Translations under genes and position numbers: made by a program
In this document: piece after piece, positions 1 through 64,000 of the stretch
How positions within the stretch are numbered: the first letter of the stretch is position 1
Layout of the letters: each line of letters begins with the position of its first letter
Assembly (NCBI GenBank): GCA_035627515.1
Contig: DASPLQ010000012.1
Span: 650,331-714,330, forward strand
Direction of reading: 5' to 3'
Origin: Vitreimonas sp.
GTDB lineage: Bacteria > Patescibacteriota > Microgenomatia > UBA1400 > PJMF01
Length of the DNA stretch: 64,000 nt
Notes under the pieces: generated by a model
Seen by the model: only the letters and a program-made list of their open reading frames with translations
Databases searched by the model: none
What the model was told of the DNA's origin: nothing

Positions 1-405
1 AATTACTAAACCTGCGAAGGTAATCATAATAAAGAAAAGTTGAGCAGCACTGATAGCGGTGCCATACATTAAAAAAGAAAACAGCACTACAAATACTGAG
101 TAACTACCTACAATTGTGCCCGCTAAAGATGCTTGCGAGGTCACTAAAGCCTCATAAATGGCAACATTGGCGGAAGTAAACAACAAACCCAACAGCGCCA
201 ATTGCAGCATCAACCATGGAGTCATCAAGCTTAGCTGCTGATAGGAAAATGGCAGATAACACGACATGCCGATCAAGCTAACCAAAAAAATCCACAAGGC
301 AGTTGATTCACTGCCCAGTTTACGCGAAGCAAAAACCCCAAAAATATCACCACTACCCCAGCCAATATAAGCAATCAGGGCATAGAGAAGGGGGTGGAGG
401 GACAT
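1..405 (-). CDS. EamA/DMT-family membrane transporter, N-terminal part (gene continues beyond window start)
   Basis: Minus-strand ATG at 405. Translation MSLHPLLYALIAYIGWGSGDIFGVFASRKLG... is hydrophobic multi-helix, with the GSGD motif typical of EamA domains. Frame stays open to position 1. Confidence 0.5.
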   Translation of the reverse strand, partial: MSLHPLLYALIAYIGWGSGDIFGVFASRKLGSESTALWIFLVSLIGMSCYLPFSYQQLSLMTPWLMLQLALLGLLFTSANVAIYEALVTSQASLAGTIVGSYSVFVVLFSFLMYGTAISAAQLFFIMITFAGLVI

Positions 406-413
406 GGAGTAGA

Positions 414-1160
414 TTATAGAGAAAGGGGTCGTTTTTTCAATGTGGTACTCAATGAATTTTTGATAAAATCTTTGAGATCTGCCTCTAAGTAAATACCCTC
501 TGCTTCTAAATCACTGAAGATGCCTTTAGCTAGCCTTTCTTGGGCATCGTAAGACAGTTCAATACGGTTAAGCATTTCGCGCACTAAGCTCGTTTGCTCC
601 ATTTTTTTGGCATCAGTTTTTCTTATTCGTTTGTGGTGAACTTCTTGACTTAGATTAAAAGTCTCTATTAAATCCTCAACAATTTCTGGGGAAATATGCT
701 CTGTATCTGCATCGAGGATAAAACTAAATTCGAAGTCAATAAACCATGATCTATATTCATTGTCGCCACTTTTACTTATCAAGAGATTATGAATTAATTC
801 GTCATTTACAATAACGTTGTAACTATGAACTGTACTCAAAGTATTGATAGCAGAACGTAACAAAGGAGCAAAATCTCTTTTCAGGGTCTCAGTATCAATT
901 TCCGCCATAATCTGACCGGGTAAATATTCTCTCAAAAGTCTAATTCTATTTTCAGTTCTACGTAAACGATATGGTTGAGGTGAAACTTCTGAGTTGGCTA
1001 AATGCTGTAGGACTAGATATTCTTGCTCAATCAGGTACGCATCAAACAAAATGCTGCTCTTGCCTGTAATGCCTTCGCGCTGAGTGGGGTCGGTTACAAG
1101 GTAAATAGTACGAAAGGTATCTTTTATCCGATCGATTCGGAGTAATTTTTCATGCGTCAT
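414..1160 (-). CDS. hypothetical protein with protein-kinase-like catalytic motifs
   Basis: NDELIHNLLISKSGD resembles a kinase catalytic loop (HRDLKPENIL). WFIDFEFS resembles a DFG-like motif. No other recognisable domain. Confidence 0.35.
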   Translation of the reverse strand: MTHEKLLRIDRIKDTFRTIYLVTDPTQREGITGKSSILFDAYLIEQEYLVLQHLANSEVSPQPYRLRRTENRIRLLREYLPGQIMAEIDTETLKRDFAPLLRSAINTLSTVHSYNVIVNDELIHNLLISKSGDNEYRSWFIDFEFSFILDADTEHISPEIVEDLIETFNLSQEVHHKRIRKTDAKKMEQTSLVREMLNRIELSYDAQERLAKGIFSDLEAEGIYLEADLKDFIKNSLSTTLKKRPLSL

Positions 1161-1300
1161 AAATATGTATTATATCTGGTGAAGAGATAAAAAGCAATTA
1201 TTATAGGATTATATAGTTGCAAGGCCAGTGTCACTACTGATCGAGCGTCTGCCTGGTGGTCAGGCTGTCTTTTTCAGTCTTTTATTGATATGGTTACGTT

Positions 1301-2014
1301 ATGAAAAGTATCTATAGCCTTCCCACTCTCCAACGGATTCTTGATCGCTGGGGAATTGGTCAAATTGAAGCAGTAAACTACTTTCAAAATGTGGGGGCAC
1401 AGATCTGGCGACATCATATTGAAACTAATCAGGGTAAGTTTGAGCTCTACTCGTATCCACCTGAAGCTTATGAGTACGCAAAAAACAAACTGAAAGAATA
1501 CTTGGTTGATAGGTATGGGGTGATAAACACAACCTTAGTTCATAGTTTTGACAGATACCATCAGCTACGGCAATTGAGTACTAAACATCATATCTCTGCC
1601 AAGCAAGCCAATGCAGATTTACAAGTGCTTCAAGGTTTGAAAATCATCAAGGCCTTCCGAGTTTATGGGAGTATTTTTCAAATTCATTTAGAAGATGAAA
1701 GTGTCTTAGTTACCTATGGTAAGTGGAGTATTCAGAAATTCTCAAGCCACAGACATAATGTTGTGGTCGATTCGGCAATGAATAGCAAACAAGAACTTGA
1801 TGCTGCCATCGAGGCGTTGAAGCACGACACCCCACAGATTCAAAGGCATATCTTAAAACAAGGTTGGTTTGAACTCTATCTTTCTCACCATGTAAGCCTG
1901 CACTTTACCCGGACGGAACGCTTTGCTGCAATTGAAGTTCACCTTCATCGACGCCGGAATGACATCCACATTTTTGAAGAAACAGAAATTTACTACACGC
2001 GAGATTTAGAATAG
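1301..2014 (+). CDS. hypothetical protein
   Basis: 237-aa ORF with no recognisable motif. AT-richer than the backbone. Confidence 0.4.
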   Translation: MKSIYSLPTLQRILDRWGIGQIEAVNYFQNVGAQIWRHHIETNQGKFELYSYPPEAYEYAKNKLKEYLVDRYGVINTTLVHSFDRYHQLRQLSTKHHISAKQANADLQVLQGLKIIKAFRVYGSIFQIHLEDESVLVTYGKWSIQKFSSHRHNVVVDSAMNSKQELDAAIEALKHDTPQIQRHILKQGWFELYLSHHVSLHFTRTERFAAIEVHLHRRRNDIHIFEETEIYYTRDLE

Positions 2015-2040
2015 AAGTTGCAGACTGTGCGCAATTTGGG

Positions 2041-2127
2041 CGGAAGCGGAGGGATTCGAACCCTCGTGACCCTTGCGAGCCCCAAGGTTTTCGAGACCTG
2101 GCCGTTAGACCGCTCCGGCACGCTTCC
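2041..2127 (-). tRNA. tRNA-Ser (anticodon CGA), type II
   Basis: Reverse complement gives GGAAGCG acceptor stem, TGCCGGAGCGG D-arm, anticodon loop CTCGAAA, long variable arm, GGTTCGAATCC T-loop and discriminator G. Closely resembles E. coli tRNA-Ser(CGA). CCA is not encoded. Confidence 0.8.
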
Positions 2128-2154
2128 AGTGATACGTATGATACCTGAGTCACC

Positions 2155-4485
2155 TTGATTATTAAAGTCCTCTCTGAAAACGCAGTTTCTCTCAAGCTGG
2201 ACCTTTATAAAAGAAAGGAAACATGCTTTGATGGAATATTGACTATGATATTTGATGTTTTAAAAGAGAAAAACACTTCTGAAGCAGAACTATCTGAATC
2301 ACAAAAATATGAGCAACTTGAGCATATCTTTGATGATTTACTGAAGCGAAGATTAAATTTCACACAAGCCCTCGAGCAAGTGTTTAACCTCTACGAAAAA
2401 CCTAATTACGAGGCAGCTCGGCGGATAATGATGTCTGCCTATCATTCATTGACGCTGAGTACGCGCTTGATCTATCCCAATGGTGTGCCCGAAAATCTCT
2501 TAAAAAAGGGTATGCAAAGACTGGGCAAATTCAGCATGCGGGTGTTATCGATTGAGCAAGTCCGAAAATTGATGATGTGGTCGGGCAAACATGGTGAAGA
2601 AATACTAGGTAACTTGAACCAAGTTTTAAAAAACTCACTTGATTTTGAGTCGCGCAGAATCGAGCGATCACGCCTGGCTTTAGAACGTATGGCCAAGTTG
2701 GCTGAACATGGAGAAGAACTCATCGAACAAATATTTCGGTTTTGGTTTAAAGAAGTCAGCCGACCGTTTGTGATGAATCGGCGACCGTGTGAGTTTGACC
2801 CCACAATTGAACGCTTCGAACTTCAACAACGGATTGGTGATAAACATCTCGCTTCAGAGTTTGGCAGTTTTGTGGTGGACAAAAAACTTGATGTCGCCAA
2901 ACTTACTCAGGAGGCCAAAGCGCGATTTGATAATGGTGATCCAAACCTCATATATGCGCTGTTGATTAAAAACCAGTTGCAGAATCTGGTCATTGATCGT
3001 CAAAAAGATGAAGATGGTCATCGTGGCAAAGCCTATGAAGCAATTGAGCCCAATGAACAATACTCAGTAGTTATTTGGCGCGGCGATGAGTACAAAAAAA
3101 TCTACATACCTCATGATGTCATCAAGAAAAATGCAAATAATCGCTCAGACTTTGTCCATTATCTAAACACGAGTATTGAAATGAATAATGAGAGTGGGTG
3201 GCAAAAGTGGCCCGCACATCTTAATAAAGATGATGCCTATACAAAAGTCATCACCATGCAGGAGCGGGGGAAGTATCGCTTGGATCCTGATCGACCCGAT
3301 GTAGCAGATATGAGTTTAATTCTCAGCGATCCCACCCAAATGGATGCGGATTTATGCCAGGCAGATTATCGCAACTTTACTCACGGTAATGGTATTAATG
3401 TGGCGTTACGGGTCGCGATGGGGCCAGATGGTATGCAGCTGGTCACCAAGAATGGCCACAGTATGACTGATGGCAATCCAGCCCGGAGATTTCTAGGTCA
3501 TGTAGCCCAAAAAACATGGGATGAGTTTCATGCTTATGCCAATGCTTTCCAACCCTTGGTCGCTGATCATAATGCCCGCTACTATCCTGGACGTGAACCT
3601 AAAAGTCTCAAGGTTGATGCTCAAAATTTAGCTTCTCTGTACGAAACTGCTCGGAAATATGAAAAACCCACCACTAGTTTCACAGTTCCGTTGGAAGCTA
3701 ACAAACTCAATCAAATTTCGGACTCTTTTTATGTGGTAGTAAAGAAAGAGGCCAAAGCTGGAAGACCACCTAAGGAAACCAGGGAATATCCTTTTTCAGC
3801 ATCTAACATTATCCAATTGGCAGCCGCCTTAACGTTAGAGAAATTAGAAATTGAGTCTGACAGCACCCACCTTCTAGAAGCTGCGCCTGATTTTGGGAGT
3901 TTGGCACCCATTAACTTGCCTCTCAATAAAGAGTTAAAAAGAAAAATTTTATCTGGGCAGACATTGCTGCCAAATGAACTAGATTTGCTTTTTGCGTCGA
4001 TGGGTAAATTAGCTGCGGAACGCTCTTCGTATAAAAAAACTGGAGTCACGCCAGTCACAGTTTTAGCTACAGGTTTAGGTGAGCTGCGGCCAGACTTAGA
4101 GCCCATTACTGATCTCCTCGATGCCGCTCGCAACCGGATGACAACTCGGGTCAGCTTGCTGACGTCGCTGTTTATCCGTGGCAACCGTAACGCCCCCGAT
4201 CCAGACGCCGACTCACTTTTTAAGTCAACTATGTTTGGAACAGCATTAAGTTCTAATTACACTGATATTGGAGTCGGGGTAGAAGAGGCAGGTAAAGATG
4301 AGGACAGCAATGACCAAGCCACAATCCATGCCCGGATACGTCGGGAAAGTAATCTTAATACCCATGACTTTGAGGTGACTTTCAAAGAGGTCTATAAAAA
4401 TCTAGTCTCTTATCTACATAGATTGGCCAGAAATGCCCAAATAGGAACTGATTTTACTGGTCCTGAGACAGCAACCGCAGCATAG
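2155..4485 (+). CDS. large hypothetical protein (776 aa as ORF; true start uncertain)
   Basis: Long uninterrupted ORF with no TM segments or motifs seen. Markedly AT-rich and bracketed by two tRNA genes. Confidence 0.5.
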   Translation: MIIKVLSENAVSLKLDLYKRKETCFDGILTMIFDVLKEKNTSEAELSESQKYEQLEHIFDDLLKRRLNFTQALEQVFNLYEKPNYEAARRIMMSAYHSLTLSTRLIYPNGVPENLLKKGMQRLGKFSMRVLSIEQVRKLMMWSGKHGEEILGNLNQVLKNSLDFESRRIERSRLALERMAKLAEHGEELIEQIFRFWFKEVSRPFVMNRRPCEFDPTIERFELQQRIGDKHLASEFGSFVVDKKLDVAKLTQEAKARFDNGDPNLIYALLIKNQLQNLVIDRQKDEDGHRGKAYEAIEPNEQYSVVIWRGDEYKKIYIPHDVIKKNANNRSDFVHYLNTSIEMNNESGWQKWPAHLNKDDAYTKVITMQERGKYRLDPDRPDVADMSLILSDPTQMDADLCQADYRNFTHGNGINVALRVAMGPDGMQLVTKNGHSMTDGNPARRFLGHVAQKTWDEFHAYANAFQPLVADHNARYYPGREPKSLKVDAQNLASLYETARKYEKPTTSFTVPLEANKLNQISDSFYVVVKKEAKAGRPPKETREYPFSASNIIQLAAALTLEKLEIESDSTHLLEAAPDFGSLAPINLPLNKELKRKILSGQTLLPNELDLLFASMGKLAAERSSYKKTGVTPVTVLATGLGELRPDLEPITDLLDAARNRMTTRVSLLTSLFIRGNRNAPDPDADSLFKSTMFGTALSSNYTDIGVGVEEAGKDEDSNDQATIHARIRRESNLNTHDFEVTFKEVYKNLVSYLHRLARNAQIGTDFTGPETATAA

Positions 4486-4924
4486 GACTCCAGACAGGGT
4501 TAGAAGCCATAAAGCCAAAGACTTTGTCTTCTAATAATTTGGGGTGAAGTTGGTCAGACGGGAATAATTCCAGAAGTTGTTGGGTGAAGAGAGCGGGATC
4601 AATGGCCCGAGCTTCAGCCATTGTTTGGTTTCGTTTCATGACTGACCCTAATAATAAACCTAAGAAAAGCAAGACATCCAATTGAGTTCTGACAGTATCT
4701 TTTGAAGGCTCAGCATTAAAAATTTCGATATATATTTGGTCAGTATTACGAGCGTGGTGGGGATTGAGAAAATCAGCTAACATTCGCTCAACTTCTAGGA
4801 ACTCAGGTTCACTTAATTGAGCAAATTGTTTTAACAGTTCTTTTTCGATTTCGGGATTATATGTGCCTTGGGCGATCTGTTCAGTAGATTGGACAAATAA
4901 TTTGGAAAATTCTTTAAAAGCCAT
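4454..4924 (-). CDS. hypothetical protein
   Basis: 156-aa ORF ending beside the tRNA-Arg. No motif recognised. Confidence 0.4.
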   Translation of the reverse strand: MAFKEFSKLFVQSTEQIAQGTYNPEIEKELLKQFAQLSEPEFLEVERMLADFLNPHHARNTDQIYIEIFNAEPSKDTVRTQLDVLLFLGLLLGSVMKRNQTMAEARAIDPALFTQQLLELFPSDQLHPKLLEDKVFGFMASNPVWSPMLRLLSQDQ

Positions 4925-4934
4925 AAATCAAAAG

Positions 4935-5008
4935 TGCACCCGGCGCGATTCGAACGCACGACCCTCAGATCCGCAATCTGATGCTCTATCCAGCTGAGCT
5001 ACGGGTGC
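4935..5008 (-). tRNA. tRNA-Arg (anticodon GCG)
   Basis: Reverse complement GCACCCGTAGCTCAGCTGGATAGAGCA-TCAGA-TTGCGGA-TCTGA-GGGTCGTGCGTTCGAATCGCGCCGGGTGC-A. Near-identical to canonical bacterial tRNA-Arg outside the anticodon arm. Loop reads U33-G34-C35-G36-G37. CCA is not encoded. Confidence 0.7.
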
Positions 5009-5094
5009 ATATACAGCCAAAGTAATACTGGCGCGGTTATTAAATCAGCGAAGTTATATTGTATCGCCTGGTGCAGAGTACGTCAAAGCTCGAT

Positions 5095-5916
5095 TTATGA
5101 TTGAGCCGGTGGCGCTGAAGTTGGGGTGGGAGAAGCGCTAGGCGGTTGAGAACTGGGCTGAGTTTCAGCATCCAAAGGCAACTTTTGTTGTAACCACTCG
5201 GCAGCTTGTTCAAAGTAGCTGGGGTGAGGTTTTTGGTGGAGCAAGACCTCGGAGAGGAGCTCATCAATTTCACTAGGATTCACCTCACCGAGCACGAGTG
5301 TTAAATGAAACGGAAACCGATTAACTTCTAGATGAAGCAAGTTGGATCCATATTTATTACTAAACCAATATCGACTGAGCTCATCCCAAAAATAAAGCTG
5401 GTTATCAAGTCGCATACCGTATGTAGTGACTTGATACTTAATGATTTCTGGGGGGAAAGTATTCAGCACGTAGGCCAAAAAAGCTAGGGCAATTACAGCT
5501 GCAATTGGTAAAAATTGTCCGGCAAAGAACAGAATCAAACATACCAACAAAGCAATAATAAACACCGTGCTGAAGTATTGACGGTTACGTTTTTTGAAAG
5601 GGCGACTAGGAGCTAACCACTCAGCGACTAATTCCTCAGGCAGCGGTCGATTGGCCATTTCAGGATTAACCGGCGGGAACTCAGGAGCAGCTTGTTGGGG
5701 AGGTGGTGGCAAGGGTGCTTGAGATTGTGGAGGTGGTGGTGAAGGGAGTTCACTTTGAGTATAAGGAGCATTTAGATATTGTTCACTTGATGGCGGTGGC
5801 GAGGAAAGGGTTTCAGGCGTGGCTGCCACTTCAGATACTCCACTCCGTTGCTGACGGCGTTGGCGCATTTGTTCTAAATATTCTCGAGAGGTCGGTCGGG
5901 CAGAACTGTCACTCAT
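5095..5916 (-). CDS. membrane protein with Pro-rich N-terminal region
   Basis: N-terminus SPPPPQSQAPLPPPPQQAAPEFPP, then two TM helices and a C-terminal globular region. No known family recognised. Confidence 0.5.
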   Translation of the reverse strand: MSDSSARPTSREYLEQMRQRRQQRSGVSEVAATPETLSSPPPSSEQYLNAPYTQSELPSPPPPQSQAPLPPPPQQAAPEFPPVNPEMANRPLPEELVAEWLAPSRPFKKRNRQYFSTVFIIALLVCLILFFAGQFLPIAAVIALAFLAYVLNTFPPEIIKYQVTTYGMRLDNQLYFWDELSRYWFSNKYGSNLLHLEVNRFPFHLTLVLGEVNPSEIDELLSEVLLHQKPHPSYFEQAAEWLQQKLPLDAETQPSSQPPSASPTPTSAPPAQS

Positions 5917-5978
5917 GACGTTTTAACTATACACGATTTGTAGGGTAATGAAAATCCTGGTGCACGAAGGTTGTATAA

Positions 5979-6497
5979 TTGATGTGTATGTCTGTATATC
6001 TTTCTACTTCCGGCTGGGTAGTCTTGTCTAAAAAGAAGGAATTACCCATTCACACCCGATTGGCAGCACAACGTTTTGTGACCGATAAAGATATTAATGC
6101 ACGTCGGTTTGGTTTTCCAGAGGATTTTGATCCTGTAGTAGCAGTAGGTGTGTTGCAAGCGTTAACTTTTTTATTAAAGAATCAGGTGTTTGAAATGGAA
6201 GTGGATGTGATTGACCAACAGGCAATATTATTTAAGGAAAAGCTGAGCACAGGGGCTGCCACAGAAGCCTCTCAACGCTGGGAAGCTTTAAAAGAGTCAC
6301 AACGAGCTCAGTTAGTTTTGACCTATATGAAGCATTTTCAAGAATATCCAGTGGTGGCAGAGGTAGTATGTGAAAATATTAACTCACGTATGTCTCAGTT
6401 GCGCCATCCTCGCTGGCAGGTGACGGCTATTCCCTATGGCAGTGAATCAGATGATCTTAATCTTTTAACAACTGGCTTTTTATCGTGGTCAAAATAA
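5979..6497 (+). CDS. hypothetical protein
   Basis: 172-aa ORF. Start uncertain. Confidence 0.35.
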   Translation: MMCMSVYLSTSGWVVLSKKKELPIHTRLAAQRFVTDKDINARRFGFPEDFDPVVAVGVLQALTFLLKNQVFEMEVDVIDQQAILFKEKLSTGAATEASQRWEALKESQRAQLVLTYMKHFQEYPVVAEVVCENINSRMSQLRHPRWQVTAIPYGSESDDLNLLTTGFLSWSK

Positions 6498-6553
6498 GAA
6501 TTGCCACGGCTGTTTACTCAGAAAAATGCTAGAATAGAAACCTTCTTAACTAA

Positions 6554-6636
6554 GGAAGGGTCGCATAGTGGCCTAGTGCACTGGTCTTGAAAACCAGCAT
6601 CCGAAAGGATCGAGGGTTCGAATCCCTCCCCTTCCG
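6554..6636 (+). tRNA. tRNA-Ser (anticodon TGA), type II
   Basis: GGAAGGG acceptor stem, anticodon arm CTGGT-CTTGAAA-ACCAG, long variable arm CATCCGAAAGGATCG, GGTTCGAATCC T-loop and discriminator G. Confidence 0.8.
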
Positions 6637-6685
6637 CTCAAGTCTTATCTTTCCCGACATCATTAAACCTTGTACAATCGCGCTC

Positions 6686-9025
6686 ATGGCCGTGGCAAGA
6701 AAAAAACTGGTACTAAAGAAAATTGTGGTGGTGGTGCCGGTTTATAATGAAGCGTTATTCATCACTGATTTCCTGCAGTCCTTAACTGCAGAGCTGAAAA
6801 AGCTCAATCGTCGATATCAAGTGACAGCGTTGATCGTTAATGATGGTTCTCAAGATCAGACAGCTCACCTTCTCAAACACTGGAAAGATAAAAAATTTCT
6901 TAAAGTCATCACTCATCAGCAGAACCGAGGTAAAGGAGCCGCCTTACGGACCGGCATTGAGAAAGCTCAAGCAGCTGGCGCTCAAGCGGTGGTGGTAATG
7001 GATGGCGATTGCCAACACGAGCCCGGTGCCATCGCTGAGTTTATTACTCATCTCCAGCGTTCACCCATCGTCTTTGGATATCGTGATTTTGCCGATAAAA
7101 TGTCTTGGGTTCGTCAACTGGGGAATGGTGTGATGGCTAGTATTTTCAAACACTTTTTTACGATTAAACGCCGTGACCCCTTATGTGGCTTTATGGCATT
7201 TCGCAGTGAGATGTTACCACTTATCCAGTGGCAATCAGATGATTATGGCGTGGAAGCTGAGATTGCCGCTTTGGTAGCCAAACGCCAATTACCTTTCACT
7301 GAACTCAAAATTGCCACCATTTACCTTGATAAAAAAACCGGCTTAAACTTGCGTGACGCCACCAAAATTATGTGGCGGATACCGAGCTGGTTTGCCCTGC
7401 AAAGCCCTGGGTTACAGCGAGTGGCACAAGTAGTTGCTCGCTATCAATGGTCATTCCTTACCATTGTGGCCAGTCTGTTATTTTTAAGTTTAGCTTTTAA
7501 ATATCCATTTCAACCCAGTTCGCTAATAGGCAACTTAGAACCATATCCTGATACGCTTTACTACTCAGTGCCAGCCTGGAATTTAACTCATGGCGACTCG
7601 TGGTCGATGAGCATGCCAGGTCATTATACCAAGCAAGTCACGCCGCCATTGTATTCGTGGTATTTATTGCTGTATTTTTTTCTGATCAATGATGTGAGAG
7701 TTTTTTACTTAGCCAACTTGGTGTTGAGCGTCGCCACCATTGCTCTCTTAGTTCGTAGTCTCAAGCTATGGCTCGGTAATAATCTGCTGGCAGTGGTAGC
7801 TGCAGCGGTAGCCCTCTTTTTGTATGTGACTCAGTTTTACATTTATACCGTGCCCACACTCTTGATGGCTGAAAACATCACTTTGTTTTTGATCGTGGCT
7901 AGTCTGTGGTCTCTGCTTAGCTGGCAGGGCATTGCGCCGGTTATTGCAGGTTTTTTACCTCTCGCGTTTTTGCTGATTAAATTCTCCAACGCTCCTGTGG
8001 CATTGGTCATTGGTATAAGTGCGCTGCTGCGGGGTTGGTTTTCGAGGTGGTCAGTTAATAAAAAAGTAAGGTATGTGGTGATGCTAGGTGTCACGGGGTT
8101 GATGTTTATATGTTATGTATGGCTATCAGAAATTTTAGTGGGTCATAAAAACTTAGCCGCAGGCCAAACTTTTAGCAACATTTATTTTAGATCTAATACT
8201 CAGTTTTATTTGCAAGCGGTGGCTGGTGGTGGCACACGTTTCCTGTGGTTTACCGAAAGATTAATATCACCAGTGGTGAGCTTGTTAGCAGCGGTAGGAA
8301 TAGTAGTCATCGCGGTCAGTTTTAACCGCTCACAAAAAATCTTGAGTGCCGTTTTTATAAGTTTGGGGTTATCGACGGTTGTGCTGATGTCATTTTTTGT
8401 GACTCCTGATGCGCGGTACGTGATGATCGTTGTACCGATCATGATCCTTTTCACAGCTACTACCATCAAAAAAATACTCGGGTATCGATGGGGATGGCTA
8501 GCAGTCCTAGTCCTAGTAAGTAGCTTTTTAGTTGTGCCTGGTTTAGGTCTGCGCAGCTCCGAAATGGAGTTAATAACCATCAAAAAACAAATCGGCCTTA
8601 ACTTTAAGTATCAAGAAACACCGTGGAATTATTTAGCCGTAAAAAAATGGCAGGAATATCTAGTGACACAACCGCGATCAGCTGAACAGCAATTATATGT
8701 GGGGACATTTTTGCCACCCTATTATGTGCACGTCTTGGGTCTCAATGAAGCTCAAGCTTTGCCGATCACGTTGCAGCAAGAATTTATGACCGCTGAATTA
8801 TTAACCACGCATCAAGTGCCTAGTGTGAAAGATTTATATGCAACTTTGTTGCAGCAAGGTCATCGCGTTTTTGTTTCCGAGTACTATGCTAATAATCTTC
8901 AGGCTTGGCCCTTGGAATATAAGACCTTAACTTCAGCATTTCAGCTCACTAAAGTTCACACCGGTTGTTTAGGTGCATGTGATTTATATGAACTAAGTCT
9001 GAAAACCACCGAAAGTCAGCGGTGA
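6686..9025 (+). CDS. GT2-family glycosyltransferase (polyprenyl-phosphate sugar synthase-like) fused to a large polytopic membrane domain, possibly GT-C-like
   Basis: N-terminus VVVPVYNE...VNDGSQD...VVMDGDCQHEP is a classic DPM1/GtrB-type GT2 signature. The C-terminal 500 aa or so has at least 10 hydrophobic helices. The listed ORF start at 6587 reads through the tRNA, so the start was placed at ATG 6686. Confidence 0.7.
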   Translation: MAVARKKLVLKKIVVVVPVYNEALFITDFLQSLTAELKKLNRRYQVTALIVNDGSQDQTAHLLKHWKDKKFLKVITHQQNRGKGAALRTGIEKAQAAGAQAVVVMDGDCQHEPGAIAEFITHLQRSPIVFGYRDFADKMSWVRQLGNGVMASIFKHFFTIKRRDPLCGFMAFRSEMLPLIQWQSDDYGVEAEIAALVAKRQLPFTELKIATIYLDKKTGLNLRDATKIMWRIPSWFALQSPGLQRVAQVVARYQWSFLTIVASLLFLSLAFKYPFQPSSLIGNLEPYPDTLYYSVPAWNLTHGDSWSMSMPGHYTKQVTPPLYSWYLLLYFFLINDVRVFYLANLVLSVATIALLVRSLKLWLGNNLLAVVAAAVALFLYVTQFYIYTVPTLLMAENITLFLIVASLWSLLSWQGIAPVIAGFLPLAFLLIKFSNAPVALVIGISALLRGWFSRWSVNKKVRYVVMLGVTGLMFICYVWLSEILVGHKNLAAGQTFSNIYFRSNTQFYLQAVAGGGTRFLWFTERLISPVVSLLAAVGIVVIAVSFNRSQKILSAVFISLGLSTVVLMSFFVTPDARYVMIVVPIMILFTATTIKKILGYRWGWLAVLVLVSSFLVVPGLGLRSSEMELITIKKQIGLNFKYQETPWNYLAVKKWQEYLVTQPRSAEQQLYVGTFLPPYYVHVLGLNEAQALPITLQQEFMTAELLTTHQVPSVKDLYATLLQQGHRVFVSEYYANNLQAWPLEYKTLTSAFQLTKVHTGCLGACDLYELSLKTTESQR

Positions 9026-9036
9026 TCAGCCTTTGA

Positions 9037-9735
9037 TTAGAGAGTGGAACTGACTGCACTAGGCGATGCTTGCAACACCAACCGTTGTGAATCAAATAAG
9101 CCGGTACACGTATAAATAGTCAAAATTTCATGATCGGTAGGGAGGACAGCTTCGATTTGGTCGGGATTGACGATCATTTTCTTCATCACCGTGTATTCAT
9201 AGAGTTTATTGTCCTGAGTCTTAACCTGAATAGTATCACCGAGCTTTACTGTTTTTAAGTTCCCCAGTAAGTGCTTGCGATTATGACCATAAATGACAAT
9301 ATTACCGCCTTCCGCGGGTCGTGCTGAGCTGACTAAGTGAGTAGCAGCAGTGTCGGAAGTTTCCCAGACACCATCAGTGATTTGAGCTGGTATGACACTC
9401 GTCTGAATGTGATGATCAGGAATAATAACCTCTATGGGGAGCTCCCCGCGCAAAGCCAGTTGACCAGTCACCGTCGGAGTGACTCGAAAGGAAAGTACAG
9501 TTTGGCGATACGAGTAATACCAGGCAGAGCCCAACATTAAGTTAAGACCAAGAGTGGCGAGAATGATCCACAGCCCTGGCAACCACCGTCGGCGAGGTTT
9601 GAGCTCAGAAGGTTGTGCTAACGAGGTTGAAGGTCCCGTTACCACAGCTTGAGACTGTGAGAGGTGAGCACCTGTTTTCCGCCGTCGTGAGTGTTTTTTA
9701 TGACGCTTAGTTTTGCTTAGTTTGGAAGTAGCCAT
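9037..9735 (-). CDS. sortase family transpeptidase
   Basis: N-terminal TM anchor, IVIYGHNRKH and the TLxTC-type active-site motif ILTIYTCTG. Sits immediately downstream of an LAxTG substrate gene. Confidence 0.8.
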   Translation of the reverse strand: MATSKLSKTKRHKKHSRRRKTGAHLSQSQAVVTGPSTSLAQPSELKPRRRWLPGLWIILATLGLNLMLGSAWYYSYRQTVLSFRVTPTVTGQLALRGELPIEVIIPDHHIQTSVIPAQITDGVWETSDTAATHLVSSARPAEGGNIVIYGHNRKHLLGNLKTVKLGDTIQVKTQDNKLYEYTVMKKMIVNPDQIEAVLPTDHEILTIYTCTGLFDSQRLVLQASPSAVSSTL

Positions 9736-10756
9736 AGAGCGCTGATGCAGTAGTAATTAGACCAGTTCCAAACACAGAGAGCAAGAGATATTCAACTTGA
9801 CTGCCTGTATTGGCTAAGGTGGAAGCACCTAAAACTTGACCTACACCACGACCATTGATACCGGTGCTAGCACCGAGGACACTACCACGACTGCGATCAG
9901 GGTCCAGGTGAACATCACCACACATTGGCATTGTTAATGACATCGATTGCGTGTTCCAACCTTCAGCACTAGCGGTAATGGTGCCATTACCGTTTTGATC
10001 AAAAGTAACTTTTGCACGACCATTTTCATTCGTATGAGCTTGTTTAGTAGAACCGTTATACACAAAAGTCACCAATACGTCTTTGACACCAGTACCATTG
10101 TCTTTGACATCCATCGCAGCGTCAAAAGTTTTTTGAGTACATTGCAAGTTATCATTACCTAAGCTGGTTTGACGACCCGACTCACTGGAGCCACCGCCTT
10201 TGCCTGACTCAGGAGGATTGGAAGGTGCCGGGTTGCTGGAGGCAGTAGGGCTGGCACTAGGGCTAGCTTCAGGTGAAGCACTAGGTTCCATTGAAGGACT
10301 AGGCTCTGGGGTAGCACTAGGTTCGAGGGTAGGACTTGGGTTAGGGGTGGCACTTGGTTCAGCAGTTGGACTAGGTTCTACGCTGGGAGTTGGGCTCGGA
10401 CTAGCACTTGCCTCAGGGTTACAAGTCTCACCATCATGAGGGATGTAATCATCTTCGTGGCCATTTAAAGGTGAGCCGTTTTCATCAAAGTGACCGGCAT
10501 TGCCGTTATCACCATATAAGGCTTCACAAGAGATATCGATCATGACATAAGGATTAACTTCATCAGATGAAGTAGCATGACAAATGACGATTTTTTTGTT
10601 GCCATTGGCTTGACACTCTTCTAAAGTAGGAATTGGTAAGTGATGAGCAAAGACAGGCAAAGCTTTGGTGACAAAAAAGAGTCCACCAATTAAAAGAGCT
10701 AAGCCGACATTAATTTGAGAAATAACAGCGTTTGAGGCAGCAGTGTTTTTTTGCAT
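9707..10756 (-). CDS. sortase-substrate surface protein with C-terminal LANTG sorting signal and PS/PT-rich linker
   Basis: Signal peptide after MQKNT, Cys-containing N-domain, long (P-S/T-P-E/A-P-S) linker and a beta-rich domain. C-terminus is LANTGSQVEYLLLSVFGTGLITTASALYGYFQTKQN, i.e. motif plus hydrophobic span plus polar tail. Start placed at ATG 10756. Confidence 0.7.
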   Translation of the reverse strand: MQKNTAASNAVISQINVGLALLIGGLFFVTKALPVFAHHLPIPTLEECQANGNKKIVICHATSSDEVNPYVMIDISCEALYGDNGNAGHFDENGSPLNGHEDDYIPHDGETCNPEASASPSPTPSVEPSPTAEPSATPNPSPTLEPSATPEPSPSMEPSASPEASPSASPTASSNPAPSNPPESGKGGGSSESGRQTSLGNDNLQCTQKTFDAAMDVKDNGTGVKDVLVTFVYNGSTKQAHTNENGRAKVTFDQNGNGTITASAEGWNTQSMSLTMPMCGDVHLDPDRSRGSVLGASTGINGRGVGQVLGASTLANTGSQVEYLLLSVFGTGLITTASALYGYFQTKQN

Positions 10757-10991
10757 GTTTTGTAAGAATTGAGTAATAAAAGTGTAATAAATTTGTGTGT
10801 CAGATAGTATCACAAACATTTAATTTGTGTCTATATGATCTATTATATATGTAATAGTTACACTTCTATATAGTCAATTTTGTAGGGGATTATAACAAAT
10901 AATATAGGACTTGTCAAGGCTAATGGTTTCGTATATCAGTCTATTTTCAACTCAAACTTTTGCTATTTTTATTTTCGGTTAAAATAGAGGC

Positions 10992-11573
10992 ATGTCCCGT
11001 CTGATCCTTGCTTCTCAGTCACCCCAGCGTCAACTCCTGATGAAAGCACTGGGAGTAGAGTTTATGGCAGTTCCGGCAGCAGTAGATGAAAAAAGCATTA
11101 CTGGCCCAACGCCGGCTGAGCGGGCTCAATTAATCGCCGAAGCTAAGGCGGAGAAAGTTAATCAGAGTTATCCTGAGGCTGTGATCGTGGCGGGCGATAC
11201 GTTTGTACATTTGAATGGCCACTCTCTAGAAAAGCCCACTTCACTTGCAGAAGCTCGAGAAATGTTAAGCACCCAATCTGGGCAGACGGTAGAAGTTGTC
11301 AGCGGTTTTTGTTATGTAGATCCTGATTTGCAGATTCATCACACGTCAGTAACTACTTTAAACACCACCTTTAGGCAGCTCAGCACACAAGAAATTGACC
11401 GCTATGTGACCACGCAACCAGTTACAACCTGGTCAGGAGCATTTTCAGTTGCATATCCGGAGGGGGGAGCTTTTTTTAGTCGCGTCGAGGGCTCATACAC
11501 GGCCTTTGTGTACGGTTTACCTGTGGAAGAGCTGGTGCCACTTTTGCAACGCTCAGGGTTATTACCTAAATAA
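10992..11573 (+). CDS. maf: Maf-like nucleoside triphosphate pyrophosphatase
   Basis: N-terminus LILASQSPQRQLLMKALGVEF plus a conserved GxGxD region typical of Maf/YhdE. Confidence 0.8.
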   Translation: MSRLILASQSPQRQLLMKALGVEFMAVPAAVDEKSITGPTPAERAQLIAEAKAEKVNQSYPEAVIVAGDTFVHLNGHSLEKPTSLAEAREMLSTQSGQTVEVVSGFCYVDPDLQIHHTSVTTLNTTFRQLSTQEIDRYVTTQPVTTWSGAFSVAYPEGGAFFSRVEGSYTAFVYGLPVEELVPLLQRSGLLPK

Positions 11574-12551
11574 ACGTTGTAACCACCCGCCACCACGCAC
11601 GGCAGTTTCTTGATCATCACCAGAAGGTGAGGCCACTTTAGGCTGGACCTCGCCTGTTTCACCATTCACTTCGTATTGCAGAATCGTGGGTTTGGGGGCC
11701 GGAGTTGCTGGTCGTTTCCAGAATTGGAGTCGACCAAATACGCCATTAGATCGTGATGAATTAGCTTGAGGAGGTTGGGGAGGGACAGGGACGATATACT
11801 TAACTGTTCCGTCTTCTTCGGTGACCACTTTCATTTCATCAGTTTTGATATTTTTTGGTAAGTTTTCTTGGTTTTTAATTTTTTCTAAGGCTTCTTCAGG
11901 GGTGACTTTTAAAACACCAGTTTTACCTTGAGCATTTTCTAAACGAATCCGTTCGGTGGCGTCTTCAGTTTTGGGTTTGATTTCAAGTTTGACATCCGGA
12001 TTATCCATGGTGGCTTTGGCTTCATCAGATTTAAACTCTATCACGGGCTTACCTTCGGGGTTGATGCCGGAGTTAATTTCCAACGGTTTAGGCCATGGCT
12101 CTGGTCGCTCACCTTGGCCATTTTTCTCGGCTTCCATCCGGCGGCGATACTCGGCTTCATTCATGCCTGGTTCAGTGGGTGACGGTACGGTCATTTGGAG
12201 ACGTTTGGTGCGGACCTCATCAGAAGGAGCCGGACTGGCTTTGAGCTCGAGCTGTTTTTTTCGCATCTCAATCACTGTTTCTTTGTTTTGAGCGTCGAGG
12301 CGAATGCGCATCTCATCGGCATTGGCAGGTTTAGGAGTCCTGGTCTGGACAGGCATGGGAGGCCGAATCATTTTCTGGTCGGTGATACCAGTATTAGCTC
12401 TGACTTCATCGCTTTCGCCCAACACATTGTCTTCTGTGATTTCGATTCGACCGGTGGGGAGAACATTAATTTCTAAGGCCAGCGTTTGGGGAGCAAAGGC
12501 TAAAAAGGTGAGGGTGAGTAACAAAGCAGTTACAGCGTGCGTAGTTTTCAT
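11562..12551 (-). CDS. secreted hypothetical protein
   Basis: Signal peptide MKTTHAVTALLLTLTFLAFAPQTLA. Charged, repetitive, Lys/Glu-rich body. Start placed at ATG 12551. Confidence 0.5.
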   Translation of the reverse strand: MKTTHAVTALLLTLTFLAFAPQTLALEINVLPTGRIEITEDNVLGESDEVRANTGITDQKMIRPPMPVQTRTPKPANADEMRIRLDAQNKETVIEMRKKQLELKASPAPSDEVRTKRLQMTVPSPTEPGMNEAEYRRRMEAEKNGQGERPEPWPKPLEINSGINPEGKPVIEFKSDEAKATMDNPDVKLEIKPKTEDATERIRLENAQGKTGVLKVTPEEALEKIKNQENLPKNIKTDEMKVVTEEDGTVKYIVPVPPQPPQANSSRSNGVFGRLQFWKRPATPAPKPTILQYEVNGETGEVQPKVASPSGDDQETAVRGGGWLQRLFR

Positions 12552-12609
12552 AAGTCTTCCTTGTGATAGATACATCATGACAAATCTGGTACTTAAAAAC
12601 AAGATCTAT

Positions 12610-12800
12610 TGACGGGGTCTATGCTACAATCAAAAGACCTTCAGGGCAGGGTGCAAGTCCCGATCGGTGGTAAAGCCCACGAGTCCCGAGCTCCGCTCGC
12701 GACATGATTCGGTGAGTCCCGCGCTTAGCGCAGGATAACTCCGAAGCCGGCAGTACAGTCTGAATGAAAGAAGGCACACGTAACTCACAGGTTGAGTTAG
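12610..12800 (+). promoter_or_regulatory. candidate structured 5' leader / cis-regulatory RNA upstream of EamA transporter
   Basis: About 190-nt GC-rich leader. Three copies of GAGTCCCG at 12656, 12682 and 12715. Several short hairpins (GTGG-TAAAGC-CCAC, GCGCT-TAGCGC, CCGATCGG). Ends in gctgtttttt immediately before the transporter gene. Class not identified. Confidence 0.2.
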
Positions 12801-12854
12801 GTGCTGTTTTTTATTCCCTCAAGGTTGGTAAAAAGTAATGTGTTAAGGATCTTT

Positions 12855-13787
12855 ATGATGAAGAGTCTGAAGTTTCAGGGCCCTGTATTAATTGTGATAG
12901 CCGCTATTTTGTGGGCACTTGATGGTGTGGTGCGCCGAAGTTTATTTACGTTGCCTCCCATTACGATTGTGTTTTTAGAACATTTGATTGGCACTGCCTT
13001 GTTACTTCCTTTGATCGCTAAAGAATTTTTGGCCCAAAAATTTACGTCTCGGATTATTGGTTTAGCAATTGCGGTGTCCCTATTAAGTAGTTTGCTAGGA
13101 ACCTTATGGTTTACCACGGCATTAGCCAAGGTTAACTTTATTTCCTTCAGCGTGGTGTTCTTATTGCAAAAGTTACAACCTATTTTTGTGATTTTATCTG
13201 CCACCTTATTACTGAAAGAAAAAATTACACCTAAATATCTGCAATGGGCAGCGTTGGCTTTTGTTGCCGCTTATTTTGTGACGTTCAAAAATGGGTATGT
13301 CAGTTTTGCGACCGGCAACCAAACCGTAATCGCGGCAGGATATGCCTTGGCAGCTGCCGCAGCCTGGGGTATTGGAACTACTTTGTCTAAGTTATTGATG
13401 AGAGAAGTTTCAAGTAATGTGGCCACTGGGTTGCGTTTTATAGGCGCAACAATCTTTGGTCTGCTTGGTGTGATGGTGATGGGGCAATCGGGTAGTTTGA
13501 GTATGGTGGAACCTTCACAATGGGCGCGCTTGGTTTTTATTGCTCTTTCAACTGGGATGGTGGCCTTGTGGATTTATTACCGTGGTCTGCAAAAAACAGA
13601 AGCCAAGATTGCAACTTTGTTGGAACTGGTTTTTCCATTACTAGCAGTTTTTATCGATGCTGTCATTTATAAAAGCTTTTTAGCTCCCAGCCAATATTTA
13701 GCGGCAGTGGTCCTGATGTTTGCACTCTATCAGATTGCTTTACTGCAAAAGCCCGAAAAGGTTGCTTCTCAAGCGAACGAATCTTGA
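12855..13787 (+). CDS. EamA/DMT-family drug/metabolite transporter
   Basis: About 10 predicted TM helices in two homologous halves, typical EamA architecture. Start placed at ATG 12855. Confidence 0.7.
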   Translation: MMKSLKFQGPVLIVIAAILWALDGVVRRSLFTLPPITIVFLEHLIGTALLLPLIAKEFLAQKFTSRIIGLAIAVSLLSSLLGTLWFTTALAKVNFISFSVVFLLQKLQPIFVILSATLLLKEKITPKYLQWAALAFVAAYFVTFKNGYVSFATGNQTVIAAGYALAAAAAWGIGTTLSKLLMREVSSNVATGLRFIGATIFGLLGVMVMGQSGSLSMVEPSQWARLVFIALSTGMVALWIYYRGLQKTEAKIATLLELVFPLLAVFIDAVIYKSFLAPSQYLAAVVLMFALYQIALLQKPEKVASQANES

Positions 13788-13889
13788 TATAATGATGGCT
13801 CGGTTCGGCAGGTATTACCTGTCTAACCAATGCCTGGAAGCGTCGCCCCGCGGGGCGGGACTTCTTAGACGATTAATAACTGGAATCAA

Positions 13890-13979
13890 GGAAGCGTCGC
13901 ATAGTGGCCCAGTGCAACAGGTTGCTAACCTGTACCACAGAAATGTGGTTCGTGGGTTCGAATCCCACCGCTTCCGCCA
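13890..13979 (+). tRNA. tRNA-Ser (anticodon GCT), type II
   Basis: GGAAGCG acceptor stem, anticodon arm ACAGG-TTGCTAA-CCTGT, long variable arm, T-loop GGTTCGAATCC, discriminator G and encoded CCA. Confidence 0.85.
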
Positions 13980-14029
13980 CAATCGACAATCGAGCGTAGC
14001 TCGAATTGGCGAGTGTGGTGGGATATGCT
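13980..14029 (+). repeat. 50-nt tRNA 3' trailer, copy 1 (second copy at 55741-55790)
   Basis: CAATCGACAATCGAGCGTAGCTCGAATTGGCGAGTGTGGTGGGATATGC matches 55741-55790 with 2 mismatches. Contains the hairpin CGAGC-GTA-GCTCG. Confidence 0.6.
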
Positions 14030-14782
14030 ATGAAACACCTCGTCCTTGTTGCTGATGACTTTGGTTTAACTCCGGGAATTAATCGCGGGTGTATAGCCGC
14101 TATCCAAACAGGAATTTTAACTGAGTTGTCATTAATGATGGATTCGCCTGCAACTGCTGAAGGTGTCAAAGCAGTCTTGGATAATAATATTCATGGTCTA
14201 GGTATTCATATTACGCTTCATGACATTGTAGGCACGGGCAGGTATTTGAAAACTGATGACTATAAGCAATTGTTAGCAGAAGCTCCAGCAGCGACGTTAG
14301 CTAATCGAGTTCGAGTCGAATTGCAAAAATTTGAAGAGCTAACGGGGAGAATTCCCACTCACATCAATGGTCATAAGAACTGCCATCTACATCCTAAAGT
14401 TATTGACGTAGTTAATGAGTATGCATTGCAACACGATATTTTTGTGAGACCTTTGATTGCTTTCTCAGATGGCAATAGCGCTGGGCAAGACATGAATGAT
14501 GTTTTGCTACAGCGAGGTGTTAAGTTGACTGATTACATTTTTGAACATATAGTTGGTAGTTTTGATGAAGCTCAGCAAGGTTTTGTAGAAGACTTCACAA
14601 TGGTTGCAGATAATACAGTCACCGAATTTTTCTTTCACCCTGCTTATGTTGATGATTTATTACGACAATTCTCATCCCTGGTTGGTGACCGTGAACGTGA
14701 CGTAAAGTTACTCACTGATAGTGAGTTTAAAAACCAGCTTGAAACTCAAGGAGCAATGATTTCAGGATTTGGAGATATTTAA
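14030..14782 (+). CDS. YdjC/ChbG-family carbohydrate deacetylase
   Basis: N-terminus MKHLVLVADDFGLTPGINRGCIAA is the hallmark of YdjC-like (PF04794) proteins. Start placed at ATG 14030, at the end of the tRNA trailer repeat. Confidence 0.7.
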   Translation: MKHLVLVADDFGLTPGINRGCIAAIQTGILTELSLMMDSPATAEGVKAVLDNNIHGLGIHITLHDIVGTGRYLKTDDYKQLLAEAPAATLANRVRVELQKFEELTGRIPTHINGHKNCHLHPKVIDVVNEYALQHDIFVRPLIAFSDGNSAGQDMNDVLLQRGVKLTDYIFEHIVGSFDEAQQGFVEDFTMVADNTVTEFFFHPAYVDDLLRQFSSLVGDRERDVKLLTDSEFKNQLETQGAMISGFGDI

Positions 14783-16026
14783 TACACCAACGGCCCGGTT
14801 TCTACTGCCTCAAAGGCACTGCCGGGGATTGATTTCAACTGCTCCAATTCTTCATCGTTCCAGTTGGGATGTTGCTGACCACTGATATACCAATCACTGC
14901 CGTTGTCTGCCAGGATCATGCCATATTTTTTCAGCGCGGTAGCAATAACGCGAGCTTGGCCAGTTAAGTTGTTGATGTTGTAATCAGCTTTGAGCCGAAC
15001 TCTGAGGCCCATGGGTGGCAAGTTGGCATTGGTACTGCTGGATGCAAAATGAGTGGCGGGGTGAATAAAGGCTCGTTGTGAATTATTGACAGTAAAGCGA
15101 ATGGCGTGCTTAATTTCTCCCTGTGCGACTTCATCGTACCGGACGAGTCCAGGCAAGATCGGCAGCCCTGCCGCATCAGCTGACGTCCAGTATTGTGGAC
15201 GCAAGGCATTACTACTTAAATCAAAAATGGCGCCTGAGTCAGCATTCCAACTACTTGATTGAGGAAAGGCACGATAGAGCTCATACAATCGGCAGCTTTC
15301 AGTATTGAGGGCAATCACGTGACGGTCACCATCTGAGCTATTTCCACCCTCAATCGGGGCAGTGAGGGGAATAGGATACGGGCCTGGATCACTTTCGTCA
15401 CCATAAGCAGTAAAGTTAATGGGCGTCAAAGCTTGAGAGTTAGTGACGGTGATAAACGGAATGCCATAGGTTTCACCCCAGGTGGCGCCGCCAAAATCGG
15501 GATGAAGTTCTTCATTCGCTCCGATACTGGCAATGTAGCTAGCCGAGTTAGCATGGACAGGGTAACTGGAAATATCGGTGTTCCACGGATTGTTTGCTGG
15601 GAATATTTGGCAACCATTAATACTGGGTGCACCGGAAATAGGTGTCGCACTCGGGCTGGGGCTGGGAATTGGGGTGGGAGATGGTGAAGCTGATGGAGAG
15701 GGTTGTGGTGAGATTGAAGGTGAGGGCGAGGCAGCTGGGCTAGGAGTCGGCGCAGCTACACAGTCTTGTCCTAAAAATAAGAGAAACCATGAATAATCAG
15801 TTAAGTTCGTTTTACCGTCATGATTAATATCGGCTTGGGTATGGGTAGCGCTACTCAACGGAAAACTGTTGAGGAAAATAGTGTAATCAGGAAGATTAAC
15901 CTGGTGGTCTTGATTAAAGTCAGCATCGCAGGCAGTAGGGACTGCTTGAGCCTTTACCCCGACTGGTAGAAGCACATACATGAGTGTTACGATGAGCACT
16001 AAGCTAAGGATAAGATTCTTTTTCAT
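14779..16026 (-). CDS. secreted protein with N-terminal dockerin-like Ca-binding repeats, PS-linker and uncharacterised catalytic-like domain
   Basis: Signal peptide. CDADFNQDHQVNLPDYTIFLNSF...ADINHDGKTNLTDYSWFLLF is a duplicated dockerin type-I-like motif. Then SPSPSASPSPTPIPSPSPSATP linker. C-terminal domain (GMILADNGSDWYISG) not assigned. Confidence 0.6.
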   Translation of the reverse strand: MKKNLILSLVLIVTLMYVLLPVGVKAQAVPTACDADFNQDHQVNLPDYTIFLNSFPLSSATHTQADINHDGKTNLTDYSWFLLFLGQDCVAAPTPSPAASPSPSISPQPSPSASPSPTPIPSPSPSATPISGAPSINGCQIFPANNPWNTDISSYPVHANSASYIASIGANEELHPDFGGATWGETYGIPFITVTNSQALTPINFTAYGDESDPGPYPIPLTAPIEGGNSSDGDRHVIALNTESCRLYELYRAFPQSSSWNADSGAIFDLSSNALRPQYWTSADAAGLPILPGLVRYDEVAQGEIKHAIRFTVNNSQRAFIHPATHFASSSTNANLPPMGLRVRLKADYNINNLTGQARVIATALKKYGMILADNGSDWYISGQQHPNWNDEELEQLKSIPGSAFEAVETGPLVY

Positions 16027-16048
16027 GCGTTTGTGATTTCAATGTTGA

Positions 16049-18493
<2,445 letters not shown>

Positions 18494-18509
<16 letters not shown>

Positions 18510-19942
18510 CTCTCTTGGACTTGTCGCAAGTTTTTAATAAATGTTTCAAAGTTATCCGCGCTAGTAGCTAAAATTTTAATTTGAGAGTGAAACGTTTTGT
18601 TAGTGGCATAGAGATGTTTAACAGTCTCGATTTTTTCTCCCGACCAATCACTTGACCATAGTAAACCTGCTAACACCATCGCCAAAGGGCGATCAATTAC
18701 TTCCGGATAAAGTTGATCTAAGGTGCTTTCCAATCTCAGACCACGGTCCAAAATTTCTTTCAGATGACCTGAGAGTTCAGCTCCAAACCGCAAAAAGCCT
18801 TGGGCCTTTTGATACTCACCCACCAATTCCAGTAATTTATTGCTTAATTCATGTTGCAATGGAGTTTGTGTTTGACGGCCGACACGAGTCACTGAGAGGA
18901 GTAAGTTGAGCGCCGGCTTACGGCCAGCTAAAAATAAATCTAAATCAAAGAACAGGTGCCCATCAGTCATCGACATTAAATTAGTTTGAATATAACCTGC
19001 CAAATCACCCTCATTGGTTTCGGCAATTGGGAGACAGGTAATTGAGACGTGATGATCATTAATCATAAAACTGCCGGCACGTTCCATCAGCCGGGAGTGA
19101 ATAAAAAACACATCGCCGGGATAGGCTTCTTTACCCGGAAATTCTTGAGCGAGTAAGGCGATTTCGCGATAGTATTCAGCATGGGCGCTCATGTTATCAA
19201 AAATGACCAATACATCATGACCTTGATCGCGGAAGTACTCAGCCAAAGTCATGGCTGTGTAGGGTGTCAGAAAAATACTGCCTGGACTATCACCGAGGTC
19301 ACTGGTTACAAACACACATTGGTCAGCGACGCCAGCTTTTTCTACTAACTGTCGCGCTGCCGAGATAGCAGAAGGTTTGCGGGCAATGCCGGCATAAATA
19401 CAGATGCTGCCCTGATGAGCTTGAGTGAGCATGGTTTGGAGTACAAACTGTGATTTACCCGTTTTTTTATCACCAATTACTAGCTCACGCTGTCCTTTTG
19501 CCAGTGGAATCATCAAGTCCACCAGCGCGACGCCAGTATCTAGACTTTGCCGAGACGTAGCCCGACTTTCTAAACTGAGTGGCTCGGCTTCTACTACGCG
19601 CCACTCGCCATCAGTGTGATACGGAGGTCCATGATGATGTAGTAACCGTCCTAGACTATCAATATTTTTACCCAACAGGTGATCACTGACAAAAACTTTC
19701 AAACCTTCACCGGTGCGAGCCACCATCATGCCGGGTTTGACTTCTAGTTCACTGCCCAGCAACATGATTTTGACTTCATGTTCGCCCACACTTAGTACTC
19801 GCCCATGAATGTCATTTTCTAAGACGACAATTTCGCCAACTTTGATACCTGGTAAATCACTCACCCATACCAAACCTGAGACCATCTTGGTGATGTAGCC
19901 AATTTCGCTGAGTTGTTCACGGTAGGATTGAAAATGATTCAT
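18494..19942 (-). CDS. atpA: F-type ATP synthase alpha subunit
   Basis: AKGQRELVIGDKKTGKS P-loop. Colinear with canonical alpha throughout. Confidence 0.95.
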
Positions 19943-19945
19943 AGA

Positions 19946-20710
19946 TTAAATGACTAATAACAAATAAGCTAAGCCTAAGCCCACGGCCATTACGCCTAGG
20001 GTAATTAAGACGTTTAATAAAATACCGATTTGAATAGTCCTCCCGGCCAAAGGGTTACGACCAATGGCTTGGACGCCAGTGTGTGCCACCCGAGCAAAAA
20101 ACCAAAAACCAAGAATGACTGAGCTGACTGTTAATAAGGTGGCAAGCGTGTAGCGTAAGGCTAAAACGGGAGATAAGTAAGTAGCATCAATACCTTCTTT
20201 GATGAGTTGAATTAAGTTGGCGCCCGCCCGGGCTGTCATGATAGCCGGTTTGGGTTGGACAGAAACAGGAATTAAACCAATTTTATTGGGATCACTCTCG
20301 TGCCAATCAGCTTGAGCAATGCCCAGGGCGTAACCACTCCGGGTGGCTTTTTGTCCCACTCCGTGGGTGGCAGAAGCTGCGACATACTCGCCTTTGTTGA
20401 TCGGGCCATTCATACTGGAGACCCGAACCCGGGCTATGCCTTGCGTGATAGCAGGTTTGAGGGTAGCGCTCCCAGTACTGAGAAAACCAACATCGGGGTC
20501 AAGCACGACTACGCCATAGGTTTGAGGGCTGTATTCTTGGGAGCACAGGATGAAACCTTGATCACTTTCACAAATCACACTGCCATCTTCCACATTTTCA
20601 CCGGCGATAGAAATAGAAGTAGCAACACCACTCAAAGTGAGAGCGTGCGCAGAAGTTGCAGCCAGCAAAAAAACAAACCACGCAAAACAAATCCCCGGTA
20701 ATTTGGTCAT
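19946..20710 (-). CDS. secreted/membrane-anchored hypothetical protein occupying the atpH position; C-terminal helical hairpin weakly c-subunit-like
   Basis: Signal peptide, beta-rich domain of about 170 aa, then two TM helices joined by a GRNPLAG loop (compare c-subunit RQPE loop) and helix 2 IGILLNVLITLGVMAVGLGL. No ion-binding Glu/Asp. Stops 3 nt before the atpA start. Confidence 0.4.
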   Translation of the reverse strand: MTKLPGICFAWFVFLLAATSAHALTLSGVATSISIAGENVEDGSVICESDQGFILCSQEYSPQTYGVVVLDPDVGFLSTGSATLKPAITQGIARVRVSSMNGPINKGEYVAASATHGVGQKATRSGYALGIAQADWHESDPNKIGLIPVSVQPKPAIMTARAGANLIQLIKEGIDATYLSPVLALRYTLATLLTVSSVILGFWFFARVAHTGVQAIGRNPLAGRTIQIGILLNVLITLGVMAVGLGLAYLLLVI

Positions 20711-20820
20711 TACTCAATAATAGAGGATGAAGATGGCTCTAAACAATATGTAAACTCGATATGTTCGCCTTTTCTTTGTCTCGTCGTAAGTGTAAGAAAT
20801 CTGTAAGATGTGTACCAGGC

Positions 20821-23800
20821 ATGGAAAAAGATCCACGCAGGAGTATTACGTTTCTCGGCATAAGCCGCAGCAAGCGCTTGTTTGCTGTCGGTTTAATTGT
20901 GGTGGCCATAATGCTTTTTTGGTATTGGGATGAGGGAAAAGGTTTACAAGCCAATCGTTCGCAGTCCTCAACTACCAAGCTGGCAGTAGCCACTAAAAAT
21001 GATCGTTCAGAAGGTGAAGTCTTGGCTGCCGAAACCGAAATTGAAGAATCAACTGCCATGTTCCAAGTTAACATTCCTAGTCAATTTGGGGATGTCGTCA
21101 GAGTTGCTGAATTGATTGTCGAAAATCGCTCTCTTTTTGAAGGAATAGCTGAGTTTCAAGATGAAGTAGTGATGAATCAAGCCCTGGAAGTCAAGCAAGA
21201 TTTGACGGTGGGCGGCCGCTTATTATTAACTGGTGATGCGATTGGCCGGGGAGTTGATATCGATATCGAAGACGGCGCCATTACTGCGGGCACCGTCACC
21301 GCGAGCAACTTAGTGTACTCTGTCAAAGCTGGTTCGGGCATTTCAGTAAGTGGTACTCAGGATGTCACCATTTCTGCTACAGATTTGGGTTCATCCCAAC
21401 AGATTTTTAAAAATATTAAAGTGAATAGCGATACCATTACAGCTGGTAGCAACAACGATACTGTTACCTTCAAAGATGGTACCGGTATTTCTCTGACACG
21501 GTCTGGCAATGAAATTACTGTCTCCGGTCGTGACGTCAGCGGTTGGGCTAAAACCGGCAACTATGTGGCGTTAGCTGACACGAGTAATTGGGTAGGAATT
21601 GGTACCAGTACTCCAACCAATAATTTGGAAATTAACTCAGGCACAACCGGCACTTCAGGAGTTACTTTCACTCAATTGACTTCAGCTTCCACCGTGGGTG
21701 TTGGAGGTGGCAAAGTTTTATCAGTTGATTCTGGTGGCCGGATTATTTTAGTTCAGGACCAAACTGGCGACACACCTACCGCTGAATCTGTATTGCCGAC
21801 TGCAGCCAATGGTGAAACCTTATATTTTAATGGACTGAACTGGGTGGCATCTTCCAACCTGTATCACAACGGTGGACAAGTGGGCATTTCCACCACACCA
21901 GCCACTAATGTGAGATTCCATGTTTTAACGAATGCTGCCAACGCCGTCGGTGCAGTTATTCAGCGCGTCACTGGCCAAACAGCCAATTTTATGGAGTTCC
22001 GCAATGAGAGTGGCACGCCATTGTCATACGTTTCGGCTGACGGTGTCTTCCACGGCAATGTCAGTGGTGATATCAGTGGCTCCATTAATGCTGGTCTCAG
22101 TCAGGGGCAAGTGGCTTTTCAAGGAGCGTCAGCTTTGCAAGGCAGTAACTCACTGTTTTGGGATAGTGGTAATAGCCGGTTGGGAGTGGGGACGAATGCT
22201 CCCCAGAAAGCCGTTCATATTTATAATGATTCTGGGCTGTGGGTTCAAAATACTTCTGGTGGTACTGCTTTAACTTCAATTACGGGTGGGTCAGTTAACA
22301 CACTTAACTCGACAACTTTATCTTTGGGGGCTAATGCTAATACTGCTATGACATTAATGTCTAGCGGCAACGTTGGCATTGGTACCACTTCGCCAACCTC
22401 CCTCTTCCATGTTAATGGCAAAACTACAGGCAAAGCACTAGCCATTCTCAACGAAACCGGTAATCAAGATATCTTTACAGCCAGTGCCAGTGGAACTTCG
22501 ATGTTCACCATTAAGAATGATGGAAAAGTGGGGATTGGGACGACTGCACCAACAGCACTACTTAATTTAAGCTCTAGTACTAGTGATCCAACTTTAATTA
22601 TTGATCCGGGGAGTAGCTCAACTGTGGATCCTACAATTGCTCTCTATGATACTACCACCAGTGCTGGTTTTAAAATTCGTTACGATAACGATGGAGGTGA
22701 CAGTTATATTGATAGCATTTTCAACGGTACTGATACGGCTCCAGCGATACGTTTCAGAACAGAGACATCAGCGGTAACAAAAGAAGCTATGACCATTACC
22801 CATGGAGGAAGTGTCGGTATCGGCACCACCTCACCCACCTCACTCTTGCATCTTTCATCAACCTCTACTAGTTTGACCAATGGTTTATTTAAGATGGATT
22901 GGAGTCCGGCTTCAGCCACTACGTTAGCGGGTGATTTGTTTAACCTTAATATTGGCGCTAATGGTAATGCGACCAATGTTTTTAGTATCACTGATTCAGG
23001 TTCGACCTTATTCTCAGTTAGTGAAAGTAAAATTACTTCAGCTATCCCGCATGAGTTTACAGTGGCAGGTGATGTCAGTTTTGGTTATGACATTAACTTA
23101 ATTAATCAAACTGCGGGCAATATTAATAGTAATGGTCCGTTTGCGATTAACGCTGGTGAGGTCTACGAAAATGGCACGCTCACTTTGCGCACGTATAACA
23201 AAGGTCGGGTGGTGGTGGATAGTGAAGCTCTGCTCGTGAATCGGGCAGCCACTATTTCTGGAAAGTTAGTAGCTGGAACTACTAATCCTCCCGTGGCGAT
23301 TGGTCAACTGTATGTGTCGAATGCCGCCACCTATGGTAAAGCTTTAGCCATTTTGAACCAAACTGAGTCGGCTGATATTTTTGCAGCCAGTGCCAGCGGG
23401 ACAAATAGATTTGTAATTACCAGCGCAGGCAGAGTAGGTATTGGAGTTGCTGCTCCAACAAATAACTTAGAGGTGGTAGGAACAAGTAAGATTTCTAGAG
23501 ATTCCAATAGTTATATTGAGTATAACTCCTCAGGTGAAATTCAATATTATTTAAGTGGTTTTAATAAATTTAAAGTTACTAATACAGAAACCTATGCTGA
23601 AGTACTCAGAGCTCCCACTATTAATATGGTTAATAATGGTGTGACGTTAGCGGCCACTGGCTCAGTATTTACTATTTCTAATAATTCTGGTGGCATGACT
23701 GAACGATTAAGAATTACCCAAAGTGGAAGCTTTGGCATGGGCACTAATTCCCCTGATGCGCGATTATCAGTAAATGGAGATTTATCTGCCAACTCTGCCA

Positions 23801-24834
23801 CTATTAGTGGCACGTATGCTGGCAATGTTGCGCTAACCATTAATGCGCTGACTGATGCCGACAGCACCATTCGTTTGCGTGAATCAGGGACTACTAAATG
23901 GAATCTTTTCAATGATGGCGATAATTCCGATAGTTTGTACATCACCGATGCCGGTGGTGATCAAGGTGTGTTCTTGGCTCAAGATGCGACGAGTTGGGCA
24001 GCAGCTTCTGATATTACGCTCAAAGAAAATATTAATTTAGTCGATGGCTCATTGGATAAAATCAAGCAACTGCGTGGCGTGTACTATAACTTCATTGGTA
24101 CGCAGCGGACTGAAGTAGGTTTGATCGCTCAGGAAGTGCAAGCGGTGCTTCCCGAATTAGTTGTCACTAATAATAATGGCAAGTTAGCTGTCATGTACGA
24201 TCGGTTGGCACCGGTGTTAGTGAATGCAATTCAAGAACAACAAGGCCAATTGGATAAACTAGGCAACTTTTCTACCTATGAAGATCGCTTAGCCGCAGTG
24301 GAAGCACAAAATACTGAACAAGATACTGTGCTTGCTCAACTTAAAACCACCTTAAGTGATTTATTTAAAAATGCAGTCACATTCTTAGCTGATGTCACCT
24401 TCAAAGGGTATTTGAAATTTAGCCCTGATCAAACTGGCTACGTAGCTGTCCCAGTGGGTGCCACTGAGGCTAAGGTGACCTTTAAAAACAAAATGCCTTC
24501 AGAACCAATTATTAACCTGACTCCACGCCGCCTCGTAGCCGGGATGAAAGTTGGGGAAGTTAAAGATACTCATTTTATTGTCCAGTTTGAACAACCACTG
24601 GCTGAAGAACTCAGAATTGATTGGTTAGCAACCTTGAAAGATACTGAAAACAGTAATGAGCCAACCGTTGAGTTTGTGATTCCTTCCCCAGTGCCTAATC
24701 TTGTTGTCCCTGAAGCCGCGGCTGCTGAACCGGCTGCCAGCCCCACTCCGGCGCCATCTTCAACTCCTGTCCCCACCGTGGCACCTTCATCAAGTCCTGA
24801 ACCAGTAGCTAGTGAGAGTGCCGCTACACCGTAG
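20821..24834 (+). CDS. giant membrane-anchored surface repeat protein, tail-fibre-like, with S74 intramolecular-chaperone autoproteolysis motif (paralog 1)
   Basis: N-terminal type-II anchor (RLFAVGLIVVAIMLFWYW). Repeated GxVGIGTTSPTSLxHV...KALAIxNETGNQDIFTASASGT modules. At nt 24004-24260, ASDITLKENINLVDG...GLIAQEVQAVLPELVV matches the tail-spike / endosialidase S74 chaperone motif. PS-rich C-terminus. Start placed at ATG 20821. Confidence 0.7.
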   Translation: MEKDPRRSITFLGISRSKRLFAVGLIVVAIMLFWYWDEGKGLQANRSQSSTTKLAVATKNDRSEGEVLAAETEIEESTAMFQVNIPSQFGDVVRVAELIVENRSLFEGIAEFQDEVVMNQALEVKQDLTVGGRLLLTGDAIGRGVDIDIEDGAITAGTVTASNLVYSVKAGSGISVSGTQDVTISATDLGSSQQIFKNIKVNSDTITAGSNNDTVTFKDGTGISLTRSGNEITVSGRDVSGWAKTGNYVALADTSNWVGIGTSTPTNNLEINSGTTGTSGVTFTQLTSASTVGVGGGKVLSVDSGGRIILVQDQTGDTPTAESVLPTAANGETLYFNGLNWVASSNLYHNGGQVGISTTPATNVRFHVLTNAANAVGAVIQRVTGQTANFMEFRNESGTPLSYVSADGVFHGNVSGDISGSINAGLSQGQVAFQGASALQGSNSLFWDSGNSRLGVGTNAPQKAVHIYNDSGLWVQNTSGGTALTSITGGSVNTLNSTTLSLGANANTAMTLMSSGNVGIGTTSPTSLFHVNGKTTGKALAILNETGNQDIFTASASGTSMFTIKNDGKVGIGTTAPTALLNLSSSTSDPTLIIDPGSSSTVDPTIALYDTTTSAGFKIRYDNDGGDSYIDSIFNGTDTAPAIRFRTETSAVTKEAMTITHGGSVGIGTTSPTSLLHLSSTSTSLTNGLFKMDWSPASATTLAGDLFNLNIGANGNATNVFSITDSGSTLFSVSESKITSAIPHEFTVAGDVSFGYDINLINQTAGNINSNGPFAINAGEVYENGTLTLRTYNKGRVVVDSEALLVNRAATISGKLVAGTTNPPVAIGQLYVSNAATYGKALAILNQTESADIFAASASGTNRFVITSAGRVGIGVAAPTNNLEVVGTSKISRDSNSYIEYNSSGEIQYYLSGFNKFKVTNTETYAEVLRAPTINMVNNGVTLAATGSVFTISNNSGGMTERLRITQSGSFGMGTNSPDARLSVNGDLSANSATISGTYAGNVALTINALTDADSTIRLRESGTTKWNLFNDGDNSDSLYITDAGGDQGVFLAQDATSWAAASDITLKENINLVDGSLDKIKQLRGVYYNFIGTQRTEVGLIAQEVQAVLPELVVTNNNGKLAVMYDRLAPVLVNAIQEQQGQLDKLGNFSTYEDRLAAVEAQNTEQDTVLAQLKTTLSDLFKNAVTFLADVTFKGYLKFSPDQTGYVAVPVGATEAKVTFKNKMPSEPIINLTPRRLVAGMKVGEVKDTHFIVQFEQPLAEELRIDWLATLKDTENSNEPTVEFVIPSPVPNLVVPEAAAAEPAASPTPAPSSTPVPTVAPSSSPEPVASESAATP

Positions 24835-24836
24835 TT

Positions 24837-27800
24837 ATGAAGTTACCCATTTTAAAATATTGGCGTAGTCAGTACCGAACATTTTTTTTTGCGTTGTTGA
24901 CTATCTTAAGCTTAGCGATTCCAGCGTGGTACCGATTACACTCACCTAGTGATGCCCGGGCCGGTTGGTTTAATGATCAATGGCAATATCGCAAACGCAT
25001 TCCGCTAACTAATAGTGGTGGCAGTACCGTCACTGACCACCAGGTTCAATTAACTATCGATACCGCCGCGCTTGTTACCTCCGGCAAACTCCAAAGCAAC
25101 TGTGTTGACCTCCGTCTTAACGCTCAAAACACTGATTTTTTGCCATATTGGATTGAACCAGGAACGTGCAATACGACAACCACTAAAGTCTGGGTTCGTG
25201 TCCCTGAAATTCCTACCACTGGTGCAAATATTTGGCTGTACTACGGTAATCCCTCAGCGCTGGATGAATCGAGTGCGGAGCGGGTGTTTCATGCCATTCT
25301 CAAAAACCAGGCGGCAGCCTGGAATATGGATGACAATGTTTCTGGTAATGGTCAAACAATTACCGATGTTAGCGGCAATAGTCGAACAGGTACTATTGTC
25401 GGTTCAGTGAACTGTACAGGTACTGGTCAATTTGATAAAGCCTGTTCACTAACTAGTGGTGGGTATATTGATACTTTTGATACCGGACTTTCAAATCAAT
25501 TAAGTATTTCAGTATGGATTAAGCCCACTTCTGTAGCAACTGCACAAGCAATTATGGGTGAACGTTCGGGAACTAACAGCTGGGCGCTCTATGTTCGACC
25601 CACTGGGGAACTAGGATTCACTTTAAGTGGTTTATCTGATCACATTACAACCGGAGCAGGAGTGACAGCGGGAGTTTGGCAACACGTATTGGTAGTAGTT
25701 AATGGCACTAGTTTAAAAATGTATCGCAATGGAACCCTAGTCAGCGATGTCACTATGGGAGCAACAGTTGCCGACTCTAACCTAACTATGAAAATTGGTG
25801 CTGCAGGTGGTGCTACTAGTCCATATACAGGTGAGATAGATAACCTGCGTTTGTATTCACGGGCTTTCAATGCTGAAGAAATACAACAATTATTAGGCCC
25901 AACCGCAAATTCTCGATATGGATATATGACAAATAACTTGGTAGGCAATGAATTGGTTACAGGTTACAACACTAATGTTACGACTGGCTCACAACAGACT
26001 GAGGAAACAAGTCCACGGCCGATTGCAGTTTGGAATTTTGATGAGGGTAGTGGACAAACTATTAATGATGTCGTGGTGAAAAAAAATCAAGCCATGTTAG
26101 GTGCTAATAGCTCTTCGGCATCAGATGACCCTACCTGGCAAACTGAGGATATGTGTATCAGTGGTAAGTGTTTACGGTTTGATGGTACCAATGATTATGT
26201 CCAAGTGAACAATAATATTAGTACTCAAATAGGCACTGCAGTCACATTTTCGGCTTGGATTAGAACTAATTCGAGTAACAATCCGATGTCGATTATGGGT
26301 AATTACAATTCCGCGGTAGCAGGAGGACCATGGTTTGAAGTGCTGGCAGGTAAAGCGGCTTTCCATAATGGTAGTTCCGGAACTTTAAGTAGTAATAAAT
26401 CAGTTAATGATGGTAAGTGGCATCATGTGGTGGCTACAGTTGGGCCCTCCGATGCAAAGATCTATGTCGATGGCAGTTTAGATAACTCATCAACTTCTTT
26501 TTCACTTTTGAAAACATCCACAACTGCCTATGCCATTGGTGCGGTCTATGCATCTAGTGCTCCCAGTTCATTCTTTAATGGCTTCATTGATGAGCCCAAA
26601 ATTTATCCCTATGTGCGGACAGCTGCCGAAGTCAGGCAAGATTACATTCGGGGTTTAACGAGTGCAGGTGCTAATGCCGCGTTGGGTGTGCCGGAAACCA
26701 GCCATTTAAATAATGGCTTAGCAGCCTACTGGAAAATGGATGAGAGTAGCTGGAATGGGACCAGCTCGGAAGTGATTGATTCGAGTGGTAATAATAATCA
26801 CGGAACTGCGGGCTGCAATGGCGGGTGTGTGGGTTCACCTCCTAGTACTAGTACCGGTAAATTTGGCAATGCGGGTTATTTCACGGTGACAGGCAGTAAC
26901 TATCAGAGGGTTAGTGTGCCTTCTTCTAGCACTTTGCAGATCACTTCAGCAATAACGCTCTGTACTTGGGTTAATGAAGTAGGTACCAACTTTAATGGAT
27001 ATGTGCTTGATGCTAACACGTATCGTTTACAAATGAACTCTGGCGGTAGTATCGATATGCGGGTGACTACTGGCGGTGTCTCAACCGCCTCGCCAAATAG
27101 TGGTACTCTACCCACTAACACTTGGGTGCATATCTGTGGGACCTATGATGGTAGTAAGGTTAGTTTATATAGAGATGGCAGCTTAGTGGGATCAACAGCC
27201 AAAACAGGTACTATTGATACTATCAGCAGTCCAGTTATTAATAATGCTACTGGTGCAACTCGCAACTTAAAATTAGATGAATTCCGTATTTATAACCGAG
27301 CTCTTTCGCCCGCCGAAGTCCAAGATCTCTACGCGTGGACCGCTGGACCGGTGGGGCACTGGAAGTTCGATGAGGGGGAGGGTACGACTGCGAATGATGC
27401 CAGTGGCAATGGCTTAACGGGAACAATTACTTCTGGGACCCAGTGGAGTGAAGGAAGATTTGGCAGCGCACTCAATTTTGATGGGACTCAGCTAGTTCTT
27501 ATCGGTAATTCTGCTCCAGTTCAATTAGGAACGGGTACAGTAGAAGCCTGGATCAAAACCACTAATGCCGGTAGTTCTTTCCGTGGTATCGTAGTTAAGC
27601 AAAACGCCTATGGCATGTTTTTAAATGATAATGTGTTCGGAAGCTATGATTGGGGAGGGACTGGTTTTAATAGTAGTGGCTTAAGTCTTAATGATGGTCA
27701 ATGGCATCATGTCAGTATGACTTTTGATGGCAGTAATAGTACCACCAACTTATATCTTGATGGTACTTTGGTTGACACAGGCAATAACACTGTCTCAGGT

Positions 27801-29981
27801 CATAACACGAGTTTGAGTATTGGGTCCGGTACTGGTGGAGTTAGTCAGACTTTTATTGGCAAAATTGATGATGTTAAACTCTACAACTACGTTCGGACCA
27901 GAGAACAAGTTTTGTTGGATATTAAAGCCAACCGGCCGGCCGCATTGGGGGCACAGGATTCGGTTCCGCCTCCACTTGCCCACTGGAAGTTTGATGAAGG
28001 TAATGGTACCAGTAACGCCGATAGCAGCGGGAATGGCTATACCCTAACTATGGAAAACTCTGAAGGTGATGAGTGGGCGAGTGGCAAATTAGGCTCAGGC
28101 CTACAGTTTGATCGTAATAATGAGCGAGCAGCTCGGGCGGATACCACAGGCTCACCTTTTGATTTAACTCAAGGCACTCTTTCTGCTTGGGTATATCGGA
28201 CTGGACAAGTAAGTGGTTCGGGCAATCAGGGGCGGATTATTAGTAAAGCTGATTTATATGTGCTATTTCTCAATAGTGATGAAGAAGTTCAGTGTTATGG
28301 CAATGGGAGTACCTTGGATTCAAACTACGTCTTACCTCTTAATCAATGGTCACATGTGCTGTGTACGCAAGATTCAGCGAGTACAACTAAAACCCGTAAA
28401 ATTTATGTTAATGGCGTAGAAGTTGCTTCAAGTACCCCAGCTAGTGCGTGGAGTGTTGATAATAATCCTTTGACAGTTGGTAATTATTTTACTGATGGCT
28501 ACTTTTTCCCTGGTTACATCGATGAAGTTAAAATGTGGAACATACCTTTGAATACCGATCAGATTGCGTATGAAGCTAATATCCGATCTGCTGACGTGCT
28601 TGCTTATCAGGCAACCAGTACCGAACAAACTCAAGATGTTGGTTCCAGTAATCCGCCAATAGGTGAGTGGAATTTTGATGAAATGACAGGTGCTACAGCC
28701 AATGATCTCGGGGCAAATGGCTTTGATGGCACGATTACTAACGCAACTTGGGTGCCTGGCCAAATTGGTGGCGCACTCGATTTTGCTGGTAATGCTTGTG
28801 TGTCTACTTCGACTTCTTCAACTCTCAACCCTACTTCCACTATGACGGTGGAAACGTGGGTGTATCTAAATGCCAATCAAGGTTCGTTTGCTTCATTAAT
28901 TTCACGAGATGGCGAATCGGCAGCGCGGGCGTATTCAATAGAACTAGGTAATGCCGGTACGAATCGTTTGAGAGTGTGGTTTGGCGCCGGTGGCAGTCCC
29001 AAAGTAGTTGATTCTACTTCGGCTTTGGCCCTCAACCAGTGGTACCACATTGTGGGGACCTATGATGGCTCTAGTGTGAAGTTGTACATCAATGGCAGAT
29101 TAGATAACAGTTTAAGCACTTCCGGCACGATCACTACTAACACTGACACTTTAGCATTTGGCTGTAGCAGCCAACTCAATGGCGAGTACTTCAACGGTAA
29201 GCTCGATCACGTCAAAATCTACAACTACGCTCGCAGTCAAGCTCAAGTGGCCTATGATTACAACCGCGGTAAACCAATTGCGCACTGGAAAATGGATGAG
29301 TGTCAGGGGACTACAATTTATGATGCTTCGGGAAATAATAATCATGGCACGTTAACAGTCACCGGCCAATCAGTGGGAACCTGTGACACTAGTTCCACAG
29401 CTTGGGGTAGCGGGGCGACAGGAAAATATAATGCTAGCATTAACTTAGATGGTACTGGAGATGAAATTAGCATAGGAGATCCAAGTTCAGGTATTTTTGA
29501 CTTTGGTACTCGAGACTTTACATTAAGTGCGTGGGTCAAAACAACAAGCGGCGAACAAAGCATTATCTCAAAGCAAATAGCTAACACCTGGAACGGTTAC
29601 AATTTTTACATTATGCCTGATGGTAAATTAATTAGCAGTGTTTCCTGGCTTAATAATGGCGCAACCAGTTCTATCACCAGCACCAATAGTGTGAATGACG
29701 GAACATGGAAACATGTGGTGTTTGTCATGAATGGGGCTGATAGAACAAACTGGAAACTCTATATCAATGGTCAAGCTGACAGTTTTACTGAAGCAGGGTC
29801 AGATTTATCAGGTACTGGTATTGATAATACTGTCCCCCTAAGAATTGGTAATCGTGAATATAACGATGCCACTGACTTTATTGGCCAAATCGACGACGTC
29901 AAAGTCTTCAATTACGCTCTCTCTACCGCCCAAGTTCGCAAAGAGTACAACGCGGGGTCAGCGATTTATTTTGGTAATTAA
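24837..29981 (+). CDS. 1714-aa secreted protein: DUF2341-like N-domain followed by about 7 tandem LamG (concanavalin-A-like) domains
   Basis: N-terminal TM/signal. VWVRVPEIPTTGANIWLYYGNP resembles DUF2341. Seven LamG C-terminal beta-strand signatures: IDNLRLYSRAFNAEEIQQL, IDEPKIYPYVRTAAEV, LDEFRIYNRALSPAEVQDLY, IDDVKLYNYVRTREQV, IDEVKMWNIPLNTDQI, LDHVKIYNYARSQAQV, IDDVKVFNYALSTAQV. Confidence 0.7.
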   Translation: MKLPILKYWRSQYRTFFFALLTILSLAIPAWYRLHSPSDARAGWFNDQWQYRKRIPLTNSGGSTVTDHQVQLTIDTAALVTSGKLQSNCVDLRLNAQNTDFLPYWIEPGTCNTTTTKVWVRVPEIPTTGANIWLYYGNPSALDESSAERVFHAILKNQAAAWNMDDNVSGNGQTITDVSGNSRTGTIVGSVNCTGTGQFDKACSLTSGGYIDTFDTGLSNQLSISVWIKPTSVATAQAIMGERSGTNSWALYVRPTGELGFTLSGLSDHITTGAGVTAGVWQHVLVVVNGTSLKMYRNGTLVSDVTMGATVADSNLTMKIGAAGGATSPYTGEIDNLRLYSRAFNAEEIQQLLGPTANSRYGYMTNNLVGNELVTGYNTNVTTGSQQTEETSPRPIAVWNFDEGSGQTINDVVVKKNQAMLGANSSSASDDPTWQTEDMCISGKCLRFDGTNDYVQVNNNISTQIGTAVTFSAWIRTNSSNNPMSIMGNYNSAVAGGPWFEVLAGKAAFHNGSSGTLSSNKSVNDGKWHHVVATVGPSDAKIYVDGSLDNSSTSFSLLKTSTTAYAIGAVYASSAPSSFFNGFIDEPKIYPYVRTAAEVRQDYIRGLTSAGANAALGVPETSHLNNGLAAYWKMDESSWNGTSSEVIDSSGNNNHGTAGCNGGCVGSPPSTSTGKFGNAGYFTVTGSNYQRVSVPSSSTLQITSAITLCTWVNEVGTNFNGYVLDANTYRLQMNSGGSIDMRVTTGGVSTASPNSGTLPTNTWVHICGTYDGSKVSLYRDGSLVGSTAKTGTIDTISSPVINNATGATRNLKLDEFRIYNRALSPAEVQDLYAWTAGPVGHWKFDEGEGTTANDASGNGLTGTITSGTQWSEGRFGSALNFDGTQLVLIGNSAPVQLGTGTVEAWIKTTNAGSSFRGIVVKQNAYGMFLNDNVFGSYDWGGTGFNSSGLSLNDGQWHHVSMTFDGSNSTTNLYLDGTLVDTGNNTVSGHNTSLSIGSGTGGVSQTFIGKIDDVKLYNYVRTREQVLLDIKANRPAALGAQDSVPPPLAHWKFDEGNGTSNADSSGNGYTLTMENSEGDEWASGKLGSGLQFDRNNERAARADTTGSPFDLTQGTLSAWVYRTGQVSGSGNQGRIISKADLYVLFLNSDEEVQCYGNGSTLDSNYVLPLNQWSHVLCTQDSASTTKTRKIYVNGVEVASSTPASAWSVDNNPLTVGNYFTDGYFFPGYIDEVKMWNIPLNTDQIAYEANIRSADVLAYQATSTEQTQDVGSSNPPIGEWNFDEMTGATANDLGANGFDGTITNATWVPGQIGGALDFAGNACVSTSTSSTLNPTSTMTVETWVYLNANQGSFASLISRDGESAARAYSIELGNAGTNRLRVWFGAGGSPKVVDSTSALALNQWYHIVGTYDGSSVKLYINGRLDNSLSTSGTITTNTDTLAFGCSSQLNGEYFNGKLDHVKIYNYARSQAQVAYDYNRGKPIAHWKMDECQGTTIYDASGNNNHGTLTVTGQSVGTCDTSSTAWGSGATGKYNASINLDGTGDEISIGDPSSGIFDFGTRDFTLSAWVKTTSGEQSIISKQIANTWNGYNFYIMPDGKLISSVSWLNNGATSSITSTNSVNDGTWKHVVFVMNGADRTNWKLYINGQADSFTEAGSDLSGTGIDNTVPLRIGNREYNDATDFIGQIDDVKVFNYALSTAQVRKEYNAGSAIYFGN

Positions 29982-29989
29982 GCTTTCCT

Positions 29990-32071
29990 TTGCAGTACTT
30001 ACCTAATCTGTTACTATGGATACAGATGTCAACCGTGGATTCATTTACCCAGCGCGTCATGAACATGATTCTGCCAGCAATGGCGATCATAGTCCCGATA
30101 GTGTTTGTGCCGCTGAGCACAGATTTTTTTACCACCAGTAAAAAAATAGTGTTATTGGTGGTGGCTTCGGTAGCAATTTTGGCTTGGACATGGCGCGGAG
30201 TGCTACGTAAAAAATTTGATTTTTATATCAGTCCAGCCACGGCGCCACTCATTATTTTGTGCATTTTATATGGTGTTTCGACGGCGTTTAGAGCCCCCAA
30301 CTTTTGGCTAGCATTAACTGGTGAAACGACACTTTTTTTAACATTAAGTGTGATTTTTTTAACGGTAACGGCTCTTTTAAAAGAGCAGGCGGTGTTAGTC
30401 CGTACCTATCACTCGTTATTACTCTCTGCCTCTGTTGTGTCCCTGATTGTGATACTGCAATTTTTTAAAATTGGCCAGTTACTGACAGCAGTTCCTTGGT
30501 TAGAAACGCCGTTATTTAATCCCACTGGTGGTCCGCTCACCTTTTTATCTCTCAGTGTGCCTCTCATTGCAGCCAATGCTGCTTTCTTGTATCGTCACCA
30601 GCCACGGCCAAAGCCATTTTATTTTCTGACGACCTTATTATTGGTGGTTGCCTCGTTATTAACAGTGGCTTTATTAGTGATGGAAAAGTTGCAACTAATG
30701 CCGTTGACTGCAGCCTGGGTGATTGGAATCGGGGCCTTACAAAATCCTGGAGTGGCATTATTGGGAACAGGTCCCGGCACCTATGCCGATGTTTATACGC
30801 AGCTTAAACCGGCTTTTATGAACATGACGCCCACTTGGAATGTGGTTTTTTCTAGTTCAGTTAATTATTTCTTTCAACTACTCACTACGGTTGGGTTACC
30901 CGCAGTAGCTTTATATTTATATGCCTTAGGGAGCACTCTCGCAGCCGCCAGCCGCCAGCTCACGAAAAACCGATGGCTCAAAGTTTACACGGCTTTGCTA
31001 CTTAGTTGCGTGGGAATGCAACTCATTTTGCCTCCCAACTTAATGTTAATGTTGATAGTGTTCATCAGTTTGAGTTTAGTGACAATTGAGTTAAAAATAA
31101 CTCAGCTCTCTGCAACCCTTAATCCTTTGCAGAGTAGTGCGGCCCAGATGTTGGGAGCGCCGCGGCGCTTTTGGGAGCAACGATTTGGGGCACATGAACA
31201 AAAATTAAGCTTGTTGTTTTGGTTTATGGGTTTGGTGATTACTGGCGGAGTGCTTTTTTATAATTACGTCCTGGCCCGCGCCTATGCCAGTGAGATAGTT
31301 TTTTATCGCTCTTTGCAAGCCGCGGATCAAAACAATGGCACCGCCGTTTATAACCTTCAAGTCCAAGCCATTAACTTAAAACCATATGAGCCCCAGTATC
31401 ATTTGGCATATGCTCAAACGAATCTCGCGTTAGCTGAGTCATTGGCAGCAAAAAGTGAGGTTAATGATCAAGACAAAGCCACTATTACCCAATTAATTGA
31501 ACAAGCTATCCGAGAAGCTAAAACTGCGGTGCAGTTACAACCGACCAATAGTTTGGCGTGGCAAAACCTAGCGGCTATTTATCGGCAACTGATTGGTTTA
31601 GCTGATGGAGCAGATGAATGGACATTGACGGCTTATCAACAGGCTATAGCCTTAGATCCTAGTAATCCTCAGCTACGCCTAGATTTGGGTGGAGTTTTTT
31701 ATTCGGTAAAAAATTATGGTGAAGCTGTAGGCTACTTTACCCAAGCCGCTCAACTTAAACCCGACTGGGCTAATGCCTATTACAACTTAGCAATGGCGTA
31801 TCGCGATGGCGGAGAGCCGCAACTAGCAGTCCAAGCCATGCGTGTAGTAGCCGAACTCATTGATCCTACGAGTACCGAGTATCAACAAGTGCAAACAGAG
31901 CTCAAAGCTTTAGAAGCTGATTTGCCGACAGAAATAACCCCACCTCAGCCTTTACCAGTCAGTGATGACACAGAAGAGGAAGAAGTACTCACGAAGCCTT
32001 CACCATTGCCTTCACCTACTTTGAAAGAGGAAATCGAACTTCCGGCTGATGTAGCCCCAAATTCACCCTAA
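29990..32071 (+). CDS. O-antigen-ligase-like (Wzy_C) polytopic membrane protein with C-terminal TPR repeats
   Basis: At least 10 TM helices, with a periplasmic-loop GIGALQNPGVALLGTGPG. C-terminal TPR-like repeats (AYYNLAMAYRDGG, LAWQNLAAIYRQL). Confidence 0.6.
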   Translation: MQYLPNLLLWIQMSTVDSFTQRVMNMILPAMAIIVPIVFVPLSTDFFTTSKKIVLLVVASVAILAWTWRGVLRKKFDFYISPATAPLIILCILYGVSTAFRAPNFWLALTGETTLFLTLSVIFLTVTALLKEQAVLVRTYHSLLLSASVVSLIVILQFFKIGQLLTAVPWLETPLFNPTGGPLTFLSLSVPLIAANAAFLYRHQPRPKPFYFLTTLLLVVASLLTVALLVMEKLQLMPLTAAWVIGIGALQNPGVALLGTGPGTYADVYTQLKPAFMNMTPTWNVVFSSSVNYFFQLLTTVGLPAVALYLYALGSTLAAASRQLTKNRWLKVYTALLLSCVGMQLILPPNLMLMLIVFISLSLVTIELKITQLSATLNPLQSSAAQMLGAPRRFWEQRFGAHEQKLSLLFWFMGLVITGGVLFYNYVLARAYASEIVFYRSLQAADQNNGTAVYNLQVQAINLKPYEPQYHLAYAQTNLALAESLAAKSEVNDQDKATITQLIEQAIREAKTAVQLQPTNSLAWQNLAAIYRQLIGLADGADEWTLTAYQQAIALDPSNPQLRLDLGGVFYSVKNYGEAVGYFTQAAQLKPDWANAYYNLAMAYRDGGEPQLAVQAMRVVAELIDPTSTEYQQVQTELKALEADLPTEITPPQPLPVSDDTEEEEVLTKPSPLPSPTLKEEIELPADVAPNSP

Positions 32072-32131
32072 AAATTCGCCTTTTCTTTGTCTCGCGGTGA
32101 GTGTAAGAACTCTGTAAGATGTGTACCAGGC

Positions 32132-35100
32132 ATGGAAAAAGATCCACGCAGGAGTATTACGTTTCTCGGTTTAAGCCGCAGCAAGCGCTTGTTTGCTGTC
32201 GGTTTAATTGTGATGGCAGGAATAGCATGGTGGTCGATCCGACCAAACAGGCTTCTCGAGCCCAGTGGTGATCAATTGGCAGTCGCACAGGGAAAAAGCG
32301 TAGGCTCTGGTCGAGTTCTAGGTACTGACACCGAAGAGATTACCCCAGCCACGTTTCAAGTCCAAGTGGCGACAGTGTTCTCAGATGTGGTGAGGATCGC
32401 AGAGTTGAGTGTGGCAGAAGGTTCAGTGTTTGCAGGGCTGGCTGAGTTTCAAGATGAAGTCATCATGCGCGCCAATGCTGAAGTAAGAGGTGATTTAACA
32501 GTTGGTGGGCGGTTAATTTTGAATGATGATGCGTTTGGCAATGACATTGATATCGATATCGAACAAGGCACCATCACTGCTGGCACCGTCACCGCCGATA
32601 ACTTAGTCTACTCAGTTAAAGCTGGCTCGGGCATTTCGGTCAGTGGCACACAGGACGTGACTATTTCCGCCACTGATTTAGGTTCTTCGCAAAAGATTTT
32701 TAAAAACGTTAAAGTCAATAGTGACACCATTACAGCAGCCAATAATGAAGACACCCTCACCCTCAAAAATGGTTCTGGTGTTAACTTATCTCGATCCGGC
32801 AATGAAATTACTTTTGCCAGCGATAACATTAGTGGCTGGGTGCGCTCAGGTAGTTATGTGGCCTTGGTAGATGCTACCACTTCCGTAGGTATTGGGACCG
32901 CTACCCCCACCAATAAACTGGAAATCAATTCCGGTACCACTCACACTTCTGGTCTCACCTTTAGTCAAATGACGTCTGCCTCTACGGTCGGGGTTGGGGG
33001 CGGTAAAGTATTGTCAGTCGATTCTGGTGGCCGAGTGATTTTAGTGCAGGACCAAACGGGTGACACTCCCGATGCAGAATCAGTTTTGCCTTCTACAACT
33101 ACTGGTGGCACCTTATATTTCAATGGCCTGAACTGGGTAGGCAGCACCAATCTCTATCACAATGGTGGTCAAGTGGGTATTTCCACTACACCTGCTGCCA
33201 ACTCACGTTTTCATGTTCTAACGAATGCCGTGGATAAGGTTGGGGCAGTGATTCAGCGCGTTGTTTCTCAGACGGCAAATTTGTTAGAGTTTCGTGATGA
33301 AAATGGTAATGCGCTGAGTTATTTTGATGAAGAGGGCGTTTATCATGGTGAAGCAGAGTTAACGGGCTCGATTACTGGCTCTATTAACCCTGGTTTAGTC
33401 CAAGGACAAGTAGCTTATCAAGGAGCTTCTGCTTTGGCTGGTAGCAACTCATTATTTTGGGATGCTGGTAACTCGCGCTTAGGGATTGGAACTAATGGGC
33501 CTTCTTCTCAGTTACACCTCAACTCAAGTACAGACGGGACAACTACTGGCATTACTTTAGCTAGCCAATACAACACGCTCAAGCTGTATGGCCGAGGTAA
33601 CTCACCAGCTAGCTCAGTTATCGAATCGAGCGGGAGCTTTCCAGGAATCACTTTTAGAACTGGTTCTAGTCCTGCTGATCGTATGTACTTAGATCTGGTT
33701 GGTAAATTAGCACTAGGGCACACTTCACCAGTGGGCTTATTTGATGTCAGTGGCAAGGTCACCGGTAAAGCTCTAAATATTCTTAACGAAACCGGTAACC
33801 AAGATATTTTCACCGCCTCGGCTTCAGGAACTTCACGGTTCACGATTAAGAATGATGGGAGTGTGGGTGTAGGCACAGTGAGTCCAAGTCAGGCCCTACA
33901 TGTAGTTGGTAATTTAGCCGTCGAAGGTGTGGAAACTGGGACAGGAGGCATAGCTGAAAATAGTGGACGCATTAGAGTTGGGAATCGAACTAATGGAGGT
34001 GTGACCACGAAATACTTAGAAATGTGGAGTAACTGGGATACCCCTGTTATTCAAAGTGTTGGATATGGGCAGCCCTTATCTATCACTTCATCAACTGGTC
34101 GAATAAGCATGAATCCTATTAGCTCAGGGGGTACGGCCACTAATTCGAACAATATGATTTTTTTGAGAGTGGGTCATGGGGCAGGGAGTACGAGTAACGT
34201 CAGTCCGGCAATAGCTGGTTCAGGAGGGCTTGGTGTCTGGGCCAGTGATATTAACTCTAGTTTACTGATTATTGATACTTCAACAGCTGGGCATAATCGC
34301 CCTCTGATTGAAGCCAGCGAGGCAACGGTATCTCGTCTCTATTTGCATCAGGATGGTCGGTTAGGTCTCAATAACAGTTCACCAACTGGCACCTTACACG
34401 TTGTGACTGGTTCAACAGCTGGTAAAGCATTGACAATTTTTAATGAAACCGGTGATCAGAATATTTTGACTGCTTCAGCCTCCGGTACCACGCGGATGGT
34501 TTTAACTAATAATGGGCTGTTAGGAGTGGGAACAACTTCTCCGACTTCCAGAGTCCACGTTCAAGGGGATTTAGCCGTGACCGATGGATCTGGTAATCCA
34601 GGTATACTGAGAATTGGTACCAATGAAAAAGGCCTCCTGTATTTGACTGGTAGTACCTTAGCTCTTCAAAGTAATAATTATCCTATTACTATTCAATCAA
34701 TCGGAGGTGCTTTTGGTGGATATATTCGTTTCAATCTAGGTGGAACTGAAGCCATGAGATTAACAAGCGCCGGGAATTTTGGCATTGGAACTACCGCTGC
34801 AACTTCGCCACTACATGTTAACGCTGGGTATGGCTCAAATGCCTTGGCTGCTTTCAATCAACTCAATGGTGGTGACATTCTGACAGCTAGCGCCAGTGGT
34901 ACTACCCGGATGGTGTTAAGTAATGCTGGGCGGTTGGGATTAAACACTCTTACTCCAGGCGCCTTAGGTGATTTTGCCGCTCCTACGAGTACGGTTGGTT
35001 TGATTGTTAGAGCTACTGCTTCCGGCGGACAGAATGCTCAAGAGTGGTACAACAATGGTAATTCTTTAACAGCGGCTGTTAACAATCAAGGTAGCTTTTA

Positions 35101-36394
35101 TACTGGCAGTTGTGCAGCAGTAGGAACTTCAAGTCTATGTGGCTCGCAATTGGCAGTGGTATCAGGTAGTCCAACTCGACCTGGTATTAGTGTGAGCGGT
35201 GCTTCAGGCCAATCCGCAGCACTTTTAAGCTTAACCGGAGCTGGCACCATTGCCGCAGGTACTAGTACCTACATGAACCTGGATCTTTCTGGTTTAGTGC
35301 TTACAACCAACAATCCTACTATTAATGGTTTTAATATTAGTAATATTCCTACTGGCAGCGGCGTAGAAACCGCGATTAAAGTGGGTACCGGTTGGGATGT
35401 AGCGGCAACTTTTGCGTCAGGCAACATTGGTTTGGGCACCAGTACGTTTGGAACGTCGGCTGATAAAGTGCTGGCCATTGCCGGCTCTACTGCGCCCAGC
35501 TCAGCGATCACTGATGGCATTCAACTCTTTGCTGTTGATCAAAGTGGCAGCCACGAGTTGAGAGTTATGGACGAAGCTGGAAATATCACTACGCTTTCAC
35601 CTCACAATTTCAGTTTAATTCCTGAAGGCCGTAGTGAGGATCTAGCTTGGAGTTTTTACTCAGAGCGTAATGGCTTAGCGATTAATGCTGATATGACCAA
35701 AGCCTTGCGGTTGGTAGAAAAACTGAGTGGTGAGCAATTAATTTACTTAAAAGATCTAGACACTAATCAGGACGTCACCCCGACATTTACTCAGGAGTTG
35801 CCTAGCGCTCAAACGCTTTTAGCTGAAGGAGAAATTCCGGCCGTAGCTCGTTGGAGTTATCAATTATGGAGCTTCATTGGTGAAGTGGTATTTGAAAAAC
35901 CAGCACGCTTTTTAGCCTCAGTAGTATTTGAGAATGACGTCAAAGTGGAAGGTTTCATTGAGCAGAGTCCAGCCGCAGCAGGTTGGGCAGAAATAAAGGC
36001 CGGTGACGGTGAAGTGAAAGTCACGTATGCCCAAGCTTACCCCGCACAGCCTGTACTGACTGTGACTCCCACGAAGAGTGGCGTAAAGTATCAACTGGTA
36101 GATGAAACCACCACTGGCTTTACAATTAAACTCGAAGCACCCGCCGCTCAGCTCGAACGCTTTGCATGGCAGGCACAATTTATTACCAGTCCCCAAACCA
36201 CCACTAGTAATGGGGGAAGTAGCCCATCACCTTCACCCACAGCTAGTTCCAGTCCCAGCCCCAGCCCGAGCTCAGCCCCAGTCATTGCCTCGCCATCACC
36301 GACCCCACTTGTCTCACCTGAGCCGAGTCCTAGCTCCCAGCCGGATGCAACTCCAGAGCCGACAGCCAGTGATTCAGCGGGGCTGAGTGAATAA
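32132..36394 (+). CDS. giant membrane-anchored surface repeat protein, tail-fibre-like (paralog 2)
   Basis: 5' leader and first roughly 470 codons nearly identical to the gene at 20821; the rest is divergent but has the same VG(I/V)GT...KAL(N/T)I(L/F)NETGxQxI(F/L)TASASGT repeat family. PS-rich C-terminus. Start placed at ATG 32132. Confidence 0.7.
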   Translation: MEKDPRRSITFLGLSRSKRLFAVGLIVMAGIAWWSIRPNRLLEPSGDQLAVAQGKSVGSGRVLGTDTEEITPATFQVQVATVFSDVVRIAELSVAEGSVFAGLAEFQDEVIMRANAEVRGDLTVGGRLILNDDAFGNDIDIDIEQGTITAGTVTADNLVYSVKAGSGISVSGTQDVTISATDLGSSQKIFKNVKVNSDTITAANNEDTLTLKNGSGVNLSRSGNEITFASDNISGWVRSGSYVALVDATTSVGIGTATPTNKLEINSGTTHTSGLTFSQMTSASTVGVGGGKVLSVDSGGRVILVQDQTGDTPDAESVLPSTTTGGTLYFNGLNWVGSTNLYHNGGQVGISTTPAANSRFHVLTNAVDKVGAVIQRVVSQTANLLEFRDENGNALSYFDEEGVYHGEAELTGSITGSINPGLVQGQVAYQGASALAGSNSLFWDAGNSRLGIGTNGPSSQLHLNSSTDGTTTGITLASQYNTLKLYGRGNSPASSVIESSGSFPGITFRTGSSPADRMYLDLVGKLALGHTSPVGLFDVSGKVTGKALNILNETGNQDIFTASASGTSRFTIKNDGSVGVGTVSPSQALHVVGNLAVEGVETGTGGIAENSGRIRVGNRTNGGVTTKYLEMWSNWDTPVIQSVGYGQPLSITSSTGRISMNPISSGGTATNSNNMIFLRVGHGAGSTSNVSPAIAGSGGLGVWASDINSSLLIIDTSTAGHNRPLIEASEATVSRLYLHQDGRLGLNNSSPTGTLHVVTGSTAGKALTIFNETGDQNILTASASGTTRMVLTNNGLLGVGTTSPTSRVHVQGDLAVTDGSGNPGILRIGTNEKGLLYLTGSTLALQSNNYPITIQSIGGAFGGYIRFNLGGTEAMRLTSAGNFGIGTTAATSPLHVNAGYGSNALAAFNQLNGGDILTASASGTTRMVLSNAGRLGLNTLTPGALGDFAAPTSTVGLIVRATASGGQNAQEWYNNGNSLTAAVNNQGSFYTGSCAAVGTSSLCGSQLAVVSGSPTRPGISVSGASGQSAALLSLTGAGTIAAGTSTYMNLDLSGLVLTTNNPTINGFNISNIPTGSGVETAIKVGTGWDVAATFASGNIGLGTSTFGTSADKVLAIAGSTAPSSAITDGIQLFAVDQSGSHELRVMDEAGNITTLSPHNFSLIPEGRSEDLAWSFYSERNGLAINADMTKALRLVEKLSGEQLIYLKDLDTNQDVTPTFTQELPSAQTLLAEGEIPAVARWSYQLWSFIGEVVFEKPARFLASVVFENDVKVEGFIEQSPAAAGWAEIKAGDGEVKVTYAQAYPAQPVLTVTPTKSGVKYQLVDETTTGFTIKLEAPAAQLERFAWQAQFITSPQTTTSNGGSSPSPSPTASSSPSPSPSSAPVIASPSPTPLVSPEPSPSSQPDATPEPTASDSAGLSE

Positions 36395-36444
36395 TTCAGC
36401 TGCTGCTTGACCCTCTAGATGTTTCTCGTCAGAATAGAGGGGCT

Positions 36445-37170
36445 ATGAATGAACAGCCTCTCATTACTCCTGTCACCGCTCCAAAGAAGAAATTAGCGTG
36501 GAAGACCTTGATTTTTAGAGGTTTATTTTTGATTCTTGTTGTCGCTCTCGCTGCTACCGCATATCTCTATTATCAAACCCGTCAGGAGATTACGTACTTA
36601 ACTACTGAAGCTGGTCAGCAAGAAATGGCTCGTCGCGAAGTAGAAGCTGTCACCAGTCGTTTGAAAAAATTAACCATTTTGCCAGAAGAAGATCCAGTCG
36701 TGGCCACCATTCTCGATCCTGATTACTTAGCTTCTCAATCTGCTTTTTACCAGAAGTCTGAAAAAGGTGACAAACTGGTGGTCTATCCTCAAGCGCAAAA
36801 AGCTTACATTTATAGTCCTGGTCGGGATCTGATCGTCAATGCCGGTCCGCTGATTGTGCAGCCAGAAGAGGGCGTGGAACAGACTTCGCCAGCTGAAAAA
36901 GTGAGTATTGAAGTCCGCAATGGTTCTAATCAAGCCGGGGCAGGTACAGCTTTTTCCCAGCAACTCAACCAAGACGTCTTTACTGTCACCCAAGTGCGCG
37001 ATGCAGCCAATAAAAATTATACTGAAACCTTAATTGTTGTCCGCGACGCTGATATCACCGATGACTCTTTGAGTGGTATAGCTCAGGCCACCAATGGCCG
37101 AATTGTGCGGGAATTGCCAAGTGGTGAAACTGCTTCCACGGCCCAAATTGTGGTCATTATTGGTGGTTAA
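36445..37170 (+). CDS. LytR_C (LytR/CpsA/Psr C-terminal) domain membrane protein
   Basis: N-terminal TM anchor. C-terminus VSIEVRNGSNQAGAGTAFSQQLNQDVFTVTQVRDAANKNYTETLIVV...IVVIIGG matches the LytR_C domain pattern. Confidence 0.7.
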   Translation: MNEQPLITPVTAPKKKLAWKTLIFRGLFLILVVALAATAYLYYQTRQEITYLTTEAGQQEMARREVEAVTSRLKKLTILPEEDPVVATILDPDYLASQSAFYQKSEKGDKLVVYPQAQKAYIYSPGRDLIVNAGPLIVQPEEGVEQTSPAEKVSIEVRNGSNQAGAGTAFSQQLNQDVFTVTQVRDAANKNYTETLIVVRDADITDDSLSGIAQATNGRIVRELPSGETASTAQIVVIIGG

Positions 37171-37184
37171 ATAAGCTAGTATCT

Positions 37185-37826
37185 ATGTCTATCACTGCGT
37201 TCAATCCTGCACATTTATTGACCTTTTATCAGTTAGCCGAAAAACTCAAAACCACGCTCCGCCATAGTTGGCTGAATGACGGTGTGCGTCGTGAAAGTGT
37301 GGCCGAACATTCTTGGATGATGGCCCTACTAGCAATGGTACTGATGCCACACTTGAGCCAGAAACTAGACGCGCTGAAAGTACTAAAAATGATCATTGTT
37401 CATGATCTTGCCGAAGCAGTCACGACCGATCTACCAGTTTGGGAAGGAGTCGTTAATAAAGCTCAGAAACAAGCCGCCGAGCAACAAGCGATTGAGCAAC
37501 TGTTCGCACCCTTAGACGCTGCTACCCGCCAAGATCTTGTTGAAGTGTGGGAAGAGTATGAAGCTCGCCAATCGCCGGAAGCAGTCTTTGTCAAAGCCAT
37601 TGATACGTTGGACGTTATCACCCAACATAATGTGGCACCCATCGAAACCTGGGATGATAATGATTACTTATGGCAGCTATCGCCATTACAGGACAAGTTT
37701 TTTGATATTGATGTAGTTTTGCGGCAGGTTAAGGATGAAATTGATAAATGGTCAATTGAAAAAGTCAGCGCGGTCAATAATTTAGCCAGGCTAGATCAAG
37801 CAGAGCTGAAAAAACGTCTAGGATAA
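37185..37826 (+). CDS. HD-domain phosphohydrolase (YfbR-like 5'-deoxynucleotidase family)
   Basis: HSWMMALLAMVL...IIVHDLAEAVTTDLP carries the H...HD...D metal-binding signature of YfbR/HDDC2-type HD proteins. Confidence 0.7.
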   Translation: MSITAFNPAHLLTFYQLAEKLKTTLRHSWLNDGVRRESVAEHSWMMALLAMVLMPHLSQKLDALKVLKMIIVHDLAEAVTTDLPVWEGVVNKAQKQAAEQQAIEQLFAPLDAATRQDLVEVWEEYEARQSPEAVFVKAIDTLDVITQHNVAPIETWDDNDYLWQLSPLQDKFFDIDVVLRQVKDEIDKWSIEKVSAVNNLARLDQAELKKRLG

Positions 37827-37827
37827 A

Positions 37828-38985
37828 ATGTCTAATACTGCCCCCCAATACTGCCAACGTTTTACCCAGGCTTATGGCGAGCTGAAATCAGGATTTAACG
37901 AAGCTGAGTTTAAAGCACAGCTAGAAGAGTTGTTAACTAATCCTACGCTGGAGTTATATGAGCGCCTTCGCAAACAGTATCAGGAAACGTTGGGGCGAAA
38001 ATTTGCCTTACAAGCTGAGTATGAAGAGCAAGCATGGGAGTTGATGAGAAAATACTTTACAGAGGATAATCCTCAGGATGAGGTTTTTTTCGACAATCTA
38101 GTTTTAGATCCCACGACCAACACCTTTATACTGCAAGGTGATTTTCATAACGAAAACGGTCATAAGTATACTTTTTTCCCAAACTTAATTCGTGAAGTGA
38201 CAGGCAATATTACTTTATTTGACGCTATGACTGAGTTAGGTGGTGTCAAGAGAATTGGTGGTGAGTTGGATTTAGAGTTGAAGGCAGAAAGTGGGGAGAT
38301 GGTTTTTAATGCCCCACACTTGGAGTACGCCTATGCTATTAAAAGTGGTGCTAATAAAGGATGTGTTTTTAATTTTCCTTCACTTACAGAAATTGAGGAT
38401 GAGCTAGAGATTTCTGATTCTGCTCAAATTTTGATGCCTCAGTTACGAAAATGTCCAGATATGTTCATTACTACTCGCAGTGCATTCGAGCTGCCGGAGT
38501 TAAAAACATTGCAAAGTGGAATTATTTCTGCCAGTGATGTCAACTTACCCGCTTGCGAGGAAGTAGTCTCTTTAAAGCTTTTTGGTGGCAATACTGCTCG
38601 AGCACGTTTACCGAGGTTAAAGAAAGCGCCGACATTAACTTTACACAACTTCTTGGGTGCAGATATTCCTGAGCTAGTCACGGTTGGTAATTTGGAAGCA
38701 AATAGATCTAAAGTAAACTTCGCCGCTTTGACTCATATTACTAATGGTTTAGTACTCATCATTGAGACAGATGAAATTGAACATCTGGATGATTATTTCC
38801 CCGCCCTCAAAAGGATTTCCGTCAACCGACCGTTTGATTATGGAGTTAAAGTGGGTGATGCTAATCAAATTCCTCTACTAAAACAAAAGTTTGAGAAAAT
38901 GGGCGTGATGATTGAAGCTGAAATAAAAGGTCCCACTCCTCCAGCACAAAAACCACTCAAACGTAATAACATGAATTGGGGCTAA
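37828..38985 (+). CDS. hypothetical protein with leucine-rich-repeat-like segments
   Basis: 385-aa ORF with periodic Leu-rich stretches (LPELKTLQSGIISASDVNLPACEEVVSLKLFGGN...). No firm domain. Confidence 0.4.
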   Translation: MSNTAPQYCQRFTQAYGELKSGFNEAEFKAQLEELLTNPTLELYERLRKQYQETLGRKFALQAEYEEQAWELMRKYFTEDNPQDEVFFDNLVLDPTTNTFILQGDFHNENGHKYTFFPNLIREVTGNITLFDAMTELGGVKRIGGELDLELKAESGEMVFNAPHLEYAYAIKSGANKGCVFNFPSLTEIEDELEISDSAQILMPQLRKCPDMFITTRSAFELPELKTLQSGIISASDVNLPACEEVVSLKLFGGNTARARLPRLKKAPTLTLHNFLGADIPELVTVGNLEANRSKVNFAALTHITNGLVLIIETDEIEHLDDYFPALKRISVNRPFDYGVKVGDANQIPLLKQKFEKMGVMIEAEIKGPTPPAQKPLKRNNMNWG

Positions 38986-39048
38986 GAGTATATTGGCGAA
39001 AGTCTGGGCTTGTTTTTACTCACCACTTTCCACTACAATTCGTAGTAC

Positions 39049-39417
39049 ATGAAACCAACCTCTAACTTAGGTCCTTTGGAACAAGCCGTGATGGAAGTTG
39101 TATGGCAGTATCATCCGCACCAACCAGTGTCAGTTCGCACAGTGCTGGAAGTATTACGTGAGCGTAAAGAAATTGCCTATACCACCGTCATGACAATCAT
39201 GACGCGTTTAGTGGCTAAAGGGTATTTAACCAAAACTAAACAAGGTAAAAGTTTTTATTATCAGCCCCAACAAAACCAAGAACAGACCTTAAAATCACTG
39301 GTTAAAAAAACGTTGAGTAATTTCATTGAGCGGTTTGGTGAAGAAGCCGTAGCAGCTTTCCTAGATGAAGCCGAAGCGCACCAGCCTAAAAAAAATCGGG
39401 TCAAACGCCGAACATAA
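39049..39417 (+). CDS. BlaI/MecI/CopY-family transcriptional repressor
   Basis: LGPLEQAVMEVVWQYHPHQPVSVRTVLEVL...YTTVMTIMTRLVAKGYLTKTKQGKSFYYQP is a typical penicillinase-repressor winged helix. Confidence 0.8.
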   Translation: MKPTSNLGPLEQAVMEVVWQYHPHQPVSVRTVLEVLRERKEIAYTTVMTIMTRLVAKGYLTKTKQGKSFYYQPQQNQEQTLKSLVKKTLSNFIERFGEEAVAAFLDEAEAHQPKKNRVKRRT

Positions 39418-39424
39418 AGTCTAT

Positions 39425-40441
39425 ATGCATATCCGTACTGAATGGCAGTTAGTAGTATTTCTGAGTATTTGTTTGAGTGTCATGGGTGTAGTTTTTTTCC
39501 AGCTCTTAGAAAAGTTTTCATTTTTAAGTGTTAGTCAAGTTGCTGAGGTATGTTCCAGTTTAGCTGTTAGCTTTAGCTACTCTTATTTTTATCACTGTGG
39601 CCAAACGTTGGCCGTAGTGGCCAGTGGTTTAATTACGGGTTTGTATCTCAAGGCTCTGATCTCATTTGTAAAAACCCAGCGTCATGGAGCGCAGTTGTTG
39701 TCGAAAAAAGTGTCTCGGATGCCGATCCGACTACTCCGCCTGAGTAATCAATTAGGTTTGGAGAACGATGAGCTGATCTTAATTAATTCGTCACAGCCAG
39801 TAGCCATTACCGTAGGAATTTTTAACCCTCGGATTGTGATTAGTACTCACTTAATGACTGAACTCACTCACAAAGAACTGGAAGCAGTTTTAATCCATGA
39901 GGTTCACCACTTACGACGTTGTCATCCTTTATTATTTTTAGCCGCTGAAGTAGTTGCTTCCAGCTTACCTTTTGTGCCCATTATTAAAGAAATCGTGGGA
40001 CATTTTCGATATCTCATGGAATATCAAGCTGATAAGCGCGCAACCAAGTTGCAGGGTAGTATAGTATATATTTCACGAGCTCTTCACAAAATGACTGCTG
40101 GCACCACTCAGTATGCATTATTTCCTGCCTTTAGTTATACACGTCAGCAATCACGGTTGAGAGCGGTTAGTACTCAGCCGCATGGTCTAAACCTGACGTT
40201 GAGAAGTTTGCTCATCTCCGCGATCACGGTGATGAGTTTAAGCGGTTTACTCGTGATTCCAATCTCTGTTCGAGCTCAACAGGCTGGTGCTTCCACTGGG
40301 CTGGTTAACTGCAGCTCACACAATGCGGATCAGTGTACAACGTACTGTCACCCCGGCGTGATGAGTTTTTACCAACTCGAAACCAGCCCCAATCGCTCCA
40401 CCGACCCACTGTTGTCACAACCCTTAACTCCTGCGTATTGA
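39425..40441 (+). CDS. BlaR1-like M56 metallopeptidase membrane sensor
   Basis: Four TM helices and an HExxH motif in EAVLIHEVHHLRRCHP (compare BlaR1 HELxH). Cognate BlaI lies immediately upstream. Start placed at ATG 39425 to avoid overlap. Confidence 0.7.
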   Translation: MHIRTEWQLVVFLSICLSVMGVVFFQLLEKFSFLSVSQVAEVCSSLAVSFSYSYFYHCGQTLAVVASGLITGLYLKALISFVKTQRHGAQLLSKKVSRMPIRLLRLSNQLGLENDELILINSSQPVAITVGIFNPRIVISTHLMTELTHKELEAVLIHEVHHLRRCHPLLFLAAEVVASSLPFVPIIKEIVGHFRYLMEYQADKRATKLQGSIVYISRALHKMTAGTTQYALFPAFSYTRQQSRLRAVSTQPHGLNLTLRSLLISAITVMSLSGLLVIPISVRAQQAGASTGLVNCSSHNADQCTTYCHPGVMSFYQLETSPNRSTDPLLSQPLTPAY

Positions 40442-40495
40442 CCAAGGCCCAAATAATTACTACACTACGTAGTAGATATTAAGTATTAAGGTGTT

Positions 40496-41275
40496 ATGAG
40501 ACCTCAAAACCCGTATTCCTTGGCCGCAGTGATGGCCTTTCTCAATAATAATTTCGCGATCGTCATTTTGGCAGTAGTGATGTTTGCAGCTGGTTTCTTT
40601 TTAGGTTCGATGTGGACTGAAAACCAACTCTTGAAAAATGGTACTGGCGTGGCCGCAGCTCCGAGTGCAGCTCTTCCCACCGATCCTAGTGCGGTCGCTC
40701 CCAGTGGGCCTACCAAAGATCAGTTAGCCCAGGTTCCCGCTGTCACCGATGAAGATATGCAGCGCGGAAGCACAAATCCCAAGATCACCTTGATTGAGTA
40801 CTCAGATTTTGAGTGTCCTTTTTGTCAACGTTTTCACCCCACTATGCAACAAGTGATGGATGAGTACGGTGACCAGGTCCAATGGGTGTATCGTCATTAT
40901 CCGTTGTCCTTCCATCCCAATGCGCAAAAAGCTGCGGAAGCTGCAGAGTGTGTTAATAAAGTAGGTGGCGAAACAGCCTTTTGGAAGTATGCAGATGCGG
41001 TGTTCGAAGAGAATAGTAAGCTGGGAGGGACTTTGACTCCCGAAGCTATCAAGACAGCAGCCCAAGCAGCAGGTGTCAACATGAGTAGCTTCCAAACGTG
41101 TCTCGACAGTGGCGAGATGGCTGATAAAGTTAGCGCGCAAGCTAGCGGCGGTAGTTCAGCGGGTGTGAGCGGTACACCGGGAACCATCATCGTCACCGAA
41201 GATGGTGCTCAAGAAATGATTCCTGGAGCCTTACCATTTGAGCAGGTCAAACCTATGCTCGATAAGTACTTATAA
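40496..41275 (+). CDS. DsbA-family thiol:disulfide oxidoreductase, membrane-anchored
   Basis: N-terminal TM. ITLIEYSDFECPFCQRFHP is the thioredoxin-fold CxxC signature of DsbA/BdbD. Confidence 0.8.
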   Translation: MRPQNPYSLAAVMAFLNNNFAIVILAVVMFAAGFFLGSMWTENQLLKNGTGVAAAPSAALPTDPSAVAPSGPTKDQLAQVPAVTDEDMQRGSTNPKITLIEYSDFECPFCQRFHPTMQQVMDEYGDQVQWVYRHYPLSFHPNAQKAAEAAECVNKVGGETAFWKYADAVFEENSKLGGTLTPEAIKTAAQAAGVNMSSFQTCLDSGEMADKVSAQASGGSSAGVSGTPGTIIVTEDGAQEMIPGALPFEQVKPMLDKYL

Positions 41276-41323
41276 ATGATTATAATAAACGGGTAGAGAG
41301 CACGACTTTCTACCCGTTTTTTT

Positions 41324-41866
41324 ATGAAACCTGTCAAACTTTTATCGTTACTTTTAGTAACTTTAGCTATCACTGTCAGTGTCGCGGGGTGGTGGTATTA
41401 CTACCGGACTCCGGATGATATCCATCATGAGTCTGTCCATTATCACGCTGGTTTTCAAGTCTATGTAGATGACGTCAAACAGGACTACAGTGATTGGAAG
41501 TACATGAATTTTACGCCCTGTGGTGATCATCAAGAAAAACAAACACCTGAGGAAGAACAGCAGGAAAAAGCTCACTTGCATGATGGCAATGGCGATGTGG
41601 TGCATGTCCACCGGCCGGGCGCCACCTGGGGGGATTTATTTAAAAATATTGGTGTCACACTCGATGCTAATAAAGAAGTTGTAGCATATAGTGGTGATCA
41701 AAAAATCACTGACATTTTAACTAAACCTATTGAGGCTAATCAAAGTATTGTGATTGTGGTGGGTGCACAGGAAAAAGCAAATGAGTACTTACCAAACCGA
41801 GTTACTCTAGAACGCATCGCCGAAGTCGAAAAGAAAAGCGAACTGTGTGGGGCTACCAAGCATTAG
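41324..41866 (+). CDS. membrane-anchored hypothetical protein, His/Cys-rich (possible metal-binding)
   Basis: N-terminal TM. HHESVHYHAGF, CGDH, HLHDGNGDVVHVH and a C-terminal Cys. No family assigned. Confidence 0.4.
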   Translation: MKPVKLLSLLLVTLAITVSVAGWWYYYRTPDDIHHESVHYHAGFQVYVDDVKQDYSDWKYMNFTPCGDHQEKQTPEEEQQEKAHLHDGNGDVVHVHRPGATWGDLFKNIGVTLDANKEVVAYSGDQKITDILTKPIEANQSIVIVVGAQEKANEYLPNRVTLERIAEVEKKSELCGATKH

Positions 41867-41880
41867 GACTAGTTCGCAAT

Positions 41881-42723
41881 CTATACCGAACTAGGAAGAG
41901 GAGCAGCAGGTGGCTTATTCAGGCCCAGCTTGGTTTTTAAGTAGGCTTGATTGCGATACAGATTAAAGGCCAGGTTGCACATCAGCAATGCCATCGCATA
42001 CGGTTCGGGCCAATAGAAGTAAAGAGCAATGGCCACCAATACACCCAGACTCCCCGCGAAAACATATTGTTGTTTAGGTAAGGCTGGTGAAGTCTTGGGC
42101 TCCACTGCCATCACCATTAAGAAGTAAGCCAGAGTGCCATCTGCCAGCAAGAACAAAGGACTCATCCGGAAAAGAAGAGTGTACAAAACCGCAAAAACGC
42201 TGGCACTAATCAAAACAATTGGTAGCTTCCGATATTTGTGTGCCACGTAGCCTGCCAGAGGGAGTGTTAATAACATTGCCACGCTCATTCCTTCCGGAAT
42301 TAAAGGCAGCCGCGGGGCAAAATTCGTACCCCACCAACTTGGATAAATAGACACGAAGCTGAAAACAGCGGCAGTCAAAGCAGCTGGGTTAAAGATGGGG
42401 CCTGTAGGAACTCTGACTAAGCGCTGTACCAACTCAGTAAAGATTCCTAGTAGCGGGAATACCCACCACGCGATCAAAGGATCAAATAACAATAACAGAA
42501 TAAAATTAGAAATGCTTTTGTGTTCCCAGCGGGTGGGCCGCCCGAGGTTCAAAAAAGTTAACAAAAAGTAGGTGGCCCAGTTACCAGCTGCCAGCAAAGC
42601 AGCGTTGCGGAATTGGGTTAGCCAAAAGCTTAATTGAGTGCCATCCCATCCCCAACTCGCCCAGACATACATCACGACTAGATAAATGAGCAAAATGCGT
42701 ATTGGCGAGAACCAGTTTTTCAT
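41881..42723 (-). CDS. polytopic membrane protein, RnfD/NqrB-like (NQR2/RnfD/RnfE family) candidate
   Basis: Seven to eight TM helices. C-terminal FLMVMAVEPKTSPALPKQQYVFAGSLGVLVAIAL parallels the RnfD/NqrB FMATDPVTSP...G..G.L motif. Divergent from the ApbE / FMN-binding genes. No SGAT flavinylation site seen. Confidence 0.4.
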   Translation of the reverse strand: MKNWFSPIRILLIYLVVMYVWASWGWDGTQLSFWLTQFRNAALLAAGNWATYFLLTFLNLGRPTRWEHKSISNFILLLLFDPLIAWWVFPLLGIFTELVQRLVRVPTGPIFNPAALTAAVFSFVSIYPSWWGTNFAPRLPLIPEGMSVAMLLTLPLAGYVAHKYRKLPIVLISASVFAVLYTLLFRMSPLFLLADGTLAYFLMVMAVEPKTSPALPKQQYVFAGSLGVLVAIALYFYWPEPYAMALLMCNLAFNLYRNQAYLKTKLGLNKPPAAPLPSSV

Positions 42724-42764
42724 GCTACTATCTTACCGGTATTACTTTATAAAATAAAGCACAT

Positions 42765-43247
42765 ATGAAAAAAACACTTTTGTCTTTATCAATCATTGTA
42801 GCAACTGCTGTCATTTTTAGCGCCTGCCAATCTTCACAGCCAACTACTACTGCTCCCAGTACAGCACCGGCTGCTGCAGTAGCCTCAACTGCTCCCGCTG
42901 CTGAGCCTTCTGCGATGCCTGCCATCGAAACCTCACCAGCTATGCCAGCTGCTCCAGGGGCACGTGAGTTAAACACCGAAACTACATATCAATCACCAGC
43001 AGGTCCTGAAAAAGTAGCTTTCGCCCTCACTGTTGACGCCCAAGGTGTGATTACAGATGCTACCACCACCGTGCTTGCTAAGGCCCCTATCTCAGTCGTG
43101 CGCCAAGAAGCCTTCGCTAAAGAAATGCCAACAGTGTTGAAAGGCAAAAAATTAGCAGAACTCACTAAAGTTGATCGCATTGGTGGTTCTTCTTTGACCA
43201 CAGGTGCTTTTAATGCTGCTTTAACTCAACTCAAAGCTGGTTTATAG
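42765..43247 (+). CDS. lipoprotein with C-terminal FMN-binding (FMN_bind) domain; probable ApbE substrate
   Basis: Lipobox IFSAC. Ala/Pro-rich linker. C-terminus LTKVDRIGGSSLTTGAFNAALTQL aligns to the FMN_bind consensus VDAVSGATxTSxAxxxAV, with Ser at the flavinylated position. Confidence 0.6.
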   Translation: MKKTLLSLSIIVATAVIFSACQSSQPTTTAPSTAPAAAVASTAPAAEPSAMPAIETSPAMPAAPGARELNTETTYQSPAGPEKVAFALTVDAQGVITDATTTVLAKAPISVVRQEAFAKEMPTVLKGKKLAELTKVDRIGGSSLTTGAFNAALTQLKAGL

Positions 43248-43256
43248 TCAGCTTCG

Positions 43257-44144
43257 ATGACAGAATTTCGTTTTAATGCCATGGGCACGGCTTGGTCAAT
43301 TACCCTCGATGGAGTAACTGATCGAGACGTGCCTGTTTCGTTGTGGGACAAAGTGGTGACTAGTACTGATAATTTCGAGCAACGTTTTTCGCGGTTTATT
43401 GAAGGCAGTGAAGTGACAGCATTTCGTACTGCTCCGGCTGGCACCTATCCTCTTTCTAAAGAACTTACTATCTTGTTGGCACAGTCTCACGTTGTGCGAG
43501 AGTTAACAGGCGGCGCTTTTGACCCCGCTATTGGTACCCTCTTAGAAAAAGCTGGCTATGACCAACAGTATTCTTTTCATCCTCAGGATCAAGAGCTTGA
43601 TAACTGGCGTTTGCCGGGTTGGAATGTGGATGTTGCTCAACAGCAAGTGACAATCTCAGACGCAGTAGTTTTTGACACAGGTGGGATTGGCAAAGGGTAT
43701 TGGATCGATCAGTTGAGTCAACTGATATTTGAGGCTGGGTACCCGTATCACTTAGTCGATGGTGGCGGTGATATGGTAGCTACCACCAAAGAGAACTATG
43801 CTGGCTGGCAAGTAGCGATTGAGTGGCCAGGTGACCAAGAGCGAGCTATCGGAGTGGTAGAACTTCATAATCAGGGCTTTGCTGCCTCTGATATTTTTCG
43901 ACGGCGCTGGGGAGAATGGCATCATCTCATCAATGTTACCGAACGCCAGCCAGTTGGTAATATTAAAGGCTGTGTCGCGGTAGCCGCTTCGGCCTGGTCA
44001 GCCGACCAAATGACATCGGCGTTAGCCCTAGTTCAGCCAGAAGCATATGAGCACATTGGTCACGCACTCGGTGCTGAGTACTTAGTTTTGCTGCAATCTG
44101 ATCAAGCAATTATCAGTCCTCAGTGGCCTGGTGAGGTATTTTAG
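43257..44144 (+). CDS. apbE: FAD:protein FMN transferase ApbE
   Basis: FNAMGTAWSITL and TGGAFDPAIGTLLEKAGY are conserved ApbE motifs. Length (295 aa) is typical. Confidence 0.85.
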   Translation: MTEFRFNAMGTAWSITLDGVTDRDVPVSLWDKVVTSTDNFEQRFSRFIEGSEVTAFRTAPAGTYPLSKELTILLAQSHVVRELTGGAFDPAIGTLLEKAGYDQQYSFHPQDQELDNWRLPGWNVDVAQQQVTISDAVVFDTGGIGKGYWIDQLSQLIFEAGYPYHLVDGGGDMVATTKENYAGWQVAIEWPGDQERAIGVVELHNQGFAASDIFRRRWGEWHHLINVTERQPVGNIKGCVAVAASAWSADQMTSALALVQPEAYEHIGHALGAEYLVLLQSDQAIISPQWPGEVF

Positions 44145-44207
44145 TAAGTATTCATTACTCCAGTGCTTTTGTGAGATGATTTGATACAATCCCCGCAAAG
44201 GAATGCT

Positions 44208-44750
44208 ATGTCAAAATCACTTCTTACTTTTTCAGTTATAACCTTGAGTCTGCTTGGTTTATTAACAGTCGCCACCACCCCTGTGGCTGCTCAAGTCATG
44301 GTCCAAGAACAAACCATGGAGGCCAACACGTCTTCGAATGCTTCTGTGACCTGCGAAGGCAACTGTAATGGCTCAGCTGAGGCCAATAGTTCAGTGACCG
44401 GTCGTCAATACCAACGCATGGAAGTCTCAGGAAATGCCGGGACAACCTATGTGGCGCGTCCTGCTCGACGATATGTCAAAACTAAGACTAAGTATGTTCA
44501 CTCCCGAGCCGCTACCCCGGTGGTATGGGTGAGTGAGGGAGCTGTCAGATTAACTTGGAGTTTGCGCGGTGGTACATGTCATGTCCGCTACACTGAGGCC
44601 AGTGAGGCCGTGTACAAATATGCCACAGCTGCAAGTTGTGATGATGGTGGTGTAACCATTTCTGGTTTGACTCCAGGAATCAGATATCGTTTCCAAGTTC
44701 GCCAAAATGACGGTGGTTGGTCAGGCTCAGTGATTGTCAAAGCTCAGTAA
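44208..44750 (+). CDS. secreted protein with C-terminal fibronectin-III-like domain
   Basis: Signal peptide MSKSLLTFSVITLSLLGLLTVATTPVAA. C-terminal VRLTWSLRGG...GLTPGIRYRFQVRQ resembles FN3. Start placed at ATG 44208. Confidence 0.5.
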   Translation: MSKSLLTFSVITLSLLGLLTVATTPVAAQVMVQEQTMEANTSSNASVTCEGNCNGSAEANSSVTGRQYQRMEVSGNAGTTYVARPARRYVKTKTKYVHSRAATPVVWVSEGAVRLTWSLRGGTCHVRYTEASEAVYKYATAASCDDGGVTISGLTPGIRYRFQVRQNDGGWSGSVIVKAQ

Positions 44751-44772
44751 ATTCTATTTTTAAACAATGAAT

Positions 44773-44798
44773 AAAGAGCCGATCATGATCGGCTCTTT
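44773..44798. terminator. bidirectional terminator-like palindromic hairpin between convergent genes
   Basis: Perfect 12-bp palindrome AAAGAGCCGATC-AT-GATCGGCTCTTT, with A/T-rich tracts on both sides. Confidence 0.5.
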
Positions 44799-44802
44799 GT
44801 GG

Positions 44803-45963
44803 TTAAAGAGAGATAGTGCGCGTTTTACTGTTATTGCCGGTATTAGTTTCAGGGAATTGATTACTGGTGTTAAGCTCAAACTTGACGTCGGTTTTGCCAC
44901 TGGCGACAGTAAAGTCATAGCCTGTGCTTTCTTGGGCAGTCGCGCCCGGACTGATCCAGTTATCGATCGTGACGTGTTTGACCTCACTGCCGTTAATAAA
45001 CCACTTCAATGAGAACTTACCTTGTTTGTCCTGGCCATTATTTTTAATTGTGGCTTTAGCGGTTAGTTTTTGATCTTTAGTAGGATTATCAACCAAGGTG
45101 GTTGTGCCCTGCTGATAAAACTCTATCGAAATGGCCTCCACATCACTGCGGGTGCCTTCTGCTTTCAGCGATAAGGTCCGAGAATTATTATTGCGATTAG
45201 CTTCTTGGAGAGCATTCGTAGTATCGACGTTATAGGTAAAGTTATTGTCGCCCTGGTTTAGGAAAAAACCACCATACACGATGCTATTGACGTCATCATA
45301 AACTGCTTGGGATTCGGCTTTGACTTTGCCAGTGGTGTTACTCCCCTGTGTGCTGCCATTAATACTCCAGTTGCTAGTAAATGTGCCGGAGTCCTGTTTG
45401 CCATTATTACGTAACTTAGCGCGTAGCGTCACGCGCTGACCAGCGTAAAATGGAGCACTCAGTGTACTTCCGGAAGTAGGATCCTCGATCACAATCTCAT
45501 CAACTGATAAATCAACGGTGGTGTTGGTTCCGGCTGGAGAAGCACTGGGCGTGGGACTGCCACTGGGTTGTGGCGAACTCGAGGGTTTTGGGGTCGGTGA
45601 GGGACTGGGTTTTAAACTCGGGCTCGGTTTAGGACTGGGCGAGGGTGAAGGTGAGGGCTTTGGGGTGGGCAACGGGCTAAGAAGATTCCCCAGTGTACTA
45701 TCAGATTTTGGTGAAGGTGAAGGAGTAACCACCACAATTTCTGTCTCAGGACTGACATTTCCATACACCCCATAATTCAAAATCAACAGACTAAGAGGAA
45801 TAATAATCAGGGCACCGATTACTCCCATTAAAAACTTAGGATTGACTTGATCTGAAGCCGGTGCAGGTGAGGAAGATCGAGAAGGATGATCAACTCCGTG
45901 AGCACTAAATTGGTGCAACACGTTAGGATCGAACTGGGCAGGAGTTTCGTTCATACGCAGCAA
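44803..45963 (-). CDS. membrane-anchored surface protein with PS/PK linker and two CARDB-like domains
   Basis: N-terminal TM. Linker PTPKPSPSPSPSPKPSPSLKPSPSPTPKP. Two repeats of the LRAKLRNNGKQDSGTFTSNWSINGS / AKATIKNNGQDKQGKFSLKWFINGS type (CARDB signature NxGxxxxxxFxxxWxING). Confidence 0.55.
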   Translation of the reverse strand: MLRMNETPAQFDPNVLHQFSAHGVDHPSRSSSPAPASDQVNPKFLMGVIGALIIIPLSLLILNYGVYGNVSPETEIVVVTPSPSPKSDSTLGNLLSPLPTPKPSPSPSPSPKPSPSLKPSPSPTPKPSSSPQPSGSPTPSASPAGTNTTVDLSVDEIVIEDPTSGSTLSAPFYAGQRVTLRAKLRNNGKQDSGTFTSNWSINGSTQGSNTTGKVKAESQAVYDDVNSIVYGGFFLNQGDNNFTYNVDTTNALQEANRNNNSRTLSLKAEGTRSDVEAISIEFYQQGTTTLVDNPTKDQKLTAKATIKNNGQDKQGKFSLKWFINGSEVKHVTIDNWISPGATAQESTGYDFTVASGKTDVKFELNTSNQFPETNTGNNSKTRTISL

Positions 45964-46075
45964 TAAATGACAGTATCAGCCTACCGGTTTCTCAAGAAAA
46001 AGTAAAGTGAGGCTCTGGGCTCTTTCTTACGTAGTTATGTCACATTCTTGACCGCTTAAAGAGACAATAAAACCT

Positions 46076-46660
46076 ATGCCTTCAAGTAAATATCCTTGGT
46101 TAGCAGTAGGGTTATTATTAATTGGAATTATTTTGGCGGGAGTAATCATTATTGGTTTACTCAGATGGAGTTTTAGACGTTTAAGCTCAGGTACCAGCTC
46201 ACCTACTATTACTACCGCAGCTACGCCAATTCCTGAAGTAGTGGTCCAAACTCAGGATAAATTAATTGTGATTGAGGACCCGCTCCTTAATCATGAAGGT
46301 TTGCGAGTTGAAGAATTCACCACAGATCCTAATCAACATTTAGGCCAAGCAGTAACGCTGAAAGGACAAGTCAGTCAACGCATCAACCCCTGGGGTTTTG
46401 CCCTGCGGTCGGCGGGTGAGCCAGATGCAGAGGTGCTCATCGTGACAAATGGCGACATCACCCAAAAATCTAATCTGGAGCCAGCTGGTTTAGATGTGGC
46501 TCAAGCAGTAGTTGTCAAAGGAATTGCCAAACTACTCACTAAAGAAGGGCAAACTGAACAATTTGGCTTTGAAATCGATGATTTATCTACCTCTGTCTGG
46601 CAGGATCAGGTAGTAGTGGTAGCCGATAGCGTTACGGTAGTTGAAGCTTCTCCTCAGTAG
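46076..46660 (+). CDS. membrane-anchored hypothetical protein
   Basis: N-terminal TM (LAVGLLLIGIILAGVIIIGLL) followed by a soluble domain. No family recognised. Confidence 0.4.
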   Translation: MPSSKYPWLAVGLLLIGIILAGVIIIGLLRWSFRRLSSGTSSPTITTAATPIPEVVVQTQDKLIVIEDPLLNHEGLRVEEFTTDPNQHLGQAVTLKGQVSQRINPWGFALRSAGEPDAEVLIVTNGDITQKSNLEPAGLDVAQAVVVKGIAKLLTKEGQTEQFGFEIDDLSTSVWQDQVVVVADSVTVVEASPQ

Positions 46661-46712
46661 TTGGTACAATAGCGACTCTTTGTTAACAGCTTATTATTGC
46701 TGCTAACAATCA

Positions 46713-46795
46713 GGAGAGGTCGCATAGTGGCCTAGTGCAGCGGTTTACTAAACCGCCGTTCGCAAGAACCGGGGGTTCGAATCCCCCCCTCTCCG
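46713..46795 (+). tRNA. type-II (Ser-like) tRNA with apparent anticodon ACT
   Basis: GGAGAGG/CCTCTCC acceptor stem. D-arm identical to the tRNA-Ser(TGA) at 6554. Anticodon arm GCGGT-TTACTAA-ACCGC (U33 A34 C35 U36 A37). Long variable arm, GGTTCGAATCC T-loop and discriminator G. Confidence 0.6.
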
Positions 46796-46831
46796 CACAT
46801 ATACTTTTACATATGCAAACCGAATGAACTC

Positions 46832-47326
46832 TTATTCAGTTGTCATATCTGCAAAAGACTCTTTTTTAAAGTACATCTCAATAGCTGCTTTGTGTCCCGG
46901 TAGTATATCAAGAGTGTTTCCCTTAATATTTATCCACTCCCAGCCCTCACATTTTTCAGGTTCTTGTAGTTGTGGAATGTCAGTAACATCCTCTGATACA
47001 TAAATAAAATGAATAAAGTCACAGATACCTTGATTCTCACGAACAACTCCCACGTATTCCAGCATATCTAATTTAATGCCTGTTTCTTCATAAACTTCTC
47101 GAGCTACTGCCTGACCGATAGGTTCATTTAGCTCGATCCTTCCTCCAGGTAAACCATAATAACCAGCCTTATAACTGTTTTTCCTTTTACCGAGTAGGAT
47201 TTCACCTTTGGAGTTAACTAAGATTGCGCAGGCGCCAATGGGTTGAGGAGCGGGGTTAGTCTTTAATTTTGAGATTTTTTCCTCGTATTCACGAACAACT
47301 TTTTGATGTTGAAACCAATGTCCCAT
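46832..47326 (-). CDS. NUDIX hydrolase (MutT-like)
   Basis: Nudix box GLPGGRIELNEPIGQAVAREVYEETGI. Confidence 0.8.
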   Translation of the reverse strand: MGHWFQHQKVVREYEEKISKLKTNPAPQPIGACAILVNSKGEILLGKRKNSYKAGYYGLPGGRIELNEPIGQAVAREVYEETGIKLDMLEYVGVVRENQGICDFIHFIYVSEDVTDIPQLQEPEKCEGWEWINIKGNTLDILPGHKAAIEMYFKKESFADMTTE

Positions 47327-47510
47327 ATTTTCCTTATAACTTCTTCCGTGAGGTTATTTTAACTCATTATCAGTATTATGATGAGAAGGTTGAGCTTACT
47401 GATAGCTTAGGTATTGGCAAAATGGTAGTATAACCCAGTCAACACAACCTATAATCAAGGTTCGAATAGAGTCAAGTTTAGCCCGCCACGTTTTCCAAAA
47501 TTAACTAACT

Positions 47511-48416
47511 ATGATTGAACACCCACAACCTAGTTCTCCCCAAACCGAAAACATATTTAACAACCATGAGCGATTAGTGTGCCGGTATGATGAATTAGAA
47601 ACAGAAACGCGGACCTTACTTGAGGGAGTTACGTACCGACAACTTCCGGAATTTATTACGCTCGATAAAAGATTGAGTGGTTTTTTTTCTAGTATTCGAG
47701 CTGCGGTAGACCTGGATCGTGAGAAAAGAAAAATTAATCCACTCAAAGCCGAAATGATACGACGAGCACGGTTAGCTTTTAGCGAGGTAGATGAGGAGGA
47801 TTCACATCGGCATTTACAACACCTCAACGCCTTTGATGAAGAACCTGTGGAAGAGTTGGAGCACGGTCAAAGACTTTATTTAGATGAAGGTAAGGTTATA
47901 CAAGGACGGATCTATAGAGGTGATGGCAGTTTTGTAGCAGCACAAACCCAAGCCGATAACATTGAAGATGATAAAGCAATTGTAGATATTCATAACCATC
48001 CTCACACTTCACCTCCCAGCCGACAAGATATTGCCTCCATGGTAGCAGATGATAAACCAGAGTCTGATCGGTGCTTATACTTCATTGCTGCTCAGGAGTT
48101 GAATATTGTTGTTGTTATTTGTCAGGATTCCCAGAGATACCCGATTACTGAATTAAGAACTAAACTAAAACTGGGGCTTAAAGCTAAAGAGGAGTATTTC
48201 GAAGAGTTAGAAGTAGCTAATGACTTGATTCCTAAAGAAATTGAGAATAAAAAACAAGTTACATTTATTAAATGGTTTGCTGACATTATAAAGTTGTCGC
48301 ATGAGTATCAAATTGGGATTTATTTTTCCTTAGCAGAGGAGAAAAGCAATGTCCTTAAGAGAGCAGATGATGTCCAAGAAATAATTGAGTTATCTCACCG
48401 TTTATCAAAATACTAA
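47511..48416 (+). CDS. hypothetical protein with RadC/JAB-like metalloprotease motif
   Basis: IVDIHNHPHTSPPSRQDIASM matches the RadC-type JAB signature HNHPSGxxxPSxxD. The rest is acidic/helical. Low-GC. Confidence 0.45.
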   Translation: MIEHPQPSSPQTENIFNNHERLVCRYDELETETRTLLEGVTYRQLPEFITLDKRLSGFFSSIRAAVDLDREKRKINPLKAEMIRRARLAFSEVDEEDSHRHLQHLNAFDEEPVEELEHGQRLYLDEGKVIQGRIYRGDGSFVAAQTQADNIEDDKAIVDIHNHPHTSPPSRQDIASMVADDKPESDRCLYFIAAQELNIVVVICQDSQRYPITELRTKLKLGLKAKEEYFEELEVANDLIPKEIENKKQVTFIKWFADIIKLSHEYQIGIYFSLAEEKSNVLKRADDVQEIIELSHRLSKY

Positions 48417-48428
48417 TATCAACTATCT

Positions 48429-48995
48429 TTGCCAAATTTTATGATCAAAAAACTTTCCTCCACTACTGTATATCAAAACAAATGGCTGAGCGTTCGTGAA
48501 GATAAGGTAATGTTTGATAACAAGTTTGAAGGCATTTATTCTGTTCTGGATAAACCTGATTGCGTGATGATTATGCCCTATGATGGCGAGTTCTTTTATT
48601 TGGTGAGACAGTATCGTTATCCGATTGAAAAATACTTTCTTGAATTTCCGGCTGGCAGCCATGAAGAGAGTACCATCGAAAATGAAGTTCAGCTCGTCAA
48701 AGACGAATTGGAAGAAGAAACGGGTTGGGTGAGTGAGAAAATTACTAAGCTCGGTGTTCTCAATGAAGTGCCCGCTACAGTCAATCAGCGTTGTCATATG
48801 TTTTTGGCAGAAAACTTACGCCACGGTCAGCAAAAGTTGGAAGTCACTGAATCAGATTTAACTATCATAAAAATGACGCAATCAGAACTAGAAACTGCGA
48901 TAGCGAATGGTAAAGTGAGTGATGCTAAGACACTGGCTGGTTTTTTGATTTGGAAATTAAAAAAACAGCTTAATGATGCTGATATTAAATCATAG
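48429..48995 (+). CDS. NUDIX hydrolase, ADP-ribose pyrophosphatase-like
   Basis: FPAGSHEESTIENEVQLVKDELEEETG Nudix box, with a NudF-like N-terminal region. Confidence 0.8.
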   Translation: MPNFMIKKLSSTTVYQNKWLSVREDKVMFDNKFEGIYSVLDKPDCVMIMPYDGEFFYLVRQYRYPIEKYFLEFPAGSHEESTIENEVQLVKDELEEETGWVSEKITKLGVLNEVPATVNQRCHMFLAENLRHGQQKLEVTESDLTIIKMTQSELETAIANGKVSDAKTLAGFLIWKLKKQLNDADIKS

Positions 48996-49007
48996 TATAG
49001 TACTTTC

Positions 49008-49583
49008 ATGAACGAAATTGTGAGGGGTATAGAAGACAAAACTATTTATACTCCCAAAGATGCTCCAGATCTTAAAATTCATATTTATAATCAAAGATAT
49101 GCAATAAAGCTATCAATGTGGAAAAAATTGGTTATTCCTGAAGATAGATTGAAGGCTTTAATGGACGAGCGAGGTGAAATGTGGTTAGCAATAAATGCCA
49201 GAAAACATGGCGATATCACTGGAGGATTAACTGGACTTGGTATTGATGCTCAAGACCACTCAGCCACAAGATTTCAATTAAAAGTAGATAAAAACACAAA
49301 TGTATATGAAATGAATATTCCAGTAGGCTATTCATTTGCCAGTGAAAAAGCGGCCCAAATAATGTTAAAAATGATTCCACAACAAGTTCAGCGTCAGCCT
49401 GTTATCCTCAGTGGCAGTGGTTTTTACAAAGAAATAGGAAGTGATGTTTTAACTTATTGGGGATATTCCCTGCCAGACATAGATGACAATGATCCGAGGT
49501 TTATTGAAAAAGGAATAGATACACATGGAAATGAGTTTATAAGTATGAGGCTGAATTCATTTCCAAATGATTTGAAGATTTGA
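49008..49583 (+). CDS. hypothetical protein
   Basis: 191-aa ORF with no motif. Low-GC, same islet as the flanking Nudix genes. Confidence 0.4.
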   Translation: MNEIVRGIEDKTIYTPKDAPDLKIHIYNQRYAIKLSMWKKLVIPEDRLKALMDERGEMWLAINARKHGDITGGLTGLGIDAQDHSATRFQLKVDKNTNVYEMNIPVGYSFASEKAAQIMLKMIPQQVQRQPVILSGSGFYKEIGSDVLTYWGYSLPDIDDNDPRFIEKGIDTHGNEFISMRLNSFPNDLKI

Positions 49584-49612
49584 GTGGACGTACAAAAACT
49601 CACCGGCATTTC

Positions 49613-50476
49613 CTACTCAGGTAACACACCCACTGTCTGCAGGACATTTATGTGTTCGGGTGGCTGAGCGAGTAAGTACTCAATTTCTTCTCTACGGACT
49701 ACTAAGTTATTTTCATTAGCGATGGTTTGTGCTTGTACGAGGGCTTTTTTAGCTTCATCCAGCTGACCAGTTTGAGCTAATAGCTGAGCTTTACTCATTA
49801 AGCCAAACGTCAGCCAAATTTTGGACCCGTTATTTTTTTCAATTAACGCTAAGCCTTGGGTAATGAGAGGTTGAGCTTCAGTCATTTTTCCTTGTGCTAA
49901 GTAAGCTGCACCCAAATGTGTCATTTCATCCCCTTGAGCTGCCGGCGCAGTTTGAATTTTTTGAGAGTGTTGAAGAGCAGTGATCGCTGGTTCTACCTTT
50001 CCTGCATACAGTAAGGCATGAGCCCAGTTTCTTGCCAAACCAGGATCTTGATCATTAAACCAATTATTGGCTTTGAGTGTTTCATATACAGCCAGAGAAC
50101 TGTCACTATACGCTTGAGCTTGTGTAGGTTGTTTCTGACGACTGGCTCGGCCAGCTTGGAGCCGAAACAAAATTGAGAGGTTGTTGCCAGTTTCGATGGC
50201 CAAAGCTTGATCTTTAATAGTGACTGCGGAGTAAAATGCTGTTTTTAGTTTCGGTTCAGACTCTGTATAGTTGCCTGCTTCTCGCAGTTGGGCCCCTTCG
50301 GCCATGACAGCTTTGATTTGATCAGCAGTTTCCAAGGTTGGTAAGGGAGTTGGGCTAGGGGACGAAGATGGAGTTGGATAAAGTCTAGTGAGGTTTTGGC
50401 CGATAAAAAAGGATGAGGCTAGCACTCCAGCGATCAAAACGAGCACGATGCCAATTAGGAGGGAGTTCTTTTTCAT
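49613..50476 (-). CDS. secreted/membrane-anchored TPR-repeat protein
   Basis: N-terminal signal/anchor (MKKNSLLIGIVLVLIAGVLASS), short PSPTP linker, then repeated TPR-like helices (AYLAQGKMTEAQPLITQGLAL...). Confidence 0.55.
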   Translation of the reverse strand: MKKNSLLIGIVLVLIAGVLASSFFIGQNLTRLYPTPSSSPSPTPLPTLETADQIKAVMAEGAQLREAGNYTESEPKLKTAFYSAVTIKDQALAIETGNNLSILFRLQAGRASRQKQPTQAQAYSDSSLAVYETLKANNWFNDQDPGLARNWAHALLYAGKVEPAITALQHSQKIQTAPAAQGDEMTHLGAAYLAQGKMTEAQPLITQGLALIEKNNGSKIWLTFGLMSKAQLLAQTGQLDEAKKALVQAQTIANENNLVVRREEIEYLLAQPPEHINVLQTVGVLPE

Positions 50477-50513
50477 ACAGCGCATTCTAACATAGTCGGA
50501 CTATACTAAAGCC

Positions 50514-50804
50514 ATGATAGAAATAGCTGCTGCTTCTATATGGTGGGTATACATTGTGGAGTGCCAAGATGGCACATACTACACGGGTGTGGCCCGGGAT
50601 GTAACTACCCGCCTGGCCCGACATAACACCGGGCGTGGGGCTAAGTACACGCGTGGTCGTGGACCAGTGAAGTTAGTGTACAGCGAACCTCAGTCTGATC
50701 GGTCGACAGCGTTGAAAAGAGAAGCTGAGATAAAGAAATTGAGCCGGGGCGAAAAGCAAGTTTTGATTGATGATTTTAAAAAAGGTGCTCAGAAATTAAC
50801 CTAG
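50514..50804 (+). CDS. GIY-YIG nuclease-family protein (UPF0213-like)
   Basis: WWVYIVECQDGTYYTGVARDVTTRLARHNTG...EAEIKKLSRGEK is a typical small GIY-YIG domain protein. Confidence 0.75.
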   Translation: MIEIAAASIWWVYIVECQDGTYYTGVARDVTTRLARHNTGRGAKYTRGRGPVKLVYSEPQSDRSTALKREAEIKKLSRGEKQVLIDDFKKGAQKLT

Positions 50805-51789
50805 CCCCTTTTCCCACCTTAGCTACAAAGATTTGATCAATGTAGGCTTCTTTCATAAAGAAAGTTTTTATTTTTTCTACATTTTCTTTATTACAAATGA
50901 TGTGAACGTTTGGTCCGGCATCGATGGTAAAGTAACATTCGATATCAGCTGCTCTTAGTTCATAAACAGCTTTGATTATTTCCAAGGTGCTACTCTCCCA
51001 ATACCAAATAGGTGGATGTGAGGTCATAGCAACGAGGTGAAGTGATAAAGTCTCCTTTTCTATTTCACTTCCTAGTAATGTGAGGTTTCTTTCAGAAATT
51101 GCTTCACGAATTTTTTTTAATCGTGGTGATAGCTCAGCTAGCCGAGCAGAGAAATAAGGGCTTGTAGCGGTGGCTTCGTGCCCTTCAAGTGAGGAAACTT
51201 TTTTAGCATCTTGAGACACTACCAAAATAAGATCATATAATGCCCAGTGTGATTCGGGAGCTAATTGGGTAGCAAAAGATGTGGTGTTGCTGGTGCCTTT
51301 TTTCCATTCCACAAATCCATCTGGTATTGAGCGTGTGGCGGAACCAGACCCTCCTAATCGAGTTAAGATAGAGAGTTGTTTTTGTGAAGGTTTTAATTTT
51401 AGGGCTTGGCATATTGCCAGCGTCAAAGCCGCAAAGGCGGAGGCAGAAGAAGCGATCCCGGCATCAGCGGGAAAGTTATTAATGGATTTAACACATGCTG
51501 GCAAATTAATCTGAGCCATCTCTCTGAGGCGATTTAATTGATTAATGATTCTAGAGGCTTTTTTTCCTGTTAATTGTTGTTCTTGCTCATTAAAAAAGGT
51601 GACATAAATTTGATCTACTGTATATTTTTCTGAAAAATCAACAGTAGTGATGGTATGTATTCCCTCTAAATTCATCGAGATAGAAGAATTTTGTGGTAAG
51701 GTTAATTCTGTATTTTTTTTACCCCAATACTTTACAAAGGCAATATTGGCGGGAGCGAGCGCAGTGGCTTTCATTGTAGTACTTCCCAT
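50776..51789 (-). CDS. mvaD: diphosphomevalonate decarboxylase
   Basis: N-terminus APANIAFVKYWGKKNTELTLPQNSSISMNL plus a GHMP motif AGIASSASAFAA. Confidence 0.85.
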   Translation of the reverse strand: MGSTTMKATALAPANIAFVKYWGKKNTELTLPQNSSISMNLEGIHTITTVDFSEKYTVDQIYVTFFNEQEQQLTGKKASRIINQLNRLREMAQINLPACVKSINNFPADAGIASSASAFAALTLAICQALKLKPSQKQLSILTRLGGSGSATRSIPDGFVEWKKGTSNTTSFATQLAPESHWALYDLILVVSQDAKKVSSLEGHEATATSPYFSARLAELSPRLKKIREAISERNLTLLGSEIEKETLSLHLVAMTSHPPIWYWESSTLEIIKAVYELRAADIECYFTIDAGPNVHIICNKENVEKIKTFFMKEAYIDQIFVAKVGKGARLISEHLF

Positions 51790-52685
51790 TGATGGTTACT
51801 TGTTAAGTTAAGTAGTTTGTTTTTTTGTTGATGATATGCCAAGATAATACCTGAGCCACCTTTTATTCCCCCAGCCCCACAAACTTTGGCGTGTCCGCCA
51901 ATGCTTTCAATCAGATTAATCATTTCTTTGGCTTTAGAGCCTACCACTCCTAGTGTTTCAAGTTGTCTCTGATTGGTGGTTAATAAAAATGTAGGCGGTA
52001 CTCCTTTTTCAAGTTGCTCAATAATCTTGTTTGTAACTTTACTAATGTTAGCGCATATTTTTTTGAAATCAGGTTTTTTAAGTGATTTTTCAACCATCTC
52101 TTTGGTAGTTTCTTTAGCTGCACCCGAGTTAATTAACACATAATTATTTATGTTAAAAAATGGCGTTTTTTTATCAGTTATTTTTAATTCACCGCCGATG
52201 CTTTTAACTACTAAAGGCAGATTGTATGCAGTTGCTACAGCGTCGAGGCCGCTGGGTCTGCCATGAGCATAAGTTTCACATTTCTGAATCAAAGTTATTT
52301 TTTGTGATAATGATAAAACGCATCTATTTACTTGGGCACAGGCTTGAACAATAGCATGCGCTAAGGCTGCTGATGAGCCCAACCCACAGTTTTGTGGAAT
52401 AGTTGAATTAAGTTCTAATTTAAAGTGAGAATAATCACTTGAAAATTCTTCTTTACAAACATTGAGAATAAACTCAACGTGAGGTGAATAAACAGGTTTG
52501 TTTTTAATGTTAGTGACCAATCTGGCTTTAATGTGATTTTTTAAGGGAATTACTAGCGCTATTGTTCCCTGTAATATACTATATTCACCACTCACTATTA
52601 ACTTACCGTGCGCCGTTGCCCAAGGAGTTTTATTTATCACTTGTGTTGTCCTCATCTTCAAGATAAACAATTTCATACATATCAC
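51771..52685 (-). CDS. mvk: mevalonate kinase (GHMP kinase family)
   Basis: HGKLIVSGEYSILQG N-terminal motif and the GHMP ATP-binding loop PQNCGLGSSAALAHAI. Immediately upstream of mvaD, overlapping it. Start uncertain (M1, M4 or M11). Confidence 0.75.
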   Translation of the reverse strand: MICMKLFILKMRTTQVINKTPWATAHGKLIVSGEYSILQGTIALVIPLKNHIKARLVTNIKNKPVYSPHVEFILNVCKEEFSSDYSHFKLELNSTIPQNCGLGSSAALAHAIVQACAQVNRCVLSLSQKITLIQKCETYAHGRPSGLDAVATAYNLPLVVKSIGGELKITDKKTPFFNINNYVLINSGAAKETTKEMVEKSLKKPDFKKICANISKVTNKIIEQLEKGVPPTFLLTTNQRQLETLGVVGSKAKEMINLIESIGGHAKVCGAGGIKGGSGIILAYHQQKNKLLNLTSNHQWEVLQ

Positions 52686-52914
52686 GTAAATCTTCTATCT
52701 CAATTGATACACTTCCACACACCACCATATCCCACCACTCATTAGGTATGTCTGCAAATTCACTTTTGAGAACTAACTTAAATTTCCGATTTTCTTTTTC
52801 CATGTGATTCCTTTCTTTTTATCGATGAACACTTTGGATGTTACATACTCATTGGTCGTAATTAACCACGAGAATCATTCAAAAGGGAAAATTTTATAGA
52901 GGAGTCAGCAAAGT

Positions 52915-54870
52915 TTACTCAAACACTACGGTGGTGACACTATATGCCGGCATGGTGTAGTACGTGATGTTGCCAGTGACGGTGAGTGTGCCAGCTGATT
53001 GAGGTGTAGATGAAGCGGACGTCAAGCGATAAGCACGGGCGGTAGTGAAGCTGTGGGTACTACTGACGGCTAATTTAACGACTAAGGGACTGGCATGTTT
53101 ATTGATGACCACTGCGTACACTTTATCTGTGGCCACCCCGTTTGCCATACCATACGCAGAACTGCGGACAATATCAGAGTTGGTAACTTCAGGTAAGCTC
53201 GAGTTACCGATCTTACTGCCATTGCCATCATAGTTTAAGTACATGTCAAAGGCACCATAAAAGAATTGGTTTTGATCATTAAGTTCCCAGAGGTTAGCAG
53301 CGAAGATGCCTTCGCGACCAAAAATGCCTAGCACGTCAGCTTGAGCGATACCTCCTGAAATGTGATTACCACCACCATAGTTATATTCGGTGAAGGCTAA
53401 TTTAGTGTCGGGGTAGTTGTTGCCGATACGAGTGCGGACGTCAGGAATTAATTTGATAGGTGCGTGTAGATAATCATTTGCAATCCAGCTATTTTCTTGA
53501 TAGGAATGATCCCACAATGAGCGTGGAGCCTGGACACGAGCTTGAATTTTACTCTCACTATCACTATTACAATCAGTAATGCGGCAACCGGTAGCGTTGT
53601 CGCGGGCTTCAGGATACCAATGGAGATCCAAAACGTCTAATAAGCGTTTGCCGGCTGCGGTTGATCGCTGCCTCATGCCAGCCAGGAAATAATCTAAGTA
53701 GGTGTCACCAACCTGGCCTGGGGCTCGAGTGGTGGTGCGGTCAGGAGCATCTTGGAGAGTTTGGAACTCGTTATAGCCGTAGGCGACCGAGCCAAAGACT
53801 TTGGCGTTAGGGTCACGAGCTTTGATGACAGCCGCAAACTCACTGGAGCGATCAACCATCTCAGCATAGGTGGGTTTATTAGGATGGACATATGGATGGG
53901 TGCTAGGCCATAAACCAGGTTCATTATCCAAGCTATACATAATGTCCGCAGTGGGGAAGATGCTTTCTACAAAATTAACAAACTCACTTTGATAGACACG
54001 ACGATCACCCATCACGCCTGAGCTGCCATCACCACTTGGTTGAGGATCATTAATGGCCCAGCGGGTATTGGTATCAGTGGCAGTGGAGTTGACGGAACCA
54101 TTTTTATCAGCGGAGACATAATCGACAATGGGCACGGTCACGAGCGACGCAGCTTCTTTACTTTGAGCGTCGTTAATTCGAACTCGGACGGCTTCACCCG
54201 GTGTACCAGAGTTGCCACCACAACTGTAGCCGCCTGATTCACAGAGGTAGTTATCACTGGAGTTTTGCCAATCAGTGCCGGCGTTGGAAGCATTATTTTC
54301 CCAGTTATAGGCAGTCCAGCGGTTACCACCGGAGCGAACGAGCTCGGTGCGAGCGTAGCGAGCGTCATTGGTGCCATAAATATACTGTGAGATTTCACGT
54401 CTGACCATAGAATTGATCGTGACCGAGATGTCATGTGGCTGAGGTGAGGTGGAAGGAAACGGTGAAGGACTGCCCGGCATGGGTGTAGGATTAGCACTGG
54501 AGAGAGGGCTAGAGCTGGGCGTAGGGCTGGTGCTGGGTCCTGGGCTGGAACTAGGGCTGGGAGTACAGGTATCGAAAAAATATAGTCGTAACCAACTGAG
54601 ATCTACTAGATTAACATACGAGTTGCGATCAAGATCTGCCGGCGAAGTAGTAGTGGCTGAGGGCGAAAAATTGTTAGCTAAGATGGTGTAATCAGGGAGG
54701 TTGACAACTAAATCGTCATTTAGGTCGGCATCACAGACCGTAGGTGTATACGCAGTTTGAGCTGCTACCTGGGAAGCAAGCAAGACACTGACAGTGGTCA
54801 ACGCCAAAACTGTAAAGGCAACTAAGGGTCTGCGCTGAAATGCAGGTAACAACGGCATAGAGTCAGGCAA
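52915..54870 (-). CDS. secreted glycoside hydrolase (clan GH-A TIM-barrel, GH44-like) with N-terminal dockerin-like module
   Basis: Signal peptide. Dockerin-like CDADLNDDLVVNLPDYTILANNF...ADLDRNSYVNLVDLSWLRLYF. PS linker. Catalytic signatures YSLDNEPGLW (acid/base NEP) and LAFTEYNYGG (nucleophile), plus LHWYPEA. Confidence 0.65.
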   Translation of the reverse strand: MPDSMPLLPAFQRRPLVAFTVLALTTVSVLLASQVAAQTAYTPTVCDADLNDDLVVNLPDYTILANNFSPSATTTSPADLDRNSYVNLVDLSWLRLYFFDTCTPSPSSSPGPSTSPTPSSSPLSSANPTPMPGSPSPFPSTSPQPHDISVTINSMVRREISQYIYGTNDARYARTELVRSGGNRWTAYNWENNASNAGTDWQNSSDNYLCESGGYSCGGNSGTPGEAVRVRINDAQSKEAASLVTVPIVDYVSADKNGSVNSTATDTNTRWAINDPQPSGDGSSGVMGDRRVYQSEFVNFVESIFPTADIMYSLDNEPGLWPSTHPYVHPNKPTYAEMVDRSSEFAAVIKARDPNAKVFGSVAYGYNEFQTLQDAPDRTTTRAPGQVGDTYLDYFLAGMRQRSTAAGKRLLDVLDLHWYPEARDNATGCRITDCNSDSESKIQARVQAPRSLWDHSYQENSWIANDYLHAPIKLIPDVRTRIGNNYPDTKLAFTEYNYGGGNHISGGIAQADVLGIFGREGIFAANLWELNDQNQFFYGAFDMYLNYDGNGSKIGNSSLPEVTNSDIVRSSAYGMANGVATDKVYAVVINKHASPLVVKLAVSSTHSFTTARAYRLTSASSTPQSAGTLTVTGNITYYTMPAYSVTTVVFE

Positions 54871-55005
54871 TATTATAGCTTGTTTACTTGATTTCCACAG
54901 GTAGAGGATGACGTTAAATAACTGATATGTACAACCTACGTATTTGCTATTTAATGTTTATTGGTTTTAATACCCCTACGTTGTTCCAGATATACATCTA
55001 AAAAA

Positions 55006-55596
55006 ATGAGAACCAAAGCCTCCCTTACTATCTATTTTAACGCCGCGATTTGTGCTGAAAATGAGTTTGAGCAAGAATATCGCCTGATTGTGGAGACGTT
55101 AGAAAAACTTGGTCATAAAGTTATCTCAGATCATGTTTTCCAACAAACCCTGGAAGATTTGAAAAAGAAAAAACCTGAACAGTTGCAGAAGTATTACCAC
55201 CAAACTAAACGTAAAATCCAAAAAGCTGACCTGATGGTGGCGGAAATTTCGTATCCTTCTACTGTGAATGTGGGTCACGAGTTAACCTTGGCTTTAGAAT
55301 ACAACAAGCCGGTGTTAGCTCTGTATCGCACTGATCAACCGCCATTAATTTTTTGGGCGCTAAATGAAGACAAATTCTGTGTGGCAGAATATTCCCTCAG
55401 TAATTTGCCCACAGTGATCCAAGATTGTCTCGATTACTTAAGTAGCCAAGTGGATTCACGATTTAACTTTTTCATCTCACCACGGCTACAAAATTATCTC
55501 GATTTAATTTTTAAGAAAAAGAAAATTCCTCGTTCAGTGTATCTACGCCGATTAATCGAAGAAGACATGGCTAAGAATAAGGATTTGGTCGATTAA
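55006..55596 (+). CDS. hypothetical protein, possibly nucleoside 2-deoxyribosyltransferase-like
   Basis: IYFNAAICAENEF...VAEISYPSTVNVGHELTLALEYNKPVLAL loosely resembles the PF05014 fold. Weak. Confidence 0.3.
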   Translation: MRTKASLTIYFNAAICAENEFEQEYRLIVETLEKLGHKVISDHVFQQTLEDLKKKKPEQLQKYYHQTKRKIQKADLMVAEISYPSTVNVGHELTLALEYNKPVLALYRTDQPPLIFWALNEDKFCVAEYSLSNLPTVIQDCLDYLSSQVDSRFNFFISPRLQNYLDLIFKKKKIPRSVYLRRLIEEDMAKNKDLVD

Positions 55597-55652
55597 ATTC
55601 TCCGCTTCGTTTTTTACTCACCACTAGATATAATCGCATCTGACTGAATTAA

Positions 55653-55740
55653 GGAAGCGTCGCCTAGTGGTTTATGGCACATGCCTGGAAAGCATGACCC
55701 CGCAAGGGGCTCGTGGGTTCGAATCCCACCGCTTCCGCCA
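55653..55740 (+). tRNA. tRNA-Ser (anticodon GGA), type II
   Basis: GGAAGCG acceptor stem, anticodon arm CATGC-CTGGAAA-GCATG, long variable arm ACCCCGCAAGGGGCTC. T-arm and acceptor 3' strand identical to the tRNA at 13890. CCA is encoded. Confidence 0.85.
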
Positions 55741-55790
55741 CAATCAACAATCGAGCGTAGCTCGAATTGGCGAGTGTGATGGGATATGCA
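55741..55790 (+). repeat. 50-nt tRNA 3' trailer, copy 2
   Basis: CAATCAACAATCGAGCGTAGCTCGAATTGGCGAGTGTGATGGGATATGC. Two mismatches versus 13980-14029. Confidence 0.6.
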
Positions 55791-55896
55791 CTTGGGTTTT
55801 TATCCTGCCGGCAACCGAGCTCAGCTCGGCTGCCTAATACCCGGAGGGTGCACCGCTTCCGCTGATAAAACACTTGAACCGAAACAGAAATAAGTT

Positions 55897-57144
55897 TTAA
55901 CTAGCTTTTTGCTCTATTAACACTGCTCCCACCACAAACCAAAATATCAAGTGTTCTGAAATTGAAATGACATTGGTCTGTGAGTGGTACACATATAACA
56001 AAAAGCACAACATCAACATTTGGTACCAGACACGGTCAGTAGCATTTGCTTTACGAGTTTGTTTAACTAACTGAAGATAAGCAACCCCCAACAGTAAACT
56101 GTAACTGATGAGCCCCACCACCCCGGTGGTGACCAAAACCTCTAACAATTCTGAGTGAGCTTTGTCGAGATAGACATCATGATAAAAACCTTCTCGCAGT
56201 GCCGAGTAACGGAAAGCATAATCCACATTGGCCACCCCCCACCCGAAAACAGGTTGAGCTAAATAGCCGGTACTGACATGTTTAAAAATCCGTGTTCGGC
56301 TTTCAGCTATGGCGGTCGTTTGATCTTTCCAAATAGCAATAGTATTAAAGAGAAGCGCTGCTAAGAGTATGGTGCCCAGCCCCCAAACTGGAGAGTAATC
56401 TTTGGTAAGTATATAAAGGAGACACGTTGCCACTCCCAACCCTGCAATGGCTCCCAAAGAATATGTCCCTAGCAGAGCTAGGATGAGGATAACCAGTGTT
56501 AAGACCACTCCACCTTTCACCAGCTGTGTGTCAGCTACGCGGTATAAATACCACCCCAATGGTAAACAACACAGCAGATAGCCAGCTAAAAAGTTAGGTT
56601 GACCGAAGCTAACACCGATCGCCCCCTGCCAGTTATAAACACTTTCCATATTCAGCACATGTAAACGCACGAAATCAATCACCGCCCAAGTACTCACTAG
56701 TCCTGCACCAGACCACATCGACCACACAAAATACTTTCGCCACTGGGATGTTTGCCAGAAACTGATCAGTAAACTTGCCGCAATCAACACGCTTAAGGTC
56801 AATAAGCCATCGATACGATAGGGATTACCGATGACGCTTTTATGGATATCTTCACCTAACAGAGATGAAAGGACAGCTACGCTAAAGAAGGTCATGACAG
56901 CTAGGAGTAGCGGAAGATGAAAAGTGATGGCAGGCATAGGCCGTCGTCGCAGCATCACCATCAGAGTAAACCCTATCCCCATAACTCCAGCAATGGTAGC
57001 CCAGACCTTAGGAACTTCATGAGGAATAGTAGCACTGGGCCAAAATACCAGCGGCTGCAGACAGAGACCAATCCACCCCAACCAGAGGTAAAAAGGCACA
57101 GCAAATAGGGATAAATGGGATTTCTGTCGCCTGTTGACCGACAT
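55897..57144 (-). CDS. O-antigen-ligase-like (Wzy_C) polytopic membrane protein
   Basis: About 10 TM helices and the periplasmic loop YLAQPVFGWGVANVDYAF typical of the O-antigen ligase family. Confidence 0.6.
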   Translation of the reverse strand: MSVNRRQKSHLSLFAVPFYLWLGWIGLCLQPLVFWPSATIPHEVPKVWATIAGVMGIGFTLMVMLRRRPMPAITFHLPLLLAVMTFFSVAVLSSLLGEDIHKSVIGNPYRIDGLLTLSVLIAASLLISFWQTSQWRKYFVWSMWSGAGLVSTWAVIDFVRLHVLNMESVYNWQGAIGVSFGQPNFLAGYLLCCLPLGWYLYRVADTQLVKGGVVLTLVILILALLGTYSLGAIAGLGVATCLLYILTKDYSPVWGLGTILLAALLFNTIAIWKDQTTAIAESRTRIFKHVSTGYLAQPVFGWGVANVDYAFRYSALREGFYHDVYLDKAHSELLEVLVTTGVVGLISYSLLLGVAYLQLVKQTRKANATDRVWYQMLMLCFLLYVYHSQTNVISISEHLIFWFVVGAVLIEQKAS

Positions 57145-57204
57145 TTTTTGTTGCTGTATAGTACCAAATCTAATACGTACAAATTATATAAAAGTATATC
57201 AAAT

Positions 57205-57798
57205 ATGAAAAATACTTCTTACTTCTCTATTGTAGCGCTGTTTGCCTTAGTTGTGCCAGTGCTGTCATTATTGGCCTTTGCTGGTCAGGGCGTGCCACAA
57301 GTTTCAGCAGGTGGGGCTTGGGAAGAACCAGTTTCAACTCCTTCGCAACCAGTCAGTACTCCAACTCAACCTGGTAACGCTGGTGGGAATAATAACGGAG
57401 TCAGTACCAACGCAGGTGGCAGTCCAGCCACCGGTACTAGTGCAGCACATCCTCAAGGCTGTGGCGACACTCGCCCAGTAGGTGTATCAGATTTATTCCA
57501 GATCAATAGAGATGGTGCTAAAGCTACTTTATACTTCACACCTGTCCATGGTGCGAGTAGTTATCATGTCGTTTTTGGACACAAGGATGGGGATGAACGC
57601 TTTGGTGGTATCTCCATGGTCCCTAGTAACAATAATGGTGTGCAAACCATCGTCGTCGATCACTTGTCACCTCGCAAGACCTACTCATTCAAAGTAGTAC
57701 CTGCCAATGGTTGTGCCGCTGGCGACAGTTCCAGCTGGTTGACTGCAACTGGTAAAGGTCTGAAGTTCTCAGCCTTCAAGTACTTCAAGAAAAAGTAA
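57205..57798 (+). CDS. secreted protein with FN3-like C-terminal domain
   Basis: Signal peptide MKNTSYFSIVALFALVVPVLSLLAFAGQG, Thr/Pro/Gln-rich linker, and C-terminal ATLYFTPVHGASSYHVVFGHKDGDERFGG...KTYSFKVVP. Start placed at ATG 57205. Confidence 0.5.
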   Translation: MKNTSYFSIVALFALVVPVLSLLAFAGQGVPQVSAGGAWEEPVSTPSQPVSTPTQPGNAGGNNNGVSTNAGGSPATGTSAAHPQGCGDTRPVGVSDLFQINRDGAKATLYFTPVHGASSYHVVFGHKDGDERFGGISMVPSNNNGVQTIVVDHLSPRKTYSFKVVPANGCAAGDSSSWLTATGKGLKFSAFKYFKKK

Positions 57799-57820
57799 AG
57801 TGATTTAGTCAGGATAATCA

Positions 57821-57857
57821 GACCCCCGTCTGCTCATTAGCGGATCGGGGGTTTTTT
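57821..57857 (+). terminator. rho-independent terminator
   Basis: GACCCCCG-(17-nt loop)-CGGGGGTC followed by TTTTTT, 23 nt after the stop of the upstream gene. Confidence 0.7.
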
Positions 57858-57909
57858 GTGATAGAGTGTGCAGAACACTTAAAAAGTAATTTTTATTTAA
57901 GGAGTAATA

Positions 57910-58227
57910 ATGACCTCTGAACAACCACGAACTTATGATCAATTATCTCCTGTTCAAAAAGATCAAGTTTCAGCCTTAAAGCAAGAGATTGCAACCAATC
58001 CTTGGTTTAACACGGCTTACATTGCCGCGCGATTGAACCCTGAACTGGTGGGCTTTTACTTGAAATCAACTCATCAGGGTGAGCAAATTTTACCTGTTTA
58101 TCAAACACAAGATGGTAACCAAACATGGTTTTTTGCAGTCGAGTATCATGGTCCCCAAGAATATCGCAAAGAAACCACCCATGAAGGTGTCCCTCGATCA
58201 GCTGTCATTTTCCATAACATGAAATAG
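57910..58227 (+). CDS. hypothetical protein
   Basis: 105-aa ORF preceded by the RBS-like AAGGAGTAATAATG. No motif. Confidence 0.45.
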   Translation: MTSEQPRTYDQLSPVQKDQVSALKQEIATNPWFNTAYIAARLNPELVGFYLKSTHQGEQILPVYQTQDGNQTWFFAVEYHGPQEYRKETTHEGVPRSAVIFHNMK

Positions 58228-58236
58228 GTATAATAA

Positions 58237-59034
58237 ATGTCTATGACTCTTTTTCACGCTCTCATTCTTGGTATTGTAGAAGGTTTGACTGAGTTTCTCC
58301 CGATCTCATCCACCTTTCATTTAATTTTTGCTAGCAAATTACTGGGTATTCCAGAAACTGAGTTTCTGAAGATGTTTGAAGTTTTTATACAGTCAGGGGC
58401 GATTTTGTCAGTGGTGTTTTTGTATGGCTGGGAAACCTTCAAAGACCGGGCGCTGTGGCCCAAAGTCGTGGCATCATTTATTCCCACGGCTGTGATTGGT
58501 TTTGGATTACACGAAATTATTAAATCGGTATTTTTTGAGACCGAAAGTTTAATGATCATGATGTTTATTGGCTTAGGTATTGGGTTTATGGCGTATGAAT
58601 GGTGGTTAGCGAAGGAAGATAAACAACCAGCGGGAGCTGTGGCAACTTTGACGTATAGTCAAGCAATCATGGTCGGTTTAGCACAAGCAGTAGCCGTGAT
58701 TCCAGGTGTGTCCCGGGCTGGGGCAGTGATAGTAGCGATGATGCTCTTGGGTATTAGGCGGGATGAGGCGGCTAAGTACTCGTTTATTTTGGCGGTACCC
58801 ACCATTTGTGGAGCTGCCTTTTTAGATATCGTCAAAATGAGATCAGAGCTGATGGCAGCAGGGGACTCGATTATGCTGTTGATGGCAGGTTTTGTTGCCG
58901 CATTTTTCTCAGCTTTGATTGTGTTGAAATGGTTTATCAGTTACTTGCAGCGTCACACGCTGACTCAATTTGGCGCCTATCGAGTAGTAGCCGGGATGAT
59001 TTTAGCTTTCCTGCTTTACACCGCTGGGATTTAA
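58237..59034 (+). CDS. uppP: undecaprenyl-diphosphatase
   Basis: N-terminus TLFHALILGIVEGLTEFLPISSTFHLI and PGVSRAGA are hallmark BacA/UppP motifs. Eight TM helices. Confidence 0.9.
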   Translation: MSMTLFHALILGIVEGLTEFLPISSTFHLIFASKLLGIPETEFLKMFEVFIQSGAILSVVFLYGWETFKDRALWPKVVASFIPTAVIGFGLHEIIKSVFFETESLMIMMFIGLGIGFMAYEWWLAKEDKQPAGAVATLTYSQAIMVGLAQAVAVIPGVSRAGAVIVAMMLLGIRRDEAAKYSFILAVPTICGAAFLDIVKMRSELMAAGDSIMLLMAGFVAAFFSALIVLKWFISYLQRHTLTQFGAYRVVAGMILAFLLYTAGI

Positions 59035-59052
59035 CTTTTAAATAGAGATGGT

Positions 59053-59352
59053 ATGGTGAAGTACAAACAATTTTTCCAACAAATGCTTGAAGAAAATCGG
59101 GCTCAATTTGAAGCTTTCAAAGTTGTGCACGATGGCTATAAGCAAGATCGTAAGGCGTGGAGTAAACGTTTTCACGAAGAAGGTAGAGAGATTATCGATA
59201 TTATTCGTGACTGGGAACGACGATTATGTTCAGGAATGGAACGAGGCAATAATGCCGTTTTTTCTTCCAAGTTATCAGAGAAGTTTTGGGCAGAAATCAA
59301 AGGCTATTTATCTCACATTGAGTTGGTAGGCGTGAAGTCAAACTTAGATTAA
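59053..59352 (+). CDS. hypothetical protein
   Basis: 99-aa helical, charged ORF. Confidence 0.35.
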   Translation: MVKYKQFFQQMLEENRAQFEAFKVVHDGYKQDRKAWSKRFHEEGREIIDIIRDWERRLCSGMERGNNAVFSSKLSEKFWAEIKGYLSHIELVGVKSNLD

Positions 59353-59671
59353 AGTATGTTCCTTGTGACATATTTGTGCCACGATCGTGCACTATGTATG
59401 GCACTGTAAAAATGAGGTTCTATTTAGGATTTAGTGAGTGAGAGGGTCTTTTGCAGAGCTCATGTTTTTTCGTTTGTATGAATATTGGCAAAAATCATAC
59501 AACCTTCACAAACCTCTTTCTTATCCATTGTGCGATTATTAACAAAAACCGCACAACGCAGAAAAAATTCACTTTTTGAACAACTACTATCAAACAGATA
59601 AAGATCAGACTCTTTTTTCACACCCCCATGAGAAACCTTCTTAAAGGTCTTTCAGCTATAGCATTAAAAAC

Positions 59672-59706
59672 CAAAAAAAAGACGGGTAGTTGTGTCCCTA
59701 CCCGTC
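59672..59706 (-). terminator. rho-independent terminator (minus strand)
   Basis: 9-bp stem GACGGGTAG/CTACCCGTC with an 8-nt loop. On the minus strand it is followed by TTTTTTTTGG. Confidence 0.7.
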
Positions 59707-59753
59707 GCCTGTGTCACTCATGCTGCTCGTTGTGTTGTGTTTAATTGTATGAG

Positions 59754-59825
59754 TTAACTCCGATCGGAACTACGTGATTGTTTGCCCCGACTGGAAGAAC
59801 TCTTGCTGCGATTAGACTTTGCCAT
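59754..59825 (-). CDS. candidate small ORF (23 aa, Ser/Arg/Lys-rich) with strong Shine-Dalgarno
   Basis: Minus-strand AAAGGGGGTGA roughly 10 nt upstream of ATG. Encodes MAKSNRSKSSSSRGKQSRSSDRS. The terminator above lies about 50 nt downstream. Confidence 0.2.
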   Translation of the reverse strand: MAKSNRSKSSSSRGKQSRSSDRS

Positions 59826-59963
59826 ATAGTCTAAGTGGTCACCCCCTTTCTCTTACTTTGTAGCTGTTTGGTAAACACCACTATGAGCGTTTTATGTAAA
59901 GGCACCAGCAACGTTGGGTAAGAAAGAAGTAAGCGACGGAAATAGCCAAAACCTAAACTTTAG

Positions 59964-60311
59964 CTATTGCTTGGGTTGAGCGCGGCGTTTCTCAATTTTC
60001 TCTAGAGAATACATGATGCGCTCATGGAGATTAATTTTCTTGATCCGGGCAAAGCGAAGAATGGTGGCCAGGATATCGCCGAGTTCTTGTTCATAGGTTT
60101 CATCATTTTGAGCGGCGATGTTGGTAGGTTTGCGGCCGTGTTCAGCGAGATAAGCCCGGGCCATCTCTCCCAATTCTTCCATCAGGCTTAAGATCAAAAT
60201 CGAGCCAAACTCTTTGGTGTTACGTTTACCCTTGTCAATTTTGTCTAAGTAGCGGAAGTATGTTGCAAAAGGAGTGGAGTAGTAATTTTTTTTAGCTGGT
60301 TGAGTTTTCAT
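59964..60311 (-). CDS. MazG-like nucleotide pyrophosphohydrolase
   Basis: EELGEMARAYLAEHGRKPTNIA...ELGDILATILRFARIKKINLHERI is the MazG EExxE/helical signature. Start placed at ATG 60311 to avoid a 66-nt overlap with dnaG. Confidence 0.7.
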   Translation of the reverse strand: MKTQPAKKNYYSTPFATYFRYLDKIDKGKRNTKEFGSILILSLMEELGEMARAYLAEHGRKPTNIAAQNDETYEQELGDILATILRFARIKKINLHERIMYSLEKIEKRRAQPKQ

Positions 60312-60383
60312 ACTCTGAATTATACAGAGTTTGGGTATTTTTTGGATTTTAAAATGGAGTATACTTAAAAGTACTTTCCCATC

Positions 60384-62222
60384 ATGTCGCAAATTAAACA
60401 AATTAAAGACGCCACTAATCTTGTCGAAATCATTGGCGAGCGCATTCAAGTGCAGCGGTCCGGGGCAAATTTGCGTGCCTTATGTCCCTTTCACAGTGAA
60501 AAAAGTCCATCATTTTTTATTAATGATCAATTCCAACGGTATAAATGTTTTGGGTGTGGTGAAAGTGGCGATGTCTTCACTTTTTTGGAAAAGTATGAAG
60601 GCATGACATTTAATGAATCGCTCAAGTATCTCGCTGATAGAGTTGGTATTCAGCTCGAGCAGTGGAAACCTACGCATGAAGAAGATCGCAAAGAGCGGAT
60701 GCTGGCCATCTTAAATTTAGCCAAAGAATATTATCATTTTTTGTTGACCCAGCACGAAACTGGTGAACCGGCTCGTCAGTATCTCCAGGAACGTGGCACT
60801 ACCAATGAATCAATTAAAATTTTTCAACTAGGATATGCTTTGTCTGCTTGGGACGGCTTATTGACGTATTTGCGCGATAAGAAAAAATATGATGAAGAAG
60901 ATATTTTGGCTACGGGATTGGTAATTAAAGGGAAAACGGGGCGCTACTATGATCGCTTTCGGGGTCGGGTGATGTTTCCCCTCACCAATCATCGCGGCCA
61001 GGTAGTGGGGTTTTCAGGTCGGATTTTAAATGCTGTGCCAGCCATGCAAAATACTGGTGGCAAAATACCTGAAAAAGAACCCAAGTACATCAATACCCCA
61101 GAAACGAGTTTATATCATAAAAGCCAAATGTTATTTGGTTACTCAGAGCTTTATCAAGAAATAAGAAAAAAGCGGGAAGTGATTGTGGTGGAAGGTGAGT
61201 TTGATGTCATATCTTCGGCTCAAGCGCACGTCAATCACGTAGTGGGCATCAAAGGTTCCGCACTGACGACAGAGCACTTGCGGCTGATGAGCCGAGCCGC
61301 CGATCGTATTTTATTTGCACTCGATACTGATGCCGCTGGGGTAGAAGCTACTAAACGTGCCATCACGCTGGCACAAGACACTAACTTAGAGTTGCGAGTG
61401 ATTGCTATTCCGGAAGGTAAAGATCCTGATGAGTTAGCTCGGCATGATCCTAAAACCTGGCGAGAAGCCAGTAAAACTTCGATTTCTATTTATGAGTTTT
61501 TGATCCAAGCCGCTCTTAAAAAATACGATCCTACTAAGCCAGAAGGCAAACGCAAAATTATTGTGGAGCTGGCGCCCATTCTTAACGCCATTGCCTTGAG
61601 CGTAGAACAAGATTACTATCTCAAGAAATTAGCCACTGAGTTGCACGTCAAAGAAGAGCTATTACGAAACGATTTTGTTCGTTTGCGAGACGCGCGTAAA
61701 CCGCTCCGTTTTCATGACAAACCGGTCGAAGATAAAGAAGACACAGTGGCCGAAAAGGAGCCAGAGGTTAAATCTCGTCACTCCAAGCTATTGGAGTATG
61801 CGTTATTCCTCTTTTTCCGAAGTGACAGTAGTCAGATCGCTGCTAAGGCCAAGACGCTTCAAGAAATTGGTTTGAGTGGGCATGCTAAGTTGTTAGTTGA
61901 AGCAGCACAGAGCAGTAGCAGTCAGGGTGCCTTTGAACTGAAACAGTTTATTGAGCAGCTGCCAGATGACTTACAAGACTACTTGTTTAGCATTTACCAC
62001 GAGCCAGAATTTCTTAAAGTCATCGAAAAAGGTGAGTTAGATAAAGAGTGGCAAAAAATCACTAAAGAGTTAAACCAAGAGTTCGTCAAAACGCATATTA
62101 CTCGCATTACTGCCGAGTTGGATGAGCTGGATCAGAAGGTGGATAAGACCCCCGAGGATGAACAACGACAGCTCGAGTTATTGACAGAAGTGGCTCGACT
62201 TCGGAAGTTGAAAACCACGTAA
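60384..62222 (+). CDS. dnaG: DNA primase
   Basis: CPFHSEKSPSFFIN...YKCFGCGESGDVFTF zinc ribbon. TOPRIM motifs VIVVEGEFDVIS and LFALDTDAAG. Confidence 0.9.
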   Translation: MSQIKQIKDATNLVEIIGERIQVQRSGANLRALCPFHSEKSPSFFINDQFQRYKCFGCGESGDVFTFLEKYEGMTFNESLKYLADRVGIQLEQWKPTHEEDRKERMLAILNLAKEYYHFLLTQHETGEPARQYLQERGTTNESIKIFQLGYALSAWDGLLTYLRDKKKYDEEDILATGLVIKGKTGRYYDRFRGRVMFPLTNHRGQVVGFSGRILNAVPAMQNTGGKIPEKEPKYINTPETSLYHKSQMLFGYSELYQEIRKKREVIVVEGEFDVISSAQAHVNHVVGIKGSALTTEHLRLMSRAADRILFALDTDAAGVEATKRAITLAQDTNLELRVIAIPEGKDPDELARHDPKTWREASKTSISIYEFLIQAALKKYDPTKPEGKRKIIVELAPILNAIALSVEQDYYLKKLATELHVKEELLRNDFVRLRDARKPLRFHDKPVEDKEDTVAEKEPEVKSRHSKLLEYALFLFFRSDSSQIAAKAKTLQEIGLSGHAKLLVEAAQSSSSQGAFELKQFIEQLPDDLQDYLFSIYHEPEFLKVIEKGELDKEWQKITKELNQEFVKTHITRITAELDELDQKVDKTPEDEQRQLELLTEVARLRKLKTT

Positions 62223-62240
62223 CATTTTCCAATTTCATGC

Positions 62241-62570
62241 TTGACACTACATACCCCCCAGGAGTATTCTGAGAATGTTCCTAACATGTCAAATTCCATT
62301 TCAAAACCATCTGAGGTGGTTGAGTCGTCCACCTCTAATCCTGATCAAGTTCTTACCCAACTCAAACGTATTCGGGGGCAATTAGATGGTGTGATTACGA
62401 TGTATGAAGACGAGCGTGCCTGCGTCGATATCGTACGGCAAGTCATTGCCGCTCGTAACTCACTGGGACGTGTAGCACGAGACTTATTGACCGGCGAAGC
62501 TACTCGGTGCAGTCGTGAACGACGCGTCGAAGATCTAGATGAAATTTTAAAGGAATTATTTAAGTATTAG
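62241..62570 (+). CDS. CsoR/RcnR/FrmR-family metal- or stress-sensing transcriptional repressor
   Basis: QLKRIRGQLDGVITMYEDERACVDIVRQVIAARNSLGRVARDLL...RCS follows the DUF156 helical pattern with a Cys-His-Cys triad. Alternative start at ATG 62286. Confidence 0.75.
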   Translation: MTLHTPQEYSENVPNMSNSISKPSEVVESSTSNPDQVLTQLKRIRGQLDGVITMYEDERACVDIVRQVIAARNSLGRVARDLLTGEATRCSRERRVEDLDEILKELFKY

Positions 62571-62665
62571 GGAAGTAACTGAGTCATTTAGTAATTAAGT
62601 AATTTAGGTTGGAAAAGCTATTTACTCAATTACTCAATTACTTATTTACTAACACAAGGAGACAT

Positions 62666-63040
62666 ATGTCTGATACTGCAACTCAAAGTGCCCCTCATTT
62701 TTCGGGCGATGAATTACAAGCCTACCTTAAAGACGGTAAAAATATGCCCTTATTAGTCGATTTTTACGCTGAATGGTGTGGTCCGTGCAAATTAGCTGCT
62801 CCCATTATTGATAAATTATCAGTCGAGTATAAAGGCAAGGTGACGATTGCTAAGTTAGATACCGATGAAAACAACGAGATGGCTCGTCAATTCGGAGTGA
62901 TGAGTATCCCCACCGTGATCATTTTCAAGAATACTACTGGAGATGACAAAGCTGAGCTCATCGAAGTTGATCGCAAGATTGGCTACGGTGGCGAAGAAGC
63001 CTATCGAGAACTATTAAAGAAACTAGTGGGAGAAAAGTAA
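62666..63040 (+). CDS. trxA: thioredoxin
   Basis: WCGPCK active site. RBS AAGGAGA lies 6 nt upstream of ATG 62666. Confidence 0.9.
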   Translation: MSDTATQSAPHFSGDELQAYLKDGKNMPLLVDFYAEWCGPCKLAAPIIDKLSVEYKGKVTIAKLDTDENNEMARQFGVMSIPTVIIFKNTTGDDKAELIEVDRKIGYGGEEAYRELLKKLVGEK

Positions 63041-63082
63041 AAAGTAACTGGCTGGTGCTGTACCTGCTAGTGAATCACTTCT

Positions 63083-64000
63083 ATGCCTAAGTCCATTCCT
63101 GTTGCCATCATTGGTTCTGGTCCCGCCGGTTATACGGCTGCCGTGTACGCTGCCCGGGCCAAGTTAAACCCAGTCTTGTTTGCTGGTTACCAAAGCGGTG
63201 GTCAATTGATGTGGACGACCGACGTAGAAAACTTTCCTGGTTTTCCCGCTGGTGTAGCTGGACCGCAATTAATGGTGCAGATGCGTGAACAAGCTCAAAA
63301 GTTTGGTGCCGACATTCAAGATGTCCATGTCACGGCGGTAGATTTTACCCAGCGGCCGTTTCGGATTTGGACGGCTTTACCTGAAGGTGTAGCGCCAGAA
63401 ATTTACGATAAAGGCACGGCTGAAGAAGTCAAAGCTGTGATTGCGAAGATCAAAAAACTGCCAGCTACCTATGAAGCTGAAAGTGTCATTTTAAGCACTG
63501 GGGCCAGTTCTATCATGTTAAATGTCCCGGGTGAAATGAAGTTACTAGGCCGAGGGGTGAGTACCTGTGCCGTGTGTGATGCGGCCTTTTATCGTGAGCG
63601 AGACACTTTTGTAGTAGGCGGTGGTGATAGCGCGATGGAAGACACCTTGGCTCTGACCAAGTTTGCTAAAACAGTGACTGTCATTCATCGACGCGACTCT
63701 TTCCGTGCCAGCAAAATTATGCAAGAGCGGGTGTTAAATCACCCTAAAGTAAAAGTCCTGTGGAACAGTCAAATTCTGGAAGTCATTGGTGAGCAAAAGG
63801 TAGATAAACTAAAAATCCAAACTGGACCTGAAATTCAAGAAGTTCCCGCTGATGGAGTCTTTATTGCCATTGGCCACCGTCCGATCACGCGTATTTTCGA
63901 TCAGCAAGTTATGTTGGATGAACATGGGTACATCGTGACACGCCATAGTTTAAGCGCCAAAGGTTTAGAACTGGCGCGCTTGGCGGTAAATGAAAAAGAG
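63083..64000 (+). CDS. trxB: thioredoxin-disulfide reductase, N-terminal 306 codons (continues beyond window)
   Basis: FAD-binding VAIIGSGPAGYTAAVYAAR, redox-active CAVCD and NADPH-binding GGGDSAME. Confidence 0.9.
   Translation, partial: MPKSIPVAIIGSGPAGYTAAVYAARAKLNPVLFAGYQSGGQLMWTTDVENFPGFPAGVAGPQLMVQMREQAQKFGADIQDVHVTAVDFTQRPFRIWTALPEGVAPEIYDKGTAEEVKAVIAKIKKLPATYEAESVILSTGASSIMLNVPGEMKLLGRGVSTCAVCDAAFYRERDTFVVGGGDSAMEDTLALTKFAKTVTVIHRRDSFRASKIMQERVLNHPKVKVLWNSQILEVIGEQKVDKLKIQTGPEIQEVPADGVFIAIGHRPITRIFDQQVMLDEHGYIVTRHSLSAKGLELARLAVNEKE

Follow-up and report, generated by a model that had tools for sequence, protein, structure and literature searches.

A predicted three-gene flavin module pairing ApbE with a lipoprotein and an unfused RnfD/NqrB-like membrane protein

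What could an RnfD/NqrB-like membrane protein be doing beside ApbE and a lipoprotein, with no further subunit of an Rnf or Nqr complex around it? The question is raised by a 64-kb stretch of DNA (hereafter the window) from a 1.41 Mb genome of the Patescibacteria type, whose cells are tiny. Respiratory chains are believed to be absent from Patescibacteria, and little is understood of how they keep redox balance at the cell surface; few candidates for a membrane redox device exist in this group, and a conserved flavin module of three genes would be one of them. The original prediction was of a compact unit of ApbE, FMN-binding lipoprotein and RnfD/NqrB-like protein, extended by several upstream genes. 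Its three-gene core stood - the trio is found in 28 loci and is no broken-off piece of an rnf/nqr operon - whilst the upstream genes turned out to be no conserved part of it. We consider it probable, if by no means assured, that the trio is a minimal, unfused two-subunit 'Nqr/Rnf-like' module for flavin-based transmembrane electron transfer, together with its dedicated flavin transferase.

A recurrent trio in variable surroundings

The three predicted open reading frames were borne out at their positions (Table 1), and a scan of the trio region for sigma-70 consensus promoters returned nothing exceeding chance. The lipoprotein and ApbE genes lie in the same frame, with only a TAG stop and 9 nt between them. 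Their fusion by stop-codon readthrough was nonetheless ruled out, because the spacing from TAG to ATG varies across loci (8 nt in L001, variable elsewhere) and long table-11 open reading frames disfavour a recoded genome.

Table 1. Positions of the trio and adjoining features within the window
Feature	Position	Strand	Details
Strong terminator-like hairpin	41287-41319		3' of DsbA gene, between it and the genes downstream
RnfD/NqrB-like polytopic membrane subunit	41881..42723	-	280 aa, ~10 membrane segments
Divergent intergenic region, membrane-subunit gene to lipoprotein-ApbE pair	42724..42764	.	41 nt, direct sequence reading
Lipoprotein	42765..43247	+	160 aa; lipobox FSAC at Cys21 (42825-42827)
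Predicted flavinylation motif D137-R-I-G-G-S-S143	43173..43193	+	Ser143 = predicted FMN-phosphoester site
ApbE-type FAD:protein FMN transferase	43257..44144	+	295 aa; without signal peptide/lipobox

The same trio was found in 28 independent loci, at identities down to about 25-35%, and its divergent layout is kept in 26 of them with gaps typically of 40-70 nt; this recurrence exceeds chance. The hosts comprise Moranbacteria, Microgenomates, Peribacteria, Dojkabacteria, Roizmanbacteria, MAGs labelled Saccharibacteria and one actinobacterial-type contig. Clustering of the neighbours across the 28 loci yielded no conserved fourth gene.

Could the cluster nevertheless be what remains of a canonical Rnf or Nqr complex, an unremarkable RnfD/RnfG/ApbE piece whose companion subunits lie nearby or elsewhere? 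The NCBI pipeline name, 'RnfABCDGE type electron transport complex subunit D', would say so. Pfam sweeps over essentially every plausible gene of the window, covering at least 20 kb on each side of the trio, argue otherwise: as originally claimed they found no other Rnf/Nqr subunit (RnfA/B/C/E, NqrA/D/E/F), nor an FNR domain or an Fe-S protein, and no Rnf/Nqr family appears within +/-10 kb among the Pfam-labelled called genes of L001, L003, L004 and L007. The membrane protein is moreover 70-135 residues shorter than RsxD/NqrB, has lost the covalent-FMN threonine and the loop before it, and falls far below the NCBIfam cutoff for rnfD (TIGR01946, 21.5 bits against 207). For the window, the fragment explanation is effectively refuted, and we regard it as extremely improbable. 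Single-sequence phmmer searches of the window's open reading frames with E. coli RsxA/B/C/D/E/G and the FNR domain of L007 were uninformative, because even RsxD fails to detect the RnfD-like protein, and the Pfam sweeps were used instead.

The upstream genes are a different matter. The DsbA-like, His-rich, M56 and BlaI/CopY-like products described in the original prediction are all present, but their membership of the unit did not hold: 3/28 loci have a DsbA-like gene within 10 kb of the trio, the His-rich protein recurs in a single further locus and BlaI/M56 is absent from all the others, and the hairpin divides the DsbA gene from the genes downstream. These observations bear on a second explanation, in which an outward-facing FMN would reduce Cu(II)/Fe(III) at the surface as a metal reductase or in copper homeostasis, under the control of the CopY-like repressor and M56 protein and with DsbA and the His-rich protein as partners. 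It draws on several features of the window, where the best NCBIfam match of the repressor is CopY/TcrY (61 bits, below cutoff), the M56 protein terminates in a Cys/His-rich segment and the neighbour of 180 aa is rich in His. It draws also on other loci: the Chazhemtobacterium trio adjoins VIT1 and a cluster of cupredoxin, HMA-ATPase and DsbD, stand-alone homologues of the membrane protein adjoin cupredoxins and some lie close to YHS-type P-type ATPases, and the published survey notes VIT1 in six NQR/RNF-like clusters (PMC8238504). However, beyond the lack of conservation and the hairpin, the P-type ATPases near L001, L004 and L008 are of the Cation_ATPase_N/C type and not the copper type, and the mature domain of the lipoprotein is without a metal-binding motif; we judge a dedicated role in metal reduction unlikely. 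The variable neighbours, none of them conserved, give a hint of redox upkeep in the envelope or of metal reduction; those behind the hint are the CopY-like repressor and DsbA here, VIT1 and the copper cluster in Chazhemtobacterium, and MsrB elsewhere.

The membrane subunit and the exported lipoprotein

As a single sequence the 280-aa membrane protein stays below the Pfam cutoff for PF03116 (20.9 bits against 27.7). Its family profile does match NqrB and RnfD among PDB chains (7xk3_B, E 6.5e-7; 9eri_D, E 7.7e-7), and an AF2 model with a pLDDT of 92.9 leads to the same place: all 15 Foldseek matches in the PDB that are significant at E<=1e-3 are RnfD/NqrB (probability 1.00, TM 0.58-0.69), followed by Rh/Amt channels at E about 0.4-0.5. 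The predicted relationship to PF03116 was therefore missed by the sequence alone and recovered by family profile (E about 1e-6) and fold, and a match to a non-redox transporter family, which would speak against it, was not found among the significant fold matches. As modelled, the protein has the RnfD/NqrB fold and its core motifs. The RnfD/NqrB-like ...VEPKTSP... motif pointed out originally is real and marks the family's best-conserved stretch (E208, P209, K210, T211, P213); R104, FNPAA 112-115, WW 130-131 and P209/T211/P213 are invariant.

Two parts are missing from this fold. Thr187 of RsxD aligns to Pro137 and the preceding loop of ~38 residues is gone, whilst profile alignment to PDB chains leaves NqrB residues 215-245 with no counterpart in the family: judged by these alignments, the site of the covalent-FMN threonine is lost. 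The protein also stops ~15 residues past its last helix, and neither Pfam nor the AF2 model reveals a C-terminal cytosolic FAD/NAD-binding domain in it.

In the lipoprotein, a signal peptide with lipobox is followed by a linker rich in Ala, Pro and Thr and then by a predicted C-terminal NqrC/RnfG-type FMN-binding domain of ~95 aa, and an exported location is indicated by a lipobox or a hydrophobic N-terminal anchor in 28/28 loci. FMN_bind (PF04205) scores the window sequence at 14.4 bits, below its cutoff of 22; the expected match emerged at the level of the family, in which 19 of 35 members are hit at E<=0.1 (best E 4.5e-5) and no other Pfam family recurs. The domain is modelled by AF2 with a pLDDT >= 92 in each 10-residue block of residues 61-160, and Foldseek treats the model ambiguously, with no match at E<=1e-3 and IscU (E 5e-3) ranked above RnfG (8rb8_G, E 0.09, probability 0.93). 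Against PDB sequences the family profile matches neither NqrC nor RnfG and returns only signal-peptide and linker noise. These results, together with Pfam scores below curated cutoffs for both the lipoprotein and the membrane protein of the window, count against the electron-transfer reading. An IscU-like function was ruled out, because the mature domain contains no Cys in any family member.

The C-terminal part of the lipoprotein contains the segment VDRIGGSSLTTGAF, and the serine originally placed at the modified position within it proved invariant in the family. Among 35 members, S142, S143 and T145 of the GSSLT block never vary and G141 and L144 nearly never; the 28 loci together give the pattern [S/G/N/A]-G-[S/A]-S-[L/V]-T, and the orthologues of L003, L017 and L019 have the canonical D-R-V-S-G-A-S. 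It is collinear with D-Q-F-T-G-A-T of E. coli RsxG, by a weak statistic (E 0.06). Compared with the published flavinylation motif, D-x-x-[S/T]-G-A-[S/T] (PMC12052999), the window version retains the D, the G and the terminal S, and departs from it at position 4 (G, not S/T) and position 6 (S, not A), a departure that also weighs against electron transfer; two other motif substitutions, Gly to Ala and Ala to Val, cut flavinylation to about 50% in another system (PMC12052999). By alignment, Ser143 occupies the position of the flavinylated residue, and the lipoprotein is predicted to carry a covalent flavin.

A transferase without a signal peptide

The identity of apbE was confirmed by PF02424 (133 bits against a cutoff of 25.6, E 1.8e-38) and by homology to its closest solved relative, V. 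cholerae ApbE (4xgw_A, E 2.5e-18, query residues 6-289). An alignment of 27 cluster ApbEs shows that the window protein keeps the family invariants G10, S45, F47, G142, G145-K146-G147, G171-D172, S211, R216, H223 and D250, as well as the near-invariant T11, R46 and H222. What the original prediction missed is at the N-terminus. The product begins MTEFRFNAMGT, the in-frame codon upstream being the lipoprotein's TAG, and its residue 6 aligns to residue 20 of the 4xgw_A chain, which we take to be a mature, signal-less construct. Over 15-residue stretches, hydrophobicity in the N-terminus peaks at 0.66, compared with 2.45 for the lipoprotein, and at no more than 1.23 across the 28 loci, where no ApbE (0 of 28) has a signal peptide. 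ApbE thus appears, from its predicted sequence features, to be cytoplasmic in all 28 loci though its linked substrate is exported. For an enzyme without a signal peptide the label 'extracytosolic flavinylation' is problematic as stated, and the mismatch contradicts the standard scheme and tells against the electron-transfer reading. A cytoplasmic ApbE is known from Klebsiella pneumoniae, which likewise lacks a signal peptide, but it flavinylates a soluble cytoplasmic fumarate reductase (PMC12052999), whereas the only linked candidate substrate of the trio is exported and bears a lipobox or anchor.

Is the trio instead concerned with flavin itself? In a salvage or trafficking scheme, the lipoprotein would capture extracellular flavin, the RnfD-like protein would move it inward and a cytoplasmic ApbE would act as an Ftp-type FAD pyrophosphatase or flavin handler. 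Intracellular processing of flavin fits an ApbE predicted to be cytoplasmic in 28/28 loci better than extracytosolic flavinylation does, no electron donor is encoded in the swept window or conserved among the 28 loci, and the RnfD-like fold is distantly channel-like, if only at the E-values of the Rh/Amt matches. The scheme would suit a flavin-auxotrophic bacterium of reduced genome: riboflavin biosynthesis is missing in many Patescibacteria, and the ApbE homologue Ftp of Treponema acts as an FAD pyrophosphatase. Yet an invariant serine within G-[S/A]-S-[L/V]-T, canonical in some orthologues, is expected of a covalent substrate and not of a reversible binder. In other lineages the partners of the membrane module are cupredoxins, which belong to the redox proteins rather than to the binding proteins, and in the actinobacterial-type locus L007 the same lipoprotein family and the same signal-less ApbE accompany an RnfD-like protein that carries an FNR-type oxidoreductase domain (FAD_binding_6/NAD_binding_1) as a fusion. 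On balance, salvage seems to us quite improbable. The fused form was also observed in P0248. Two further candidates were ruled out: P0017 (453 aa) as a lipoprotein-RnfD fusion, its extra 165 residues being an antisense read of the lipoprotein gene, and a 279-aa neighbour in L006 as a short RnfD-like protein, being an unrelated lipoprotein.

How, then, would transmembrane electron transfer proceed? Motif conservation and strict gene linkage suggest that ApbE would use FAD to form an FMN phosphoester on Ser143 of the lipoprotein. On its flexible Ala/Pro-rich linker, the lipid-anchored FMN domain could dock at the outer face of the RnfD/NqrB-like subunit, in the place where RnfD/NqrB normally bear their own covalent FMN and where Pro137 and a deleted loop are found here. 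The conserved core of the membrane subunit, with its FNPAA and EPKTSP motifs, would hold a non-covalent flavin, and electrons would cross the membrane between this flavin and the lipoprotein's covalent FMN, a step we infer from homology with NqrB/RnfD and from the AlphaFold-multimer model published for the fused complex; the lipoprotein FMN might then reduce an extracellular or envelope acceptor. This reading accommodates the PF02424 match of ApbE, the RnfD/NqrB fold, FMN_bind as sole recurrent family and the invariant motif serine, and L007 links the trio's families to the published fused class, in which the covalent threonine is likewise lost. As no FAD/NAD(P)H-binding domain is fused, the cytoplasmic donor must be a protein of its own encoded away from the cluster, or else a small molecule; with no electron-input component in the cluster, in the window or conserved in the 28 loci, the electron path is incomplete. 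Two questions follow: what would donate electrons to a membrane subunit without an input domain? And how would a signal-less ApbE act on an exported protein?

Stand-alone relatives and known systems

The original prediction held that a stand-alone RnfD-like partner would be unusual, and this was overturned. At E<=1e-3 our exhaustive search gave 2,793 representative clusters and at E<=1e-10 it gave 1,101, the proteins being mostly 240-300 aa long; at 1,101 clusters or more, short stand-alone RnfD-like proteins are common. The unusual feature, set against the published class, is the missing fused NAD-binding domain. In 30/56 stand-alone loci the module has a cupredoxin-type or His3Cys exported protein next to it or fused with it, consistent with a redox role, and in Omnitrophota and DPANN these replace the flavin lipoprotein as partners. 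Several longer members are extended by a single transmembrane helix and a domain predicted to lie outside the cell. An apparent RnfD-cupredoxin fusion in L059 was left out of the evidence because its open reading frame spans a run of N. The His3Cys family (AHPP) has no match among PDB sequences and only a weak desulfoferrodoxin match in Pfam. Since stand-alone relatives adjoin or fuse with such exported proteins, the RnfD/NqrB fold seems to be used beyond Rnf and Nqr more widely than present records show.

Perhaps the short, donor-less protein is of general use as a transmembrane redox (flavin) conduit in lineages that are ultra-small and depend on hosts, namely Patescibacteria, DPANN archaea and Omnitrophota. 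It would serve interchangeable exported acceptors - possibly the covalently flavinylated lipoprotein, cupredoxins and the AHPP protein - with a signal-less ApbE modifying its substrate from the cytoplasmic side. We offer this as speculation, tentative and on the doubtful side. Flavinylation could reach the C-terminal motif before Sec export, or proceed via the membrane subunit; if true, either route spares the export of FAD and would be a new one for extracytosolic flavinylation, and could explain why flavinylation is 'strikingly underrepresented' in CPR in surveys that require signal peptides.

Amongst known systems, Rnf and Na+-NQR (six subunits) share with the trio the RnfD/NqrB membrane fold, the FNPA and (T/E)(D/P)xT motifs and an FMN_bind partner, flavinylated there by ApbE on the outer face and here by prediction. 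The trio differs in having no RnfA/B/C/E or NqrA/D/E/F subunits, in a shorter membrane subunit without its own covalent FMN and in a predicted modified residue that is Ser in place of Thr; nothing in it points to ion pumping or a semicircular electron path. Flavin-based extracellular electron transfer of the Listeria type (PplA / FmnB / Ndh2 / EetAB) offers a monoderm-type surface lipoprotein with ApbE-attached FMN (predicted in the trio) that is thought to pass electrons outward, as we propose here, and the trio lipoprotein matches NCBIfam PplA very weakly, mostly over signal peptide and linker. Unlike that system, the trio has no Ndh2, quinone-biosynthesis or EetA/B genes, its membrane component is RnfD-like, and its ApbE lacks a signal peptide whereas FmnB is an exported lipoprotein.

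Our literature search found nothing on ApbE in Patescibacteria and, for RnfD-like/NqrB-like proteins, only work of the Light lab. It is there that the trio finds its kind, already published, as originally suggested, as 'NQR/RNF-like' gene clusters (Meheust 2021, PMC8238504) and as the two-subunit 'Nqr/Rnf-like complex' (Huang 2024, PMC11334425), which was modelled for Ktedonobacter racemifer. Trio and published complex alike pair an NqrB/RnfD-like membrane domain that has lost the flavinylated Thr with an anchored NqrC/RnfG-like extracytosolic subunit bearing a flavinylation motif (predicted in the trio), have ApbE in the cluster and range over Actinobacteria and CPR, and the trio's lipoprotein and ApbE families are shared with the fused-type L007. 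In the AlphaFold-multimer model of the fused form, the extracytosolic flavin lies beside the non-covalent flavin site (PMC11334425). The published complex, however, has a C-terminal cytosolic FAD/NAD-binding domain (PF00175) that the trio lacks, hence no encoded donor, and the survey defines its class as a 'PF03116 and PF00175 fusion' (PMC8238504). The trio would fall outside that operational definition, and probably outside the survey's Pfam-threshold and signal-peptide filters, so flavinylation in CPR may be under-counted. New here, against the published class, are the unfused, donor-less form and an ApbE that is signal-less in 28/28 loci.

A conserved trio in a variable neighbourhood

The three open reading frames named in the original prediction, encoding an RnfD/NqrB-like membrane protein, an FMN-binding lipoprotein and ApbE, are all present where it placed them, with 41 nt between the divergent membrane-protein and lipoprotein genes, and apbE starting 9 nt past the lipoprotein TAG stop. 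Having gathered locus contexts by exact-protein look-up and a scan of species genomes, followed by our own ORF calling, HMMs and clustering, we found all three genes together in 28 loci, 26 of which share the divergent layout, the intervening gap measuring about 40-70 nt. Neighbour clustering across these 28 loci revealed no conserved fourth gene, the next commonest cluster occurring in 9/28 and lying ~6 kb off: the trio is a conserved unit, and the remaining neighbourhood is not. What stands of the earlier interpretation is the compact ApbE, lipoprotein and RnfD-like module, but not the inclusion of its DsbA, His-rich and BlaI/M56 neighbours, which do not travel with the trio. Within 10 kb, a DsbA-like gene occurs in 3/28 loci and a BlaI/M56 pair in 0/28, and a homologue of the His-rich protein was found at only one other locus (L067), ~8 kb from the RnfD-like gene. 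Two hairpins, one directly after the DsbA-like gene and one in the interval that separates a 189-aa fn3-like gene from the CARDB-domain gene convergent with it, suggest that the lipoprotein, ApbE and 189-aa genes could form one transcription unit apart from BlaI/M56/DsbA. No penicillin-binding sensor domain is present in the M56/M48-type peptidase, whose C-terminal end is a Cys/His-rich segment (NCSSHNADQCTTYCHPG); together with the repressor, this peptidase may constitute a metal-responsive regulator.

When essentially every plausible gene of the 64-kb window was swept with Pfam, no other Rnf/Nqr subunit, FNR or NAD-binding domain, or Fe-S protein was detected, in line with the absence of further subunits reported before. 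As the window extends at least 20 kb either side of the trio, we consider it highly improbable that these genes are simply a fragment of an Rnf system. Genes for F-type ATP synthase alpha, gamma and beta lie ~22 kb upstream, and no respiratory-chain component was found in the whole window. Four very large surface proteins are predicted in a row (1357, 1714, 693 and 1435 aa); among their features are seven Laminin_G_3 repeats, TPR repeats and a Peptidase_S74 intramolecular-chaperone domain, and they are plausible episymbiont adhesins. The closest relatives of all three trio proteins are found in Patescibacteria, and the window contains a sortase, mevalonate-pathway genes and these giant surface proteins at 44% G+C, for which reasons the NCBI label 'Vitreimonas sp.' of the 1.41-Mb source contig looks wrong. 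Long antisense ORFs also arise in the Ala/Pro-rich lipoprotein gene, and the 453-aa protein P0017 is spurious, an antisense lipoprotein ORF having been merged with the RnfD-like gene in public data.

Features of the window and of homologous loci (L-numbers)
Feature	Location	Strand	Remarks
F-type ATP synthase alpha, gamma, beta	16309-19942
Large surface proteins	20761-36394
BlaI/CopY-type repressor	39049-39417		best NCBIfam match CopY/TcrY, 61 bits, below cutoff
M56/M48-type membrane peptidase	39365-40441		53-nt overlap with repressor gene
Terminator-like hairpin	41287-41319		strong; 14-bp stem + T-run
Membrane-anchored His-rich protein, 180 aa	41324-41866		HHESVHYHAG...HLHDGNGDVVHVHRPG; no Pfam/NCBIfam match
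RnfD/NqrB-like polytopic membrane protein, 280 aa	41881-42723	-	ORF
Antisense ORF	42728-42976	-
Lipoprotein, 160 aa	42765-43247	+	ORF; lipobox FSAC with Cys21
Antisense ORF	42989-43201	-
ApbE, 295 aa	43257-44144	+	ORF; PF02424
Second hairpin	44773-44798
P0017	L004 8001-9362		spurious
AHPP gene, ~115 aa	L036 10597-10947
AHPP gene, ~115 aa	L049 10714-11055
AHPP gene, ~115 aa	L055 10572-10928
AHPP gene, ~115 aa	L057 4027-4368
AHPP gene, ~115 aa	L064 10583-10930
AHPP gene, ~115 aa	L066 10582-10929
AHPP gene, ~115 aa	L084 10585-10926
AHPP gene, ~115 aa	L085 10564-10914
RnfD-like-AHPP fusion	L058 9812-10909		joined via additional transmembrane helix
Cupredoxin-adjacent RnfD-like genes	L021, L023, L025, L027, L030-L032, L037, L039, L041, L042, L044, L045, L052, L071, L075, L080, L087		RnfD-like gene at position ~10 kb in most loci

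Identity of the three proteins and the topology of ApbE

The identities of the membrane protein and the lipoprotein required deeper tests, since both single sequences fall below the Pfam curated cutoffs. PF03116 scores the former at 20.9 bits (cutoff 27.7) and covers only its C-terminal third; NCBI lists an identical protein under the name 'RnfABCDGE type electron transport complex subunit D'. Its homologues are Patescibacterial proteins of 260-300 aa, in whose alignment R104, FNPAA 112-115, WW 130-131 and P209/T211/P213 of EPKTSP are invariant. The family profile matched NqrB (7xk3_B, E 6.5e-7) and RnfD chains (9eri_D, 7zc6_D, 8ahx_D) in the PDB over two collinear blocks, and all 15 Foldseek matches of the AlphaFold2 model (pLDDT 92.9, pTM 0.87) at E<=1e-3 were RnfD or NqrB (probability 1.00, TM 0.58-0.69), followed by Rh/Amt channels at E about 0.4. 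Because profile and Foldseek both point to RnfD/NqrB and not to a non-redox transporter family, this is a genuine RnfD/NqrB homologue, as had been proposed, and a reduced one. The covalent-FMN site is absent: in profile alignments, NqrB residues 215-245 have no counterpart, and the flavinylated Thr187 of E. coli RsxD (GISQATPLD) stands opposite Pro137 (GTNFAPRLP), the ~38-residue loop before it being deleted.

The expected FMN_bind match of the lipoprotein fails for the single sequence (14.4 bits, cutoff 22), but stands at the family level, where 19 of 35 members scanned singly were matched (best E 4.5e-5), with no other family recurring above noise. This family, of more than 110 members, keeps Y75, Q114, F117, G127, S142, S143, T145 and F149 invariant. 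FMN is attached to the last residue of the published motif D-x-x-[S/T]-G-A-[S/T] (PMC12052999). The serine proposed at this position is invariant, and RsxG has D-Q-F-T-G-A-T collinear with D137-R-I-G-G-S-S143, albeit with weak statistical support (E 0.06); the 28 loci read [S/G/N/A]-G-[S/A]-S-[L/V]-T, with a fully canonical D-R-V-S-G-A-S in several orthologues. Structural support for the assignment is weaker than that from sequence: the C-terminal domain (residues 61-160) is modelled at pLDDT >= 92 per 10-residue block, but Foldseek places IscU (E 5e-3) ahead of RnfG (8rb8_G, E 0.09, probability 0.93), with none passing E 1e-3, and the family profile did not reach NqrC/RnfG by sequence in the PDB. 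An IscU-type function is ruled out, as no family member has a Cys beyond the lipobox. The lipoprotein is thus likely, but not proven, to be an NqrC/RnfG-type flavinylation substrate.

The third identity is unambiguous, as predicted: ApbE matches PF02424 (E 1.8e-38, 133 bits), its closest solved relative being V. cholerae ApbE (4xgw_A, E 2.5e-18), and it looks active, given that the family's invariant residues are kept. In all 28 loci, the enzyme has its catalytic domain at the very start; our scan detected the conserved GT motif in 19 loci, where it begins at residue 8-20, and the highest 15-residue hydrophobicity of the N-terminus is at most 1.23 across the 28. The window enzyme aligns from its own residue 6 to the crystallised V. 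cholerae chain, which we assume is the mature protein without its signal peptide. The partner lipoprotein, on the other hand, always has a lipobox or hydrophobic anchor (hydrophobicity 1.5-3.3), posing an apparent topology paradox: a predicted cytoplasmic ApbE versus an exported substrate. In Klebsiella, a cytoplasmic ApbE has a cytoplasmic substrate (PMC12052999), and a term search of PMC8238504 and PMC11334425 did not turn up any discussion of such an enzyme together with an exported substrate. Possibly the near-C-terminal motif is modified ahead of Sec export, or ApbE reaches its substrate via the membrane subunit; or could ApbE itself be exported by an unrecognised route?

RnfD-like proteins with other putative extracytoplasmic partners

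A stand-alone RnfD-like protein was expected to be unusual, which is not the case: an exhaustive profile search at E<=1e-3 returned 2,793 representative clusters, of which 1,101 also reached E<=1e-10, and short forms are common: among the top 150, the great majority measure 240-300 aa. The RnfD-like gene occurs without ApbE or FMN lipoprotein in 56 loci, which come from Omnitrophota, DPANN archaea and some CPR; 30 of these have, within 1.5 kb, a small gene for an exported product of metalloprotein type. In 19 of the 30 this gene is cupredoxin-type, with Pfam matches to Cupredoxin_1 or COX2; it often shares the strand of the RnfD-like gene, the two ORFs overlapping or abutting, and YHS-type P-type ATPases frequently occur in the vicinity. 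The other 11 carry a secreted protein family that we call AHPP, always on the same strand; in Omnitrophota it lies immediately 3' of the RnfD-like gene, and in one locus it is fused to the RnfD-like C-terminus. Three His and one Cys are invariant (H21, H43, H51, C100), H21 being the first residue after predicted signal cleavage. With desulfoferrodoxin as its only, weak Pfam match (16.9 bits) and no match among PDB sequences, AHPP may be an uncharacterised metalloprotein.

Among ten longer RnfD-like members, one is an NAD-binding fusion and five (P0190, P0199, P0239, P0245 and P0287; 447-557 aa) add to the core one transmembrane helix and a predicted outside domain of ~100-250 C-terminal residues, without a Pfam match, which makes a third architecture next to the short and NAD-fused ones. 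Together with the cupredoxin and AHPP neighbours, these observations support, but do not prove, the idea that serving extracytoplasmic redox partners is a general role of the RnfD-like module.

A putative electron-transfer pair and its published relatives

We favour, with some reserve, the view that the trio encodes a minimal pair for flavin-based electron transfer across the membrane, together with a flavin transferase of its own. ApbE would attach FMN to Ser143; the tethered FMN domain, by homology and the published multimer model, would dock at the usual place of the covalent FMN of RnfD/NqrB; electrons could then travel between the conserved core, where a non-covalent flavin would sit, and the lipoprotein FMN, and onward to some external acceptor. 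No candidate electron donor is encoded in the cluster, the 64-kb window or the conserved neighbourhood, as the membrane protein is missing the FNR-type domain. A metal-directed reductase specifically, tied to the copper-type neighbours, is compatible with such a pair, though we regard it as unlikely, and a flavin salvage or trafficking system as slightly less likely still. The significance of an electron-transfer pair would be greater if either the cytoplasmic-ApbE route or a conduit with swappable partners proved true.

The cluster does belong to a recently reported type, as first suggested. The 127 'NQR/RNF-like' flavinylation clusters, mainly from Actinobacteria and CPR, were operationally defined by a PF03116 + PF00175 fusion (Meheust et al. 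2021, PMC8238504), and such a cluster has been modelled as a two-subunit complex (Huang et al. 2024, PMC11334425). Beyond these two papers, the searchable literature yielded nothing on RnfD-like/NqrB-like proteins, nor any paper on 'ApbE' with 'Patescibacteria'. The 2021 survey discarded proteins without a predicted signal peptide (PMC8238504); with a signal-less ApbE, and two of three proteins below Pfam cutoffs, clusters of the window type were probably missed, which may add to the reported under-representation of flavinylation in CPR. An actinobacterial-type locus (L007) combines the same lipoprotein family and ApbE type with a 519-aa RnfD-like protein that is encoded after them and bears FAD_binding_6/NAD_binding_1, and the window cluster is therefore clearly of the same kind as the published ones, from which it differs in a membrane protein entirely devoid of a cytosolic input domain.

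Follow-up and report, generated by a model that had tools for sequence, protein, structure and literature searches.

The tRNA-Ser(ACU) gene and its surroundings

The 64-kb stretch of DNA that we analysed (the window) contains a type II tRNA gene with an ACU anticodon, followed by four genes of low GC content and then by genes encoding a TPR protein and a small GIY-YIG protein. The features on which the following analysis draws are:

4934-5008, minus strand: tRNA-Arg(GCG) (ARAGORN), the CPR-typical substitute for the inosine-dependent tRNA-Arg(ACG)
13890-13979, plus strand: tRNA-Ser(GCU) (ARAGORN), here 33 kb from tRNA-Ser(ACU)
46641-46710, plus strand: two sigma-70-like promoter matches, TTGAAG-18-TACAAT and TTAACA-16-AACAAT (consensus scan), directly 5' of tRNA-Ser(ACU)
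46713-46796, plus strand: tRNA-Ser(ACU) (ARAGORN, Rfam alignment, homologous genes)
46832-47326, minus strand: Nudix1, MutT/NUDX1-like, 164 aa, GC 0.386, convergent with the tRNA (Pfam NUDIX, 2.5e-21)
47327-47510, no strand: divergent intergenic region between Nudix1 and the JAB-Nudix2-191-aa string (ORF map)
47511-48416, plus strand: JAMM/MPN+ (JAB-superfamily) metallopeptidase-like protein, 301 aa (motif, family alignment, AlphaFold)
48429-48995, plus strand: Nudix2, NudF/NudE-type ADP-ribose (ADP-sugar) pyrophosphatase-like, 188 aa (NCBIfam, PDB)
49008-49583, plus strand: 191-aa protein, GC 0.349, the lowest among the window genes (ORF; no family match)
49613-50485, minus strand: TPR protein, 290 aa, host-like GC of 0.449 (Pfam TPR_12, 2e-10)
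50514-50804, plus strand: small GIY-YIG protein, 96 aa (Pfam GIY-YIG, 2.8e-18)

The ACU anticodon and Ser-type architecture named in the original prediction were recovered by two routes. ARAGORN called a tRNA-Ser with anticodon act at 46713-46796 on the plus strand, and the gene scored 53.8 bits with the Rfam tRNA covariance model (RF00005), whose gathering score is 29; in that alignment the anticodon stem GCGGU/ACCGC encloses the loop UU-ACU-AA. The molecule is of type II, with a 14-nt variable region that forms a hairpin with a 4-bp stem, and its predicted fold has an energy of -38 kcal/mol (z = -3.8). The CCA end is not encoded. In E. coli, the SerRS identity set comprises the discriminator G73 and the acceptor pairs G2-C71 and A3-U70. 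The tRNA-Ser(ACU) carries this same set (G73, with G1-C72/G2-C71/A3-U70 at the end of the acceptor stem). The two sigma-70-like matches upstream are possible candidate promoters of the gene, judged from consensus similarity in a region where the number of such matches does not exceed chance.

The predicted overlap in decoding with the Ser(GCU) gene at 13890 also holds, in that both genes coexist in the window. They share 71% identity and differ in their acceptor and anticodon stems, and tRNA-Ser(ACU) is therefore not a recent copy of Ser(GCU).

Downstream of the tRNA, the region 46797-49600 (the islet) has a GC content of 0.375, whereas 2.8-kb segments overall average 0.443 (sd 0.020). No segment of the 64 kb is lower, and the tetranucleotide distance of the islet ranks first of 88, bearing out the compositional dip described in the original prediction. 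The four islet genes, in order, have GC contents of 0.386, 0.391, 0.381 and 0.349 (mean of all genes 0.437, sd 0.038), and AGA and AGG account for 17 of 844 islet codons versus 146 of approximately 20,000 in the window. The coding part of the islet begins 36 bp past the tRNA.

Conservation and decoding of tRNA-Ser(ACU)

A scan of metagenomes with the pattern AGTGGCCTAGTGCANNNNNTTACTAA returned at least 119 loci, in at least 114 of which ARAGORN called a tRNA-Ser(act), representing 86 distinct sequences. The pattern fixed the D-arm and the anticodon loop, and the constancy of the loop in the matches follows from the query itself. Elsewhere in the molecule, the 86 distinct sequences among the matches listed retain stem pairing almost without exception (acceptor 99.5%, anticodon 99.8%, T 100%), and they do so through double changes, AT to GC or CG to TA and the reverse, at eight stem positions (acceptor 5-7, anticodon-stem 2-3, and T-stem 1, 2 and 4). 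Among the same matches G73, G2-C71 and A3-U70 are each present in 85 of 86, and a variable-arm hairpin forms in all 86. The tRNA-Ser(ACU) is thus a genuine gene, conserved through compensatory changes, with its Ser identity features kept.

The contigs that carry it reach 1.19 Mb, and protein names on several of them point to Pacebacteria, Gottesmanbacteria, Levyibacteriota and Patescibacteria. In 41 of 51 loci a tRNA-Ser(GCU) gene precedes tRNA-Ser(ACU) on the same strand, at a median distance of 123 nt, and the two have a median identity of 69%; the usual setting is a compact cluster of Ser and Arg tRNA genes, the whole of which falls within 3 kb in one locus (L275). Judged by its sequence and distribution, tRNA-Ser(ACU) gives Microgenomates-type CPR bacteria a fifth, conserved Ser isoacceptor, and appears as a vertically inherited, lineage-wide gene.

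This distribution bears on the possibility that the tRNA is itself foreign and arrived with a phage or with the mobile element of the islet, as is known for phage-borne tRNA genes. The gene adjoins the islet, and tRNA-Ser(ACU) does occur in viruses: the tRNA array of the chlorovirus ATCV-1 carries one (PMC4810235), and an IMG/VR scan with a loop and T-arm pattern placed it in phage tRNA arrays in at least 116 of 120 loci. These viral copies have the same anticodon and the same type II Ser architecture, and the best of them is 79% identical to the window gene, a value equal to the 79% found against the host Ser(UGA), although a pattern with fixed loop and T-arm exaggerates the likeness to viral copies. 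However, the D-arm of the window gene (TCGCATAGTGGCCTAGTGCA) is the same as that of the host Ser(UGA) and one base off that of Ser(GCU), whereas the phage copies have a D-arm of the TGGCAGAGTGGTYTAATGCA type, unlike CPR copies. In the phage loci ACU stands in for GCU as the AGY decoder, while CPR copies coexist with GCU. The CPR-type sequence gave no match in viral contigs, and the same type of tRNA is present in at least 114 cellular CPR contigs, mostly in tandem with Ser(GCU). We consider a foreign origin extremely unlikely. Since the gene is lineage-wide in these independent contigs, it is also not tied to the islet, and the connection between the odd tRNA and the islet implied by the original prediction falls away.

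Compared with bacterial tRNA-Ser(GCU), the standard decoder of AGY, tRNA-Ser(ACU) has the same type II cloverleaf, long variable arm, G73 and G1-C72/G2-C71/A3-U70 pairs. It serves the same codon box (U36 and A37 suit ANN-type codons) and stands in tandem with it in relatives, but it is a separate paralog with A rather than G at position 34. With A34 it would thus be cognate to AGU only, while GCU reads AGC and, by G:U wobble, AGU. AGU is the commonest Ser codon in the window (476 AGT versus 213 AGC).

The state of A34 matters for this assignment. The natural-substrate context of TadA is the U33-A34-C35-G36 loop of tRNA-Arg(ACG); that context is absent from tRNA-Ser(ACU), which reads U33-A34-C35-U36. 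CPR bacteria appear to lack tRNA-Arg(ACG) and use GCG instead (PMC8629427). Consistent with this, ARAGORN identified the window tRNA-Arg as GCG, not ACG, in the 64-kb window, and in related loci among the matches listed it called 17 Arg(gcg) and no Arg(acg). With tRNA-Arg(GCG) in use in CPR bacteria and the ACG/TadA inosine system apparently missing from them, and with U36 in the loop in place of G36, A34 of tRNA-Ser(ACU) probably stays unmodified. SerRS, which does not read the anticodon, would charge the tRNA, which would read AGU by Watson-Crick pairing of A34 with U and leave AGC to GCU.

If instead A34 were modified (to inosine or otherwise) or took part in superwobble, AGA and AGG might be read partly as Ser, and decoding would be ambiguous or on the way to recoding. 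Precedents for broad reading exist: Mycoplasma tRNA-Thr(AGU), its A34 unmodified, read ACU, ACC and ACG in vitro, and E. coli tRNA-Gly(ACC) in vitro competed also on GGA and GGG (both as cited in PMC11066159), and in the literature an engineered split-box A34 tRNA (Phe-AAA) in E. coli became I34. Against this, a Ser-tRNA(ACU) in E. coli is described in the literature as giving low predicted mistranslation and better growth, and the apparent lack of the ACG/inosine system and the U36 of the loop weigh in the same direction. AGA and AGG are in normal use in the window (110 and 36 codons), and AGA codons of the MVD gene and the JAB family lie at conserved Arg or Lys positions: the AGA codon at MVD position 279 corresponds to R in 57 of 63 homologs, and that at JAB position 209 to R in 20 of 24. 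These alignments indicate that AGA still specifies Arg in the source genome, and we regard partial recoding as having a very small chance of being correct.

The genes of the islet

The 301-aa protein displays the motif H161-N-H163-P-H-T-S-P-P-S170-R-Q-D173 and is laid out as an N-terminal helical region (residues ~20-110), a JAB core (E117, H161, H163, S170 and D173) and a C-terminal helix/strand extension. Its family is rare, with 26 representatives among 1.84 billion proteins. Across 25 family sequences H161, H163 and D173 do not vary, conservation of E117 and S170 is 90% or higher, and D149 is invariant or nearly so. The conservation of HxH...S..D and of the Glu across the family upholds the JAB-type metalloprotease motif recognized in the original prediction. 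The assignment to RadC, in contrast, is not sustained: Pfam RadC (PF04002) matched neither the window protein (E <= 0.01) nor any of 25 family members (E <= 0.1). The sole Pfam family matched was Prok-JAB, with 6 of 25 members at E <= 0.1 (best E 7e-5) and the window protein at a weak, sub-threshold E of 0.0054 (17 bits versus a cut-off of 25).

The AlphaFold model of the 301-aa protein has a pLDDT of 89.4, and the top Foldseek matches in the PDB are all JAMM enzymes, at E >= 0.035 and TM ~0.2-0.24; the best match in BFVD has an E of 5e-6. A profile search of the PDB with the family matched no solved structure. With the RadC-like JAB proteins of prophages, ICEs and plasmids (PF04002), the family has in common the HNHP...S..D zinc-site motif, the small single-domain JAB core and a location in or beside mobile elements and tRNA genes, but its HxH-x6-S-xx-D spacer is one residue short of the canonical x7 and it has extra N-terminal helical and C-terminal regions. 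With the Prok-JAB (PF14464) and JAMM deubiquitinase-like proteins (Rpn11, CSN5, AMSH, CBASS Cap3 and bacterial Ubl-DUB) it has in common the conserved Glu and HxH...S..D, but the window protein scores below the Pfam cut-off and its Foldseek E values are weak; near its gene we found no ubiquitin-like, E1/E2 or CD-NTase partner genes. From its sequence and model, we conclude that the protein is a divergent, putative JAMM/MPN+ zinc metallopeptidase of a rare family, and not RadC.

Homologs of the JAB gene lie 3' of tRNA genes at several loci (70 bp from tRNA-Pro in L072, 80 bp from tRNA-Trp in L322 and 259 bp from tRNA-Thr in L075). Others are located in T4SS/relaxase elements beside a large serine recombinase and tRNA-Glu, with the order T4CP-JAB-small ORF-serine recombinase-tRNA-Glu in two loci (L067 and L068). 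In three further loci (L069, L316 and L319) no tRNA was found near the homolog. Given these positions, the JAB protein is probably mobile-element cargo, and, as has been suggested for RadC-like JAB cargo, it may serve to process a protein substrate while the element transfers or becomes established.

Both Nudix calls are supported. Nudix1 scores 76.5 bits against the Pfam NUDIX cut-off of 21.1 and matches Nudix hydrolase 1/NUDT15 in the PDB at 1e-15, in keeping with a MutT-like protein. Nudix2 falls under the same Pfam cut-off (16.7 versus 21.1 bits), and matches NCBIfam NudE over residues 10-175 (5.6e-15) and, in the PDB, NudF over its full length (1.1e-17) as well as ADP-ribose pyrophosphatases. 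The 191-aa protein has no match in Pfam, NCBIfam, PHROGs or PADLOC and only one homolog, 54% identical, in an unrelated context in a Woesebacteria MAG.

It had been suggested that Nudix1, JAB, Nudix2 and the 191-aa gene might form a defence or anti-defence module centred on NAD/ADP-ribose and acquired as one unit. The JAB, Nudix2 and 191-aa genes look like an operon because they lie on one strand with 12-nt gaps; all four genes have low GC, Nudix2 resembles ADP-ribose pyrophosphatases, and Nudix1 matches the PADLOC candidate PDC-S07 at 7e-12. That last match, however, reflects the Nudix domain in general, and for the JAB protein neither PADLOC nor PHROGs gave a meaningful match: among the defined PADLOC systems it hits only Cas6b at chance level (E 0.005), and Nudix2 and the 191-aa protein hit none. 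Nor do the genes travel together. In 10 loci with JAB homologs nothing related to Nudix1, Nudix2 or the 191-aa protein is present, and a nine-locus set that includes the JAB loci L316, L319 and L322 contains no Nudix match from the window ORFs. The single homolog of the 191-aa protein has hydrolase, kinase and CobW genes as neighbours but no JAB, and a nearby Nudix there is unrelated to Nudix2. Because neither Nudix nor the 191-aa gene accompanies JAB, the Nudix-JAB conflict module is unsupported, and we judge it very unlikely. Both Nudix hydrolases and the 191-aa protein would instead be co-located passengers or housekeeping genes, and not parts of a conserved system.

Origin of the islet

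The GIY-YIG gene helps in judging whether the islet was inserted. In seven metagenome loci its homologs are found no more than 250 bp from tRNA-Ser(ACU); the gene belongs natively to the surroundings of the Ser/Arg tRNA cluster and serves as the anchor for this purpose. The gap between the two genes is 108-164 bp in three relatives (L275, L265 and L313) versus 3717 bp here. The anchor is not a fixed one, because GIY-YIG lies upstream of tRNA-Ser(ACU) in four other relatives. The TPR gene, between the islet and GIY-YIG, is a possible part of the insertion. Generic Nudix matches aside, no relatives of the islet genes were found in the at least 119 related loci, which come from distant relatives in which gene order around the tRNA varies; the best MVD identity is ~50%, leaving no close sister genome for a presence/absence comparison.

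The low-GC stretch could also be native, a fast-evolving accessory region that is AT-rich by weak selection with no horizontal transfer. The nearby core-type MVD and MVK genes (50776-52685) are just as AT-rich (GC 0.390 and 0.356), and CPR genomes have many lineage-specific small genes. Neither an integrase nor a recombinase was found among the ORFs scanned at 36-63 kb, and a search for att-like direct repeats of the tRNA 3' end, allowing up to three mismatches, gave none. Even so, no other 2.8-kb segment deviates as strongly in GC or in tetranucleotides, the JAB family has few and patchily distributed members and occurs in conjugative elements, the contigs with the closest homologs have an islet-like GC of 0.35-0.41 (0.36-0.40 for those with the nearest homologs of the islet genes), and the tRNA-to-GIY-YIG spacing is far wider than in relatives. 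On this evidence a native origin seems rather unlikely. The horizontal acquisition put forward in the original prediction therefore receives partial support: deviant composition, JAB homologs beside tRNAs and conjugative elements and the widened gap speak for it, while the missing integrase and att repeat speak against it.

Like tRNA-adjacent islands and ICEs, the islet starts at a tRNA 3' end, deviates in composition and carries cargo with homologs in T4SS/relaxase/recombinase elements at tRNA-Glu, but it is without a recombinase, T4SS genes or an att direct repeat, and is at most a remnant of such an element. Most likely, the region 46797-49600 is the decayed remnant of an insertion into the tRNA cluster from a lower-GC relative. 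For the locus as a whole, we favour (with a probability of roughly 0.7) a working tRNA-Ser(ACU), conserved in Microgenomates-type CPR bacteria, and a separate adjoining islet that is a decayed insertion remnant.

A34 is common to all the rare bacterial ANN tRNAs with which tRNA-Ser(ACU) can be compared (Arg(ACG)/I34, Mycoplasma Thr(AGU), Leuconostocaceae Leu(AAG) and others), and the Mollicutes tRNAs among them likewise belong to a reduced-genome lineage seemingly without TadA/inosine. Those tRNAs serve four-fold boxes, whereas tRNA-Ser(ACU) serves a split box. According to a 2026 survey of GtRNAdb, split-box ANN tRNAs are only sporadic (10.64898/2026.05.15.725136); conservation of the one described here extends over several candidate phyla within a single CPR class.

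A tRNA-Ser(ACU) gene in an apparently dispersed Ser/Arg tRNA cluster

ARAGORN identified six tRNA genes in the window, which are listed here together with a small GIY-YIG gene:

2037–2128, minus strand: tRNA-Ser isoacceptor
4934–5008, minus strand: tRNA-Arg(GCG)
6554–6637, plus strand: tRNA-Ser(UGA)
13890–13979, plus strand: tRNA-Ser(GCU)
46713–46796, plus strand: tRNA-Ser, anticodon ACU ('act' in the ARAGORN call)
50514–50804, plus strand: small GIY-YIG ORF
55653–55740, plus strand: tRNA-Ser isoacceptor

The original prediction of a Ser-type tRNA with an ACU anticodon at 46713–46796 was borne out both by the ARAGORN call and by the Rfam tRNA model, which scored the gene at 53.8 bits (gathering score 29). 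In the Rfam alignment its anticodon stem (GCGGU/ACCGC) comprises five pairs enclosing the seven-base loop UU-ACU-AA, and the predicted fold is a cloverleaf with a variable-arm hairpin of four pairs (−38 kcal/mol, z = −3.8). The discriminator base is G, and CCA is not encoded. The D-arm is that of tRNA-Ser(UGA) at 6554 and is one base removed from the D-arm of tRNA-Ser(GCU) at 13890. The gene is 71% identical to that resident tRNA-Ser(GCU), from which its acceptor and anticodon stems differ, ruling out a recent G34A mutation of the GCU gene.

In 41 of the 51 listed loci that carry both genes, tRNA-Ser(GCU) is positioned upstream of tRNA-Ser(ACU) on the same strand (median gap 123 nt). One metagenome contig (L275, 511–3483) carries, on one strand and within 3 kb, Ser(GCU), Ser(ACU), a small GIY-YIG gene, Ser(UGA), Arg(GCG), Ser(CGA) and Ser(GGA). 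The window contains all five Ser isoacceptors, tRNA-Arg(GCG) and a GIY-YIG gene, but spread over 54 kb, and looks like a compact Ser/Arg tRNA cluster that has been pulled apart by insertions. Counted among these apparent insertions are the 33 kb of giant surface-protein genes that separate GCU from ACU. Four large genes lie in a row at 20761–36394 (plus strand; 1357, 1714, 693 and 1435 amino acids); one product contains seven Laminin_G_3 repeats and a toxin receptor-binding-like domain, another contains an endosialidase-chaperone (Peptidase_S74) domain, and all four products are probably very large proteins that are secreted or surface-exposed. An apparently complete FMN riboswitch (12633–12779, plus strand, 82 bits) is located upstream of the gene at 12801–13787.

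Small GIY-YIG ORFs (∼80–96 amino acids) recur between members of the Ser/Arg tRNA cluster, before or after tRNA-Ser(ACU), both in the window (50514–50804, plus strand) and in metagenome loci L231, L249, L265, L275, L293, L302, L213 and L313. They could represent mobile genes of an endonuclease-like kind, or else conserved partners of the cluster.

Distribution of tRNA-Ser(ACU) in CPR bacteria and phages

JGI metagenome contigs were scanned for a pattern made up of the D-arm of the window tRNA, an unconstrained anticodon stem and the loop TTACTAA. At least 119 loci matched this pattern; ARAGORN called a tRNA-Ser(act) in at least 114, with a further (115th) copy cut by a contig end. The presence of the gene on at least 114 independent contigs rules out a sequencing error. 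The matches listed comprise 86 distinct tRNA-Ser(ACU) sequences, in which pairing is preserved at 99.5% in the acceptor stem, 99.8% in the anticodon stem and 100% in the T stem. The variable arm forms a hairpin in every one of these sequences, G73 is present in 85 of the 86, and G1–C72, G2–C71 and A3–U70 are near-invariant. Two-sided changes are found among the same matches at acceptor positions 5–7 (A-T/G-C) and in the anticodon stem (C-G/A-T and G-C/A-T), and position 2 of the T stem is occupied by four pair types. Since the stems are kept by two-sided changes, the gene cannot be a pseudogene, an assembly artefact or a mutation private to one genome, and the comparison indicates that tRNA-Ser(ACU) is a functional gene under selection.

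The contigs that carry the gene reach 1.19 Mb among the matches listed, and their proteins bear NCBI names from Candidatus Pacebacteria, Gottesmanbacteria, Levyibacteriota and 'Patescibacteria group', indicating that tRNA-Ser(ACU) is shared by several candidate phyla within the Microgenomates group. What had been put forward as an oddity is therefore lineage-wide, as attested by its many loci and compensated stems, and is confirmed as a split-box A34 tRNA conserved in a major group within the Candidate Phyla Radiation (CPR), more interesting than first thought. The literature searched, the coverage of which is incomplete, contained no account of tRNA-Ser(ACU) in CPR, and an earlier description is possible.

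The closest relatives of the diphosphomevalonate decarboxylase (MVD) encoded in the window are found in Woese-, Roizman-, Levy-, Gottesman- and Daviesbacteria, at ∼50% identity or less. The proteins of the window are assigned to a 1.41-Mb contig of a MAG that bears the label 'Vitreimonas sp.'; Vitreimonas is an alphaproteobacterium. Because the gene content, the PS-rich surface proteins, the tRNA set and the nearest relatives all correspond to Microgenomates/CPR, the label 'Vitreimonas sp.' is probably wrong and the source genome is probably that of a Microgenomates-type CPR bacterium.

The observation of ACU tRNAs in phages rests on IMG/VR contigs, which we scanned with a looser pattern (the loop and T-arm with a long variable region). 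At least 120 loci matched, at least 116 of them with a tRNA-Ser(ACU), mostly within phage tRNA arrays; Ser(GCU) was seen once among the loci listed. Other A-starting anticodons among the same listed loci (L077–L196) are Gly(ACC), in three cases, and Leu(AAG), in one. Matches checked in cultured phages (BLAST) were all tRNA-Ser(UGA). The window tRNA is at best 79% identical to the phage copies among the matches listed, the same figure as to its own tRNA-Ser(UGA), and the CPR-type sequence had no match in viral contigs. Since its similarity is no greater to the phage copies than to the resident Ser(UGA), and a viral match is lacking, we conclude that the CPR gene is cellular and the phage ACU tRNAs a separate population.

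The AT-rich islet and its JAB-like protein

Immediately downstream of tRNA-Ser(ACU) is a low-GC islet (46797–49600) that contains four genes:

46832–47326, minus strand: Nudix hydrolase (Nudix1)
47511–48416, plus strand: 301-residue JAB-like protein
48429–48995, plus strand: Nudix hydrolase (Nudix2)
49008–49583, plus strand: 191-residue protein

The AT-rich stretch that had been noted after the tRNA is real: its GC content of 0.375 is the lowest in the 64 kb (mean 0.443, sd 0.020, over all 2.8-kb windows), and it ranks first of 88 in tetranucleotide distance within the window. The four genes have GC contents of 0.386, 0.391, 0.381 and 0.349 (gene mean 0.437). The window's own mevalonate-pathway genes, which encode MVD and a GHMP (mevalonate) kinase at 50776–52685 (minus strand), are equally AT-rich (0.390 and 0.356); given this low GC and best relatives that include archaea (Altiarchaeales) besides CPR, that pathway block may be foreign as well.

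Horizontal acquisition of the islet, as originally proposed, is supported in part, by indirect evidence of which the separate lines agree. In addition to its composition, the islet is enriched in AGA and AGG (17 of 844 codons), and the contigs that carry the nearest homologs of its genes have a GC content of 0.35–0.41. The gap between tRNA-Ser(ACU) and the GIY-YIG gene is 3717 bp in the window (where a TPR gene also lies between them) versus 108–164 bp in three listed relatives; in a further four relatives the GIY-YIG gene precedes the tRNA, and this anchor is thus not fixed. On the other side, the islet contains no integrase or T4SS gene, and a repeat search and mismatch patterns revealed no att-like copy of the tRNA 3′ end. 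Relatives sought through MVD as an anchor were only distant (∼50% identity or less), with no tRNA-Ser in their flanks in a genome-contig scan.

The 301-residue protein contains the motif H161-N-H163-P-H-T-S-P-P-S170-R-Q-D173. An exact look-up of its gene gave no match, and a word-indexed homolog search returned only the protein itself; only 26 relatives emerged when 1.84 billion representatives were searched exhaustively with HMMER. In the family alignment D149, H161, H163 and D173 are invariant and E117, Y123, G132 and S170 are conserved at 90% or more, which is the pattern of the JAMM/MPN+ zinc site. The protein itself gives a sub-threshold Pfam match to Prok-JAB, which is also the sole Pfam match of the family (6 of 25 members). 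A single-sequence structure prediction reached a pLDDT of 37.7, and AlphaFold with the family alignment reached 89.4 (pTM 0.86). The first 19 Foldseek matches of the protein in the PDB are JAMM enzymes (including CSN5, BRCC36, Rpn11 and a bacterial Ubl-deubiquitinase), at E values of 0.035 or higher and low TM-scores, with AMSH and CBASS Cap3 ranked lower; matches in BFVD (best E value 5e-6) include 'deubiquitination hydrolase' and RadC-named phage proteins. The family profile had no match among PDB sequences, and the single protein found no relative in viral contigs. Of the two assignments originally offered, JAB holds, through the motif and the weak Prok-JAB match, and RadC is ruled out, with no Pfam RadC match in the protein or among the 25 members. 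We place the protein, on sequence and predicted structure, as a putative divergent new family of the JAB superfamily.

In several loci, homologs of this protein are found beside tRNA genes or in putative mobile elements. Two loci (L067 and L068) share the order coupling protein, JAB homolog, small ORF, large serine recombinase and tRNA-Glu, with a relaxase and T4SS genes upstream in L067, an arrangement that corresponds to the end of a putative integrative conjugative element. The low-GC contig L067 (1–12756) encodes VirB4/TraC-like, T4SS pilin, relaxase, coupling and M15 peptidase proteins; the serine recombinase gene abuts tRNA-Glu there and overlaps it in L068 (282–6291, also low-GC). In three further loci the JAB homolog starts, on the same strand, 70 bp after tRNA-Pro (L072), 80 bp after tRNA-Trp (L322) and 259 bp after tRNA-Thr (L075); no tRNA was found near it in three other short contexts. 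The family thus appears as edge cargo of tRNA-targeting elements, which fits a remnant insertion at the islet, and it is plausible that the islet is such a remnant carrying a member of a small JAMM-like family.

The remaining islet genes had been described correctly in kind, as judged by Pfam and structure matches. Nudix1 is unambiguously a Nudix hydrolase (Pfam 2.5e-21) whose nearest solved structures are of the NUDX1, NUDT15 and MutT types, Nudix2 can be aligned over its full length with NudF/NudE and ADP-ribose pyrophosphatases, and the 191-residue protein matches no family. Its sole homolog (54% identity), in a Woesebacteria MAG, is surrounded by an alpha/beta hydrolase, an APH-type kinase and CobW, and a Nudix gene 2 kb away is unrelated to Nudix2. 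This one homolog (L320, 2769–2951, minus strand) also lies ∼1 kb from tRNA genes, a tandem tRNA-Pro(CGG)/tRNA-Pro(GGG) pair. The JAB, Nudix2 and 191-residue protein genes are tightly packed and may be co-transcribed in the source genome. The further suggestion that Nudix and JAB form a defence or anti-defence module is not supported by these comparisons: the JAB-homolog loci searched contain no relatives of Nudix1, Nudix2 or the 191-residue protein, and PADLOC and PHROGs returned generic Nudix matches only.

Predicted decoding by an A34 serine tRNA

Among serine codons in the window, AGU is used most (476 AGT versus 213 AGC). AGA and AGG are used normally and align with conserved Arg or Lys of homologs, which rules out AGA-to-Ser recoding; AGA at MVD position 279 corresponds to Arg in 57 of 63 homologs, and at JAB-family position 209 to Arg in 20 of 24. 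By these alignments the genetic code is standard. SerRS does not read the anticodon and relies on the variable arm and on features of the acceptor. It would charge tRNA-Ser(ACU) through those same features, and A34 would then pair with the U of AGU in Watson-Crick geometry, leaving AGC to the GCU tRNA.

The tRNA-Arg at 4934–5008 (minus strand) carries GCG rather than the usual bacterial ACG. Among the related loci listed, Arg(GCG) is found at least 17 times and Arg(ACG) not once, and this usage of GCG without ACG would imply no wobble inosine. The substrate loop of TadA contains G36. Because the lineage appears to be without the ACG/TadA system (PMC8629427), and because the loop of tRNA-Ser(ACU) has U36 where the TadA substrate has G36, we infer that A34 would stay adenosine. 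Replacement of ACG by tRNA-Arg(GCG) is typical of the Candidate Phyla Radiation, according to Shulgina and Eddy (PMC8629427).

Unmodified A34 tRNAs have been described as extremely rare (PMC11066159). A 2026 survey of GtRNAdb, covering 4,047 bacteria and essentially no CPR, showed A-starting anticodons to be nearly absent, with those of split boxes sporadic and always beside a G-starting partner (10.64898/2026.05.15.725136). The same preprint, natural cases being scarce, describes the construction of all A-starting tRNAs in E. coli, where an engineered Ser-tRNA(ACU) was beneficial and its predicted mistranslation low (10.64898/2026.05.15.725136). The most far-reaching interpretation, to which we assign a probability of roughly 0.45, is that in Microgenomates-class CPR bacteria, and separately in many phages, a split-box tRNA-Ser(ACU) with an unmodified A34 has been fixed and kept by selection. 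More speculatively, the ACU copy may serve as a reserve decoder, out of reach of anticodon nucleases that target tRNA-Ser(GCU); if true, this would also account for phage arrays in which ACU takes the place of GCU.

The islet, which matters less than the tRNA, adds a small JAMM-like family, a marker of conjugative elements and of insertions next to tRNA genes in low-GC metagenome contigs. Annotators should treat tRNA-Ser(ACU) neither as a pseudogene nor as evidence of recoding. The reason for the near-absence of A-starting anticodons in bacteria and archaea is an open question of tRNA biology, for which a CPR class with tRNA-Ser(ACU) beside Ser(GCU), and without tRNA-Arg(ACG), represents a natural test case: whether A34 is unmodified, and whether presence of the gene tracks TadA loss or AGU usage, can be tested there. 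If selection has indeed kept an unmodified A34, its avoidance would not be a hard constraint of the bacterial ribosome but would depend on the TadA/inosine system, and a lineage that relies on tRNA-Arg(GCG) without TadA could tolerate, or even profit from, an A34 tRNA for its commonest serine codon.
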